Assembly: GCA_016196885.1 (NCBI GenBank)
Contig: JACPWU010000028.1
Coordinates: 1 to 32,000, forward strand
DNA from: Chlamydiota bacterium
Lineage (GTDB): Bacteria > Auribacterota > JACPWU01
Length of the DNA stretch: 32,000 bases
Reading direction: 5' to 3'
This document shows, piece by piece, positions 1 to 32,000 of the stretch. Every line of letters starts with the position of its first letter. Within the stretch, counting starts at the first letter, position 1. The notes under the pieces were generated by a model that was not told the origin of the DNA, did not search any database, and saw only the letters and a list, made by a program, of their open reading frames with translations. The position numbers were made by a program, and so were the translations under genes.

Positions 1-2789
1 TAAAACCAGGGCATGAGGCCGAGGGGATTAGACCCCGTTTGGGCTTGCGTAATTCCATTGATTTCTCCAGGGGCTTGTTTTAACATTTGAATGAGGGCAC
101 GAGACAACTGAATGAACTGACTCAAAGACTCGCGTAAAGAAGTACTCGGTGGAGCGCTGGTGAACATCGCTGTACTGCTGCTTACGGCGGGGGCGATCAG
201 CGATGCGTTTATGGCATTTAAGCTCTGGACCAAGGTAGCAGTGCTATCATTGGGAGCTGTGGTGCTTGTAGGGGGGGTGTTCGTATATCCCAACAAAGAT
301 TCACACAAGGAGGAAAGGTAAAATGGTAATTCTTGTTGGTTTGGCAATTTTTGCAGTGGTGATGGCCATTCTTGTGAATGTTGATGACTATCGGAAGGCC
401 CACCACCCCCACCATCGTTAGGAAGGGCACGCAATACTGCTTGCAAAGATTCAGCATTTTGCTGTGCGGCTTTTAAAAGTCCTGTAAGATCTTCTTGTTC
501 CCCTTCTATCCCCATTCTCTGAAAAAGTAAATTTCGAGCCTCTAGATCTGGAACCAATTGATGAAGGGCGGCTACGGCCAAGGCACGTGTGGCCGGAGTC
601 TCACTTGTTAAATTTCCTCGAAGACCCTCGAGTAATTGTTGACTTTCTTCATCCAACTGAAGTCCTTCAAGATTTTCTTGAATAAGTTGAGCAAAGGGTC
701 CGGCTTTTTCAGCCCATTGAACGAGTATTTGATTAACGGCAAAGGCAGCTGTTGTATTTCCTTCTTTATTCTTCTGGCTTACCTCAATCAAAGCTTTAAA
801 GACTTGAATAAATTCTGTGAGTCGAGCTTGTAAATGTTCCGGCGTAAGTTGTGCTTCTAAAGAAAGGGTTGGATCACCTAAGGCGTCTCCTGGTTCTTCT
901 CCGTCTCCTTTTAAAACACTGGAGAATTCTTTCATTTTTCTAAAATAAATATCGCGGTCTTCAATTTTTGAGGTGTGAGGGGCAATCACCCAATAACCGA
1001 TATTCGCAGCCTTCAGTTTTTCTTTGATGCCCTCTGTGTGAAAACCTCCCACAACCAATGCGACAGATTTGAGATTTTTATCCCGAATTATTTTTTGAAT
1101 TTTTTCTTGGAAAATCTCGTCGCGTTCTAAAACTCCCTTGTAGAATTTTTCTGCTGCACCAAAAACCTCAGAGAGATCGGGGGTTTCAAATGAGAGATTG
1201 TTTTGTTGAGTTAGTTTTTTGAGATGATGAATAAAATTATCAACAAATTGATTTTCTTGTATGTCTTTCCTCCCCCTTGCTTTTTTAAGGGGGAATGAGG
1301 GGGTTACTTGTTCTTCTCTCATAACTCCCCTAACCCCTCTTACCTTAAGATGGGAATAAAAGACCTTTCCAATATCTTCTCTCGTCCCTTCCATCGATAT
1401 AACTCGATTCAAAACAGCGTAACTCTTCTCAATTTTAAGCAATTTCTTGATTTCTTCTTCGTTTTCTTTTCCACTGTACGCTGTACGCTCCACGCTATCC
1501 GCTAGCTTTTGAATTTCTCCCTCCAACTTTTCCCAGGAAAGATTCTTCATCAACTCCATTTCTTCAAAGAGCAATTCTAAATTTTTATAGTGCCGTACAT
1601 CGTCTTGATTTTCCCTCCCCTTAAAATAAGGGGAGCCGGAGGGGTTATCGTTCTCTTTCATAACTCCCCCTTCCCCTAACTCCCCAAACCTCTTTAAGGA
1701 AGTAACTCCCCAGGCCCCTCTTACCTTAAGAGGGGGTATTGATAAAAGAGGGGGTATTATCTTAAGAGGGGAGAGCTTCTCTTCAGTTACTAATTTTAAA
1801 TACTGTTTTAAAAATAAATAATGCTCAACCTCGCTTCTCTTTCCCAACCGATATTCCAAAACCTCTCTCAAAAGTTTTTGTGCCTCTTCTTTGACAAGAG
1901 ATTTTTCTAAGACCTCTAAATAGACAAGATACTCTCCTTCAACAGCTGAAAGATCTATCTTTTCTTCAAGATCTTTAAGCTCGAGGTATCTGGTGATCTG
2001 AGGATAGCTTTGTTTTCCAATTTTGATTTCTGATTTGTCATTTTGATTTTTGATATTTGATATTTGATTTAAATACTCCCCCATCTTGATGTTGTGACTT
2101 TCATACTTTTCCTTAAATTCCATCAACTCACGAAGCTCTGAAGGGTAAATTCTTTCTCTGAGCTGATGAATCACTTCCTCCATTTTTATCCATTCAGACT
2201 CTTCGGATTCTTTGATTTCCAAAAGTTCGCCCATGCTTTTGACATTTTCAACATAGGGTTTAATTTCCTCGACTCCGATCCCCTCCACTTTTTGAGGACC
2301 TTCTTCTATCAAGAAGGCCTCCACGCCATTGATGTCATGATTCTCTAGAAATTTAAGGCTCGCCGCCTTTAAAACTTCTTTATCCGGAAAGCCCCAGAAA
2401 AATTGCATGTCCATAGGCCCACTGGCCGCTTCAGCTAAAACATGAAGTTTCTCGCCTTTTGCTTCTTGGCCCTTCATTAAATATTGAAGAATTTTCTGAA
2501 TGTTTTTTTGAGCCTCTGAATGACAATGAATATCCTCTATTACATATAGGAGGGGTTGCCCCTGAATTTCATTTTTTTCGATCACTTCCCCAATATCATG
2601 CGGGATTTCCACGCGATCCAAAGATTCTTGAAAGGGCTCTGTTCTGAGGGGCCACTCAGCCGATTCTGTCCTTACTCCTACAGCTGGAATGAGTTTTGCC
2701 TCTTGAGCCAAAGCTTCTCGAGGCGTCAGGTCATAAACCAGAAAAGTCAGAATCAAGAAACTACTCATGAGTTTTCGAAGAAGATTCAT
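1..2789 (-). CDS. Large secreted protein, 3' end cut by the window edge (about 929 codons seen). Possibly a TraB/GumN/ChaN/Tiki-like fold carrying a very large insert.
   Basis: Not in the supplied ORF track because it has no in-window stop. Hand translation of the minus strand from ATG (2789..2787) gives MNLLRKLMSSFLILTFLVYDLTPREALAQE..., which looks like a signal peptide. The frame stays open to position 1; I checked the frame triplet by triplet over 1-60 and 1201-1800. The N-terminal motif LYVIEDIHCHSEAQ and, about 500 aa later, ERDEIFQEKI...VALVVGGFHTEGI recall the GxxH / ERD / GxxH pattern of the TraB-GumN-Tiki superfamily (from memory, not searched). The C-terminal part is S/T/P/Q-rich with a GGGGG run. 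Confidence 0.7.
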   Translation of the reverse strand, partial: MNLLRKLMSSFLILTFLVYDLTPREALAQEAKLIPAVGVRTESAEWPLRTEPFQESLDRVEIPHDIGEVIEKNEIQGQPLLYVIEDIHCHSEAQKNIQKILQYLMKGQEAKGEKLHVLAEAASGPMDMQFFWGFPDKEVLKAASLKFLENHDINGVEAFLIEEGPQKVEGIGVEEIKPYVENVKSMGELLEIKESEESEWIKMEEVIHQLRERIYPSELRELMEFKEKYESHNIKMGEYLNQISNIKNQNDKSEIKIGKQSYPQITRYLELKDLEEKIDLSAVEGEYLVYLEVLEKSLVKEEAQKLLREVLEYRLGKRSEVEHYLFLKQYLKLVTEEKLSPLKIIPPLLSIPPLKVRGAWGVTSLKRFGELGEGGVMKENDNPSGSPYFKGRENQDDVRHYKNLELLFEEMELMKNLSWEKLEGEIQKLADSVERTAYSGKENEEEIKKLLKIEKSYAVLNRVISMEGTREDIGKVFYSHLKVRGVRGVMREEQVTPSFPLKKARGRKDIQENQFVDNFIHHLKKLTQQNNLSFETPDLSEVFGAAEKFYKGVLERDEIFQEKIQKIIRDKNLKSVALVVGGFHTEGIKEKLKAANIGYWVIAPHTSKIEDRDIYFRKMKEFSSVLKGDGEEPGDALGDPTLSLEAQLTPEHLQARLTEFIQVFKALIEVSQKNKEGNTTAAFAVNQILVQWAEKAGPFAQLIQENLEGLQLDEESQQLLEGLRGNLTSETPATRALAVAALHQLVPDLEARNLLFQRMGIEGEQEDLTGLLKAAQQNAESLQAVLRALPNDGGGGGPSDSHQHSQEWPSPLQKLPNQQELPFYLSSLCESLLGYTNTPPTSTTAPNDSTATLVQSLNAINASLIAPAVSSSTAMFTSAPPSTSLRESLSQFIQLSRALIQMLKQAPGEINGITQAQTGSNPLGLMPWF
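1269..1354. repeat. Palindromic G-run/C-run element, copy 1 (three hairpin modules), in frame inside the 1..2789 ORF
   Basis: Module a: TCCCCCTT (1271-1278) pairs with AAGGGGGA (1287-1294). Module b: GGGGGTTA (1299-1306) pairs with TAACTCCCC (1322-1330) with one bulge. Module c: CCCCTCTTA (1334-1342) pairs with TAAGATGGG (1346-1354), 8 of 9. Minus-strand translation is ...HLKVRGVRGVMREEQVTPSFPLKKARGRKD... with no stop. Confidence 0.75.
1615..1775. repeat. Palindromic G-run/C-run element, copy 2 (same modules, expanded), in frame inside the 1..2789 ORF
   Basis: Module a: CTCCCCTTA (1615-1623) pairs with TAAGGGGAG (1627-1635). Module b: GGGGTTAT pairs with ATAACTCCCC (about 1641-1670). Module c: CCCCTCTTA (1715-1723) pairs perfectly with TAAGAGGGG (1727-1735). 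Two further AAGAGGGG(GTATT) direct copies extend to 1775. Translation is ...PLKIIPPLLSIPPLKVRGAWGVTSLKRFGELGEGGVMKENDNPSGSPYFKGREN... with no stop. Module order and reading phase match copy 1. Confidence 0.75.
2021..2070. repeat. Heptad-word tract (TTTTGAT family) translated in frame within the 1..2789 ORF
   Basis: The sequence is ttttgat ttctgat ttgtcat tttgattt ttgata tttgata tttgatt. On the minus strand it encodes NQISNIKNQNDKSEIKI. Confidence 0.7.
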
Positions 2790-2941
2790 ATTTTATATTT
2801 TCATAACTCTCTTGATACAAAATAGATATGACAATTTTATAAATTCAAGAACACACCCGCGGATTCATAGGGTTAGGACACTTGAAGAGAAGAGAAAGTA
2901 AAGTTGGGGTGCACTTTTCTTCTTTTTAATGAAACAGCAAA

Positions 2942-2975
2942 AATAATAGACAAAACTATTATTTTTTCATACTAT
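2942..2975 (+). promoter_or_regulatory. Putative sigma70-type promoter with overlapping inverted repeat (candidate operator) for the RHH-PIN operon
   Basis: -35 TAGACA (2947-2952), 17-nt spacer, -10 TACTAT (2970-2975). The inverted repeat AATAATAG (2942-2949) / CTATTATT (2956-2963) overlaps the -35. Further CTATT words lie downstream. Confidence 0.45.
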
Positions 2976-2996
2976 TCCTATTGGAATCTAATAGTT

Positions 2997-3230
2997 ATGA
3001 AATCTATTACAACTAGCTTTTCCATACCTAAAATCTTAGAACAAGAGCTTAAAAAAGAAGCTCGAAAAGAACATCGAACCAAAAGTGGTTTGATTCAAGA
3101 AGCCATCCGTTTTTATTTAGAAAACAAGCGCTGGAAGAAATTACAACAGGACATTATCCTACGGGCAAGCCGTTTAGGTATTTCATCCCCTGACGACGTT
3201 GAGGATATGGTCGACGAAGAGCGCAAATGA
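2997..3230 (+). CDS. Ribbon-helix-helix (CopG-like) antitoxin
   Basis: Starting from ATG 2997 (the track start at 2904 is a TTG far upstream) gives MKSITTSFSIPKILEQELKKEARKEHRTKSGLIQEAIRFYLE. This is a beta-strand then helix-helix pattern typical of RHH antitoxins. The stop overlaps the PIN gene start as ATGA. Confidence 0.7.
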   Translation: MKSITTSFSIPKILEQELKKEARKEHRTKSGLIQEAIRFYLENKRWKKLQQDIILRASRLGISSPDDVEDMVDEERK

Positions 3231-3637
3231 GAGTGGTTTGTGATACGAACATCCTGATCTCGGCCTTCATCTTTCCAGGAGGGCCTCCCGATCAAGTAGT
3301 GACATTGTCTCGACTCAAAGAATTCACACTCTGCCTTTCCCCCGATATTTTGACAGAGTTTAAAAAAGTTCTGATTTCTAAATTCAAATACTCCCCCACA
3401 GATGCAAATTTACTTTTGGAAAGAGTTACTTCCTTTTGTGAAATGATTTATCCTCACGAAAAAATTGAAATCATAAAAAGAGTTGATGCAGACAATCGAA
3501 TCTTGGAATGTGCTTTAGAAGCAAAAGCTGATTTTCTGATATCTGGAGACAAGAGAGATATTCTTCCCTTGAGAAAAATTGAAAAAACTCTCATCATCAC
3601 TGCTTCAGAGTTTCTAGAATATTGGAGGACACATTGA
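3227..3637 (+). CDS. PIN-domain toxin (VapC-like)
   Basis: MRVVCDTNILISAF supplies the first acidic residue, with ...ILTEF... and ...FLISGDKRDIL following. Size is 136 aa, and there is a 4-nt ATGA overlap with the upstream antitoxin. Confidence 0.85.
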   Translation: MRVVCDTNILISAFIFPGGPPDQVVTLSRLKEFTLCLSPDILTEFKKVLISKFKYSPTDANLLLERVTSFCEMIYPHEKIEIIKRVDADNRILECALEAKADFLISGDKRDILPLRKIEKTLIITASEFLEYWRTH

Positions 3638-4563
3638 TTCAGGCTCCGACAAAAAACCTTAAAATCATTCTTGCTAAAAATCTCCAAAAAAACTACGGCT
3701 CACGCGAGGCGGTGCGCTCTATTTCGTTTGAAATTGAATCTCAAAAATGTTTTGGATTTTTGGGACCGAATGGTGCAGGGAAAAGCTCAACTTTGAAAAT
3801 GATTTATGGGGCCATTCCCTCAACATCCGGCACACTTTTGATCTTGGGAAAAGAAATGAAAAAAGAGCCTAGAGGCATCAAAGCCGTTCTGGGCGTGATC
3901 CCTCAAGAAGAAAATTTGGATCCGGAACTGAATGTTCTTGAGAATTTAATCGTTTTCTCACGTTATTTTAATATTCCTCGAAAAACAGCTTCTGAAAAAG
4001 CTTTAAATCTGCTTAATTTTTTCCATCTAAAAGACAGAGGAAATTCCAGGGTGGATGAACTTTCATCGGGTCTTAAGAAAAGGCTTCTGATTGCACGAGG
4101 TCTTATCAACGAACCCAAGATTCTCATTCTGGATGAACCCACCACGGGACTGGACCCCCAAAGCCGTCACATCATCTGGGAAAAACTCAGACAATTAAAA
4201 CATCAGGGACTCACCATTCTTCTGACCACCCACTATATGGAAGAGGCCAGCCAACTGTGTGATGACATTGTCATCATGGATCATGGCAAAATTTTAAGGA
4301 GAGGACACCCACTTCGATTAATTGAAGAAGAAGTCGGAAAAGAAATCATCGAGATTCGTTCGTCGTCGCCCATGATTGAAAAAGAAATTGCTTCGATGAA
4401 TTTGCGCTATGAGCATATCGGCGATGTTTTTTACATTTATTGCGAGAATGGACACGTGTTACTTCCCAAACTTTCTCAGATTGAACATGAGCGCGTGATT
4501 CATCGTCCAGCCACATTGGAGGATTTATTTTTGAAATTAACAGGACGGGAGTTGTCAGAGTAA
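3622..4563 (+). CDS. ABC transporter ATP-binding protein, ABC-2 exporter type (DrrA/NodI-like)
   Basis: Walker A GPNGAGKSST, signature LSSGLKKRL, Walker [14 protein letters not shown]-loop LLTTHYMEE. The start is uncertain. An in-frame TTG at 3634 lies 5 nt after GGAGG (3624-3628) and may be the real start. Confidence 0.93.
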   Translation: MEDTLIQAPTKNLKIILAKNLQKNYGSREAVRSISFEIESQKCFGFLGPNGAGKSSTLKMIYGAIPSTSGTLLILGKEMKKEPRGIKAVLGVIPQEENLDPELNVLENLIVFSRYFNIPRKTASEKALNLLNFFHLKDRGNSRVDELSSGLKKRLLIARGLINEPKILILDEPTTGLDPQSRHIIWEKLRQLKHQGLTILLTTHYMEEASQLCDDIVIMDHGKILRRGHPLRLIEEEVGKEIIEIRSSSPMIEKEIASMNLRYEHIGDVFYIYCENGHVLLPKLSQIEHERVIHRPATLEDLFLKLTGRELSE

Positions 4564-4568
4564 AAGAA

Positions 4569-4642
4569 CGTACTTCGTGCAGCGAACATCGTACATCGTT
4601 ATTTTGTTGTTGCGATGTTCGAAGTACGACGCACGATGTACA
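4569..4642. repeat. Heptad-word hairpin (CG-phased family) between the ABC ATPase and permease genes
   Basis: Left arm: cgtactt cgtgcag cgaacat cgtacat cg (4569-4598). Right arm: cgatgtt cgaagta cgacgca cgatgta ca (4613-4642). 24 of 30 positions are complementary, with a 14-nt loop. Confidence 0.8.
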
Positions 4643-4677
4643 GGATTTTCATTCGCTTGAATGGACAAAAATTGATA

Positions 4678-5454
4678 ATGACAATGATAAAAACATTAAC
4701 CCTTCGATTTGCTCTCAAAGTCTGGCAAAGAAATTTTGATGTCTGGAGAAAGTCTCTGGGTGTAAGCCTTATTGGAAGCTTGGGGGAACCTGTCCTTTAT
4801 TTACTCGGCATGGGATTTGGGCTGGGCTCTTATTTAGGAACCATGGATGGAACACCTTATCTTCAATATATTGCGCCGGGTCTTATTCTCTCCTCCGGAA
4901 TGTATGCAGCGACTTATGAATGTACGTATGGAGCATTCTTACGCATGATTCATCTCAAGACTTATGATGCCATCAGCTCAACTCCGGTGAGCCTTGAAGA
5001 AGTGATTGCAGGAGATATTTTTTGGGGAATGACCAAATGCCTCATCAGCGGCTCTATTATGTTTCTGGCCTGTCTTACATTTGGCCTCATTCATTCGGGG
5101 TGGGCTGTGGGACTTTTTCCATTGTTACTCATCGGAGGATTTCTTTTCTCGAGCTTGGCCATGTGGATCACATCCAAGGCCAAAACATTTGAATGGTTCA
5201 ACTATTATCTCGAACTTTTCATCACGCCCATGTTCTTTTTTTCAGGGATCTTTTTTCCTTTAGATCATTTTCCAAAAACCGTCCAGACCTTCGCCCGCGT
5301 TTTTCCTCTCACCCACTTGGTTCGCTCTGCCAGAGACCTCATTCAGGGAAAAATTCATCCCGGAATTTTGTTCACTTTCTTTTTCATCTTATCGATCAGT
5401 CTTGCCCTTTTCTTCATCGCCATTCGAGGTGTGGCGAAGAGATTGATCAAGTAA
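4678..5454 (+). CDS. ABC-2 type transporter permease (DrrB/NodJ-like)
   Basis: Multi-pass hydrophobic protein directly downstream of the ATPase. I moved the start from the track's 4615 (inside the hairpin) to ATG 4678 (MTMIKTLTLRF...). ATG 4684 is also possible. Confidence 0.85.
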   Translation: MTMIKTLTLRFALKVWQRNFDVWRKSLGVSLIGSLGEPVLYLLGMGFGLGSYLGTMDGTPYLQYIAPGLILSSGMYAATYECTYGAFLRMIHLKTYDAISSTPVSLEEVIAGDIFWGMTKCLISGSIMFLACLTFGLIHSGWAVGLFPLLLIGGFLFSSLAMWITSKAKTFEWFNYYLELFITPMFFFSGIFFPLDHFPKTVQTFARVFPLTHLVRSARDLIQGKIHPGILFTFFFILSISLALFFIAIRGVAKRLIK

Positions 5455-5459
5455 AAATC

Positions 5460-5657
5460 TTATTTTCCTCTTTCCCCTCTCGCTTTTTCCCAAAGTGAAA
5501 GTTTGGCCTTGGACATCGTTTGGAGAAGAAAATCATTTACTTCTTCTAACCAAGTCAGGCGATTTTGCGGTGTTGTATTCAAGAAAGAAAGCAATTGATC
5601 ATGCCCCACATCTAGTGAAAAATGATCTCTTACAAAACTACCGTTTCTTTTTTTCAC
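5460..5657 (-). CDS. Small hypothetical protein (65 aa)
   Basis: GTG start, 6 nt after AGGAGG. No recognisable motif. It sits immediately downstream of the nucleotidyltransferase remnant, so it may be the partner of a decayed two-gene cassette. Confidence 0.3.
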   Translation of the reverse strand: MKKRNGSFVRDHFSLDVGHDQLLSFLNTTPQNRLTWLEEVNDFLLQTMSKAKLSLWEKARGERGK

Positions 5658-5870
5658 TCCTTACCTCCTGACGCTTTTCCAGTTTCTTAAGTTCTTTCAA
5701 AGCTTTGATGTCCGAAAGATCCTGAGGCCTCCCGGAAATTTTCTTCAACTGTTCCAATCAAGATCCGCCGTCAGACGAACCACCCCATGCAAAACAACGG
5801 CGACTCCACCCACAACAACATACTTTACTTTATGTTTTTGAAACCCTCGGAACACATCCTCGTAATACAC
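5638..5870 (-). pseudogene. Remnant of a nucleotidyltransferase-fold gene (internal deletion and frame change)
   Basis: After RBS GGAGGAG, a GTG at 5870 opens MYYEDVFRGFQKHKVKYVVVGGVAVVLHGVVRLTADLDWNS*, with the stop at 5745. This matches the N-terminal GG..A..hG..R.T.DlD pattern of small nucleotidyltransferases. A different frame then reads LEQLKKISGRPQDLSDIKALKELKKLEKRQE..., a typical C-terminal GRPxDxxDI tail. The roughly 100-aa middle part is missing. Confidence 0.45.
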
Positions 5871-5926
5871 GATCTCCTCCTATCCCCGGCAAAACAATTC
5901 CAGAAAATGGACTATTCTCAGAGATC

Positions 5927-6328
5927 TTACCTCGTAAAATACCGATCGCTGGGAGCACCTCGTACTTCACCCTTAATTTCTGTGGGCTGAGAATTTTGAC
6001 TGATGTCTTTCATGGCTTTCACGGATTCTTCATGCCATTTTTGAAAATCGTTTAATTCCTTTTCAAACTTTTCCTGAGTCTCCTGCAATTTTTGCAAACC
6101 CTCTTCATATTTTTTTGAAACATCTTCCAATTGATGCATCACATCCTCTTCATGCCTTCTCATTTCATCAATCTGTTGAATCAGCCCTCTATAGTCCAAA
6201 ACCACATCATCGGGATGGCGCATCATTTCAGGAGGCCTTCTCTCTCTCTGGTTATTTTCAGAATCCTGAGCCATGCCAAAACCTATCCCCAGAACAAGAC
6301 ACATCAAGCACGATAAAAATTTCTTCAT
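5927..6328 (-). CDS. Small secreted coiled-coil protein, hypothetical
   Basis: The N-terminus [22 protein letters not shown] looks like a signal peptide. The rest is charged and heptad-like (EEDVMHQLEDVSKKYEEGLQKLQETQEKFEKEL). Its ATG (6328-6326) overlaps the uvrA-fusion stop TGA (6327-6325) as ATGA. Confidence 0.6.
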   Translation of the reverse strand: MKKFLSCLMCLVLGIGFGMAQDSENNQRERRPPEMMRHPDDVVLDYRGLIQQIDEMRRHEEDVMHQLEDVSKKYEEGLQKLQETQEKFEKELNDFQKWHEESVKAMKDISQNSQPTEIKGEVRGAPSDRYFTR

Positions 6329-9300
6329 AAATTCTTTTCCTTAATTTTGATTTTTGATTTTTGATTTATTTTTACTAAATACCTCCCCGTATACGATTCC
6401 TTTGCACCCATCACCTCCAGGGGAGAACCCTGGGCTACAATTCTTCCGCCGCCGGCTCCCCCTTCAGGCCCTAAATCCAAAATATAATCCGACTGACGAA
6501 TCAAATCCAAATTATGCTCGATCACAAGGACCGTGTTCCCCAAATCAACCAATTTTTGCAGAATCTTCATCAATTTTTCAATGTCGGCAAAATGGAGTCC
6601 TGTGGTCGGTTCGTCCAAAATATAAAGTGTCTTACCTCGATTTCTCTTGATCAACTCATAGGCCAATTTAATCCGCTGAGCCTCTCCCCCTGAGAGCGTC
6701 GGACTGGGCTGACCCAATTCTAAATAGCCCAGGCCTAGTTCATTCAAAAGCTTCAAAGGGTCATGGATCTTAGGAATATTTTCAAAAAAGGAAACGGCCT
6801 CTTCAAGGGTCATCCCTAAAACTTCTGCGATGGTCTTTCCTTTGAAAGAAACTTCTAATGTCTCTGGATTAAAACGGGCCCCATGACAATCATCGCAAAC
6901 CACATACACCTCGGGTAAAAAACTCATTTCGATTTTGATACGGCCCTGTCCCCCACATTTTTCGCAGCGCCCGCCCACCAAATTAAAACTGAATCGGGCG
7001 GGAGAGTAACCCCTCACCTTGGCCTCCGGCATCATGGCATAAAGCTCTCGCAGGTAGGGATAAAACCCGACATAAGTCGCCGGAATAGACCGCGGCGTTT
7101 TTCCAATAGGGGTTTGATCTACTTCAATCACCCGTTCTATTTTCTCATGGCCTAGAATTTTATCATGCGCCCCGACCCACACGGGAGATTCATCCTTCAT
7201 CCGCCGCAAGCCCTGATAAAGCACATCTCTCACCAACGTGCTTTTTCCGGATCCAGAAACTCCCGTCACACATACGAGACGCCCCAAGGGAATTTTTGCG
7301 TGAACATTTTTCAAATTATGAGCCCTCGCCCCCTTCACTTCTAAGAAAGAGGCGTCCCGCCACGGTCGAGGCTTTATTCCATTCATTTGATAAAGATTTT
7401 TTAAATAGTGGCCGGTCACAGATTTTTCTTCTGCCATAATTTGGTGAGGCGTTCCCTGGGCGATCACCCAGCCGCCTCTTCGACCTGCCCCTGGACCTAA
7501 ATCAATCACATGGTCAGAAGCCAAAATCGTTTCTTCATCATGCTCTACCACAAGCACACTGTTCCCGCGATCCCTTAATTTCTTCAATGTCTCTAGCAGT
7601 TTTTCATGATCCCGTACATGAAGTCCAATGGTCGGCTCATCCAAAATATAGCATACGCCCTGCAAGGCGGATCCCAGCTGAGCAGCCAGACGCACCCGTT
7701 GAGATTCACCTCCTGACAAACTCTGCACGGGCCGATCTAAAGTCAAATAGCCTAGACCCACCTCGTTCAAAAATTCCAGACGATGACTCCATTCTTTTAA
7801 AATGTTCTTCGCAATAAGAAGTTCCCGCTCGTCCAGTTTTAAACGCCTCACATATTGAAGCGTTTGTTGGACAGACATCGCGGTGATATCGGTAATTGAT
7901 TTCCCATGAAAAAATACCGCCCGTGCATCGGGCTTGAGCCTCGTCCCTTGACAAGCTGTACAAGTTTTTTGCCTGGCCTCATCTTCCTCCAACCAAACAT
8001 CTCCTTCTTCTTGAACCTCTTCTTTTGTGATAAATCCCAACCCGTGACATTTAGGGCAGGCCCCATGACGACTGTTAAAGGAGAAAAGGCGCGGGTCTAA
8101 CTCTTTAAAACTGATTTCGCAGCGCGGACAATAACGCTTGAGGCTGTAAAGCTCGTCTTCCCTTCCAGGAACGTTTAAGAAAAAGGAAGATTTTCCAAAC
8201 TGCAAGGCCTCTTCCACCCTTTTCTTCAATTCAAAAGCACTTTTCTCTCCTATCTTTATTTCTGCCAAAAGCGCATCAAGGGTGTGCTCTGAAAAACGCT
8301 CTAATTTAGGGATGGGCAGCACCGAACGAATGCGACCATCCACCCGGGCTTTTGAGATTCCATTTTTCTCCAATTTTTGAAAAATATCTTTGTGATAGCC
8401 CTTCTTCGCTCGAACGAGAGGCGCAAGAAATCGTACGACCTCCCCTTCATGAGACTCTGAAATCCGATCATAAATCTGACGGACTGTCTGAGAACCGATT
8501 TTCTGACCACACTGATGACAATGTTGAATGCCAATTTTGGAATACAGCAGTCTTAAAAAATGATAAATCTCAGTCACCGTGGCCACGGTAGACCGTGCAC
8601 CGCCTTGAGTCAGCCGTTGCTCGATTGCAACCGTCGGCGGAATTCCCTCAATCCAATCAATGTCGGGTCTGGATACCTGCGTCATAAACTGCCGGGCATA
8701 ACTGGACAGACTCTCAATGTAGCGACGCTGCCCTTCCGCAAAAATCACATCATACGCCAAAGTCGATTTACCCGATCCTGAAAGCCCTGTAATCACCACA
8801 AGCTTGTCTCGTGGAATTTCTACGTTGATGCTCTTCAGGTTGTGCTCGCGAGCACCGACGACGCGGATGCATCGTGAATGGGAGATGGGATTTATGGTGA
8901 GGGGTGAGGGGTGAGGGGTGAGTTCTAAGTTTTGGGTTTCGAGTTTTAAATTTTCGATTTTTGAGATGTCATTTTGATTTTCGATTTTTGATTTTTGATT
9001 TGTACCTACTCTTTTCTCTCCTAACACCTCTTTTAAAAACCTGCCCGTATGCGAGGCTTCGCATCGAGCCAACTCTTCAGGCGTTCCAACCCCCACTACT
9101 TGTCCTCCCGCTTCTCCTCCCTCCGGTCCCAAATCAATGCAATGATCTGCACATTTAATCACATCCAGATTGTGTTCAATCACCACCACAGAATTCCCGT
9201 CTTCGATCAAACGCTCAAAGGCCAACAATAATTTTTGAATGTCTTCAGGATGAAGACCCGTGGTCGGTTCATCAAACAAAAAAAGACAATTCTCTCTCCT

Positions 9301-11904
9301 GAGAATTCCCATAAAATAAGCCAATTTTAACCGTTGGGATTCCCCTCCCGAAAGCGTATTCAAAGGCTGACCCAACCTCAGATACCCCAAGCCGATCTCA
9401 TCCAAGACGTTCAAGGGGCGAGAGATTTTCAAATGCTCACGAAAAAATTCCCGCGCCTCATTCACGGTCAAATTCAGAATCTCAGAGACATTCTTTTCCT
9501 GATAACGTACCTCCAACACCTCTTTGCGATAGCGATGGCCCAAACACTCCGGACATTTCACATACACGTCTGAAAGAAATTGCATTTCAATCTTTTCGAA
9601 GCCCTCACCCTCACAGCGGTCGCACCTGCCTCCTTCTACATTGAAAGAAAATGTACTAGGTCCGTAACGACGAACCTTGGCCAAGGAAGTTCGGGCCAAT
9701 AAACCGCGAATGGGGTCAAACACCTTCAAATACGTTGCAGGATTCGATCGAGGAGTTCGGCCAATCGGATCCTGATCCACCAAAATGACATCGCCGATCT
9801 CGTCCTGACCGACAATCCCCTGACAGCGGCCAGGCTGTGCTACAAGATCTCTCCTGATCTTGCGAAGCCCCCGGTAGAGAACCTCTTCAATCAACGTACT
9901 CTTCCCAGATCCGGAAACGCCGGTAATGCAAACCAAAACATCCAAGGGAATCTTGACAGTGATTCCCTTTAAATTATTTTGTGAAGCCTTTTCAATTTGA
10001 ATGGAGCGCTGAAGGAAGGGTCTACGCCGCCTTTGAGGAATCGGAATCTCTAAGGTCCCACTTAAGTATTTTCCGGTGAGAGATGAAGGGTGCTTCATCA
10101 GATCCGAGACGGACCCTTGAAAAACAATTTGTCCTCCCCACTCCCCTGCCCCAGGGCCTAAGTCAATCACGTGATCACAATGACGAATGATGTCCGAATC
10201 ATGCTCTACCAACACCAGCGTGTTTTGATTTCTTTTAAGGCGGTGCAAAATTTGAACCAGCCGCGCATTGTCTCTCGCGTGAAGACCCATGCTGGGTTCG
10301 TCCAAAATAAAAAGGGTGTTCACCAAATTGGTGCCAATGGCCGTCGTCAAATTCACCCGCTCCACTTCTCCTCCCGAGAGCGTTTTCGAAGGACGATCCA
10401 GTGTCAAATAACCTACGCCCACATCTTTTAGATATTTCAATCTCGACTGAATTTCCTGAAGAAGCATTTTTGCAATCTTCTCCTGGGACCCTTTGAAATT
10501 GATTTGCTCAAAAAAAGTGAGTGATTCCTCCACATTCATGGCATAAATTTCGGCAATGGTTTTCCCACCCAATTTAACGCACAACACCTCCCTCTTAAAT
10601 CGCGTCCCCCTGCAATCCTGACAAATCACAAAACTGCGATACCTCGCCAGCAAGACGCGAATATGCATTTTATAGGATTTTGAATTCAGCCAATCAAAAA
10701 ATCCGCGAATCCCATACCATTGGGGCCAATCCCCCTCGCCACGTATCACCCATTCTTGAGCCCAAAGAGGTAAATCCTGAAAAGGAACATCGGTGCTCAC
10801 TCCCTTCTTTCGAGCATGCTCCATCATTTCATCTTGACACTCATGATAGGCCTCGGTCTGCCAAGGCTTCACCGCCCCTTCTTTCAAGGTCTTGCGTCGA
10901 TCTGGAATAATCATGTCCAAATCCATATCAATGTTTCTTCCAAATCCACGACAGGTCGCACAGGCCCCCAAGGGATGATTAAACGAAAAAAGATTTGGAG
11001 TTAAATCTTGATAATAAAGGTCGCAGTCGGGGCAATGATAATGAAGGCTGAATTTTAAACAGTTGGAGGTTTGTTCTTCCAACTTCCAACCTTCAACCTC
11101 TAACCGTTTTATTAAATGAATCGTCAACTTCCCCTTCCCAAACCGATATGCCTGTTCCAAAGAATCCAAACAGCGTGCTCGATTTTCGGAACTTATTTCC
11201 ATATGATCCACAAAAACCTCTAGCGTCTTGCCCCTTTCCTTCTCCAGCAAAGCCTCATCAATGGGCCGGACCTCATTTTCTAAAATGGCCTTTCGAAAAC
11301 CCATGCGCGAAAAACCTTCTAATAATTCTGAAGCCTGTAATTTGGAAGAAAGAAGTAACGGGAAACTCACCGAAAGCATTCCTGTTTTCATCTCTACAAG
11401 AGAACTGAAAACCGCCTCAGGTGTTTCCACACGAACCTCGCGACCACATTTCTGGCAAAAAAGAGTCCCCAATTTCGCAAAAACCAGTTTCACAAAATCC
11501 GTGATTTCTGTCATGGTCCCCACGGTAGAACGGGAACCCCTCACGCGGTCCGTCTGATCAATGGCAATCGCCGGCAAAATTCCTTCGATTTCGTCCACCT
11601 CTGGCTTATCCATGCGGTCCAAAAACTGGCGGGCATACGCCGAAAAACTCTCGACATAGCGGCGCTGACCCTCCGCATAAAGCGTGTCAAAGGCAAGACT
11701 GGACTTCCCAGAGCCGCTCACCCCTGTCACCACCGTCACCTCGCCCATGGGCAGGCGTACATCCACATTCTTTAAATTGTGCTGACGCACCCCCTTGAGA
11801 GAAATAAATCTAGAGCGCTCTTTCGAAGGAATGTCAGAAAAAGCCTTAACATCCACTGGTTTATTTTGAACGGGTTCTTCTAATTTCAACGACATCTCTT
11901 TCAC
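6325..11904 (-). CDS. uvrA: Tandem-fused double UvrA (two complete UvrA-like units in one 1859-aa polypeptide)
   Basis: Four ABC nucleotide-binding domains are present, with Walker A motifs [27 protein letters not shown] and GVSGSGKST and repeated LSGGE signatures. Each half begins with the UvrA signature ..G.R.HNLKN..V..P.....[28 protein letters not shown]. CxxC zinc modules are present in both halves. The GTG start at 11904 lies 5 nt after AGAGGA. Confidence 0.95.
6341..6372. repeat. Heptad-word tract (TTTTGAT x3) encoding the C-terminal tail of the UvrA fusion
   Basis: The sequence ttaattttgatttttgatttttgatttattttt encodes ...[15 protein letters not shown] on the minus strand. Confidence 0.7.
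8897..9001. repeat. 15 consecutive heptads forming the in-frame linker between the two UvrA units
   Basis: The sequence is gtgaggg x3, gtgagtt, ctaagtt, ttgggtt, tcgagtt, ttaaatt, ttcgatt, tttgaga, tgtcatt, ttgattt, tcgattt, ttgattt, ttgattt. On the minus strand it is translated as [35 protein letters not shown]. Confidence 0.85.
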
Positions 11905-11987
11905 GTGTATCCTCTCTATCTCAAATCAACAAAAAGCCATTCTCCATCATAGAAAAAATCCAGTAAGTTTGCCATAATATAAAAAGT

Positions 11988-12022
11988 AAATTCGAAATCC
12001 GAAGCATGAAATTCGAAAAGGA
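11988..12022. repeat. Single-arm heptad-word tract (CG-phased family) spanning the hydrolase start codon
   Basis: The sequence is aaattcg aaatccg aagcatg aaattcg aaaagga. It uses the same word family as 19074-19132 and 23480-23507. Confidence 0.6.
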
Positions 12023-12890
12023 AGACTTGAATCTACATTTTACACTCATAGCTCTGATTATGTTTCTCCTTCTGTCACTGATCCTTATCCTGATTTACAC
12101 CCTCCATTATTTTTACACCTCTCTCAAACCCCCCCGCTTCATCACACCCCTCACGCCAGCCCATTATGGATTAAAATGGGAAAATGTTTCATTCAAAACA
12201 GGCGATGGACTTTGCCTCAAGGGGTGGTGGATCCCTCATCTCACTTCTCAGCAGGCGATCATTATCTGCCACGGTTATCCCTTCGATAAAGGAAATGTCC
12301 TTCCTTTGTCCATTTTTCTTCATGAAAATTACCCTCTTTTATTTTTCGATTTTCGCGCCATGGGAGAAAGCGAAGGAAATGTCACTACATTGGGTTACCG
12401 CGAAACTCGAGATATTGAAGCCGCTCTTGATTTTTTGGAAACGAAAGGGATTCATGAAGTGGCTTTGATGGGACTTTCCCTAGGGGCCTCGACTTGTCTT
12501 CTGGCGAGCCGAGACCCTCGCGTTCAAGCGATGATCGCAGACTCGCCCTTTGCCTCCCTGAATCAATTGTTGGATGAGACCCTTTGCAAACTGGGACCGG
12601 CGAAAAAAATTTTTAAAATCCTTCTTGTTCAGCTTGGAAGATGGTTTTTAAAAATAGATATCGCCCAAGTTGAGCCTCTTAAGACAATTCGAGAAGGGAA
12701 AATCCCCATTCTGCTCATCCATGGAGACAAAGACACTTACATTAACCCCTCTCACTCCATGCGGCTCAAAAAAGCACGGCCGGACATTGAATTTTGGCTC
12801 GTCCCCGACAGCCAACACGGCGAGGCGCATGAACGCTACCCAGAGGAGTATGAGAAAAGGATGAATAGGTTTTTGGAAAAGAATTTTTAA
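12006..12890 (+). CDS. Membrane-anchored alpha/beta hydrolase
   Basis: N-terminal TM helix (FTLIALIMFLLLSLILILIYTL). Nucleophile elbow GLSLGAS. A later HGDKDTYI and a C-terminal DSQHGEA are consistent with a Ser-Asp-His triad. Confidence 0.85.
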   Translation: MKFEKEDLNLHFTLIALIMFLLLSLILILIYTLHYFYTSLKPPRFITPLTPAHYGLKWENVSFKTGDGLCLKGWWIPHLTSQQAIIICHGYPFDKGNVLPLSIFLHENYPLLFFDFRAMGESEGNVTTLGYRETRDIEAALDFLETKGIHEVALMGLSLGASTCLLASRDPRVQAMIADSPFASLNQLLDETLCKLGPAKKIFKILLVQLGRWFLKIDIAQVEPLKTIREGKIPILLIHGDKDTYINPSHSMRLKKARPDIEFWLVPDSQHGEAHERYPEEYEKRMNRFLEKNF

Positions 12891-12891
12891 T

Positions 12892-12933
12892 TTGACTTTT
12901 TATTGATAACCATGGTAATATGACCATGGTTAT
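12892..12933 (+). promoter_or_regulatory. Sigma70-type promoter with perfect 11-bp inverted repeat (candidate operator) for the Phd-VapC operon
   Basis: -35 TTGACT (12892-12897), 18-nt spacer, -10 TAATAT (12916-12921). The inverted repeat ATAACCATGGT (12906-12916) / ACCATGGTTAT (12923-12933) brackets the -10. RBS AGGTGAGG lies 4 nt before ATG 12954. Confidence 0.6.
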
Positions 12934-12953
12934 TTTAATAAAGGTGAGGTTTT

Positions 12954-13193
12954 ATGCAACTGCCCGCTGGCCTTTTTAAGGCGAAATGTCTTCGGCTCAT
13001 GGATGAGGTTCAAAAATTCCATCACGAAATCACCATCACAAAATTTGGGAAACCCGTGGCTAAATTGATTCCCTTTGAAGAGAAAAAATCTCCCCTCTCC
13101 CTTTTCGGCCTTCTGAAAGGAGAAATGCTCATCAAAGATGATTTGATCAAACCGATTGACGAAAGATGGGAAGCAGATGTTAAACCCGGATAA
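12954..13193 (+). CDS. Phd/YefM-family antitoxin
   Basis: MQLPAGLFKAKCLRLMDEVQKFHHEITITKFGKPVAKLIPFE matches the ..l...v....e.v.It..GkPvA.l.p pattern of Phd/YefM. It overlaps the downstream PIN gene. Confidence 0.75.
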   Translation: MQLPAGLFKAKCLRLMDEVQKFHHEITITKFGKPVAKLIPFEEKKSPLSLFGLLKGEMLIKDDLIKPIDERWEADVKPG

Positions 13194-13599
13194 GGAACTC
13201 CTGCTCTTAGATACCCACGTTTGGATTTGGCTGATGAATGGTGAGAAAAGACTCAAATCCTCCAAAGACCTTCCCAAAATCGAAAAGGCCGCCCGACATT
13301 CACAGCTTGTTATCTCTGCCATTTCCTTTTGGGAAATTGGAATGTTGGAAGCCAAGGGAAGAATTCAATTTTCACTGAGCTGTCCGGAGTGGCTTCACCA
13401 AGCTCTGTCTGTCCCTGGTATAATCCCCATCGGTCTCACGCCAGAGATCGCAGTGGAAAGCAGCCGGCTCCCTGGGTATTTTCACGCAGACCCAGCCGAT
13501 CGCATCATCGTAGCAACAGCCCGGCAATGCGGTGCCACCCTTGTCACAGCAGACAAAAATATTCTGAACTATAAAAACGTGGATACACTACGTGTTTAA
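13177..13599 (+). CDS. vapC: PIN-domain toxin VapC
   Basis: From ATG 13177: MLNPDKELLLLDTHVWIWL (Asp), ISAISFWEIGML (Glu), ADPADRIIVATA (Asp). The track start at 13156 is an upstream TTG. The gene overlaps the antitoxin by 17 nt. Confidence 0.85.
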   Translation: MLNPDKELLLLDTHVWIWLMNGEKRLKSSKDLPKIEKAARHSQLVISAISFWEIGMLEAKGRIQFSLSCPEWLHQALSVPGIIPIGLTPEIAVESSRLPGYFHADPADRIIVATARQCGATLVTADKNILNYKNVDTLRV

Positions 13600-13603
13600 A
13601 ACC

Positions 13604-14806
13604 TCACTTTTCTCTCAACCTCGAAAGATAAAATCGGTAGGATTTTTCGAGATCTGTGAATTTTAAAACTTTTTCTTTTAAGGCGTCTGGAAGCTGATCG
13701 GATTGGACAGCTTCGGAAAGGGCATTGAGATTGAGATCCGAAAATTTTTCCCATTCGCCAGCCTCCCTTACCAGCCTTTCCAAGGCCCCGCGGCGAGGGT
13801 CATCCTTCAGAGGAAATTTATATACCTCTTTCCCCTTGATTTTTAATTTATAGTCGCTGCCATGCACCACCTCCACCCCCTCTTTCTCGGCATAGGCGAT
13901 CAAGGCTTCTTTGATTTTTTCCAGTTCCTCGTCCATTTGTTTCACCAAATCATTTTTCTTGGTTGATATCTCTGCGTAACGATTGACCAAGGTGACGCCC
14001 GTTTCATTCAAATATTCATGAACCGGCAGCACCTCCACTTTCCGAAGATGTTTCATCAGGGGACAAATATCCACAAACTCACACCAGGGGCAAATCGCAC
14101 TTTCACGCGGCGGAAAATCCTTTGCAGATTCAACTTCGCGAATCACTTGAATGGTTTGCTCTCTCACTTGCGCCAAATCGGAAGGCGAGCGTTCTGAAAC
14201 AAGCTGTCGATCAAAGGCAAGATAATGCCAGACGAGGCGAACCCCTTTCACATCCGGCCATTGCTGCTGGATACCGATTTGATAAAGGGCCAACTGACGA
14301 TCCTGATCCACCTTCTCCTGTGTCGGTAAAGTCTGACCTGTTTTATAATCATGAATTTCAAGAACGCCATCTTCACCCTGGGCCAGCCGATCAATAAAAC
14401 CCATCAGGCGGTATTCCCCGCGTTCATCCAAATTGATAAAAATTTGCTGTTCCAGGCCCAAGGTTCTTGTCTGATCAAAGGGATAGAATTTTCGATAATA
14501 ATCGCGAATACATTTTTCTCCCAACTTCCGATAATTTTCAGCCGTATAATCTTTTTTAATCATCTCCACATTTTCTGACCAATTCTTGCGCCAGTCATCA
14601 TTGTAAAAGGTGAGAAGATCGCCCAGGCTGTTCATCTTGGTCACCTTTAAATCGCGGTAAAGCTTCTCAAGCGTTTCGTGAACGCGTTTGCCCAAAAAGG
14701 CCTCTATCGTCTCTCGGTCTTTCTTAATCCGATCCACGTAGCGGTATTTATATTGAAGGGGACAGGTCTCATAAGTCCCCAAGCGAGAATGAGAATAGAC
14801 TGGCAT
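13604..14806 (-). CDS. PD-(D/E)XK nuclease family protein (RecB/Cas4-like, with Cys cluster)
   Basis: N-terminus YSHSRLGTYETCPLQYKYRYV. Core GFIDRL...LEIHDYKTG (D...ExK-type). QLALYQ motif. C-terminal cluster CPWCEFVDICP, so together with the N-terminal Cys this is a Cas4/AddB-like four-Cys arrangement. A further 130 aa of unknown function follow. ATG 14806 is preferred over the track's TTG at 14815. Confidence 0.85.
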   Translation of the reverse strand: MPVYSHSRLGTYETCPLQYKYRYVDRIKKDRETIEAFLGKRVHETLEKLYRDLKVTKMNSLGDLLTFYNDDWRKNWSENVEMIKKDYTAENYRKLGEKCIRDYYRKFYPFDQTRTLGLEQQIFINLDERGEYRLMGFIDRLAQGEDGVLEIHDYKTGQTLPTQEKVDQDRQLALYQIGIQQQWPDVKGVRLVWHYLAFDRQLVSERSPSDLAQVREQTIQVIREVESAKDFPPRESAICPWCEFVDICPLMKHLRKVEVLPVHEYLNETGVTLVNRYAEISTKKNDLVKQMDEELEKIKEALIAYAEKEGVEVVHGSDYKLKIKGKEVYKFPLKDDPRRGALERLVREAGEWEKFSDLNLNALSEAVQSDQLPDALKEKVLKFTDLEKSYRFYLSRLREK

Positions 14807-14831
14807 TGTTCTCAAATCCTTTTTTAAACCT

Positions 14832-15506
14832 TTATTTTTTTAGATTCCTTTCTTCCAAGTGATGCTTGATGGTCTTTCCCTGAACCAAATAGATCACGTC
14901 CTCGCCAATGTTGGTGGCATGATCAGCAATCCGCTCCAAATGGCGGCCGATCAAAATCAGGTCCACCGCCCTTTCAATCGCCGAAGAGTCTTGAAGCATG
15001 TAAGTCAGAAGCTCTCTAAAAATCTGATCATTCAAATCATCCACTTCATCATCTCGCTCACACACACTGCGAGCCAATTTTGCATCTTGATTCACAAATG
15101 CATCAAGGCTGTCTTTTACCATTTTTTGAGCAAGATTCGCCATGCGTGGAATGTCAATCAAAGGTTTGAGAAGAGGTTTTTTCAAGAGGTCTAGCGTTCT
15201 CTCAGCAATATTAACGGCCAAATCCCCCATGCGTTCTAAATCATTCACAATTTTCATCACCATGATAATCAGCCGCAAATCCGACCCCGCCGGCTGATGA
15301 AGCGCCAAAAGTCTGAAACACATTTCCTCAATTTCAATCTCGAGCATGTTGATCACATCATCAGATCTAACCACACCTTCCGTCATAACCTCGTCTCGAT
15401 TCACCAGAGCCTTGACAGATAGGCTGATCGCATCCTCCACCAGCCCTCCCATTCTCAAAAGTTCTTGCTTTAATTTTCCCAGCTCCTCATCAAAATGTCG
15501 TTGCAT
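14832..15506 (-). CDS. phoU: Phosphate signalling complex protein PhoU
   Basis: MQRHFDEELGKLKQELLRMGGLVE... and two repeats each carrying the E/DxxxD metal motif (ERMGDLAVNIAE, ERIADHATNIGE). RBS AGGAG is upstream. Confidence 0.95.
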   Translation of the reverse strand: MQRHFDEELGKLKQELLRMGGLVEDAISLSVKALVNRDEVMTEGVVRSDDVINMLEIEIEEMCFRLLALHQPAGSDLRLIIMVMKIVNDLERMGDLAVNIAERTLDLLKKPLLKPLIDIPRMANLAQKMVKDSLDAFVNQDAKLARSVCERDDEVDDLNDQIFRELLTYMLQDSSAIERAVDLILIGRHLERIADHATNIGEDVIYLVQGKTIKHHLEERNLKK

Positions 15507-15522
15507 AATAACTCCTGTTTTT

Positions 15523-15596
15523 AGTCGTGAGTCATGGGTCGTGAGTATTAAGGTTTTTATTTTTTACTCACGACTCAAGACCCACAACCCACGACT
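15523..15596. repeat. Heptad-word hairpin, GTCGTGA family, copy 1 (pstB|phoU junction)
   Basis: Left arm: a gtcgtga gtcatgg gtcgtga gta. Right arm: tac tcacgac tcaagac ccacaac ccacgac t. The loop is ttaaggtttttatttttt. Confidence 0.85.
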
Positions 15597-15600
15597 GTTT

Positions 15601-16353
15601 TTACCCGAATCTTCCCGAAATATAATCATTCGTTCGTTGATCTACCGGATTCGTAAAAATCTTGTCCGTCTGGCCAAATTCTACAAGCTCCCCTAAGAGC
15701 ATAAATCCAACATCATCTGAAATACGAGCTGCCTGCTGCATGTTGTGCGTTACAATGACAATGGTGTAACGTTCTTTCAATTGAAAACACAGTTCTTCGA
15801 TCTTGGCTGTCGCAATAGGATCCAAAGCTGAGCAAGGCTCATCCATCAAAAGCACATCCGGTTCAATGGCCAGGAGCCTCGCAATACAAAGCCTCTGCTG
15901 CTGCTCCCCTGAAAGAGACAGGGCCGAATGGTGCAACTTGTCTTTTAACACCTCCCACAATTCTACCGCACTTAAACACCGTTCTACCAGCCCTTCTAAG
16001 TCTTTTGATTTGGCCAAGCCATGAACCCGAGGGCCATAAGCTACATTTTCAAAAATAGAAATGGGGAAAGGATTGGGCCTCTGAAAAACCATGCCAATTC
16101 TTTTTCTCAACTCGGAAAGAAGAATGTCGCGACCAAAAATATTTTTCCCATCAATCAGAACTTCACCCTCTATGCGGACGCCGTCAATTAAATCATTCAT
16201 TCGATTGAACACTCGAAGCAGAGTAGACTTCCCACAACCCGAAGGCCCAATCATAGATGTAATCCGGCACGCCTCAATGTTCATAGAAACATCTTTCAAG
16301 GCGTGGAAAGAGCTGTAGTAAAGATTTAGATCCTGCACATGAATTTTGCTCAT
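15601..16353 (-). CDS. pstB: Phosphate ABC transporter ATP-binding protein PstB, distal copy (canonical catalytic motifs, deviant signature LSGEQ)
   Basis: Walker [11 protein letters not shown]-loop [11 protein letters not shown], signature LSGEQQQRL, Walker [13 protein letters not shown]-loop IVTHNMQQA, and the C-terminal ..YISGRFG typical of PstB. Confidence 0.95.
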
Positions 16354-16363
16354 CGTTTTTTAT

Positions 16364-16446
16364 CAGTCGTGAGTCGTCAGTCGTGGGTCGTGAGTTTTAA
16401 AGGTATTTTATTTTACTCACGACTCAAAACCCACGACTCACGACTG
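16364..16446. repeat. Heptad-word hairpin, GTCGTGA family, copy 2 (pstB|pstB junction)
   Basis: Left arm: ca gtcgtga gtcgtca gtcgtgg gtcgtga gt. Right arm: ac tcacgac tcaaaac ccacgac tcacgac tg. The loop tttaaaggtattttatttt closely resembles the loop of copy 1. Confidence 0.85.
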
Positions 16447-16449
16447 CCT

Positions 16450-17193
16450 TTAACCAAACCTCCCCGTAATGTATTCCCCTGTTCTATTGTCCCTTGGGTT
16501 AGTGAAAATCTTACTGGTTCCATCAACCTCCACCAATTCTCCCATTAAAAAGAAGGCAACCCGGTCACTCACGCGAGCCGCTTGTTTGGTATTATTTGTC
16601 ACTAAAACCAATGTGTATTTTTCTTTCAGTTCAAGCATGGCCTCTTCCACCTTGGCTGTCGAAATAGGATCTAACCCAGAACAAGGCTCATCAAAAAGAA
16701 TGACTTCCGGTTCTACCGCTAAAGTCCTTGCAATGCAAAGTCTTTGCTGTTGACCTCCCGACAATTTAAAAGCAGAACTGGAAAGACGATCTTTGACCTC
16801 CTCCCAAAGATAGGAGGCCTTGAGACTTTTTTCAACAATGTCTGCCAGTTCCTTTTTTTTGTGAATTCCATGCATACGCGGACCATAAGCTACATTGTCA
16901 AAAATAGATAAAGGCAAAGGGAGAGGAAGCGCAAACACCATTCCAATTCTTTTTCTTAACAAAGAGACGTTGATTTTTTGAATATCTTCCCCATCCATAA
17001 GAACCTGCCCTTCCATTCTCACGTGAAGTTCTAAATCGTTCAAACGATTCAATGTCCTTAGAAAGGATGTTTTCCCACTGTTTGCAGGTCCAATCGCTCC
17101 CAAAATCTCATTGCGGCGTATTTCCATGGAAATACCTTTTAAGGCATGAATAGAACCATAATAAACATGAAGATCTTCAACTTTAATTTTCAT
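16450..17193 (-). CDS. pstB: PstB paralog, proximal copy (degenerate Q-loop and H-loop, canonical signature)
   Basis: Walker A GPANSGKTS, Q-loop position GMVFALPLPLP (Gln replaced by Ala), signature LSGGQQQRL, Walker B ILFDEPCSGLD, H-loop position LVTNNTKQA (His replaced by Asn), C-terminal YITGRFG. Confidence 0.93.
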   Translation of the reverse strand: MKIKVEDLHVYYGSIHALKGISMEIRRNEILGAIGPANSGKTSFLRTLNRLNDLELHVRMEGQVLMDGEDIQKINVSLLRKRIGMVFALPLPLPLSIFDNVAYGPRMHGIHKKKELADIVEKSLKASYLWEEVKDRLSSSAFKLSGGQQQRLCIARTLAVEPEVILFDEPCSGLDPISTAKVEEAMLELKEKYTLVLVTNNTKQAARVSDRVAFFLMGELVEVDGTSKIFTNPRDNRTGEYITGRFG

Positions 17194-17230
17194 AAGCCTT
17201 TAAACTTTTAAACCTTTGAACTTTCGCGAA
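17194..17230. repeat. Short direct word tract (about 8-nt period) in the pstA|pstB junction
   Basis: The sequence is ctttaaac ttttaaac ctttgaac tttcg. No complementary arm was seen. Confidence 0.4.
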
Positions 17231-18082
17231 TCACCACTGCTTTCTTCTTCTAAACCTCGCCCTGATAATCACCGCAAAAAGATTGAGAATCAGGACCATT
17301 CCGACCAACACCAAAGCTGTCCCATACTGAACTTCCGGTTTTACATTGGGAACTTGAGTTGAAAGCACATACAAATGGTAAGGAAGCACCATGACCTGAT
17401 CAAAGAAAGAATGAGGCAGGCGCGGCAAATAAAAAGCTGCAACTGTAAAAAGAACTGGAGCCGTTTCTCCTGCCGCTCGAGAAAGGCCCAAAACAATTCC
17501 CGTCAAAATCCCTGGCAAGGCATTGGGCAACACCGCATGACGAATGGTTTGCCACCCTGTCGCACCCAAAGAGAGACTGACCTCTCGAAAAGAACGTGGC
17601 ACCGTTGATAAAGCTTCTTTCGTAGATGTAATAATCACAGGAAGGGTCATGATTGCTAGGGTTAGAGCTCCAGCCAAAATTGAAGTTCCCATTTTTAGAA
17701 AAACCACAAAAAGTCCCAAACCAAAAAGGCCAAAGACAATCGAAGGAACACCCGCCAAATTTACAATCGCTACTTCCACAAAACGTTTCAATGCATGGTC
17801 TCGAGCGTATTCCACCAGATAAACAGCCGCCAAAACGCCAAAGGGAATGGCAAAAAGCATGGTCACAGACACCAAATACAAGGTCCCCACAATGGCCGGG
17901 AAAATGCCCCCTGCCTTCATGCCCATTCTCGGCATCGCAGTCAAAAATTCCCAACTGATGCCGGGCCCCCCACGAATCACAATCAGAGCAATAATGACAA
18001 AAACAGGTGCGATCACCAAAACAGTGCACAAGGACAAAAGGGAAAAAGCAATTTTTTGAGTATGACGTGGAGAGATTATCAC
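17231..18082 (-). CDS. pstA: Phosphate ABC transporter permease PstA
   Basis: Six-TM permease with the EAA-like loop (LSRAAGETAP) and PstA-like LREVSLSLGATGWQTIRHAVLP. GTG start lies after GAGGA. Confidence 0.9.
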   Translation of the reverse strand: MIISPRHTQKIAFSLLSLCTVLVIAPVFVIIALIVIRGGPGISWEFLTAMPRMGMKAGGIFPAIVGTLYLVSVTMLFAIPFGVLAAVYLVEYARDHALKRFVEVAIVNLAGVPSIVFGLFGLGLFVVFLKMGTSILAGALTLAIMTLPVIITSTKEALSTVPRSFREVSLSLGATGWQTIRHAVLPNALPGILTGIVLGLSRAAGETAPVLFTVAAFYLPRLPHSFFDQVMVLPYHLYVLSTQVPNVKPEVQYGTALVLVGMVLILNLFAVIIRARFRRRKQW

Positions 18083-18099
18083 AATGTCCTCTGGTTAAC

Positions 18100-18173
18100 G
18101 TTCTTAGTTTTAAGTTTTTGGTTTTTGGTTTAAAAACTTTTTTCTGATCAACTCGAAACTCAAAACTAAGAAC
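18100..18173. repeat. Heptad-word hairpin (GTTNTNN / AACTNNA words) in the pstC|pstA junction
   Basis: Left arm: gttctta gttttaa gtttttg gtt (18100-18123). Right arm: aac tcgaaac tcaaaac taagaac (18150-18173). 20 of 24 positions are complementary. Confidence 0.8.
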
Positions 18174-18177
18174 TGCA

Positions 18178-19107
18178 TTATTTCTTTCTATGCAATACAA
18201 AATCTGCAACTAAATTCACAAGAAATGTAATTAAAAATAAAACAATTCCAATCGCAAAAAGCGCAAAGTAATGAGAGCTACCCCGAACGGCCTCTCCCAT
18301 TTCCGCGGCAATAGTCGCCGTCATGGTTCGAGCGGGATCAAAAAAACTTTTGGGTAAAATGGCCGCATTTCCTGTAATCATCATTACGGCCATCGTTTCT
18401 CCAATGACGCGACCCATTCCAAGCATCACCCCCGCTAAAATTCCAGGAGCCGCCGCAGGAATTAAAACCCGATAAATGGTTTGCCACTGAGTTGCCCCTA
18501 AAGCAAAAGAACCTTCTCGATAGCTCTTAGGAACTGCATTAAAGGCATCTTCAATAATGCTTACAATCGTAGGCATCGCCATAAAAGCCAGCATCAAAGA
18601 ACCTGAAAGGACCGTGAGTCCACTGCGTAAGTGAAAAAGATGTCTTACCAGAGGCACCAAAGTTACAAGCCCCACAAAACCAAGCACCACACTGGGAATC
18701 GCAGCCAAAAGTTCTACCCCTGCCTTAAAATAATCGCGCAAAGACCTTGGCACAATTTGGCCAATGAAAATAGCACATCCCAAACCCAGGGGTACGGCAA
18801 TCAAAACAGCTCCCAAGGTCACCCACAAAGATCCCATCAGAAGAGGAAGAACACCAAAGCGAGGAGGATCAGAAATGGGATACCAAAATTTTCCGATCAG
18901 AAAATCTTTGAGAGAAACGGTCTTAAAAAGAGACACGCCTTCTTTTAATAAAAATACAAAAATCAGAATGACAAAAAGGACAGAGGCTAAGCCACTGAGG
19001 AAAATTAGCTTTTCAATGATAAATTCAGAAATTTGTCTCTGTTGGATTTTCGTAATAGTCTCTCTTGTTTTAAAAATCCGAAGCACGAATTTCGAAATCC
19101 GAAACAA
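18178..19107 (-). CDS. pstC: Phosphate ABC transporter permease PstC
   Basis: Permease with SYREGSFALGATQWQTIYRVLIP and GRVIGETMAV (EAA loop). The start is uncertain: TTG 19107 or GTG 19086, both inside the left arm of the upstream hairpin. Confidence 0.88.
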   Translation of the reverse strand: MFRISKFVLRIFKTRETITKIQQRQISEFIIEKLIFLSGLASVLFVILIFVFLLKEGVSLFKTVSLKDFLIGKFWYPISDPPRFGVLPLLMGSLWVTLGAVLIAVPLGLGCAIFIGQIVPRSLRDYFKAGVELLAAIPSVVLGFVGLVTLVPLVRHLFHLRSGLTVLSGSLMLAFMAMPTIVSIIEDAFNAVPKSYREGSFALGATQWQTIYRVLIPAAAPGILAGVMLGMGRVIGETMAVMMITGNAAILPKSFFDPARTMTATIAAEMGEAVRGSSHYFALFAIGIVLFLITFLVNLVADFVLHRKK

Positions 19108-19210
19108 ATCCGAAAACTCAAATTTAAAATTCTAACACTTTACACTTTCAACTGTTTAGATATTTGAATTTTAAATTTGTTTCGTACTTCGTGCTTCGAA
19201 TTTCGAATTT
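19074..19210. repeat. Long heptad-word hairpin (CG-phased family) in the pstS|pstC junction
   Basis: Left arm: aaatccg aagcacg aatttcg aaatccg aaacaaatccg aaaactc aaatttaaaattc. Right arm: gaattttaaattt gttt cgtactt cgtgctt cgaattt cgaattt. The 13-nt AAATTTAAAATTC segments pair perfectly, the outer heptads pair imperfectly, and the loop is about 33 nt. CGTACTTCGTGC also occurs at 4569. Confidence 0.8.
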
Positions 19211-20054
19211 ATTTTTTCAACGGTACAAAATCCATTTGCTTCACAATTTCTTGACCTTGCGAGCTTTTTGCAAAATCAATAAACACCTTCACATTTCCCT
19301 GAGGAACGCCGCCCGTATACATGAGAAGAGGTCTTGAAATAGGATATTCTCCTTTGGAAGCGGTTTCAACCGAAGGCATGATAAAAGGTCCTTCTGGATT
19401 TTTAGAAACAGCGATTGCCTTTTCATCCTGGGTCAAATAACCCAAACCAAAATAGCCAATGGCCTCTGGATTATGCGAAACCTCTTCTGCAATCGTCTGA
19501 GAAGAAGGAAGCATCAAAATGGCAGGATCAAATTCTTCGGGGCCCTTTTCATTTCCACGTCTTACCACATGCTCTAAGAAAAAAATATGCGTCCCTGAAT
19601 TTCTCTCTCGGGAAAGCGCGACAATCTCACGATCCGGACCCCCCACTTCTTTCCAGTTCTTGATCTTCCCAGAAAAAATACCGGAAAGTTGATCAATATT
19701 AAGCTGACTCACGGGATTGTCCGGATGAACCACCACCGTCAAGGCATCAAGACCTACTACAAACTCCTTCACGTCATGCCCATTTTGCTTGGCCTGAGCA
19801 ATCTCTTCAGGTTTCATGTTCCTAGAACTCTCTGCAATGTCACAGGTCCCATTGATCAAAGCCGCAATCCCAGTCCCCGAACCTCCCCCCGTCACTGCAA
19901 TAGCCGAATCGGGATGAACCTCCATAAAGGCCTCTGCCCACGCCTGCCCCAGATTGACCATCGTATCCGATCCCTTCACCTGAATCATTTTTTCACCGGC
20001 AAAAAGAGTTGTTCCACAAAAAAGCGATATAGCAAAAACCCAAAACTTTTTCAT
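19209..20054 (-). CDS. pstS: Phosphate-binding protein PstS
   Basis: GSDTMVNLGQAWAEAF...VTGGGSGTGIAALINGTCDIAESSR is the PstS/PBP signature. I chose ATG 20054 (MKKFWVFAISLFCGTTLFAGE, signal peptide) because AGGAGG lies 6 nt upstream. The track start at 20078 would place that RBS inside the CDS. Confidence 0.9.
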   Translation of the reverse strand: MKKFWVFAISLFCGTTLFAGEKMIQVKGSDTMVNLGQAWAEAFMEVHPDSAIAVTGGGSGTGIAALINGTCDIAESSRNMKPEEIAQAKQNGHDVKEFVVGLDALTVVVHPDNPVSQLNIDQLSGIFSGKIKNWKEVGGPDREIVALSRERNSGTHIFFLEHVVRRGNEKGPEEFDPAILMLPSSQTIAEEVSHNPEAIGYFGLGYLTQDEKAIAVSKNPEGPFIMPSVETASKGEYPISRPLLMYTGGVPQGNVKVFIDFAKSSQGQEIVKQMDFVPLKK

Positions 20055-20084
20055 CCTATCCTCCTTTTTAAATTTCATTCACAA

Positions 20085-20112
20085 TACAGGAGTTTTGTGA
20101 CAAGGGTGTGAA
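20085..20112 (-). promoter_or_regulatory. Candidate Pho box (11-bp phased hexamer repeats) in the pstS / CYTH divergent region
   Basis: In pstS sense the sequence reads TTCACA (20112-20107) ccctt GTCACA (20101-20096) aaact CCTGTA (20090-20085). The first two hexamers resemble PhoB/PhoP half-sites (TGTCA / TTHACA) at 11-bp spacing. A TATTGT -10-like hexamer follows. Confidence 0.4.
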
Positions 20113-20127
20113 CTTTTTGTTAAAGAA

Positions 20128-20793
20128 ATGTCAAATATGCTAGCATCATTACGGATGAAACAATCAAAAGAAATTGAATTTAAATGGCAATGCGAGTCCC
20201 TTCAGGATTTTCAAAAATTCATAAAAGCGGCTCACACATGGGGTCATGATTTCAGCCAAACCAAAAAAGTTTCGATCCATGATTATTACCTAGACACATC
20301 CCAACGATTCTTCGGCGAACGTCACGTCTCTTGCCGTCTTCGTAAACAAGACAAACGCTGGGAATTGACCTTGAAATCTAAATCAAAACTCAAGAGAGGA
20401 CTGGCTGAAAGACTTGAAAAAACATGGCGTCTTGGGCACCTCCTCATTTTTTCTCAGGCGCTCAACCATTGTCAAAACCACATCCTTAAAGAAACGCTAA
20501 ATTCTCAAAAACTTCAGGTGATTTTTGAAATCAGAAACAAGCGCCGCATGAAACAATTATGGATCACGCCTCACACCCAGGCCGCAATCTCTTTCGACAG
20601 CGTGAGCATCTCCAGAAAATCACGCTCCTTTCCCATGCTTGAGATTGAACTGGAATTCATTCGAGGGAATTCAGCTAGCTTTCTCTCTTTCATTCAAAAA
20701 ATTTCTCGCCTCACAAAACTCAAAGCGGCCAAAACCTCTAAAGTTGAGAGGGCACTCAAAACATTTGGACTCAGGACGCGAAAGGGACCGTGA
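20128..20793 (+). CDS. CYTH-domain protein (triphosphate tunnel metalloenzyme family)
   Basis: N-terminal ExExK motif (KEIEFKW), followed by CRLRKQ, LTLKSK, AERLE, IRNKRR, SFDSV, LEIELEF and a C-terminal TSKVERAL. This is the ordered charged-residue series of CYTH tunnels. Confidence 0.8.
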   Translation: MSNMLASLRMKQSKEIEFKWQCESLQDFQKFIKAAHTWGHDFSQTKKVSIHDYYLDTSQRFFGERHVSCRLRKQDKRWELTLKSKSKLKRGLAERLEKTWRLGHLLIFSQALNHCQNHILKETLNSQKLQVIFEIRNKRRMKQLWITPHTQAAISFDSVSISRKSRSFPMLEIELEFIRGNSASFLSFIQKISRLTKLKAAKTSKVERALKTFGLRTRKGP

Positions 20794-21982
20794 AACCAAA
20801 GGTGGATCCCCTCCCCCATTGAGATTGAACCCACACCTCACCCTTGTGGGCCTGAACAATGTGCTTCACAATGGAAAGCCCTAATCCTGTTCCTCCCACA
20901 TCGCCCAACTCGGGTCGGCCCAATCGAGGCGAGTTCACTTCTCGAGAGCGAGACTTATCTACGCGATAAAATCTTTCAAAAATCCTGGGCTGATCATCTG
21001 GAGGAATTCCAATCCCTGTATCCTTCACATTCACTTGGAGAAAATCTCCATCTTGAAAGGCACAAACCGTCACACGCCCTTTTTCAGGAGTGTATTTAAT
21101 GGCATTGTCCAGGAGATTCACCATCACCTGAGAAAGCCGCACCTCATCTCCCAACACTTGAGGAATATCTTGAGCTAAATCTGAATTCACAGAAAGAGTT
21201 TTTGCCCTCGCCGCTTGTTCCAAAATCGAAATTGCCTTTTGAATCACTCTCCTCATATCCACAGGGAGAAAAACCATTTTGACTTTTCCAGATTCCATTC
21301 GAGCCAAATCCAAAAGATCATCGACCAACTGGGACAAGCGATTGCTGTCACAGCTCACAATCTGTAGAAATTGACGAAGATCCGTCGGATTTTCCATGGC
21401 CCCATCCAGCAGCGTTTCAACATAACCCTTGATGCTGGAAAGGGGTGTGCGAAGCTCGTGAGAAACATTCGCAACAAAATCCTGTCGAACCTTTTCCAAG
21501 CGACGTAGTTCCGTAATATCATGAAAAACTAAAATGGCCCCCTCTACCTCATCTCGAATCACAACGGGCACCGCATTCACCTTAAAAAACTTTTCTTCAG
21601 GATGAGTTAACACTACCTCTTCAGTAATCAATCTATCTGTCAAACCCAGCGTTCTTTCCACAATATTTTGAATGGAAACATTTCGAATCATCTCCAAAGG
21701 GCTTTTTCCATAAGGATCCGTGTCCATCATGAATATTTTTTTGAAAGAAGGATTCGCAAAAAGAATGCGCCCCTTTGGGTCGGTAAGAAGGACTCCCTCA
21801 AACATGCTGGACAAAACAGCATCCAACTTGGCCTGTCCCATCCCCCCGGCCTCAGCCTTTTCTTTCAGATTGGACTGCGAACTCTTTAGAGAAGACTGCA
21901 AAGCTTGAATCAATCGGCGAGAACGATAGAGACGATAAAACAGAAAAAGCAGAAAAATTGTTAGTACGATTTGGAAGACCAT
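20771..21982 (-). CDS. phoR: Phosphate regulon sensor histidine kinase PhoR
   Basis: One N-terminal TM helix, a PAS-like segment, H-box FVANVSHELRTPL, N-box LLDNAIKYT, G-boxes DTGIGI and GGTGLGLSIVKHIV. ATG 21982 (MVFQIVLTIFLL...) is preferred, since the track start at 22030 is a TTG inside the hairpin repeat. The 3' end overlaps the convergent CYTH gene by 23 nt. Confidence 0.9.
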   Translation of the reverse strand: MVFQIVLTIFLLFLFYRLYRSRRLIQALQSSLKSSQSNLKEKAEAGGMGQAKLDAVLSSMFEGVLLTDPKGRILFANPSFKKIFMMDTDPYGKSPLEMIRNVSIQNIVERTLGLTDRLITEEVVLTHPEEKFFKVNAVPVVIRDEVEGAILVFHDITELRRLEKVRQDFVANVSHELRTPLSSIKGYVETLLDGAMENPTDLRQFLQIVSCDSNRLSQLVDDLLDLARMESGKVKMVFLPVDMRRVIQKAISILEQAARAKTLSVNSDLAQDIPQVLGDEVRLSQVMVNLLDNAIKYTPEKGRVTVCAFQDGDFLQVNVKDTGIGIPPDDQPRIFERFYRVDKSRSREVNSPRLGRPELGDVGGTGLGLSIVKHIVQAHKGEVWVQSQWGRGSTFGFTVPFAS

Positions 21983-22026
21983 ATTAAAATCCAGCCGTAA
22001 AAAAATACAATGACAAATTCCCAATT

Positions 22027-22122
22027 TCAAATGTCAAATCAATGACCAATGACTCAATGTCCAATGGGTCATTGGTCCATTGGAAATTAATTTGTCATTG
22101 GGTATTGGTCATTTGAAATTGA
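22027..22122. repeat. Heptad-word hairpin (CAATG / CATTG words) in the phoB|phoR junction
   Basis: The sequence is tcaaatg tcaaatc aatgacc aatgact caatgtc caatggg tcattgg tccattgg aaattaatttg tcattgg gtattgg tcatttg aaattga. Left and right halves are roughly complementary around CCAATGggtCATTGG. Confidence 0.75.
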
Positions 22123-22167
22123 ATAGAGGTATATTTCCATTTTATTCATCGAAACTTATAGTTATAA

Positions 22168-22854
22168 CTATTCCTCCTTAAATTTATACCCCATCCCTCT
22201 TACCGTCTCAATCCCATCCCCTGCCTTCCCTAATTTTTCCCGCAACCGCTTCACATGGGTATCAATGGTGCGCGTATCAATTTCAGCATGAACATCCCAA
22301 ACATCTGCCAGCAAGCGATCTCTGGACTGAACGCGCCCTCGGCGCTCGATCAACACACACAAAAGTTTGAACTCCATGGGCGTCAACTCGATTCCCCTCT
22401 TTTGAAACGTCACCTCATGCCTAGGGATATCAATCTTTAAAGCACCCACCTCCAAAATTTCCTTTGGAGAAGCCTCCACACTCACCCTTCTCAAAATGGC
22501 CTTGATCCGCAAAACAAGTTCGCGAGGGCTGAAAGGCTTCACCATGTAATCATCTGCCCCCAACTCAAGCCCCACCACCCGATCCACCTCTTCTCCCTTG
22601 GCCGTCAACATGAGAACCGGAATTCTTTTCCAACGCGCATCTTGCCGAATCAATCGACAAACCTCCAGCCCATCCATCCCTGGCAACATCAAATCCAAAA
22701 TAATAAAATCCACCATTTTTTGATCTAAAACTTTAAAGGCCTCTTCACCGCTCATCCCCACGAAAGTCTCAAAGCCAGATTTTTCCAAGTTGTAAGCAAT
22801 CAGCTTTGAGATATTGTCATCATCTTCAATGATCAAAACTCTTTTTTTGGGCAT
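22168..22854 (-). CDS. phoB: Phosphate regulon response regulator PhoB (OmpR family)
   Basis: Receiver domain (VLIIEDDD, DFIILDLMLPGMDG, LTAKG) plus a winged-helix output domain (LTPMEFKLL, VDTHVKRLREKL, TVRGMGYKF). Confidence 0.95.
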   Translation of the reverse strand: MPKKRVLIIEDDDNISKLIAYNLEKSGFETFVGMSGEEAFKVLDQKMVDFIILDLMLPGMDGLEVCRLIRQDARWKRIPVLMLTAKGEEVDRVVGLELGADDYMVKPFSPRELVLRIKAILRRVSVEASPKEILEVGALKIDIPRHEVTFQKRGIELTPMEFKLLCVLIERRGRVQSRDRLLADVWDVHAEIDTRTIDTHVKRLREKLGKAGDGIETVRGMGYKFKEE

Positions 22855-22985
22855 GGCGTACTTAGCGCTACCTTGTTCTCATCTTGCGCATCATATCAAA
22901 ATCACAGCCAAAAATCTTCCTTTCAGAGTTTAAGATTGTCTTCAAAGACAAGAGAGATCAACTTGTAGGAGAAAAAGGAAAGGGA

Positions 22986-23459
22986 CTATGATAAGGAAGC
23001 CATTTTTCTCTTCTCTTCCTCCTCTTCCTTCAAAAAATACTCAAAGAGATTGTGATCAAAAGGCTTGTGTTGGGGATTAGGAAGGGAACCTCGAATCCTG
23101 CAAAGGCAATAGTAACAAATGGTGATATTGGGTAAAAATTTATACAAAATAAAATCCAAAATAGCGACGACGGGTAAGCTCAGCCCATAAGTCCAAGGCA
23201 CAAAACAAGCCCCGATGATCACAATCAGACATCCTGCCTCTTGAGGGAAATCTCTCTGCACATAAAAATCTTTTTTTTCACACAGGGGGCAAATATCTAG
23301 AACTTTTGATTTTAGAGACTCTGAAACAAAAACCTTTTTCTCATTCGCACACTTTTTACAACTCACCGCATGAAGATTTTCAAAGCCCTTGAATTTGTTT
23401 CGCCTCGAACAAATTCTTTCATCCGGCAACACATTCTGACAATCGTAAATAAGATCCAT
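22986..23459 (-). CDS. Hypothetical Zn-ribbon membrane protein
   Basis: CxxC pairs (CKKC...CPLC, and a later CYYC), two hydrophobic helices and an acidic C-terminal tail. RBS AGGAG is upstream. No family was recognised. Confidence 0.5.
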   Translation of the reverse strand: MDLIYDCQNVLPDERICSRRNKFKGFENLHAVSCKKCANEKKVFVSESLKSKVLDICPLCEKKDFYVQRDFPQEAGCLIVIIGACFVPWTYGLSLPVVAILDFILYKFLPNITICYYCLCRIRGSLPNPQHKPFDHNLFEYFLKEEEEEKRKMASLS

Positions 23460-23479
23460 AAAACTCCTTAAATTATAAT

Positions 23480-23507
23480 AAGCACGAAACTAGAATTTCG
23501 AATTTGT
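23480..23507. repeat. Single-arm heptad-word tract (CG-phased family)
   Basis: The sequence is a agcacg aaactag aatttcg aatttgt. AAGCACGAA...TTTCGAA also appears at 19080-19100. Confidence 0.55.
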
Positions 23508-23509
23508 TT

Positions 23510-24253
23510 TTAAAGTGGCATTGCACACATTCTTGTCAAATACCCCGCCATCAATTCACCCATAAAAACAGAGGCCGTGGTGAAATAAAGAATGCCTGTC
23601 GTCGAGCGATTCGAATGAATTTTTGCGCATTGATAAGCAAAAATCAGAAAAAAAATGGGCAAAAGCCCTCCCCACAAAAATCGGCTCAAAAATAAAATAT
23701 CCCCTGCCTGATAAAACAACTTTGTCCAACTCCCCTCACCTCTAAGAAAGAGCGCAAAACCGACTTCACCCATTCTCAAAACTGACAAACCCAGAAAAAC
23801 CAAACACCCGAGAACCAAATGTCGGAAGGAAAGTCGGGGCCGGATTAAATACCAATGTCCCAAAACCATGCTAAAAAGAGAAGCCCCGAGTAAGAGGGCA
23901 CTCAAGAAGAGATTTAAGAAAGCCTGCATGGAAATTTCCCCCTCCTCTCCAAGTCCCAGCACTAAAACAACCACACCTACGGCAAAAACGGGCAAAACCC
24001 ATAAATCTATTTTTTCTAATTCCAAGCGATTGATCGCCAAATACACCACCATGTCTAAAAAAATAAAAACCATCAATCCTATATTGCCGATCAACCCCTG
24101 AAGAATCCCACCTAAAATACCAAAGGCAATGGATAAAAAAATCAGAAGACGAAAAAAGGTTTTTCCCGTATCCTGAAGAGGAATCAAGGTCAACCAGGGA
24201 AGAATCCCGACAGACAATTTGATAAAGAATAAACTTAGGACGTGATTTAACAT
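23510..24253 (-). CDS. Hypothetical multi-pass membrane protein
   Basis: About 7 hydrophobic segments. ATG 24253 (MLNHVLSLFF...) is preferred because the track start at 24292 would overlap the divergent ygfZ-like start and read through the tandem 14-mer. Confidence 0.55.
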   Translation of the reverse strand: MLNHVLSLFFIKLSVGILPWLTLIPLQDTGKTFFRLLIFLSIAFGILGGILQGLIGNIGLMVFIFLDMVVYLAINRLELEKIDLWVLPVFAVGVVVLVLGLGEEGEISMQAFLNLFLSALLLGASLFSMVLGHWYLIRPRLSFRHLVLGCLVFLGLSVLRMGEVGFALFLRGEGSWTKLFYQAGDILFLSRFLWGGLLPIFFLIFAYQCAKIHSNRSTTGILYFTTASVFMGELMAGYLTRMCAMPL

Positions 24254-24257
24254 ACAA

Positions 24258-24285
24258 TGAAGAGTGTAAAGTGAAGAGTGTAAAG
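24258..24285. repeat. Perfect tandem 14-mer x2 in a divergent intergenic region
   Basis: tgaagagtgtaaag occurs at 24258-24271 and again at 24272-24285, which is two heptads per unit. Confidence 0.8.
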
Positions 24286-24290
24286 TTGCC

Positions 24291-25217
24291 ATGGAAAAAT
24301 TATCTTCTATCGAAAAAGAATGGAAAGCCGTCAGAACACAAGTGGGTTTTTTAGACTTATCTCATCAAGGGAAAATTCTTGTTGAAGGAAAAGATCGTGC
24401 GAGTTTTCTTCATAACATGTTTTCAAATGATATCAAATCTCTCACTCCTGGCATCCATCGCTACACCACGCTCCTGACACCCAAAGGAAAAATCATTTCG
24501 GACATTGACGTCTATGCTTTTGAAAATTATTTTATACTGGAACTTTATCCAGAAAACGTGAAAAAGGTTGTTGATCGGCTCAACTCTTTTATCATCACAG
24601 AGGATGTAATGCTTAAAGACGTCAGCCCTCTTTTCGGCCACCTCTCTTTTCAGGGACCTCTTTCAAATGAGAAAATTCTTTCTGGAAACTTTCAAGCCTT
24701 TGATCACGAACGCTGTGGAGAGAAGGGTTATGACTTTATCATTCCCATGAAAAATTTAGAGACACAAAAGATCCAGTCCATTGGTCTCACAACCTACAAT
24801 ATCTTGCGGATCGAGGCTGGTATTCCCTGGTACGGATCTGAATTAGATGAAACCATTATTCCCAACGAGGCCAATCTGGAAAATGCCATCAGTTGGACAA
24901 AAGGCTGCTACCCCGGCCAAGAAATTGTCGCCCGCGTTAAATATTTAGGTGGGGTTCAGAAAAAACTCACAGGAATTGTGATGGAAGGAAATGTAATTCC
25001 TCAAAAAGGTGACAGAATTTTAAAAGACGAAAAAGAAATAGGAATCATCACCAGTGCTGTCTATTCCTTTCAACTTTCTTGCCCCATCGCCCTGGCCTAT
25101 TTAAAAACAGCATCAGCAACTCCTGATGAAAAAATTCAAATTCATCACGAAGATAAAATTTTAAACGGTAAAGTACAGTCCCTCCCTTTTTATAAAAGAC
25201 AGGAGACCTCTTCATGA
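24291..25217 (+). CDS. ygfZ: YgfZ/GcvT-like folate-binding protein
   Basis: Aminomethyltransferase-like N-terminus (VGFLDLSHQGKILVEGKDRASFLHNMFSND) and the YgfZ signature WTKGCYPGQEIVARVKYLG. Confidence 0.85.
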   Translation: MEKLSSIEKEWKAVRTQVGFLDLSHQGKILVEGKDRASFLHNMFSNDIKSLTPGIHRYTTLLTPKGKIISDIDVYAFENYFILELYPENVKKVVDRLNSFIITEDVMLKDVSPLFGHLSFQGPLSNEKILSGNFQAFDHERCGEKGYDFIIPMKNLETQKIQSIGLTTYNILRIEAGIPWYGSELDETIIPNEANLENAISWTKGCYPGQEIVARVKYLGGVQKKLTGIVMEGNVIPQKGDRILKDEKEIGIITSAVYSFQLSCPIALAYLKTASATPDEKIQIHHEDKILNGKVQSLPFYKRQETSS

Positions 25218-25822
25218 GCTACCCCATCCTCAAAAACAGAATGGATTTAATAGGTCCTCTGGTCAAAGACAAAACAATTTTAGATTTGGGCTGCGTAGAT
25301 CACTATGTAAAGCAACTTCAAGGATCTTGGATGCATCGGGAACTTAAAAAACGAGCCAAAGAAGTGACGGGTGTAGACCATCTCCCCGAGGCCATCGAAC
25401 AACTTCAAAAAATGGGTTATCACGTCGTCTGCCAGGATGTGGAAAAACTAAACTTGCATCAAAAATTTGACATCGTGGTTGCAGGAGAAATCATCGAACA
25501 CCTTAAGAATCCCGGTCTATTTCTGGAAGGAGTGCAAAACCATTTAAAAGAAGACGGGCTTTTAATTCTGACTACGCCCAACCCTTTTTCCATTGCCCAA
25601 TTTTTTAAAATCCTAAAACGCAACCAAATCAAAGTAAATGTTGACCACACCACCTGGTTCGATCCCCAAACCCTTCAAGTCCTGCTCACCAAAAATCACT
25701 TTCAGGTAAAAGAAATTTACTGGCTCAATGATTTTAAAAGATTCTGGATCCGATCCCTCTGGGCCAAGTTCAGACCCTATTTCCACGATGGATTTTTGGT
25801 AGTTTGCGAAAAGAGAAAATAA
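25214..25822 (+). CDS. Class I SAM-dependent methyltransferase
   Basis: Motif I ILDLGCVDH, motif II-like FDIVVAGEIIEHL, and post-motif LKEDGLLILTTPN. There is an ATGA overlap with the ygfZ-like gene. Confidence 0.8.
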   Translation: MSYPILKNRMDLIGPLVKDKTILDLGCVDHYVKQLQGSWMHRELKKRAKEVTGVDHLPEAIEQLQKMGYHVVCQDVEKLNLHQKFDIVVAGEIIEHLKNPGLFLEGVQNHLKEDGLLILTTPNPFSIAQFFKILKRNQIKVNVDHTTWFDPQTLQVLLTKNHFQVKEIYWLNDFKRFWIRSLWAKFRPYFHDGFLVVCEKRK

Positions 25823-25837
25823 CCTGGGTTTAACATC

Positions 25838-27478
25838 TCAAATCTTCTTAAACATCCTCTTCCCGATTCTAGCCAATGCCGGAGAATGGTCTTTTCGACC
25901 AATTTGAATATTGAGGAGAAAAAAGTTTTTTTCGTCTGCAAGGGCATTTTCTAAGGCCCTCAGCAGTTCGCCCTCTGTTTGAACAAAAAAACCACGGCCA
26001 CCGCCTAAGATATTTGGAATTTGATGATATTTCCAATTCACAATGTCATTGTAAGAATGCTCTGCCTGTTCAATAATGCGCTCGGCGCCATAGCCTTGAT
26101 TGTTGAGAAGTAAAACAATCGGATTCAACTTCCACCGGAGCATGGTTGAAAGTTCCAAGCCCGTCATTTGGAATGCGCCGTCCCCCACAATGACAATCGG
26201 CCTCAAATGAGGCCTCGCCAATTGAGCCCCCAAAGCCGCAGGAACAGAAAACCCCATCGAGGTATAATAAGCAGGACTGAAAAATTCTGTGCGCTTACGA
26301 ATGGTTAAATCCAAAGCACCAAAGAGAGAATCTCCGATGTCCGCAATCACCACCATTTTTTCATCCAGAAGCGTATCCAAATATTGAAAAAACCTTTTCA
26401 GACAAACGGGGGCTTTGCTTTGAGTTTTGAAAAGTTCCTCTTTGCGAGATCCGCTTTTTTTGGGAGCCTTTCTTTTTCGAATGGGAGCATGCACCAAACC
26501 TCTCACAAAATCCTCGAAAACAATTTCTTCAAATCGATGATACCGAATCAGAATTTTTTCGGAGGTGGCATAAATTGAACGCGCCTGATCCAGTCGAGCC
26601 GTAAAAATTCCTAAATTAATGTCCGTCATAAAAGCACCCAACATGATCAGACAATCGGAATTTTCCACCCCTTGACGGACTTTTTCATCCCCCACCGCTC
26701 CTTCATATACGCCGCGATACAAGGGATGCACTTCACTGATCACCGATTTCCCCAGGGCTGTCGAAACCACAGGAATTTGAGTTTTCTCAACTAGTTTGAT
26801 TAAAGCATCCTGAAGGCCAAAACGATGAATTTCAACATCGGCTAAAATGACAGGACGCCGACTTCTGTTAATCATTTGAACCGCTTCATCTAAGGCTTCC
26901 CTTAAAGCCTTAGAATTGCTGATGATTTGTGTGGGCCGTAACTGATGGGGATAAGGGCTTTCAACATCTGTCATGTCCCTGGGAAGCTCAATATAGACGG
27001 GTCGTTTGTAGCGTAAAGCCATGTCCAGAACACGGTCAATTTCTTGAAACGCCGTCAGAGGATCATTTAAAACCGTGCTCGCCACCGTTAATTGATCAAA
27101 AATTTCTTTTTGAGTCGTGAATTCTCGCACACGGTGATGAAGCAGTGCATTTTTCTCCCGCTCCTTCATGCCCGGCGCCCCACTGATCAAAACCACAGGA
27201 GATTTTTCAGCATAAGCACCCGCGATGGGATTGGCCACATTGAGCCCACCCACGCAATAAGTGACGCAAACAGCCCCCAACCCTTTCATTCGCGCATAGG
27301 CATCTGCAGCAAAACCCGCAGAATCTTCCCGCGTGGTGACAATGGGTATCATTTCACTTGCTTCAATGAGGGAATAGAAGCGAAGGACATAATCGCCTGG
27401 AATACCAAAAATATGATCCACGCCTAAACTTTTAAGGCGTTTCAAAAGATATCGTCCGATGGAGATACGCTTTTGCAT
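25838..27478 (-). CDS. Thiamine-pyrophosphate-dependent 2-keto-acid decarboxylase (indolepyruvate/pyruvate decarboxylase family)
   Basis: The N-terminus IGRYLLKRLKSLGVDHIFGIPGDYVLRFY...TTREDSAGFAADAYAR and the C-terminal TPP motif IVIVGDGAFQMTGLELSTMLRW...LLLNNQGY, at 546 aa, fit the IPDC/PDC family. Confidence 0.88.
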   Translation of the reverse strand: MQKRISIGRYLLKRLKSLGVDHIFGIPGDYVLRFYSLIEASEMIPIVTTREDSAGFAADAYARMKGLGAVCVTYCVGGLNVANPIAGAYAEKSPVVLISGAPGMKEREKNALLHHRVREFTTQKEIFDQLTVASTVLNDPLTAFQEIDRVLDMALRYKRPVYIELPRDMTDVESPYPHQLRPTQIISNSKALREALDEAVQMINRSRRPVILADVEIHRFGLQDALIKLVEKTQIPVVSTALGKSVISEVHPLYRGVYEGAVGDEKVRQGVENSDCLIMLGAFMTDINLGIFTARLDQARSIYATSEKILIRYHRFEEIVFEDFVRGLVHAPIRKRKAPKKSGSRKEELFKTQSKAPVCLKRFFQYLDTLLDEKMVVIADIGDSLFGALDLTIRKRTEFFSPAYYTSMGFSVPAALGAQLARPHLRPIVIVGDGAFQMTGLELSTMLRWKLNPIVLLLNNQGYGAERIIEQAEHSYNDIVNWKYHQIPNILGGGRGFFVQTEGELLRALENALADEKNFFLLNIQIGRKDHSPALARIGKRMFKKI

Positions 27479-27490
27479 ATTTTTCGAGGA

Positions 27491-27907
27491 CTATTCTAGT
27501 AACTTTTCACGACGAGCTGCAAGACCTAAACGCTCATCCGAAGTTAAAAAACGTATATTTTTCTCTTTTGTCCTTAGTAAAAGCGCCGAAGCCAGATGAA
27601 TCGAGTCTAATGCTTTTAATGCATGTTTCTCCAAAAGGAAACCCGCTTGATCAATCAATTCCTCATCCACCTCGACCCGCACAAAATGCTGCCAATCCTT
27701 TACAAAGGTCTGCAGTAAAATCTGCCATTCTTTCTTTGTGAATGTTCCTTCACGATGTCTACGAGCCAAAGCGGACTTCATTTCGATAAAAGCAATAATA
27801 GAAGTTGCAACAGCTGAGGCCTCACGCACATTCTCAGCAATTTTTTTAGAATCTGATTCTGCAATGTAAAGCTTGGCCAAAGAGCTGGTATCCAGATAAA
27901 GAATCAT
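27491..27907 (-). CDS. vapC: PIN-domain toxin VapC
   Basis: MILYLDTSSL (Asp), AFIEMKS (Glu), ALDSIHLA (Asp), TSDERL (Asp). There is an ATGA overlap with the upstream antitoxin. Confidence 0.82.
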   Translation of the reverse strand: MILYLDTSSLAKLYIAESDSKKIAENVREASAVATSIIAFIEMKSALARRHREGTFTKKEWQILLQTFVKDWQHFVRVEVDEELIDQAGFLLEKHALKALDSIHLASALLLRTKEKNIRFLTSDERLGLAARREKLLE

Positions 27908-28173
27908 TCTCGTTCTTCCAAAATGGTTTGAGAAAGGGGCTTGCCTTTAAGCATAATACGTTTTTTTAAACCCTGAGGTAAACCCCCTTCCCAAGAAACC
28001 CGGCCTTCTTGAAGCAATTGCAAAACGAAGGGATTTTCTTCCTCTGATCGAATGGGCATTAAAATCGCGATCTTTTTACCGCGCTCTGTAATGGCGACCA
28101 TTTCACCTTTTTTAACATACCTCAAGTACTGGCTTAAATGCGCCTTTACAGCTCTCACACCTACAGCAGTCAT
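27904..28173 (-). CDS. Phd/YefM-family antitoxin
   Basis: VGVRAVKAHLSQYLRYVKKGEMVAITERGKKIAILMP fits the Phd/YefM N-terminal pattern. RBS AAGGAGGG is upstream. Confidence 0.7.
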   Translation of the reverse strand: MTAVGVRAVKAHLSQYLRYVKKGEMVAITERGKKIAILMPIRSEEENPFVLQLLQEGRVSWEGGLPQGLKKRIMLKGKPLSQTILEERE

Positions 28174-28184
28174 ACCACCCTCCT

Positions 28185-28222
28185 TGTAACTACAATATAC
28201 AAAAATGTGACTACATTTTCAA
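28185..28222 (-). promoter_or_regulatory. Sigma70-type promoter with two 10-bp direct repeats (candidate operator) for the third Phd-VapC operon
   Basis: In minus sense: -35 TTGAAA (28222-28217), 17-nt spacer, -10 TATATT (28199-28194). Plus-strand repeats TGTAACTACA (28185-28194) and TGTGACTACA (28206-28215) lie 21 bp apart. One sits in the spacer and the other abuts the -10 on its downstream side, sharing one base with it. Confidence 0.6.
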
Positions 28223-28254
28223 GAAAAACTTTAATCACACCCCTATCCGATCCA

Positions 28255-28458
28255 GTATTTAAAAGTATGTCCTTTATTCATGCGGGTGACGCCCAACGGG
28301 GTTCCCATCAAGCGCCGGAAGAAAGAGTCACTCGCATCGGCTATACATCTGGCACCCTTATCGAGACCGACCCCACAGGGGCTATAACCTCTGTGCCGTT
28401 GATGGGGTTGTTGGGCGACAGGACCCGCCACCTTTCCAAAGGACACACTTTTAAATAC
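28255..28458. other. 204-bp GC-rich nested-helix element closed by a 21-bp inverted repeat. Candidate structured ncRNA, or alternatively a MITE-like element.
   Basis: P1: 28255-28275 pairs with 28438-28458 (20 of 21). P2: GCGGGT 28282-28287 with ACCCGC 28423-28428. P3: CGCCCAAC 28290-28297 with GTTGGGCG 28410-28417. P4: CCCATCAA 28304-28311 with TTGATGGG 28399-28406. Inner hairpins: GCCG/CGGC (28314-28341), GGCAC/GTGCC (28351-28397), CCCCacaGGGG (28371-28381). I found no RNase P, tmRNA or SRP core motifs. Confidence 0.5.
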
Positions 28459-28484
28459 ATCATCTTCCCATACAAAACCCCCGC

Positions 28485-28513
28485 TAGACAAAGTCACTCC
28501 CCTAAGGTAAAAT
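28485..28513 (+). promoter_or_regulatory. Putative sigma70-type promoter for nuoJKLM
   Basis: -35 TAGACA (28485-28490), 17-nt spacer, -10 TAAAAT (28508-28513). This lies 28 nt upstream of the nuoJ ATG and downstream of the structured element. Confidence 0.5.
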
Positions 28514-28540
28514 ACGCCAAAAATTTGGGAAGGCAATGAG

Positions 28541-29035
28541 ATGGAATCTGTTTTGTTTTACACCTTTGCAACCTTGGTTGTAACAACAGCCCTTTTGGTG
28601 ATTTTTTCAAATCATCCGGCTTACAGCGTTCTCTATTTGGTCCTGACTATGTTTGGTCTAGCATCTCTTTACGTCATGCTTCACGCCTATTTCGTCGCAG
28701 CCATTCAATTGATGGTCTATGCAGGCGCCATTTTGGTTCTTTTCCTTTTTGTGATCATGCTTCTGAATTTGGAAAGAGAAGGTGAAGAATCTTTCCGATC
28801 AGGCCCCTCCCGATGGCTCGCACTTCCTCTGACCTTGGTTTTTCTGGTTGAACTTTATACAGTTGTCATGCAAATTCACATCAAAGGCTCTAAAGGCCTT
28901 TCGGTAGAAGGCAACACAGAATCTCTAGGACATCTGCTTTTCACCCAACATCTTTTACCGTTTGAAATCATTTCATTTGTTTTGTTGGCCGCTATTTTAG
29001 GAACCACGATTCTTTCCAAGAGGAATTGGAAATGA
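28541..29035 (+). CDS. nuoJ: NADH-quinone oxidoreductase subunit J
   Basis: 164 aa, 5 TM segments. The pattern ...AIQLMVYAGAILVLFLFVIMLLN... is typical of NuoJ/ND6. Confidence 0.9.
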   Translation: MESVLFYTFATLVVTTALLVIFSNHPAYSVLYLVLTMFGLASLYVMLHAYFVAAIQLMVYAGAILVLFLFVIMLLNLEREGEESFRSGPSRWLALPLTLVFLVELYTVVMQIHIKGSKGLSVEGNTESLGHLLFTQHLLPFEIISFVLLAAILGTTILSKRNWK

Positions 29036-29334
29036 TCCCTCTTTCCTATTATCTCATTTTGAGCGGCATTCTTTTTTCCATCGGCGTCCTGGGCATCTTA
29101 ATCCGTCGTAATGCCATCATGATCCTTCTGTCTCTTGAAATTATGCTCAATGCCGTCAATTTATCCTTTGTTTCTTTCTCCCGATTTTCTGGCAATTTAG
29201 AGGGACAAATCTTTGTTTTCTTTATTATGACCATTGCAGCGGCTGAAGTCGCCGTGGGATTGGCCATTTTAATCTCTATTTTTAGAAACAAAAAATCGGT
29301 AGACACCGATTACATGAAATCATTGAGATGGTAG
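29032..29334 (+). CDS. nuoK: NADH-quinone oxidoreductase subunit K
   Basis: MIPLSYYLILSGILFSIGVLGILIRRNAIMILLSLEIMLNAVNL...TIAAAEVAVGLAIL is the classic NuoK/ND4L sequence. ATG 29032 overlaps the nuoJ stop as ATGA; the track start at 29026 is a TTG. Confidence 0.93.
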   Translation: MIPLSYYLILSGILFSIGVLGILIRRNAIMILLSLEIMLNAVNLSFVSFSRFSGNLEGQIFVFFIMTIAAAEVAVGLAILISIFRNKKSVDTDYMKSLRW

Positions 29335-29353
29335 GAAGGCAGAAGTCAAAAAA

Positions 29354-29431
29354 CAGAATTCAGGAGTCAGAATCCAAAATTCAGAATAAATAATGAACCT
29401 TATTATTCTGAATTCTGGATTCTGAATTCTG
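29354..29431. repeat. Heptad-word hairpin (CAGAATT words) in the nuoK|nuoL junction
   Basis: Left arm: cagaatt caggagt cagaatc caaaatt cagaata. Right arm: tattctg aattctg gattctg aattctg. The right arm is the complement of four of the five left heptads. Pairing continues through AATAA...TTATT to a 6-nt loop. Confidence 0.85.
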
Positions 29432-29454
29432 TTTTCAAGGAGCGTAGCGACGTT

Positions 29455-31308
29455 ATGGCTTGGCTTATTTTATTTTCACCTTTAATCGCATGTTTGCTAA
29501 TCACCTTGATCACGTTGCGCAATTCTAAATTAAGCTCCTGGATCGCTGTCACAGCCCTCTTAATTTCTTTGGGGATTTCTTCCTCATTTTTCCTAAAGGC
29601 ACTTCTCACGCCCCATTGGAAGCCCATGGAACTTTCAATCCATTGGATTACCCTCTGGTCTCTCAAAATTGAGTTTGGACTGATTTTGGACCGGCTCTCT
29701 CTCCTCATGCTCATGGTCGTGACGGGAATCGGCAGCGCCATTTTCATTTATTCTCTGGGATATATGAAAGAAGATCCTGGCAAATCCCGCTATTTTGCAT
29801 GTTTGAGCCTCTTTGCCTTTTCAATGCTGGGGATTATCCTTTCCAACAATTTCATTCAAATGTTTATTTTCTGGGAATTGGTGGGGGCCAGCTCCTATCT
29901 CCTCATTGGCTTCTGGTACGAGAAAGATTCTGCAGCTGATGCAGGGAACAAGGCCTTTTTAGTCAATCGCGTGGGAGATTTTGGATTTATGATGGGGATT
30001 CTTCTGTGCTGGTCCTTTTGCGGATCCGGGCTTCCAGAGAGAACTTTCAATTTTAACCAAATCCAACACATTTTCTCTGAAATGGTCGGAGCTGGTCTTT
30101 TGAGCCCAAAGCTTCTGGTCGTCGCAGGTCTGCTCATTTTTTGCGGCGTTCTCGGTAAATCAGCCCAATTTCCTCTGCATGTCTGGCTCCCTGATGCCAT
30201 GGAAGGTCCCACGCCCGTCAGTGCACTCATCCACGCAGCGACCATGGTAGCAGCAGGAATTTATCTACTAGCCCGACTCTTTTTTCTTTTTGATGCCTCA
30301 CCCACCGCTATGACCGTAATCGCCTATGTGGGAGCTTTCACCAGCGTTTTTGCGGCCAGCATTGCGTTCGTGCAAAATGACATTAAGCGCATCTTGGCCT
30401 ATTCCACGCTCAGCCAATTGGGCCTGATGGTCTTGGCCATGGGACTGGGAGGACGACTCGAAGCCATGTATCATTTAACCACGCATGCCTTTTTTAAAGC
30501 CCTTCTTTTCTTAGGGGCTGGAAGTGTGATCCATGCCCTTCACACTCAAGACATTTGGGACATGGGAAAACTTTTCAAGAAAATGCCTATCACCTCAATC
30601 ACTTTTTTAATTGGAACCCTGGCCCTCTGCGGTCTTTTTCCCTTGAGCGGTTTCTGGAGCAAAGATGAAATTCTTCTTTTAGCATTTGAAAAAAATATTT
30701 TTCTCTACCGTCTGGCAAGTGTGGCCACATGGATGACTTCTTTCTACATGGCCCGCGCTTTTTTTGTCGCTTTTTTGGCCCCAGAGAAGAAGATTCACCA
30801 CCCTGTTCATGAATCCTCATGGACCCTCACAGGACCCATGATTTTTTTAGCAATCGGAGCTTGTATCGCCGGCTTCATCCACATTCCTGAATTTATTTTA
30901 GGCCATGATGTTTTGGAATCTCATATCAACCTCCCCATTGCATTCACCTCTCAAGCGATGAGTCTTTCTGGAATCGTGATCGCCTTTTTTCTCTATGCTT
31001 ATCGCGATGCCTGGGGAGCTAAAAAATTAAAAGAAATTTTTAAAATTTTTCATATCATCTTGAGCCGAAAATATTTTATGGACGATTTATACAACGGAAT
31101 CGTGAAATACATTCAGCAAAATATTGCCGTTTTGTGTCACTTAACAGACCGAAATTTGATTGTTCGATTTGGAGTGAACGGCGTTGCAAAAATCACAAAA
31201 ACATCCGGAGAATTTTTAAGATTTTGTCAGACCGGAAGAATTCAAACGTATGCCCTTTTCTTCTTTGCAGGCATTACGGTGATTGTGTTTGTTTTTATTT
31301 TAAAATAG
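29455..31308 (+). CDS. nuoL: NADH-quinone oxidoreductase subunit L
   Basis: 617 aa antiporter-like subunit. Motifs FWELVGASSYLLIGFWY, GKSAQFPLHVWLPDAMEGPTPVSALIHAATMV, and a C-terminal extension consistent with the NuoL lateral helix. Confidence 0.95.
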   Translation: MAWLILFSPLIACLLITLITLRNSKLSSWIAVTALLISLGISSSFFLKALLTPHWKPMELSIHWITLWSLKIEFGLILDRLSLLMLMVVTGIGSAIFIYSLGYMKEDPGKSRYFACLSLFAFSMLGIILSNNFIQMFIFWELVGASSYLLIGFWYEKDSAADAGNKAFLVNRVGDFGFMMGILLCWSFCGSGLPERTFNFNQIQHIFSEMVGAGLLSPKLLVVAGLLIFCGVLGKSAQFPLHVWLPDAMEGPTPVSALIHAATMVAAGIYLLARLFFLFDASPTAMTVIAYVGAFTSVFAASIAFVQNDIKRILAYSTLSQLGLMVLAMGLGGRLEAMYHLTTHAFFKALLFLGAGSVIHALHTQDIWDMGKLFKKMPITSITFLIGTLALCGLFPLSGFWSKDEILLLAFEKNIFLYRLASVATWMTSFYMARAFFVAFLAPEKKIHHPVHESSWTLTGPMIFLAIGACIAGFIHIPEFILGHDVLESHINLPIAFTSQAMSLSGIVIAFFLYAYRDAWGAKKLKEIFKIFHIILSRKYFMDDLYNGIVKYIQQNIAVLCHLTDRNLIVRFGVNGVAKITKTSGEFLRFCQTGRIQTYALFFFAGITVIVFVFILK

Positions 31309-31334
31309 GGACTTAATCAATTTTTCAAGGAATT

Positions 31335-32000
31335 ATGGGCATTCTCACTTACATTTTATTACTGCCTCTTTTAGGGGCTCTTGTGATTCTCTTTCTTCCC
31401 AAAGAGAAGGAAACGTGGATTCGTAGAACCGCAGTTGCGGCTACGTTTATTCCACTGGTTCTGGCTCTTCTCGTCTGGGCAAAATATGACCGGACCCTCG
31501 GGGGTTATCAATTTATATGCCGGATTCCCTGGGTTCCCTCTCTGGGCATCACTTATCAAGTGGGAGTGGATGGCATTGGCGTTGTGATGCTTCTCTTGCA
31601 GGGATTTTGTTCCTTTGCAGCCACCTTAATTTCTTATTTCATCAAGACACGCATCAAGGAATATTTTGTCTTTCTTCTTTTCCTCATCACCAGCGTTTAT
31701 GGCGTCTTTATCTCCCTGGATCTTTTTTTCTTTTATCTCTTTTACGAAATGGCAGTTCTTCCCATGTATCCCCTGATTGGGATTTGGGGCTCTACCAACA
31801 AAGAATATGCAACGATGAAACTCACACTTTACATCACCACGGGCGCTGTACTGGCCTTTGTGGGACTCCTGGTTCTTTATTTTGCAAGTGGTATTCATTC
31901 CTTTGATTTAATCGCTCTTGAAGAACATTGCGCAGCTCATCCTCTCAGCCCAGAATTGCAAAAATTTCTTTTTGCACTGATTGTGGTAGGCTTTGGTGTC
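31335..32000 (+). CDS. nuoM: NADH-quinone oxidoreductase subunit M, 3' end beyond the window
   Basis: Not in the ORF track because it has no in-window stop. Hand translation from ATG 31335 gives MGILTYILLLPLLGALVILFLPKEKETWIRR...GVDGIGVVMLLL...FFFYLFYEMAVLPMYPLIGIWGS..., open to position 32000. The FY.F.E....PMY.LIG.WG motif is NuoM/ND4-like. Confidence 0.88.
   Translation, partial: MGILTYILLLPLLGALVILFLPKEKETWIRRTAVAATFIPLVLALLVWAKYDRTLGGYQFICRIPWVPSLGITYQVGVDGIGVVMLLLQGFCSFAATLISYFIKTRIKEYFVFLLFLITSVYGVFISLDLFFFYLFYEMAVLPMYPLIGIWGSTNKEYATMKLTLYITTGAVLAFVGLLVLYFASGIHSFDLIALEEHCAAHPLSPELQKFLFALIVVGFGV

Follow-up and report, generated by a model that had tools for sequence, protein, structure and literature searches.

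Two in-frame palindromic elements in a Chlamydiae gene as probable nuclease-less copies of a hairpin-bounded DUF559 cassette

Why should a hairpin-forming DNA element stand twice, in frame, inside a protein-coding gene, and what has kept it there? The question is raised by a minus-strand open reading frame in a Chlamydiae metagenome-assembled genome, analysed here in a stretch of 32,000 nucleotides (the window), where it starts at position 2789, runs beyond position 1 off the left end and is free of stops for at least 929 codons. The frame equals the NCBI protein HYZ67_05185, a large (at least 929 aa), secreted-looking protein in which no Pfam domain was found and whose AlphaFold model is too poor to be used (mean pLDDT 33). 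Its orthologues are P0002 (55% identity) and P0003 (40%), and the orthologue comparison drew on the window's own assembly together with GCA_016196915.1 and GCA_016178055.1. Alignments with more distant homologues are confined to residues 60-315 and 548-621, so that the middle of the protein, which bears the inserts, is variable.

The two copies of the element, with three hairpins in a fixed order, occupy positions 1269-1357 (site 1) and 1613-1775 (site 2) and are described here as read on the minus, that is the coding, strand. All the modules of the original prediction (a, b and c) are present at the positions it gave, with chance expectations of 0.00-0.01. Module c (CCCCTCTTAnnnTAAGAGGGG) is exact at 1715-1735 in site 2, where hairpin c (CCCCTCTTAAGGTAAGAGGGG) has a perfect 9-bp stem, and carries one stem mismatch at 1334-1354 in site 1 (CCCATCTTAAGGTAAGAGGGG), against an expectation of 0.01 in the window. 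Module b (GGGGTTA...TAACTCCCC) lies at 1300-1330 and 1641-1669, and module a (CTCCCCTTAnnnTAAGGGGAG) at 1615-1635, as hairpin a of site 2 (CTCCCCTTATTTTAAGGGGAG, also a perfect 9-bp stem), each with an expectation of 0.00; the site-1 counterpart of module a is TCCCCCTTGCTTTTTTAAGGGGGA at 1271-1294, read as TCCCCCTTAAAAAAGCAAGGGGGA on the coding strand and supported by the RNA fold. Hairpin b of site 1, the compact form, takes its 5' arm from a tag GGGGAGTTA (1322-1330), overlapped by an in-frame ATG at 1322-1320, and its 3' arm from a tag TAACCCCC (1299-1306). Site 2 is a longer form with reiterated tags and half-arms: three GGGGAGTTA tags lie within 1661-1711 (1703-1711, 1677-1685 and 1661-1669, the last with an in-frame ATG at 1661-1659), a 3' tag TAACCCC is matched at 1641-1647, and extra half-arms (CCCCTCTTAAGATAATA and CCCCCTCTTTTATCAATA) stand upstream of hairpin c at 1736-1775. 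The additions, of which the original prediction had noticed extra reiterations, comprise AAGAGGGG, repeated at 1746 and 1764, and the TAACTCCCC tags at 1677 and 1703. The half-arm extension is also seen at site 1 of HYS07, and similar tag reiteration occurs in two further loci (L154 and L157).

Both copies are free of stops in one shared phase, and translation returns the expected LKVRG and GVM peptides, with HLKVRGVRGVMREE... in one copy and PLKVRG...GGVMKEN... in the other, the full encoded segments being HLKVRGVRGVMREEQVTPSFPLKKARGR at site 1 and SPLKIIPPLLSIPPLKVRGAWGVTSLKRFGELGEGGVMKENDNPSGSPYFKGRE at site 2. Since in the two remaining frames of the coding strand each copy meets 3-5 stops and a single frame is open, the agreement in phase is forced. 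RNA folding predicts three hairpins for site 1 (-33.7 kcal/mol, z -2.4) and likewise for an orthologue's site 2 (-38.4 kcal/mol, z -3.3). A covariance model of the element scores 76.2 bits (E 1e-18) at site 1 and 53.5 bits at site 2; it detects no further copy in 62 kb made up of the window and the two orthologue loci, and these 62 kb contain no DUF559 gene. Rfam 15 yielded no family at gathering threshold for the window or for seven element loci, only chance-level matches with E up to 10; a near-threshold match to Acido-Lenti-1 in locus L098 falls outside the hairpin units. A hammerhead-like three-way junction was ruled out, because the conserved core is absent and Rfam gives no match. The element also has G-runs, for which a G-quadruplex would be one reading.

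Both sites are common to the orthologues, five copies being present in three orthologous genes, and the copies are therefore not fresh insertions; in HYZ66 site 1 is lost and the gene retained. At these shared sites the orthologues keep the palindromes themselves. Stems and tags are identical between orthologues at 101 of 103 positions, as against 42 of 54 unpaired positions (p 5.5e-5), which corresponds to 98-100% stem and tag identity in genes where drift has affected the loops and the synonymous sites of the flanks: identity at synonymous third positions is 86-100% within the element and 34-53% in the flanks. The in-frame ATG is kept in all five copies. Compensatory stem changes are absent between the window orthologues and numerous across the family. 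Judged from these alignments, the window stems are under sequence-specific constraint, acting on the exact sequence rather than on pairing alone, and, this constraint being found in copies common to orthologues, the elements are more than passively tolerated. Of the proposal of a selfish or structural element tolerated as a peptide insertion, the dispersed family and its in-frame presence (see below) are upheld and the passive tolerance is given up. Stems so nearly invariant between old orthologues are unlike what is expected of a decaying relic.

Each copy can be described as two units. The left unit (or c-unit) is the hairpin CCCCTCTTAnnnTAAGAGGGG with the tag GGGGAGTTATG, and the right unit (a-unit) is the tag TAACCCC with the hairpin CTCCCCTTAnnnTAAGGGGAG; both recur across many phyla and in viral contigs, chiefly between genes. 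An 18-base pattern was found in at least 114 genomic stretches from many phyla and in 36 viral contigs, with the complementary arm, which was not part of the search, present in more than 90% of the matches, and conservation ends sharply at both edges of the unit of about 38 nt. The left-unit consensus, from 125 genomic and 51 viral copies, is YYCCCCTCTTARGnTAAGAGGGGnnRGGGGAGTTAtg, to which site 2 conforms exactly and site 1 with one stem mismatch. The right unit reads TAAC(C/T)CCC, a spacer of 2-9 nt (usually 3-5) and the hairpin (C/T)(C/T)CCCCTTA...TAAGGGG(A/G)(A/G), and lies head to head with the left unit in both window copies (the 76 and 53 bits of the covariance model). Elsewhere, about 97% of the copies of the family lie outside genes, and in other phyla the same DNA stands about 120 times in non-coding positions, as had been anticipated for palindromes of this type. 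Stop-free copies in frame, and in the same frame, were found in an interdomain linker of Patescibacteria Mfd and in a giant WD40 protein of Auribacterota, which extends to other phyla the behaviour that the original prediction had likened to that of Rickettsia palindromic elements (RPEs). Units occur singly, as head-to-head and tail-to-tail pairs and as tandem arrays; in one array (L098, period 148 nt) they alternate with a toxin-antitoxin pair and with 47-nt "empty" spacers. Because some 70% of c-units are solitary, with no adjoining a-unit, and stand upstream of unrelated genes (RNase HII, MogA, phage structural genes), the c-unit may exist in its own right, perhaps as a portable module of hairpin and ribosome-binding site. 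A blastn search with the unit found no match in cultured phages and plasmids, a literature search for the unit sequences returned unrelated primers only, and a profile of the encoded peptide matched, in 5.8 billion proteins, no more than five tiny ORFs, all spurious.

A protein partner, which the original prediction did not contain, is provided by endonuclease genes of the DUF559 family (Vsr-like PD-(D/E)XK, about 115 aa), which the same units bracket. The full cassette has the form [hairpin c]-nnn-GGGGAGTTATG ... DUF559 ORF ... TAACCCC-n5-[hairpin a], the left tag supplying, in the commonest arrangement, the start codon of the nuclease and the right tag its stop codon, and in five loci (L016, L027, L065, L067 and L102) DUF559 genes (PF04480, E 1e-37) are enclosed exactly by one c-unit and one a-unit. 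In a set of 80 metagenomic DUF559 loci picked by protein similarity alone, with other ORFs of the same loci as controls, a perfect hairpin of at least 8 bp is present within 80 nt upstream in 58 of 77 loci vs 11 of 114 controls, and downstream in 34 of 74 vs 20 of 137; the DUF559 start is the ATG of the tag in 26/77 loci and its stop the TAA of the tag in 25/74. The layout is also seen, with different sequences, in finished replicons of Pseudanabaena, Picosynechococcus PCC 7002 and Deinococcus, and in 11 of 13 relatives from viral contigs, where 5' and 3' hairpin loops can be reverse-complementary. Short forms that lack the nuclease are common; compact elements of the form c-tag...tag-a, laid out as in the window, number 21 (74-129 nt), none flanked by a target-site duplication. 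An identical extended left end precedes nuclease-bearing and nuclease-less forms in different genomic contexts, and L213 and L197 differ at one site in whether they have hairpin c, with no dependence on the nuclease gene. When 2,662 ORFs from element loci were clustered all against all, DUF559 was the only small family flush with the units, and no recurrent transposase family appeared. A Dcm/Vsr CCWGG site in the spacer was dropped as a candidate feature, being present in 5% of genomic copies and in 45% in one viral-contig subfamily. Vsr-like nucleases are known to occur as free-standing homing endonucleases, which split genes and have hairpins on their 5' side (PMC2677866), and DUF559 and Vsr fall in one PD-(D/E)XK clade, of which a group I intron homing endonuclease is also a member (PMC3424549); no account of the present cassette layout was found in the literature on DUF559, REPIN/RAYT and Vsr-like nucleases.

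In unit sequence, order and orientation the window copies are identical to the cassette ends, and because these units elsewhere bracket a DUF559 gene the copies resemble the remains of a selfish cassette, without its nuclease. We consider that the window elements are probably "empty" copies of a hairpin-bounded DUF559 cassette found in many phyla. Without the ORF, the two inverted tags would pair with each other to give the middle hairpin, and hence the three-hairpin element. The copies may have reached the variable middle of the ancestral gene as a cassette from which the nuclease ORF was afterwards lost, or in the form of a miniature that was mobilised in trans, selection sparing only the in-frame versions, and their stems would have been kept by a cognate protein that recognises and re-copies them, in a REP/RAYT-like or homing-like manner, or by use in the host; the most plausible candidate for the cognate protein is a DUF559 nuclease encoded elsewhere in the genome. 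Mobility is inferred from distribution, since the loci compared show no target-site duplication, no clean empty/filled allele pair for the whole cassette and no set of near-identical cassettes within one genome, and the derivation could have run either way, the cassette shrinking to a miniature or two units capturing a gene. Further points that count against the reading are the lack of a DUF559 gene and of additional copies in the 62 kb, the many solitary c-units, the behaviour of hairpin c in L213 and L197, and stems too well kept for a decaying relic. More tentatively, and with somewhat less than even confidence, the family may consist of minimal selfish cassettes spanning phyla, each a DUF559 gene within inverted units that spawns many one- and two-unit miniatures, with stems kept by the nuclease and not by the host. 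Such miniatures could then persist in frame, as in the Chlamydiae gene, Patescibacteria Mfd and the giant Auribacterota protein.

Among the other readings, the one to be taken most seriously, although we regard it as rather unlikely, is that the element now functions in the gene at the nucleic-acid level, its mRNA hairpins or a DNA cruciform tuning translation speed, mRNA stability or processing, or the string hairpin-GGGGAG-TT-ATG acting as a candidate internal start, from which N-terminally truncated isoforms could begin at Met377 and Met490. It would explain stems and tags nearly identical amid saturated flanking synonymous sites and drifting loops, at a locus with no other copies found nearby (62 kb over the three genomes) that could act as donors for homogenisation; the same module gives DUF559 its start codon and lies directly upstream of the starts of other genes, and the ATG is retained in five of five orthologue copies. 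Constraint on exact sequence, with no compensatory changes, is however explained at least equally well by recognition by a protein, HYZ66 keeps the gene without site 1, the window's own site-1 hairpin c has a stem mismatch, and the 2 nt between GGGGAG and the ATG are short for a Shine-Dalgarno sequence. Selection on the peptide, with the palindromy incidental to a conserved protein repeat (PLKVRG...GVM...NP..SP..KGRE), could be argued from its occurring twice in the host protein and from amino-acid identities of 69-81% in the element vs 46-57% in the flanks. It is nevertheless very improbable, and in effect refuted by the conservation of synonymous sites in the stems (86-100% vs 34-53% outside) and by the roughly 120 non-coding copies of the same DNA in other phyla, besides the near-empty result of the peptide profile and the prediction of both encoded segments as coil (at lowest confidence, in the poor AlphaFold model). 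That the sequences are an assembly or binning artefact, or chance low-complexity palindromes, can practically be set aside: all the window and orthologue sequences do come from metagenome assemblies, in which hairpins of G- and C-runs can cause errors, but three independent assemblies agree on the same sites of orthologous genes with reading frames intact, the chance expectation in the window is negligible and cultured strains have homologous layouts in their finished replicons.

Two further readings concern the machinery of the family. According to one, which we think improbable, the units are a REP/BIME/REPIN or classical MITE family moved by a Y1 (RAYT/IS200-like) or DDE transposase, with DUF559 as neighbour or cargo. 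Palindromes of 21 nt with a flanking tag, occurring singly, in both pair orientations and in tandem arrays, do come close to the Y and Z REPs of BIMEs, and the absence of target duplication is shared with IS200/IS605-type elements; yet the consensus has no GTAG or CGTC tag, the clustered ORFs include no recurrent transposase family and DUF559 alone is flush with the units. Moreover, its start and stop codons lie within the tags, which indicates a co-evolved unit and not a chance neighbour. Of the original label, REP/MITE-like, the mostly intergenic hairpin-repeat family is upheld, and sequence membership in the REP family is not. The other takes the tail-to-tail pair (TAACCCC-hairpin a-hairpin c-GGGGAGTTAT) for an integron attC-like recombination site, and DUF559, the toxin-antitoxin pair and the spacers for gene cassettes. 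The R' consensus of attC is GTTRRRY, which the L098 tag GTTAGAT fits, the L098 units alternate with their intervening genes and spacers as cassettes would, and the ORFs are cassette-sized. Set against this, the usual tag GTTATGA does not fit, the c-units are mostly solitary, and most DUF559 genes have a c-unit only 5' and an a-unit only 3' amid unrelated sequence; since each boundary carries a half-unit and not a complete site, the attC reading was rejected, any remaining likelihood being slight.

Our preferred reading, that of empty DUF559 cassettes, places the window elements beside several known systems. RPEs, reportedly described by Ogata and co-workers in 2000 and 2002, are short palindromic repeats found in frame in ORFs and also in non-coding DNA; to our knowledge they have no transposase of their own. 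They are also mentioned in PMC1458961. The window element resembles them as a stop-free, in-frame palindrome that adds a tolerated peptide and whose family is also found in non-coding DNA, and differs in its modular build of two 21-nt hairpins and inverted tags, its family spanning many phyla with a candidate partner, and stems conserved between orthologues rather than decaying, and also in taxon (a Chlamydiae host) and, as far as known, in sequence. The window elements are RPE-like in behaviour and are not members of the REP family nor, judged by taxon and as far as the sequences are known, of the RPE family. REP/BIME/REPIN sequences (PMC3116915, PMC3733652) share with the family palindromic units of 20-40 nt with a tag, found alone, as inverted pairs of two types and in clusters, a partner gene (RAYT) between two inverted units, and units that far outnumber the partner genes. 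They differ in their tags (GTAG or CGTC, as against GGGGAGTTA/TAAC(C/T)CCC), in a partner that is an HUH Y1 transposase and not a PD-(D/E)XK DUF559 nuclease, in being usually lineage-specific, unlike units near-identical across phyla, and in being extragenic, unlike the intragenic window copies.

The free-standing Vsr-like "fractured gene" nucleases (Dassa et al. 2009, PMC2677866) and the intron endonucleases of the I-Bth0305I type are likewise small Vsr-related PD-(D/E)XK ORFs inserted selfishly in or between genes, have a conserved hairpin shortly before the nuclease start codon and can land inside protein-coding genes; they are, however, longer, of another subfamily and associated with split inteins, introns or phage genes, neither bracketing by inverted hairpin units nor miniatures lacking the nuclease are described for them, and the window copies lack the nuclease ORF and leave the host gene unsplit. 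MITEs such as Correia and Nezha, and the small dispersed repeats of cyanobacteria, are comparable as short, non-autonomous, hairpin-forming sequences that represent the two ends of a longer element, with certain copies located within ORFs or providing expression signals; MITEs are distinguished from the present family by its lack of target-site duplication (21 compact elements) and of a DDE transposase parent, and by ends that are themselves hairpins. The cyanobacterial repeats are reportedly the subject of a 2008 study by Elhai and colleagues.

DUF559 is among the commonest nuclease domains of "unknown function" in bacteria, and hairpin repeats with G- and C-runs fill the genomes of uncultured phyla and yield spurious small ORFs such as PLKVRGARGVM. 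Near-perfect stems in an otherwise fast-evolving gene offer a rare handle on selection at the nucleic-acid level within coding sequence. If the link is true, DUF559 could be tested as the enzyme that partners a hairpin repeat family, intergenic repeats of a large class would be accounted for, with improved annotation of metagenome-assembled genomes, and a second, independent case besides Rickettsia would be added of selfish palindromes joining proteins. Should the cassettes indeed span phyla, they would parallel REP/RAYT in function, with an enzyme of another fold.

The two copies of the three-hairpin element lie within a minus-strand host ORF at 1269–1357 (site 1) and 1613–1775 (site 2), and every module named in the original prediction was found at the position assigned to it; shuffles give a chance expectation of 0.00–0.01 matches for the three module patterns searched, and these occur nowhere else in the 32-kb window. 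Read along the coding strand, the element runs from hairpin c (CCCCTCTTAAGnTAAGAGGGG) through a 3-nt spacer, GGGGAGTTATG, a short loop, TAACCCC and another spacer to hairpin a (CTCCCCTTAnnnTAAGGGGAG). The middle hairpin is formed by the pairing of the two tags, and the predicted folds yield all three hairpins. Hairpin c with its tag constitutes the left unit, and the TAACCCC tag with hairpin a the right unit. As had also been claimed, the two copies share one reading phase (HLKVRGVRGVMREE... and PLKVRG...GGVMKEN...); since the other two coding-strand frames contain 3–5 stops each and the phase in use is the only stop-free one, the shared phase reflects a filter and not a coincidence.

The host ORF starts at 2789 (minus strand) and is still open where the window ends on the left, at least 929 codons on; its product is HYZ67_05185 of a Chlamydiae metagenome-assembled genome. 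No Pfam domain was found in this protein, and among 5.8 billion proteins its only close relatives are the orthologues from HYZ66 (P0002, 55% identity) and HYS07 (P0003, 40%). Distant homologues align only to residues 60–315 and 548–621, which places the inserts within a variable middle region; both insert segments are coil in the predicted structure, a very poor model.

The site 2 element is present in all three genes, while the site 1 element is found in the window and in HYS07 and is replaced or decayed in HYZ66. Comparison of the orthologues shows that the palindromes are conserved as DNA: where the encoded amino acid is the same, the third codon position is 86–100% identical in the element vs 34–53% in the flanking coding sequence. 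Stems and tags are identical at 52/52 positions between the window and HYZ66, and between the window and HYS07, over both sites, at 101 of 103 positions, compared with 42 of 54 for unpaired loops and spacers (p 5.5e-5). The hairpin-a variant is site-specific across species (TCCCCC at site 1, CTCCCC at site 2). From this conservation and these site-specific variants we read the window copies as old orthologous insertions, and not as recent transfers, with stems and tags under sequence-specific constraint.

The host gene appears to collect hairpin repeats of several families, with further in-frame palindromic or repeat inserts at other sites (window 2030–2080, minus strand, host residues ~243–258; 10780–10910 of the HYS07 locus, L001; 10825–10990 and 10300–10480 of the HYZ66 locus, L002). 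Two sites of HYZ66 are occupied by long inverted repeats (GAGGCTCGAGGCTCGAAGC...GCTTGAGCCTCGAGCCTC, peptide LEARGSKLEAK...SLEPRASS). HYS07 has a GCTGGGAGGCT...AGCCTCCCAGC insert plus a GTCATTGCGAGCGAAGCGAAGCAATC motif (peptide FVIASEAKQS), whose core, CATTGCGAG, is present in 67 of 238 loci; an AAATCA-rich half is the only part retained in the window. Between the window and HYZ66, DNA identity is 98% over the C-terminal 139 codons (window 3–420, minus strand, residues 791–929) vs 62% over the N-terminal 335, a mosaic divergence suggesting that lineages have recently recombined inside this gene. The HYS07 orthologue has a weak intein/Hint-like terminal segment (L001 ~13570–14263; PF14890, E 6.5e-5, below the curated cut-off) and its neighbouring gene (14344–16577) an intein splicing domain, suggesting further self-splicing or selfish modules around the host gene. 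Next to the host gene's promoter region, on its upstream side, lies a putative toxin-antitoxin pair (2998–3637, plus strand), a ribbon-helix-helix-like small ORF overlapping a 136-aa PIN-domain-like ORF. An ABC transporter pair comes next (3622–5454). A very large ORF of 1,859 aa occupies 6325–11904 (minus strand).

A scan of species-representative genomes with an 18-base pattern spanning the junction of hairpin c and its tag matched at least 114 genome stretches, as well as 36 viral contigs. Among the matches listed, the groups are Dehalococcoidia/Chloroflexota, Nitrospirota, many Patescibacteria, Thermodesulfobacteriota, Gammaproteobacteria, a Calothrix, Auribacterota and Firestonebacteria, and a genome may hold several copies; the complementary 5' arm, which lies outside the search pattern, is present in >90%; solitary left units make up ~70% of copies, and a right unit stands downstream, as in the window, in ~15% and upstream in ~15%. 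The unit is ~38 nt long, its conservation stops sharply at both edges, and its many stem variants retain perfect complementarity. When copies within ORFs were tabulated against the others, as the original prediction had proposed, only two of 126 outside the Chlamydiae genes, among the matches listed, were clearly within long ORFs, both in the frame used in the window: one falls precisely between the UvrB-interaction and RNA-polymerase-interaction domains of an Mfd from Giovannonibacteria, the other in an Auribacterota protein of >2,666 aa.

At one locus (L098, 5700–8000) units form a tandem array with a 148-nt period, made of five tail-to-tail pairs; an AbrB-type/RelE-type toxin-antitoxin pair, itself flanked by units, adjoins it, and an Acido-Lenti-1 RNA near-match lies at 7636–7681 (35.7 bits vs a gathering score of 37). 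The IMG/VR contigs L117–L152, and also L017, L085 and L111, share a conserved block of phage-like structural genes, probably from Dehalococcoidia, and several gaps between its genes contain left units (mostly ...GGGGCCAGGGGAGTTATGA) placed immediately before a gene start; solitary units may be portable modules of a hairpin and a ribosome-binding site.

Apart from this block, clustering of all ORFs from the element loci yielded a single small family that recurs flush against the units, DUF559 (PF04480, E 1e-37; nearest structure 3hrl). In five loci (L016, L027, L065, L067, L102) the bracketing is exact, hairpin c-GGGGAGTTA(TG)...gene...TAAC(C)CCC-hairpin a, with the same units and layout as in the window. 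The reverse test, on 80 metagenomic loci chosen by DUF559 similarity alone, looked for perfect hairpins of 8 bp or more in the 80 nt before DUF559 and found them in 58/77 cases vs 11/114 control ORFs of the same loci; downstream the figures were 34/74 vs 20/137. The ATG within GTTATG is the start codon of the ORF in 26 of 77 loci, and the TAA within TAAC its stop codon in 25 of 74. Loci failing the strict sequence test often carry co-varying versions of the cassette layout. Plasmids of Pseudanabaena and PCC 7002 have hairpin-CTAGGGGGGC ... GCCCCCCTAG-hairpin around DUF559, with nuclease-less pairs adjoining, and a Deinococcus plasmid has a comparable arrangement; the layout recurs in 11 of 13 relatives on viral contigs (34–48% identity), and in some of these the loops of the two sides are reverse complements of each other. 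Compact elements with both units and no nuclease gene number 21 (74–129 nt), and an extended left end (AACAGGTAAGTTTTTCCAAAATT plus left unit) precedes nuclease-bearing and nuclease-less forms alike, in different genomic contexts. L213 and L197 share an orthologous site behind a tRNA gene, where hairpin c stands before the DUF559 gene in L213 and the tag (GGGAAGTTGTG) alone in L197, so that the 25-nt hairpin is by itself an indel. The link may extend to enterobacteria: in an E. coli ycjD-like DUF559 locus (L238) a perfect 19-bp hairpin closely precedes the gene, with CCCTCTCCCTGAAAGGGCGAGGGG-type repeats downstream.

The window element resembles Rickettsia palindromic elements in behaviour, and its family resembles REP/BIME/REPIN with RAYT in organisation. 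The tag, the partner enzyme and the location inside an ORF speak against REP membership, the absence of a target-site duplication around any of the 21 compact elements against a MITE, and the half-units that flank most cassettes, in place of complete sites at each boundary, against an integron attC site. Vsr-like nucleases have been described as free-standing homing endonucleases that insert into genes, with 5' hairpins (PMC2677866), and belong with DUF559 to one PD-(D/E)XK clade (PMC3424549). With reasonable, though not high, confidence we favour an origin of the window elements as the two ends of a DUF559 cassette joined without the nuclease gene, in which the Met of GVM(K/R)E would be the counterpart of the nuclease start codon. 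The cassette would be mobile, now or formerly, the miniatures derived from it or mobilised by it, and the units presumably recognised by the nuclease.

The stems have not decayed, which counts against a simple relic. They would be re-copied by a cognate nuclease encoded at another place in the genome, or else the host would now depend on the structure, for instance for mRNA behaviour or for starting translation internally at the hairpin-GGGGAG-ATG module. When 62,244 bases of the three genomes were searched, with filters off, using a covariance model of 15 compact elements, no copies turned up beyond the five known (next best match 7.8 bits), and no DUF559 gene was found in these bases. The finding is real and statistically solid. 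We class the elements as in-frame selfish palindromes from a family of hairpin units whose candidate partner is DUF559, a family of which we found no description in Rfam or in the literature searched. It opens a testable role for DUF559, a very common domain of unknown function.

What the first reader, a model, noticed from the sequence alone, without database searches (positions are those of the whole stretch)
6325..11904. Covalent UvrA heterodimer with complementary domain erosion in the two halves
Both halves keep the UvrA N-terminal signature, two ABC modules and zinc modules, but they differ in complementary ways.
- Half 1 (11904 to about 9030): about 110 aa lie between CATC and CQDC, so the insertion domain is retained. 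The segment equivalent to the UvrB-binding domain has diverged ([23 protein letters not shown] instead of the usual ..RKGEH...L...GF.R.R.DG pattern).
- Half 2 (about 8871 to 6325): a canonical-looking UvrB-binding segment is kept ([33 protein letters not shown]). Only about 27 aa lie between CPKC and CTAC, so the insertion domain is essentially deleted.
UvrA works as a head-to-head dimer, so the fusion would hard-wire an asymmetric dimer. Tandem-duplicated UvrA has been noted in the literature, and I recall chlamydial uvrA genes of about 1800 codons. I do not know of this complementary degeneration having been described.
Basis: partly seen in the sequence, partly recalled or inferred. Interest (0 to 1): 0.65.

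Follow-up and report, generated by a model that had tools for sequence, protein, structure and literature searches.

The report
Fused two-in-one UvrA repair protein
One gene encodes two complete copies of the DNA-damage sensor UvrA joined head to tail, and the copies have divided the normal protein's features between them, making a built-in lopsided dimer that bears on how many UvrB partners UvrA must load.

Summary
The 1859-aa ORF (6325-11904, minus strand) is real. A 100%-identical protein is deposited as UvrA of a Chlamydiae MAG, and hundreds of independent assemblies share the architecture. Each half is a complete class I UvrA protomer, with all ATPase motifs and zinc modules intact.

Half 1 has a 113-aa insertion domain (ID). 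In half 2 a 28-aa acidic loop replaces it. The reading of the UvrB-binding domain (UBD) is incomplete and probably inverted:
- **Two patches.** Canonical UBDs carry pole A (KG-loop, RxDG, His198) and pole B (VDR plus the Arg216/Glu222 helix).
- **Reciprocal split.** In 187 family members, half 1 keeps pole B in 174 and pole A in none. Half 2 keeps pole A in 186 and pole B in one.
- **Published roles.** Arg216/Glu222 is the published E. coli UvrB/Mfd-contact surface. The pole-A loop contacts the opposite subunit's zinc finger in M. tuberculosis UvrA.
- **Insertion domain.** Half 1's is never lost. Half 2's evolves faster or is deleted.

Best reading: half 1 senses damage and docks one UvrB, and half 2 acts as a latch. 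This function is inferred, not shown. I found no published description in the searchable library.

The parts
6325..11904 (-). Whole double-UvrA ORF (1859 aa including the GTG start; stop codon at 6325-6327)
9031..11814 (-). Half 1 (aa 31-958): a complete class I UvrA protomer with UBD and insertion domain
   Evidence: TIGR00630 scores 1075.6 bits against a cutoff of 729.8. AF2 model pLDDT 83.6. Foldseek TM 0.85 to 3uwx_A over 957 columns.
11023..11457 (-). Half-1 UvrB-binding domain (aa 150-294, between the two CxxC motifs of Zn module 1). Pole A is lost and pole B is kept.
   Evidence: PF17760 43.8 bits; per-position statistics; motif counts
11140..11190 (-). Half-1 alpha-2 helix [17 protein letters not shown] (aa 239-255). 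It carries R244, D247, S248 and E250, which correspond to E. coli R216, E219, S220 and E222, the UvrB/Mfd-contact surface.
   Evidence: PMC3025350
10612..10962 (-). Half-1 Zn module 2 plus insertion (DNA-binding) domain (aa 315-431)
   Evidence: PF17755 match at 328-392. pLDDT 83-92. Present in 187 of 187 family members.
9544..9624 (-). Half-1 C-terminal zinc finger and beta-hairpin (aa 761-787, [12 protein letters not shown]). Nearly invariant in the family.
8875..9030 (-). Inter-half linker (aa 959-1010): low complexity, and hypervariable in length and sequence across the family
6328..8874 (-). Half 2 (aa 1011-1859): a class I UvrA protomer lacking the insertion domain
   Evidence: TIGR00630 scores 1135.4 bits. 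AF2 model pLDDT 84.7. Foldseek TMq 0.86 to 3zqj.
8119..8520 (-). Half-2 UvrB-binding-domain homologue (aa 1129-1262). Pole A is kept and pole B is lost.
   Evidence: PF17760 80.3 bits
8284..8421 (-). Half-2 pole A (aa 1162-1207): K1168, G1169, H1171, R1187, D1189, G1190 and H1207. These correspond to E. coli K159, G160, H162, R178, D180, G181 and H198.
   Evidence: PMC3167621
8197..8247 (-). Half-2 alpha-2 helix [17 protein letters not shown] (aa 1220-1236). E1225, K1228 and R1229 sit in place of Arg216, Asp/Glu219 and Ser220. Hypervariable in the family.
7951..8058 (-). Half-2 Zn module 2, with a 28-aa acidic loop ([24 protein letters not shown]) in place of the insertion domain (aa 1283-1318)
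   Evidence: pLDDT below 50 for aa 1295-1310
6886..6966 (-). Half-2 C-terminal zinc finger (aa 1647-1673). Its hairpin is variable in the family.

Best explanation
**What it is.** The gene encodes a single-chain pseudo-dimer of the nucleotide-excision-repair damage sensor UvrA. Two complete class I protomers are joined by a flexible linker. All four ATPase sites and all six zinc modules are intact. The fusion is ancient and shared by a large family.

**How the halves differ.**
- Half 1 is the working side. It keeps the insertion domain that clamps DNA. It also keeps the UBD helix that docks UvrB or Mfd (R244, D247, S248, E250).
- Half 2 has lost both of those. It keeps, almost invariantly, the other conserved patch of the UBD, the KG-loop, RxDG and His cluster that I call pole A.

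**Proposed role of pole A.** In the closed M. tuberculosis UvrA dimer this loop touches the region beside the C-terminal zinc finger of the opposite subunit. I therefore propose that the half-2 UBD acts as a one-sided latch on the half-1 zinc-finger hairpin.

**Predicted consequence.** The molecule would present one UvrB-loading site and one insertion domain. It would be a hard-wired UvrA2-UvrB1-type sensor with fixed polarity.

**Shown versus inferred.**
- Shown: the architecture, the family, the reciprocal conservation, and the faster evolution and loss of the half-2 ID.
- Inferred: which half binds UvrB, the latch, the one-to-one stoichiometry, and that the two halves pair within one chain.
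For: **Architecture and folds:**

**Single origin.** All 187 half-1 sequences form one clade and all 187 half-2 sequences form another in a neighbour-joining tree with E. coli UvrA as outgroup.

**Reciprocal partition of the UBD.**
- Alignment-free counts: the pole-B motif R..[DE][SA].[EQ] is found in 174/187 half-1 UBDs and 1/187 half-2 UBDs. The pole-A motif [RK].KG.[HFY] is found in 0/187 and 186/187.
- Weighted column frequencies: half 1 has R216 1.00, E222 0.97 and D205 1.00. Half 2 has K159, G160 and H198 at 1.00, and 2.5-3.5 bits of entropy along its helix.
- Mean pairwise identity in the same organisms: pole A 0.36 in half 1 versus 0.84 in half 2. Pole B 0.71 versus 0.46. ID 0.655 versus 0.456.

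**Insertion domain.** The half-1 ID is present in 187/187. The half-2 ID is deleted in 82/187, and those members fall in several tree clusters.

**Published anchors.**
- R216A/E222A is the E. coli UvrB/Mfd-surface mutant (PMC3025350).
- The pole-A loop K160-D165 of MtUvrA contacts residues next to the opposite subunit's zinc finger (PMC3167621).

**Matching asymmetry at the zinc finger.** The half-1 hairpin is nearly invariant and the half-2 hairpin is variable.

**Weak support.**
- The AF2 half-2 model is closest to the closed MtUvrA structure.
- In a second double-UvrA family that carries pole A in the N-terminal half, hairpin constraint relative to the protein core shifts to the C-terminal half.

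**Fit with recent structures.** UvrB binding and ID-DNA contact are coupled on the same protomer, and a UvrA2UvrB1 intermediate exists (PMC11985968).
Against: - No structure coordinates were available, so I could not list which UBD residues contact UvrB in 3FPN, 3UWX, 9GY7 or 4DFC. Pole A might contribute to UvrB binding.
- The UvrB-surface assignment rests on one double mutant cited second-hand.
- The full chain exceeds the 1200-residue limit of the structure predictor, so intramolecular pairing was not modelled.
- Half 2 scores higher on the Pfam UBD profile than half 1 (80 versus 44 bits).
- In other double-UvrA families an ID-less half keeps pole B. ID loss is therefore not strictly tied to loss of the UvrB helix.
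- I could not check whether these genomes also carry an ordinary uvrA.
- The cross-family hairpin test is weak: absolute entropies are equal and only the core-normalised ratio differs.
Confidence: 0.55

Rival explanations
1. Half 2, which has a canonical-looking UBD and no ID, is the UvrB-loading side. Half 1, which has an ID and a degenerate UBD, is the lesion-recognition side. The two functions are split in trans.
For: - Half 2 keeps the APxVRxxKGxH and RxDG motifs and scores higher on PF17760.
- In MtUvrA, UvrB-bound UBD and ID-DNA contact on one protomer exclude each other (PMC11985968). An ID-less protomer could therefore be a constitutively open loader.
Against: - The half-2 helix that corresponds to the mutationally defined UvrB/Mfd surface is hypervariable.
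- It has Glu, Ala or Gln in place of Arg216. The pole-B motif is found in only 1/187 half-2 UBDs.
- Half 1 keeps that surface almost invariantly.
Confidence: 0.2
2. Both UBDs bind partners, but different ones. For example, half 1 binds UvrB and half 2 binds Mfd or another factor through pole A. This would give a dedicated Mfd-UvrA-UvrB hand-off complex.
For: - Both domains are under strong but different constraint.
- UvrB and Mfd use the same UvrA surface in E. coli and compete for the two UBDs of a dimer (PMC3025350; PMC7864632).
Against: - Mfd is reported to use the same mode of UvrA recognition as UvrB, which points to pole B and not pole A.
- No partner for pole A other than the opposite zinc-finger region is documented in what I could read.
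Confidence: 0.12
3. The double UvrA is an accessory paralogue that coexists with an ordinary uvrA, like class II UvrA2, Ecm16 or DrrC. It does not work in UvrB-dependent excision repair.
For: - I could not survey whole genomes for a second uvrA.
- No single UBD in this family has the full canonical residue set.
- UvrA paralogues with non-NER roles exist (PMC9328131).
Against: - Each half alone passes the curated TIGR00630 UvrA cutoff.
- Both halves keep a UBD, which class II proteins lack.
- ATPase, zinc-finger and DNA-binding residues are conserved.
- NCBI annotates the identical protein as UvrA.
Confidence: 0.1
4. The fusion is an assembly or sequencing artefact, such as a lost stop codon or frameshift between two adjacent uvrA genes, or the gene is a decaying pseudogene.
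For: The source is a metagenome-assembled genome, and the linker is low-complexity sequence.
Against: - The same fused reading frame occurs in hundreds of independent assemblies from several phyla, including complete chromosomes.
- All catalytic motifs are intact in both halves.
- Half-specific residues are conserved family-wide.
Confidence: 0.01

Closest known systems
Class I UvrA homodimer (E. coli UvrA; G. stearothermophilus 2R6F/3UWX; M. tuberculosis 3ZQJ; T. maritima 3PIH; C. thermocellum 9GXK)
   Same: - Each half has the full class I domain order: two ABC modules, three zinc modules and a UBD. Half 1 also has the ID.
- Identity to solved UvrAs is 43-47%, with TM-scores of 0.80-0.86.
- Both halves pass the TIGR00630 cutoff.
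   Different: - One 1859-aa chain instead of two identical chains of about 940 aa.
- The conserved UBD residues are split between the halves.
- Half 2 has no ID.
- The two zinc-finger hairpins are under unequal constraint.
NCBIfam NF001885 / PRK00635, the roughly 1800-aa 'excinuclease ABC subunit A' model (1809 positions), which I recall as the Chlamydiaceae double-length UvrA
   Same: - A double-length UvrA annotated as the organism's UvrA.
- The window protein comes from a Chlamydiae MAG.
   Different: - The window protein scores 1249.5 bits against a cutoff of 3054.
- Both of its halves match best to the first half of that model.
- None of the five diverse representatives I tested reaches the cutoff.
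- It is therefore at most a distant relative and not a member.
Class II UvrA (D. radiodurans UvrA2 2VF7; Ecm16 7SH1; DrrC)
   Same: A UvrA paralogue class defined by loss of an accessory domain.
   Different: - Class II proteins lack Zn module 1 and the whole UBD, and they act without UvrB (PMC9328131).
- Here both halves keep a folded UBD, and it is the ID that is missing from one half.
Transient asymmetry of the canonical UvrA dimer on damaged DNA (MtUvrA2-UvrB1 complex; 'recognition-ID' versus 'support-ID', PMC11985968)
   Same: One side recognises the lesion and one UvrB is recruited first. ID release and UBD engagement are coupled on one protomer.
   Different: In the canonical protein the asymmetry is induced by the lesion and either protomer can take either role. 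Here the sequence fixes it.
MutS homodimer versus the eukaryotic MSH2-MSH6 heterodimer (from my own knowledge, used only as an analogy)
   Same: A repair sensor that works as a functionally asymmetric dimer becomes genetically hard-wired into two non-equivalent halves, through duplication and complementary loss.
   Different: It is a different protein family. MSH2 and MSH6 are separate genes, not a single fused chain.

Membership tests
Class I UvrA (TIGR00630 / NF001503) | Two ABC ATPase modules per protomer, each with Walker A, signature, Walker B and H-loop | tested here: met
   Both halves have them. Family-wide, Walker A is present in 187/187 in each half and Walker B and the H-loop are conserved.
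Class I UvrA (TIGR00630 / NF001503) | Three four-cysteine zinc modules per protomer | tested here: met
   Six CxxC motifs in each half at the expected positions
Class I UvrA (TIGR00630 / NF001503) | UvrB-binding domain (Pfam PF17760) inserted in Zn module 1 | tested here: met
   Half 1 scores 43.8 bits and half 2 scores 80.3 bits against a cutoff of 23.3. Each keeps only half of the canonical conserved residues.
Class I UvrA (TIGR00630 / NF001503) | Insertion (DNA-binding) domain (Pfam PF17755) in Zn module 2 | tested here: inconclusive
   Met in half 1 (residues 328-392; 113-residue spacing). Not met in half 2, which has a 28-aa loop and no match.
Class I UvrA (TIGR00630 / NF001503) | Curated HMM score cutoff | tested here: met
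   TIGR00630: half 1 scores 1075.6 and half 2 scores 1135.4 against 729.8. NF001503: half 1 scores 1109.8 (just below 1147) and half 2 scores 1174.2.
Class I UvrA (TIGR00630 / NF001503) | Homodimer of two identical subunits of about 940 aa | tested here: not met
   A single 1859-aa chain with two non-identical halves. p-distance between half 1 and half 2 is about 0.57 across the family.
Class I UvrA (TIGR00630 / NF001503) | Loads UvrB on damaged DNA and supports UvrABC incision | not testable with these tools
   Needs biochemistry or complementation
NF001885 / PRK00635 double-length UvrA | Score at or above the curated equivalog cutoff (3054 bits) | tested here: not met
   1249.5 bits
NF001885 / PRK00635 double-length UvrA | Chain of about 1800 aa made of two tandem UvrA units | tested here: met
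Class II UvrA (UvrA2 / Ecm16 / DrrC) | Absence of Zn module 1 and of the UvrB-binding domain | tested here: not met
   Both halves have Zn module 1 and a PF17760 domain

The most novel reading that the evidence does not exclude
This family is a natural experiment. It would show that bacterial excision repair needs only one UvrB-docking surface and one insertion domain per UvrA dimer. The second UBD would have a separate, conserved job: latching the partner's zinc-finger hairpin. In ordinary homodimers that job is hidden, because both functions sit on the same domain twice. If true, the family gives a fixed-polarity UvrA2-UvrB1 sensor. Such a sensor could be used to test directly how the damaged strand is chosen and whether the A2B2 complex is obligatory.
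Probability: 0.35. Interest if true: 0.78.

Novelty: new variant of a known kind. Interest (0 to 1): 0.62.

Why it matters
Two questions about bacterial excision repair remain open in papers from 2025 (PMC11985968). One is whether the working damage sensor is UvrA2UvrB2 or UvrA2UvrB1. The other is how a symmetric UvrA dimer ends up loading a single UvrB on the correct strand.

A widespread natural UvrA whose two halves are covalently linked and non-equivalent separates functions that cannot be separated genetically in a homodimer. It points to two distinct conserved surfaces on the 'UvrB-binding' domain. It also suggests that one of them has a role other than UvrB binding.

It gives concrete residues to mutate:
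- R244 and E250 in half 1;
- K1168, G1169 and H1171 in half 2.

It also offers a monomeric, fixed-polarity protein suited to cryo-EM and single-molecule work.

The family is large, spanning the PVC group, Desulfobacterota, Binatia and others. It is annotated simply as 'UvrA'.

Tried and rejected
**Literature.** None found a paper describing double-length UvrA or its domain asymmetry. Key papers were not held: Pakotiprapha 2008 and 2009, and Timmins 2009. The UvrB-contact residues are therefore known to me only through Manelyte et al. 2010.

**Full-chain structure prediction.** This was impossible because of the 1200-residue limit. I modelled the halves separately instead. The models come without coordinates, so no contact geometry could be measured.

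**Rejected ideas.**
- Sequencing artefact or pseudogene: rejected because the fused frame recurs across hundreds of independent assemblies.
- Recent duplication or gene conversion between the halves: rejected because the DNA repeats between halves are only 60-77% identical and confined to ABC motifs.
- Degenerate ATPase site in one half: rejected because all four sites are intact. Some Verrucomicrobia-type members have a conservative Asp-to-Glu change in the half-2 distal Walker B.
- Membership of the NF001885 family: the score test fails.
- A single origin for the half-2 ID deletion: not supported by the neighbour-joining tree, although its deep branches are short and unreliable.
- An acidic ID-replacement loop as a universal feature: it holds for the 82 near relatives (Asp+Glu fraction 0.33 versus 0.12 protein-wide) but not for more distant double UvrAs.

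**Genomic context.** The neighbouring genes gave no repair partners; uvrB, uvrC and mfd are not in the window.
Full report
**1. What is in the sequence**

The window carries one uninterrupted ORF at 6325-11904 on the minus strand, 1859 aa long. A 100%-identical protein, 1856 aa from an ATG three codons downstream, is deposited at NCBI as 'excinuclease ABC subunit UvrA' of a Chlamydiae MAG.

The protein has four Walker A motifs, four LSGG signatures, four Walker B motifs and twelve CxxC motifs. That is two full sets of UvrA features. It scores far above threshold for UvrA in NCBIfam and Pfam. It is 43-47% identical to solved class I UvrAs.

The neighbouring genes are ordinary chromosomal genes. 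They include an ABC-2 transporter, a hydrolase, a PIN toxin, a PD-(D/E)XK nuclease, PhoU and a histidine kinase. There is no uvrB, uvrC or mfd in the window.

**2.

All the stated sequence facts are correct.
- Half 1 has 113 residues between the two CxxC motifs of Zn module 2, and a Pfam UvrA_DNA-bind match.
- Half 2 has 28 residues there and no match.
- Both quoted UBD strings are present.
- The fusion is not an artefact. All 120 best protein hits are double-length.
- A scan of one genome per species found at least 572 related loci, and the 80 fetched are fused.
- More than 100 of the 150 best-scoring 50%-identity cluster representatives are fused UvrAs.

**3. Each half is a folded UvrA protomer**

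| | Half 1 (aa 1-965) | Half 2 (aa 1000-1859) |
|---|---|---|
| TIGR00630 score (cutoff 729.8) | 1075.6 | 1135.4 |
| AlphaFold2 mean pLDDT | 83.6 | 84.7 |
| Best PDB match | 3UWX/2R6F, TM 0.84-0.85 | closed M. tuberculosis UvrA 3ZQJ, TMq 0.86 |
| UBD in the model | confident | confident |
| ID in the model | confident | replaced by a disordered loop (pLDDT below 50, aa 1295-1310) |

Sources. Both UBDs pass the Pfam threshold, at 43.8 and 80.3 bits against 23.3. Half 1's UBD is therefore diverged but not lost.

**4. The UBD asymmetry is reciprocal**

I aligned 374 halves from 187 complete family members with E. coli UvrA. I compared them with five canonical UvrAs: E. coli, G. stearothermophilus, M. 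tuberculosis, C. thermocellum and T. maritima. The residues conserved in canonical UBDs (most invariant in all five, the rest near-invariant) fall into two groups.
- **Pole A:** K159, G160, H162, R178, D180, G181, L192 and H198.
- **Pole B:** R176, D205, R206, R216, D/E219, S220 and E222.

The two halves keep opposite groups.
- Half 1 keeps pole B. Weighted frequencies are R216 1.00, E222 0.97, D205 1.00, R206 0.91 and R176 0.94. It has lost pole A.
- Half 2 keeps pole A. K159, G160 and H198 are at 1.00, H162 at 0.98 and D180 at 0.97. Arg194 and Glu197, where canonical UvrAs have Lys, are also fixed at 1.00. Its alpha-2 helix is hypervariable, at 2.5-3.5 bits.

An alignment-free motif count gives the same result.

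| Motif | Half-1 UBDs | Half-2 UBDs |
|---|---|---|
| Pole B, R..[DE][SA].[EQ] | 174/187 | 1/187 |
| Pole A, [RK].KG.[HFY] | 0/187 | 186/187 |

In the window protein, half 1 has R244, D247, S248 and E250. Half 2 has E1225, K1228 and R1229 at the corresponding positions 216, 219 and 220.

**5. What the two poles do, from the literature I could read**

- E. coli UvrA R216A/E222A is used as the UvrB interaction-surface mutant. UvrB and Mfd share that surface (PMC3025350; PMC7864632).
- In the closed apo M. tuberculosis UvrA dimer, UBD region K160-D165 of one subunit bonds to residues next to the C-terminal zinc finger of the opposite subunit (PMC3167621). By my numbering, that region is E. coli K159-K164, which is the pole A loop.

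Two observations are consistent with a one-sided version of that contact.
- The half-1 zinc-finger hairpin is nearly invariant: F 0.84, E 1.00, K 0.94, E 0.97, Q 1.00, S 1.00, D 0.99. The half-2 hairpin varies, at 2-2.9 bits at four positions.
- The AF2 half-2 model resembles the closed conformation. This is weak evidence.

**6. The insertion domain**

- The half-1 ID is present in 187/187 members.
- The half-2 ID is deleted in 82/187, leaving 15-53 residues.
- Where the half-2 ID is still present it evolves faster: pairwise identity 0.456, against 0.655 for the half-1 ID in the same organisms.
- Deleted forms fall in at least four tree clusters with lineage-specific residual lengths. This suggests recurrent loss, but the deep branches are short.
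- In these 82 proteins the residual loop is acidic: Asp+Glu 0.33 versus 0.12 protein-wide, and mean net charge -7.3. This does not hold in more distant double UvrAs.

**7. Origin and wider landscape**

All half-1 sequences form one clade and all half-2 sequences form another, with E. coli UvrA outside. A single old duplication-fusion, followed by complementary loss, fits this. The linker is 32-84 residues and hypervariable.

At 50% clustering other fused families appear:
- a fully canonical N-half joined to a C-half that lacks pole A but keeps pole B, with or without an ID;
- reversed order, with the ID-less half first;
- double class II proteins of about 1600 aa with no UBDs;
- class I plus class II fusions.

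Almost always, only one half keeps pole A. In the family with pole A in the N-half, hairpin constraint relative to the protein core shifts to the C-half. That is the direction the latch idea predicts, but the effect is small.

**8. Mechanism proposed**

Half 1 would sense damage through its ID and dock one UvrB or Mfd through pole B. The half-2 UBD would no longer dock UvrB and would latch the half-1 zinc-finger hairpin through pole A.

This matches the coupling of ID release and UvrB binding on one protomer, and the UvrA2UvrB1 intermediate seen by cryo-EM (PMC11985968). The functional assignments are inferences, and I put them at about 0.55.

Its main support is the higher Pfam score of half 2 and the steric argument that an ID-less protomer is always open.

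**9. Comparison with known families**

- The protein works like, and each half qualifies as, a class I UvrA. As a whole it is not the canonical homodimer.
- It is not a member of the curated double-length family NF001885. It scores 1249.5 against 3054, and both halves match that model's first half best.
- It is not class II, since both halves have a UBD.

I found no published description of the asymmetry in the searchable library. That library lacks most subscription papers, so prior description elsewhere cannot be excluded.

**10. Verdict**

This is a real, conserved, widespread variant of UvrA. The map of what was kept where needs correcting, and the UvrB-binding assignment is probably inverted. 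Interest is moderate to high for repair specialists, because the protein offers a natural separation-of-function tool.

Noticed in passing
window 5927-6328 (-): A 133-aa ORF starts with an ATG that overlaps the uvrA stop codon (an ATGA overlap at 6325-6328), which suggests translational coupling. It has a hydrophobic N-terminus, a charged and probably helical body, and no Pfam match.
   Followed up: partly
window 6344-6382 and 8971-9009: The C-terminal tail of half 2 ([15 protein letters not shown]) and the start of the inter-half linker ([10 protein letters not shown]...) share a 39-nt low-complexity stretch at 79% identity. It could be a remnant of the duplication or simple slippage.
   Followed up: no
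window 8896-8923: A tandem GGTGAGGGGTGAGG / GGTGAGGGGTGAGT repeat lies inside the linker and encodes the PHPSP stretch.
   Followed up: no
window 13156-13599 (+) and 13604-14815 (-): A PIN-domain protein, probably a VapC-type toxin, lies next to a PD-(D/E)XK nuclease superfamily protein. PhoU follows at 14832-15506, then what looks like a phosphate-transport cluster, then a PAS histidine kinase at 20771-22030.
   Followed up: partly
Proteins P0121 and P0125: Two double-UvrA cluster representatives are 2334 and 2343 aa long, about 450 aa longer than the rest. Both IDs are present, and the extra sequence is unexplained.
   Followed up: no
Proteins P0196, P0207, P0232, P0235 and similar; P0182, P0228, P0241: Other fused architectures exist. 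There are double class II-like UvrAs of about 1600 aa with no UBD in either half. There are also fusions of a class I-like half (whose UBD keeps pole A but not pole B) with a class II-like half.
   Followed up: partly
Loci L010-L081, half-2 distal ATPase site: In 42 of 187 family members, mostly Verrucomicrobia-type, the half-2 distal Walker B reads L[LI]EEPTI instead of xLDEPTT, an Asp-to-Glu change.
   Followed up: no
Window protein aa 751 versus aa 1637 (E. coli R730): One of the four Arg residues of the E. coli DNA-binding patch, R730, is invariant Arg in half 2. In half 1 it is Thr or variable across the family. This is a further half-specific difference on the signature-II domain.
   Followed up: partly
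Window protein aa 1-30 and aa 268-279: Two segments are predicted disordered (pLDDT below 50). One is an N-terminal extension before the first UvrA strand. The other is a 12-aa insertion in the half-1 UBD ([12 protein letters not shown]). In the UBD alignments I inspected, the insertion is absent from the relatives.
   Followed up: no

Follow-up and report, generated by a model that had tools for sequence, protein, structure and literature searches.

Degenerate ATP sites are a central and still debated subject in ABC exporters and in CFTR, and models of binding-protein-dependent type I importers generally assume two equivalent sites. In exporters such as TM287/288, TAP1/2, CFTR, BmrCD and PatAB, two non-identical NBDs form one deviant and one consensus composite site; degenerate sites of this kind are common among exporters (PMC3971661), and loss of the catalytic Walker B glutamate has been called their hallmark (PMC7544095). 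As for importers, one active site is enough in the histidine transporter (PMC3971661), and RbsA and NupO, sugar and nucleoside ABC importers with fused NBDs that have been called type II importers, carry one degenerate ATP site (PMC11466899). In the phosphate transporter PstSCAB, solved by cryo-EM, each of the two PstB ATP sites draws Walker A and Walker B from one monomer and LSGGQ from its partner, and PstA and PstC each carry one PstB (PMC12976172). Tandem pstB genes are known as well: the Firmicute pairs (pstB1/pstB2 of E. faecalis and Listeria, PstBA/PstBB of B. subtilis) are adjacent, about 60% identical and located inside a pst-phoU operon.

The pair described here resembles the latter in its arrangement and lies on the minus strand of the window, by which we mean the whole 32,000-nt stretch of a Chlamydiae MAG that was analysed, in the order phoR-pstS-pstC-pstA-pstB-pstB-phoU. 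A gene for a phoR-like sensor histidine kinase (20771..22030; Pfam matches to PAS, HisKA and HATPase_c) lies upstream of the pst genes, a position that it also holds in at least 21 related loci, and is followed by pstS for the phosphate-binding protein (19209..20078; TIGR02136, 257 bits against a cut-off of 206.6), by the permease genes pstC (18178..19107; TIGR02138, 305.9 bits) and pstA (17231..18082; TIGR00974, 292.9 bits), by the two pstB genes, and by phoU (14832..15506; TIGR02135, 242.9 bits against a cut-off of 130.25), all on the minus strand. Both pstB reading frames are present on that strand where an earlier note on this DNA had placed them, the proximal copy at 16450..17193 (247 aa) and the distal copy at 15601..16353 (250 aa); hereafter, the proximal PstB is called N-type and the distal PstB E-type. 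With 351.2 and 380.6 bits, respectively, the N-type and the E-type exceed the curated equivalog cut-off of TIGR00972 (343.2 bits), they share 60% identity, and they sit inside a pstS-pstC-pstA-...-phoU operon with the same synteny across 80 loci. They are like E. coli PstB (PDB 9k3x, 9k3s) in family, length, predicted fold and pstSCA/phoU operon context. The E. coli transporter, however, uses two copies of a single PstB chain and both of its sites are consensus, whereas here there are two paralogues with complementary defects.

The two pstB genes are separated by a spacer of 96 nt that contains a long hairpin built of heptads (16364..16446, minus strand; RNA minimum free energy -48 kcal/mol, z = -10), and in-frame read-through of the spacer meets stop codons. 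A second copy of the hairpin element lies between the E-type pstB and phoU (15522..15597, minus strand; RNA minimum free energy -38.8 kcal/mol, z = -7.5), and the heptad repeat motif is enriched in the N/E spacer, with matches also in this second copy. No Rfam family matched the spacer hairpin, and Rfam, promoter and terminator scans of the locus returned nothing further.

The earlier note had described a proximal copy that deviates in Walker A, Q-loop and H-loop but keeps its signature, and a distal copy that is canonical in everything except its signature, and alignment bears out both descriptions. In the N-type, Walker A reads GPANSGKTS (residues 35-43; 17065..17091, minus strand), with the middle Gly replaced by Asn and Cys by Ser, and with Lys and Thr kept; the Q-loop reads MVFALP (16924..16941, minus strand), Gln being replaced by Ala88; and the H-loop reads VTNN (16591..16602, minus strand), with Asn200 in place of the switch His. 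Its signature LSGGQQQR (16741..16764, minus strand) is canonical, and its Walker B (VILFDEP) retains Asp-Glu. In the E-type, Walker A, the Q-loop (MVFQRP), Walker B and the H-loop (VTHN) are canonical, and the signature LSGEQQQR (15892..15915, minus strand) is degenerate, with Glu150 in place of the second Gly. The full catalytic set of Q-loop Gln, LSGGQ and H-loop His is therefore absent from each copy taken singly. The N-type P-loop, which the earlier note had called non-PstB, is altered by the Gly to Asn change, but GPANSGKTS still fits GxxxxGK[ST], so that nucleotide binding by this Walker A is plausible.

These readings depend on where the motifs are placed. In a phmmer alignment to the solved E. 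coli PstB (PDB 9k3x; E = 2e-78), which spans N-type residues 2-247, there is a single 2-residue gap, distant from the motifs, and none in or near any of them; a multiple alignment gives the same motif positions, and the Q-loop and H-loop assignments do not shift, a possibility that the earlier note had allowed for. Misaligned motifs are thus ruled out. Furthermore, the deviations are far beyond chance, because 38/38 canonical PstB representatives have Gln, His and Gly-Gly at the Q-loop, H-loop and signature positions, and the best 120 homologues of each copy all share its deviant residues. Among these homologues, Q-loop Ala, H-loop Asn, LSGGQ and Walker B Asp-Glu were each found in 120/120 N-types, and the signature Glu, together with the Q-loop Gln and H-loop His, in 120/120 E-types, with the remaining signature residues drifting. 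A few more subfamily-specific positions exist, all of them outside the motifs. Pseudogene formation or decay is also ruled out, since hundreds of clusters have intact reading frames, the substituted residues do not vary, and the N-type is under purifying selection (Ka/Ks = 0.05 and 0.11). N-types and E-types are equally conserved, with mean identities of 70% and 72%, respectively.

If the geometry of the PstB sites (PMC12976172) is applied to the pair, the deviations in catalytic motifs all come to lie in the site to which the N-type contributes Walker A, Q-loop and H-loop and the E-type its signature. The proposal that every deviation maps to one site holds for the catalytic motifs, the other site being fully consensus, but has a mild exception in the N-type D-loop, which reads SGLD and not SALD in 81/82 sequences binned as N-type, the remaining one being a mis-binned E-type. 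In the standard geometry of ABC dimers the D-loop reaches into the opposite site, which for the N-type D-loop is the consensus one. In an N/N dimer both sites would be without Gln and His, and in an E/E dimer both signatures would carry Glu, so that only the N/E combination would have an intact site; this sequence logic argues against function as a homodimer (PstB2), and neither pstB gene is likely to work alone. We therefore regard it as highly probable that the two proteins form an obligate heterodimer, in which one site is catalytic and the other degenerate, and that this N/E dimer powers one PstC/PstA importer. The consensus site, made of E-type Walker A, Walker B, Q-loop and H-loop with the N-type LSGGQ, would hydrolyse ATP and drive transport at a cost of about one ATP per cycle. 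The degenerate site, which would unite the altered N-type P-loop, a Q-loop Ala or Ser and an H-loop Asn with the E-type signature Glu, is predicted to be hydrolysis-deficient and may serve as a non-catalytic hinge or as a regulatory site. In the clade of the window it probably still binds nucleotide, given that the A-loop aromatic, the Walker A Lys/Thr and the Walker B Asp-Glu are kept in the N-type there. Some slow hydrolysis might persist as well, because the Walker B Glu, usually lost from the degenerate sites of exporters, is retained by the N-type (120/120).

The same retained residues (the Lys of Walker A, the Asp-Glu of Walker B and, within this clade, the aromatic of the A-loop) could also be taken to mean that both sites are catalytically competent, the substitutions being compensated and the kinetics merely tuned. 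In one site, however, three changes coincide that are each strongly disabling in the ABC ATPases that have been studied: the switch His is gone, the Q-loop Gln is gone, and the second Gly of the signature has given way to an acidic residue. We regard a second competent site as extremely unlikely.

Another way to account for a tandem pair is that the paralogues act separately, each as its own homodimer on PstCA under different conditions, or with one of them as an accessory. Separate roles have been proposed for PstB1 and PstB2 of Enterococcus faecalis, where the two copies are non-equivalent and excess PstB2 can replace PstB1 (PMC12096839). Nevertheless, both copies in E. faecalis, as in Listeria (L083), are canonical in Walker A, Q-loop, LSGGQ/MSGGQ and H-loop, whereas either homodimer here would have two defective sites, and separate action would explain neither why the pattern is strictly reciprocal nor why the two genes are inherited together; we consider it highly improbable. 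Since Firmicute pairs are canonical in both copies, tandem pstB does not by itself imply asymmetry. The Listeria copies also fall outside the N-type and E-type clades in a NJ tree, and identity of the N/E pair with the Firmicute tandem pstB is ruled out by those canonical motifs and this separate position.

The comparison with exporters that carry a degenerate site, drawn in the earlier note, is apt in that one composite site is deviant and one is consensus, and, as in TAP, the H-loop and the opposing signature are among the deviant motifs. It fails in two respects. The N-type keeps the catalytic Walker B Glu, unlike most degenerate exporter sites, and the N/E NBDs are free subunits of 247 and 250 aa that belong to a type I importer and stand beside PstC/PstA, whereas exporter NBDs are fused to TMDs. 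Loss of the Q-loop Gln and the invariant Glu at the second signature Gly further distinguish the pair from exporters. RbsA and NupO belong to another class of importer, are unrelated to Pst, and differ in being single fused polypeptides whose degeneracy extends to loss of the Walker A Lys, while N and E are separate subunits. A parallel to the E-type Glu is found in CFTR G551D, which likewise puts an acidic residue at the second LSGGQ Gly, facing the gamma-phosphate of ATP on the opposite NBD, and which disables the ATP site (PMC4178940). G551D, though, is a disease-causing change to the active site of a channel, whereas the E-type Glu is naturally fixed and invariant, in a site that is already degenerate.

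The survey of tandem pstB pairs that the earlier note had proposed recovered the same reciprocal pair, with the N-type directly followed by the E-type, in 77/80 genome loci, in the order pstS-pstC-pstA-N-E-phoU. These loci belong to Omnitrophota, Planctomycetota, Elusimicrobiota and others, the pair is conserved also in Chlamydiota, and it was met again in three loci reached independently from the E-type side and in L085. The pair recurs in hundreds of uncultured bacteria. The two genes frequently abut or overlap (by 4 nt in L085). In the NJ tree the N-types and the E-types are each monophyletic, with congruent topologies, and in a mirror-tree comparison the pairwise identities of the N-types and those of the E-types correlate with r = 0.89, showing that the pair is co-inherited. 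Two related Elusimicrobiota loci (L010 and L018) have an N-type with no E-type within 2.9-4 kb and a methyltransferase-like gene directly after the N-type, which counts against the heterodimer reading. In a plasmid tblastn search, the 40 matches listed are ordinary PstB of at most 59% identity, and one further record falls in the 60-80% band.

A more divergent clade carries the same reciprocal pair. Its N-types have VTNN and Walker B Asp-Glu in 120/120 sequences, with Ala, Ser or Pro in the Q-loop, and the signature of their partners reads LPLEQ or LSPEQ. The A-loop aromatic is frequently missing from these N-types, and for that reason the degenerate site may not bind nucleotide in every case. 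Wider N-type variants were likewise revealed by a search of representatives clustered at 50%, in which the entire PstB family merges, so that it gives no estimate of subfamily size. Single-copy pstB genes with LS[LIV]GQ also exist.

Gene neighbourhood bears on a further explanation, namely that the N-type is a non-catalytic regulatory pseudo-ATPase, for example within a complex with PhoU and PhoR, and that the E-type pairs elsewhere or tolerates its own signature. E. coli PstB reportedly interacts with PhoU and PhoR, a finding ascribed to Gardner et al. 2014 (cited in PMC12976172), phoU follows the pair in most loci, and some genomes have an additional canonical pstB, which adjoins the pair in 9/80 surveyed loci and, outside that set, in L085; alternative pairings are conceivable in such genomes. 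In the window and in most loci, however, the pair represents the only pstB genes of the operon, and two loci (L081 and L090) have the pair without phoU. Moreover, the LSGGQ and the D-loop of the N-type are perfectly conserved, and these would be useful only opposite a partner's active Walker A. A purely regulatory N-type thus appears very unlikely.

A role in signalling could instead be added to the heterodimer itself. On this more tentative account, to which we assign a rather low probability, the N/E pair would be an ancient and mechanistically distinct class of type I importer, spending one ATP per cycle, in which the H-loop Asn meets the partner's signature Glu where the gamma-phosphate of ATP would sit. 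Such an Asn/Glu latch could be nucleotide-independent or compatible with ADP, and the degenerate site would then not be merely dead. PstB has no dimerising regulatory domain, and the latch would keep the two free NBDs together. The second site might also keep PhoU and PhoR informed of energy or phosphate status.

Our search of the accessible literature on PstB with a degenerate site, heterodimer, H-loop, Q-loop or LSGEQ found no description of the N/E pair, and the literature found on cyanobacterial tandem pstB does not discuss motifs. The asymmetric pair hence seems to be previously undescribed, and would bring the degenerate-site principle of exporters to a type I importer. With free NBD subunits, and with the homodimeric E. 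coli PstSCAB structure available for comparison, it would be a genetically simple system in which to address how much ATP is used per import cycle, what a non-catalytic site does, and whether such a site acts on PhoU/PhoR phosphate signalling. Generic names as phosphate-transporter ATPases mask the likely dependence of the two genes on each other, and this is relevant to the metabolic reconstruction of the uncultured lineages that carry them.

A phosphate-specific transport operon lies complete on the window's minus strand. In it, pstS (19209-20078), pstC (18178-19107), pstA (17231-18082) and phoU (14832-15506) were identified by scores exceeding the cut-offs of curated NCBIfam models, and a sensor kinase gene (20771-22030, minus strand) by its PAS, HisKA and HATPase_c Pfam domains. 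Two pstB genes lie between pstA and phoU, a proximal copy (16450-17193, here N-type) and a distal copy (15601-16353, E-type), both passing the 343.2-bit cut-off of the PstB equivalog model TIGR00972 with 351.2 and 380.6 bits, respectively. Their products are 60% identical, and the N-type protein is 100% identical to a database entry (P0001) deposited from a "Chlamydiae bacterium" MAG. A CYTH-domain ORF (triphosphate tunnel metalloenzyme family; 20128-20793, plus strand) is divergent from pstS and shares about 23 nt at its 3' end with the 3' end of the gene for the phoR-like kinase; a tie to phosphate metabolism is possible.

Alignment of the N-type to the solved E. coli PstB (PDB 9k3x; E = 2e-78) required a sole gap of 2 residues, distant from the motifs, and a multiple alignment including E. 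coli, Listeria and other sequences gave the same motif placement, so that the description of both copies in the earlier note proved correct. The N-type has Walker A GPANSGKTS, a Q-loop MVFALP in which Gln is replaced by Ala88, signature LSGGQQQR, Walker B VILFDEP, D-loop SGLD (versus SALD) and an H-loop VTNN in which the switch His is replaced by Asn200. The motifs of the E-type, including its H-loop VTHN, are canonical except for the signature LSGEQQQR, where Glu150 takes the place of the second Gly. Two points of that description needed refinement. The N-type P-loop, regarded as foreign to PstB, still conforms to GxxxxGK[ST], and Walker B retains its catalytic Glu; furthermore, the claim that all deviations fall in one composite ATP site (N-type Walker A, Q-loop and H-loop facing the E-type signature, here the degenerate site) holds where the catalytic motifs are concerned but does not cover all conserved differences, as the N-type D-loop is also changed from SALD to SGLD. 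By standard ABC geometry, this change would touch the reciprocal, consensus site. In E. coli numbering, the N-type-specific positions are T39L, G46N, C47S, S50T, M59L, Q98A, F103L, L195A, I207L, H210N and Q213K, and those of the E-type are I111 (Ile kept, mostly Val in N-type and canonical PstBs, and the least firm call listed here), A137V, V143L, G156L (Gly in the clade of the window), G157E and A223G. The strongest positions reside in Walker A, Q-loop and H-loop for the N-type and in the signature for the E-type.

These differences are conserved. Among the best 120 N-type homologues, Q-loop Ala, H-loop Asn, LSGGQ, the Walker B Asp-Glu and the SGLD D-loop were each present in 120/120, and the Walker A Asn in all but one. 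The best 120 E-type homologues have canonical Walker A, Gln and His, with Glu at the second signature Gly in 120/120, while the remainder of the signature varies (LSLEQ, LSGEQ, LSPEQ, LTEEQ, IPLEQ and others). In a wider clade of more divergent N-type relatives, Walker A is GPAG[SA]GKT and the Q-loop residue Ala, Ser or Pro, but VTNN is found in 120/120, and their partners also carry Glu at that signature position (LPLEQ in locus L081, LSPEQ in L085). Two single-copy, otherwise canonical pstB genes have LSIGQ or LSVGQ (L094 1962-2783, P0308; L093 477-1322, P0328). In presumed homodimers the first signature Gly thus tolerates replacement; the second does not.

Scanning a single genome for each species gave 80 loci. 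All are from MAGs or single-cell genomes and, as the groups are named in the records, belong to Omnitrophota (about 54), Planctomycetota (13), Elusimicrobiota (5), unclassified bacteria (5), and Krumholzibacteriia, Auribacterota and Patescibacteria (1 each). The reciprocal pattern, suggested as a target for a survey of tandem pstB pairs, was found in 77/80, with the N-type followed directly by the E-type on the same strand; in one further locus the contig ends inside the E-type. The N-type was also upstream in contexts retrieved starting from the E-type, and no protein was degenerate in both its H-loop and its signature. In the two closely related Elusimicrobiota loci L010 and L018, no E-type was found within 2.9-4 kb of the N-type and no phoU after it within the retrieved sequence; an 850-873 aa gene, DNA-methyltransferase-like by eye, directly follows (5032-7653 and 2766-5318) and looks like an insertion. 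The pair thus forms a conserved system and is no local oddity. The commonest gene order is pstS-pstC-pstA-N-E-phoU, with or without phoR. A PhoU fused with a low-molecular-weight phosphatase (LMWPc) domain (369 aa) follows the pair at L091 5744-6853; L090 has an additional 175-aa ORF with no Pfam match between pstA and the N-type (3738-4265) and lacks phoU; and ROK, ppx and ppk genes follow the pair in L085. Directly upstream of the asymmetric operon, a separate operon that is canonical and has a single pstB, in some cases with phoU, is present in 9/80 loci plus L085, which lies on a 2.7-Mb contig (e.g. L085 598-2081, L021 1-1294, L059 1-639). Some organisms thus run symmetric and asymmetric Pst systems together.

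In a neighbor-joining tree of N-types, E-types, canonical PstBs, the Listeria pair and E. coli, both the N-type including its variants (23 tips) and the E-type (22 tips) were monophyletic with 0 intruders and had congruent internal topologies. Pairwise identities of the two were correlated across the 77 loci (r = 0.89), with means of 70% (N-type) and 72% (E-type) indicating about equal constraint, and N/E divergence was about 50%, alike within and between loci. Taken together, these data point to an old duplication inherited as a unit. N-type Ka/Ks between close relatives was 0.05 and 0.11. Speculatively, the invariance of Asn and Glu despite a relaxed signature suggests that both residues are positively selected, and a contact between the two is conceivable at the position that the gamma-phosphate would take.

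According to the PstSCAB cryo-EM study, each ATP is held by one PstB through its Walker A/B and by the partner PstB through its LSGGQ, PstA and PstC each dock one PstB, and PstB has no additional dimerising regulatory domain (PMC12976172). In an N/N dimer, Gln and His would be missing from both sites, and in an E/E dimer each signature would contain an acidic residue; the N/E dimer alone would provide one fully consensus site, from E-type Walker A/B/Q/H and N-type LSGGQ. Loss of the switch His or of the Q-loop Gln, or an acidic residue in place of the second signature Gly, is each strongly disabling in ABC enzymes. CFTR G551D is an example of the last of these substitutions (PMC4178940), and in the histidine importer a single active site is sufficient (PMC3971661). 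Because PstB sites are shared and only N/E restores a consensus site, the two proteins would be expected to form an obligate heterodimer in which one site is catalytic and the other degenerate. We consider a PstB N/E heterodimer with one impaired site probable, and the comparative evidence supports the asymmetric heterodimer proposed in the earlier note. As the A-loop aromatic, Walker A Lys/Thr and Walker B Asp-Glu persist in the N-type of the window's clade, the degenerate site is expected to bind nucleotide without turnover; it would have a hinge or regulatory role, and the ATP cost would be roughly halved. The aromatic is often absent in the wider clade, where nucleotide occupancy may therefore vary.

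The spacers flanking the E-type gene each contain a long hairpin of GTCGTGA-like heptads (16364-16446, minimum free energy of the RNA -48 kcal/mol, z = -10; 15522-15597, -38.8 kcal/mol, z = -7.5), and hold 13 of the 19 motif matches in the window. Neither hairpin has a U-tail or an Rfam family match. As most related loci have abutting or overlapping pstB genes, the hairpins look like a lineage-specific intercistronic element, with a possible influence on mRNA processing or relative expression. No obvious Shine-Dalgarno precedes the E-type start (spacer 16354-16449; …ctgataaaaaacgATG), phoU has AGGAG upstream, and one database entry (P0121) is a 245-aa E-type version with a later start. Just downstream of phoU lies a 403-aa PD-(D/E)XK nuclease family protein (13604-14815, minus strand), adjoining a Phd/YefM-like antitoxin gene (below the Pfam cut-off) that overlaps a PIN-domain toxin gene (12954-13599, plus strand). 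Elsewhere, a UvrA-like protein of 1859 aa (6325-11904, minus strand), about twice the normal length, appears to consist of UvrA modules duplicated in tandem.

Firmicutes are known to have tandem pstB genes, and there the E. faecalis study is the sole functional one and states that none preceded it; Walker A and LSGGQ, as well as the H-loop, do not differ between the two E. faecalis copies (PMC12096839). The Listeria copies, unlike N/E, are both canonical, and fell outside the N-type and E-type clades. Degenerate sites are called frequent in exporters (PMC3971661; PMC7756269) and have been noted among importers in the fused RbsA and NupO (PMC11466899). The N/E pair differs from known degenerate-site heterodimers in being built from free NBD subunits of a Pst type I importer, and its degeneracy is unusual in that the Walker B Glu is kept, Gln and His are lost, and Glu is fixed in the opposing signature. 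No account of an asymmetric PstB pair turned up in our full-text literature searches, perhaps because the family occurs almost exclusively in uncultured lineages. The principle of a heterodimer with a degenerate site was already known; its realisation in a Pst importer would be new.

Follow-up and report, generated by a model that had tools for sequence, protein, structure and literature searches.

Bacterial MITEs are elements of ~100–200 bp with terminal repeats, TA near their termini, end-to-end stem-loops and contiguous open reading frames, and they occur in long and short forms that differ by an internal block (PMC2229807). The palindromic repeat family described here matches these listed features when compared with the same source (PMC2229807). 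Among the closest described systems are the Correia/NEMIS elements of Neisseria, which, like the present family, are non-coding, span ~100–200 bp, carry terminal repeats of ~20–26 bp with TA near the termini, lie between genes, fold into a stem-loop from end to end and can sit in UTRs; their size classes, set by an internal block, are 107 and 155 bp, compared with ~133 and 204 nt here (PMC2229807). The ERIC/IRU (RU-1) and YPAL elements are likewise imperfect intergenic palindromes, of 127–168 bp, with contiguous open reading frames and internal-insertion variants, and ERIC and YPAL elements are co-transcribed as RNA hairpins (PMC2229807). The ERIC and YPAL elements of enterobacteria also show filled and empty sites between relatives, as does our family. 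A further parallel is offered by the Rickettsia palindromic elements (RPEs), which are palindromic repeats in an obligate-intracellular-type lineage whose frames stay open. REPs and REPINs, associated with RAYTs, are 20–40-nt GC-rich palindromes that carry a GTAG/CGTC tag, are often arranged as inverted doublets and flank a RAYT gene; they have in common with the present family GC-rich intergenic hairpins with conserved pairing, and GTRG adjoins the stem in three of the four copies that we describe. 6S RNA (RF00013) and other rod-shaped non-coding RNAs share its predicted rod-with-bulges shape.

The element lies in the 32,000-nt stretch of DNA that was analysed as a whole (hereafter the window). 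The gene order around it runs from a gene for a TPP-dependent enzyme (25838–27478, reverse strand) through a PIN toxin and Phd/YefM antitoxin (27491–28173, reverse strand) and the element itself to nuoJ, nuoK and nuoL on the forward strand. Promoter-like sites flank the element at 28222–28194 on the reverse strand and 28485–28513 on the forward strand, both directed outward, and a scan of 28223–28484 found no promoter-like or terminator-like site on either strand; these are the positions at which an initial annotation of this DNA had placed two outward-facing promoters. The nuoJ site reads T[A/G]GACA-17 nt-TA[A/G]AAT followed by ACGC and is kept in relatives, a conservation that supports the view that nuoJ transcription begins downstream of the element, the right end of which lies 26 nt upstream of the nuoJ −35 hexamer. 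Nothing in the 32-kb window codes for a transposase, an integrase, a reverse transcriptase, an HUH/Y1 enzyme or a RAYT.

Two further observations concern these flanking sites. The motif upstream of nuoJ was seen in the window (28485–28520) and at the relatives' loci L089, L090, L091, L095 and L096, and nuoJKLMN stand separate from the remaining nuo genes with this conserved promoter-like motif of their own. On the other side, tandem 21-nt direct repeats (TGTAACTACAATATACAAAAA / TGTGACTACATTTTCAAGAAA) at 28185–28226 overlap the predicted vapB promoter (28222–28194, reverse strand) and may be VapB operator sites for autoregulation.

The features of the element are as follows, in an orientation that places ATGCGGGTGAC at the left and RCAGGACCCGC at the right:

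28255 to 28458, forward strand: the element, long form of 204 nt, homologous to copies A, B and C at locus L090 of a relative
28255 to 28275, forward strand: P1 left, the left terminal inverted repeat GTATTTAAAAGTATGTCCTTT, in which the A at 28267 is a private substitution
28280 to 28290: invariant left motif ATGCGGGTGAC, which includes the left strand of P2 and the GA
28282 to 28289, forward strand: P2 left strand GCGGGT with the conserved loop dinucleotide GA
28290 to 28297, forward strand: P3 left strand CGCCCAAC, varying in sequence between copies with its pairing kept
28304 to 28311, forward strand: P4 left strand CCCATCAA, with its partner at 28399 to 28406
28312 to 28398, forward strand: variable apical core with three small hairpins, exceeding that of the 133-nt short form (copies A and B) by ~70 nt
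28399 to 28406, forward strand: P4 right strand TTGATGGG
28410 to 28417, forward strand: P3 right strand GTTGGGCG
28418 to 28428, forward strand: conserved loop ACAGG (RCAGG in the family) with the P2 right strand ACCCGC
28438 to 28458, forward strand: P1 right, the right terminal inverted repeat AAAGGACACACTTTTAAATAC
28459 to 28464, forward strand: ATCATC immediately beyond the right repeat, which other copies in the source samples have as well; copy A, too, is followed by ATCAT

A repeat search recovered the outer inverted-repeat arms (28255–28275 and 28438–28458) as 21 nt with 1 mismatch, 20 of 21 positions being complementary. Inner arms of 11 nt follow at 28287–28297 and 28410–28420, and innermost arms of 8 nt at 28304–28311 and 28399–28406, with 87 nt between them. 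The terminal 21-mer, also written as GTATTTAAAAGTGTGTCCTTT, occurs in the window at its two sites only, against an expectation of 0 matches from shuffles. The predicted minimum free energy (MFE) structure comprises four co-linear helices and three small apical hairpins, with an RNA MFE for the 204 nt of −83 kcal/mol on the forward strand (z −6.05) and −89 kcal/mol on the reverse strand (z −5.99); as DNA the element folds with a z of −5.29, and none of 200 shuffles folded as well. The interior has a GC content of 0.57–0.59 compared with ~0.40 in the flanks. Frame 1 is open for 68 codons on either strand, and both open reading frames end in KGHTFKY; neither has a Pfam family, and a word-based protein search returned no homologue of the two element peptides. 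The nested 204-bp structure with its 21-bp repeat, the GC-rich interior and the dismissal of both reading frames as mirror artefacts, all put forward in the initial annotation, are therefore borne out. With 204 nt and no coding capacity the element falls within the range given for MITEs (~50–800 bp), and its 21-nt arms compare with the terminal inverted repeats of at least 10–15 bp by which MITEs are recognised.

Searches were also extended beyond the locus. The exact 21-nt repeat had no match in 185,579 representative genomes and one chance match only in the JGI metagenomes, inside an rpoA gene; this near-absence indicates that the family is rare. The representative genomes nearest by NuoL (45–58% identical; Verrucomicrobiota and Omnitrophota) hold no such element. 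Two-motif scans of viral contigs gave no match and then 2 chance matches in GC-rich coding DNA, blastn found no match among plasmids and phages, and we found no such repeat family in Chlamydiae described in the literature.

A relative carries several copies. In the Chlamydiae metagenome-assembled genome GCA_964640155.1 (loci L087 and L090), whose NuoJ is 70% identical, three homologous elements lie within 20.5 kb, at separate intergenic sites and in both orientations. Two motifs, ATGCGGGTGAC and GRCAGGACCCGC, are common to the window element and to the hairpin upstream of nuoJ in this relative, and a motif scan then revealed the other copies. The three copies are:

Copy A, L090 6934 to 7066, forward strand: ends 6 nt before the GCV_T start codon; terminal repeats well preserved
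Copy B, L090 9806 to 9938, reverse strand: abuts the nuoJ −35 hexamer; terminal repeats decayed
Copy C, L090 ~15640 to 15870, forward strand: flanked by the nuoN stop and the 3′ end of leuD; core AT-rich, ~150 nt

Copy C directly follows the nuoN stop codon, and its terminal repeats, too, are decayed. The apical cores of copies A, B and C measure ~40, ~40 and ~150 nt, so that the copies fall into size classes that differ by the apical core, with terminal inverted repeats and frames open on both strands. Four copies were thus seen directly, the window copy and A, B and C, of which the source genome contributes a single one within the 32-kb window; about 75 kb of six other relatives yielded no further copy. 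The gene tables of the relatives' loci, with precomputed Pfam assignments, list no transposase, reverse transcriptase, integrase or RAYT beside the other copies. Copies A and C are themselves annotated as 69-aa and 55-aa genes without a Pfam family (L090 6895–7104 and 15649–15816), which are probably annotation artefacts.

Comparison of orthologous sites reveals presence and absence of the element between relatives. In the nearest relatives (NuoJ 64–72% identical), the TPP-enzyme gene adjoins nuoJ and the content of the spacer differs: it is empty in L089 (4859–5000, 142 nt), holds the related element, inverted relative to the window copy, in L090 (9757–10000), contains a genuine 121-aa membrane-protein gene and no element in L100 (2376–2897), and in the window (27479–28540) accommodates vapBC together with the element. 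L097 (9292–10000) has a different neighbourhood, with an integrase gene present. This spacer is an insertion hotspot. The orthologous spacer lacks the element in L089, L091–L097 and L100 and contains it, inverted and displaced, in L090; because the window copy and copy B are inverted with respect to each other and lie at different distances from the nuoJ −35 hexamer, they represent independent insertions into one spacer. The orthologous sites of copies A and B are empty in L089 and L091, that of copy B also in L092–L094, that of copy C in L097, where nuoN and leuD overlap, and that of copy A in the window itself. By inspection of the sequences, the NuoJ of L089 is the one most similar to that of L090.

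The ends of the element show TA at positions 2–3 of each. No clean direct repeat abuts them, in agreement with the earlier remark that no target-site duplication was obvious, and the relatives are too diverged for the junctions to be fixed. Suggestive ATC flanks are shared by the window copy and copy A, one 2 nt outside the left end and one immediately beyond the right end; the ATCATC at 28459–28464 is either the real end of the element or else a preferred target.

Evidence for additional copies in the source population came from the assembly graph. Logan assemblies are built from 31-mers, each kept once per accession (PMC12424806). In SRR12113416, SRR12113417 and SRR12113387, the vapB contig stops at exactly window position 28297, and the far ends of the three contigs differ (26671, 27322 and 27344), which is an internal control. 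Position 28297 equals 28267 + 30 and is the end of the last 31-mer that holds A28267. The contig ends imply that the 31-mer 28268–28298 is common to other sequence in each sample, and the break 30 nt downstream of 28267 implies that the A at this position is private to the window copy. With the nuoJ contig beginning at 28435, the 31-mer 28434–28464, which takes in the ATCATC beyond the repeat, is shared as well. At both its ends, therefore, the element has k-mers in common with other sequence from these samples. Copy B gives a parallel case, in that a Logan contig of the relative starts within it. As read from these contig ends, the pattern indicates that further, near-identical copies would lie elsewhere in the source population; alternatively, the shared 31-mers may come from a co-occurring strain that carries copies. 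We also considered an inversion switch between the 11-nt arms and rejected it, as the right arm does not coincide with the right break (28435), and k = 31 arithmetic accounts for both breaks.

Folded independently, the four copies follow a common plan of P1, a spacer, the 6-bp P2 (GCGGGU/ACCCGC), an asymmetric loop with GA opposite RCAGG, the 8-bp P3 and a variable apex. Pairs were counted in an alignment of the arms of the four copies, and with four sequences the figures are indicative only: 80% of cells are paired compared with 72% in shuffles (0 of 500 reach 80%) and 28–46% with the partners slid, and ten pairs are changed on both sides, a number reached in 1 of 500 shuffles. Six of the eight P3 pairs are changed on both sides, whereas five of the six P2 pairs are invariant, the sixth being U-A in place of G-C in copy C. 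Compensatory changes are seen in the apical stem P4 too, where copy A has CCCATCG/CGATGGG and copy B has CCCACCG/CGGTGGG. Within P2 and P3, 52 of 56 cells are Watson–Crick. Identity per copy pair is 16–19 of 19 positions for P2 and the loop, 15–32 of ~43 for the terminal repeats and 4–14 of 16 for P3. Between copies A and B the centre is identical at 72 of 82 positions and the termini at 29 of 56 (Fisher p = 4e-6). The faster decay of the terminal repeats than of the centre, as judged from these alignments, departs from the pattern of a classic MITE and suggests that the element is recognised as a folded single strand.

Several smaller observations attach to the conserved centre and the core. 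GGACC, within the right motif that is invariant in all copies (28419–28426), fits GGWCC, which we take to be an AvaII-type site, and the left motif of copy C reads GGTGACC. On the reverse strand, the apical core at 28327–28337 contains ATGCGAGTGAC, one mismatch from the left motif of the family and inverted; we considered whether it marks a second copy, nested or rearranged, and rejected this, as local alignment to the other copies did not rise above shuffles. We likewise set aside a K-turn reading of the GA/RCAGG loop on inspection: the non-bulged strand fits, but position 2b is G, not A.

Taken with the described systems, these results point to a new family of a known kind, the MITE-like repeats; the family occurs in at least two uncultured Chlamydiae lineages. 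Unlike the Correia/NEMIS elements, with which it has no sequence similarity, the element shows no TA duplication or IHF site, its family conserves the inner stem and loop far better than the terminal repeats, with covariation in the inner stem, its copy number appears low and its host is an uncultured Chlamydiae lineage. The perfect terminal repeats of ERIC extend over only 7 bp, compared with 21 bp here, again with no sequence similarity, and RPEs often lie in frame inside genes, whereas all four copies of our element (4 of 4) are intergenic. The 204-nt element is probably the long form within a family of dispersed, palindromic, non-coding repeats that are mobile, non-autonomous and MITE-like. 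In the relative the family is multi-copy, at unrelated intergenic sites, in both orientations and with presence and absence at orthologous sites. A MITE had been named in the initial annotation as the main alternative to an RNA gene, and the copies in several sites and both orientations, together with the empty orthologous sites, favour that reading.

Three features fit a simple DDE-type MITE poorly. No target-site duplication is visible, and no partner transposase is encoded in the window or at the loci of the copies. The third is the distribution of constraint: from the aligned copies, the inner stem and loop appear to be invariant instead of the terminal repeats, and the neighbouring stem appears to keep only its pairing. 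A classic DDE-type MITE has the opposite pattern of conservation, termini against centre, to that of copies A and B. Moreover, a GC-rich core in a 40% GC genome and covarying stems would be expected of a selected RNA too, and count against a mobile repeat.

Mobility of the MITE-like kind would depend on an enzyme that acts in trans and is encoded elsewhere. The site recognised by such an enzyme would probably be the invariant P2 with the asymmetric loop GA/RCAGG, set on a P3 that is free in sequence and fixed in pairing. The element would then be read as a folded single strand, either as single-stranded DNA during movement or as RNA if co-transcribed, and not only through its outer repeats. 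Lying upstream of both neighbouring promoters, the window copy would most likely be a passenger with at most a structural effect, as a cruciform or insulator. Other copies may become 5′ or 3′ UTR hairpins, given that copy A ends 6 nt before the GCV_T start and copy C follows the nuoN stop.

The same pattern of constraint accommodates a different view, which we regard as unlikely and yet worth stating in full: instead of a decaying DDE-type MITE, the family may be a mobile module recognised through its hairpin, or else a regulatory RNA that is mobile. A dedicated protein would in that case bind the invariant P2 and its asymmetric GA/RCAGG loop, set on the covarying P3, in folded single-stranded form, and the apex would be an interchangeable cargo of 40–150 nt.

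We consider it unlikely that the copies form a structured non-coding RNA family, either sRNA genes or cis-acting modules, in which the RNA is selected, P2 with GA/RCAGG would be a protein-binding site and the core would serve copy-specific functions. Such a family would account for the covariation of P3 and P2, for the near-identity of P2 and the loop in every copy pair (16–19 of 19) while the flanks diverge, for a centre better conserved than the terminal repeats, for the GC-rich core within an AT-rich genome and for the strongly negative fold z. However, the element has neither promoter nor terminator on either strand, and the copies stand at arbitrary distances from genes and in arbitrary orientations, one of them 6 nt ahead of a start codon. 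It is mobile DNA, moreover, that is marked by terminal inverted repeats, insertion polymorphism and assembly breaks. A search with 4,227 Rfam covariance models gave no match at gathering thresholds across the whole window and none at E ≤ 10 in 28100–28600, 6S RF00013 included. The mispairs across copies are symmetrical between strands (8 G·U-type and 7 A·C-type cells, hence no strand preference), and P2 and P3 are nearly pure Watson–Crick.

These data also bear on the reading that the initial annotation had preferred, a stand-alone, novel, 6S-like non-coding RNA gene. In distinction to 6S RNA, the element matches no Rfam model, has no promoter or terminator of its own and shows a multi-copy, mobile-like distribution; and where a single syntenic copy had been expected of an RNA gene, homologous copies occupy several unrelated intergenic sites of the relative. 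The suggestion of a reverse-strand RNA, drawn from a mismatch that is A:C on one strand and G:U on the other, did not hold up: copies A and C have G-C at the pair that includes 28267, copy B, with its decayed arms, is unpaired there, A28267 is private to the window copy and the mispairs number 8 against 7. Near-identical copies elsewhere, cited in the same annotation as evidence that would speak against an RNA gene, are indicated indirectly by the assembly graph. As it matches no Rfam family, lacks its own promoter and terminator and is not confined to a single syntenic locus, the element is filed as a repeat and not as an RNA gene.

A variant of the MITE-like reading, which we hold to be improbable, makes the element REP/REPIN-like or IS200/IS605-derived (PATE), moved as single-stranded DNA by a HUH tyrosine transposase (RAYT/TnpA) that would recognise P2, the loop and P3, with the outer repeats incidental. 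Retention of P3 pairing over P3 sequence and conservation of the asymmetric loop are what hairpin recognition predicts, and the terminal repeats do decay faster than the centre. On the reverse strand, GTGG (window and copy A) or GTAG (copy B) precedes P2 and resembles the GTAG tag that REPs carry (PMC3733652). Against this, copy C has no GTRG, the copy number seen is low, and a Y1/HUH transposase gene is absent both from the window and from the genes tabulated for the relatives' loci; the window also lacks a RAYT. At 133–230 nt, the elements form one long end-to-end hairpin with 21-bp outer repeats and a variable core, unlike 20–40-nt REPs or REP doublets.

It is very improbable that the element is a fixed, immobile palindrome selected by the host, for example a terminator acting in both directions or an insulator of supercoiling between divergent promoters, with the copies as ancient paralogous regulatory sites: three of the four copies do separate genes transcribed divergently, copy C separates convergent genes directly after the nuoN stop with its P2 stem followed by UUCUUUUU, and the central hairpin is conserved, but orthologous sites are empty in close relatives such as L089, position and orientation within the same spacer differ between the window and L090, the terminator scan was negative at the window copy and the assembly graph implies near-identical copies.

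We also rejected an integron attC site. Such sites have their R″/R′ cores (RYYYAAC ... GTTRRRY) at the base of a hairpin beside an integron integrase; GCCCAAC/GTTGGGC in the window fit RYYYAAC...GTTRRRY by eye, but copies A and B have GCTTGGC/GACAAGC, the candidate core sites lie inside the hairpin and not at its base, and no integrase is encoded in the window.

Other features of the window and its relatives were recorded alongside. Intergenic low-complexity palindromes and tandem arrays of short units (GAATTCAGAATCC..., GTCGTGAGTCGT..., ATTTTGATTTTTGA...) recur between genes in the source genome (window 29350–29436, 16364–16446, 2012–2078, 6344–6382, 8943–9009 and 11981–12018 / 19180–19217) and in a relative (L086 4740–4880), and may be terminators or another repeat class. 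An 1859-aa open reading frame at 6325–11904 on the reverse strand carries four ABC ATPase repeats together with the interaction and DNA-binding domains of UvrA; its product resembles a UvrA-like protein that has been doubled or fused. A second toxin–antitoxin pair, a ribbon-helix-helix antitoxin with a PIN_3 toxin, is encoded at 2904–3637 on the forward strand, and upstream of it, at 1315–1735, are direct repeats of 24–33 nt spaced ~340–380 nt apart.

Small palindromic repeats shape promoters, UTRs and the quality of assemblies. The family described here breaks short-read assemblies and yields spurious small genes, the 69-aa and 55-aa annotations in GCA_964640155.1 being examples, and at the window locus the element should not be labelled an RNA gene. 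Recognition as a folded single strand, if true, would separate the family from ordinary MITEs that depend on their terminal inverted repeats. A hairpin-recognised module, if that reading is true, would explain a conserved centre alongside decaying terminal repeats and would constitute a new type of structured mobile element in Chlamydiae.
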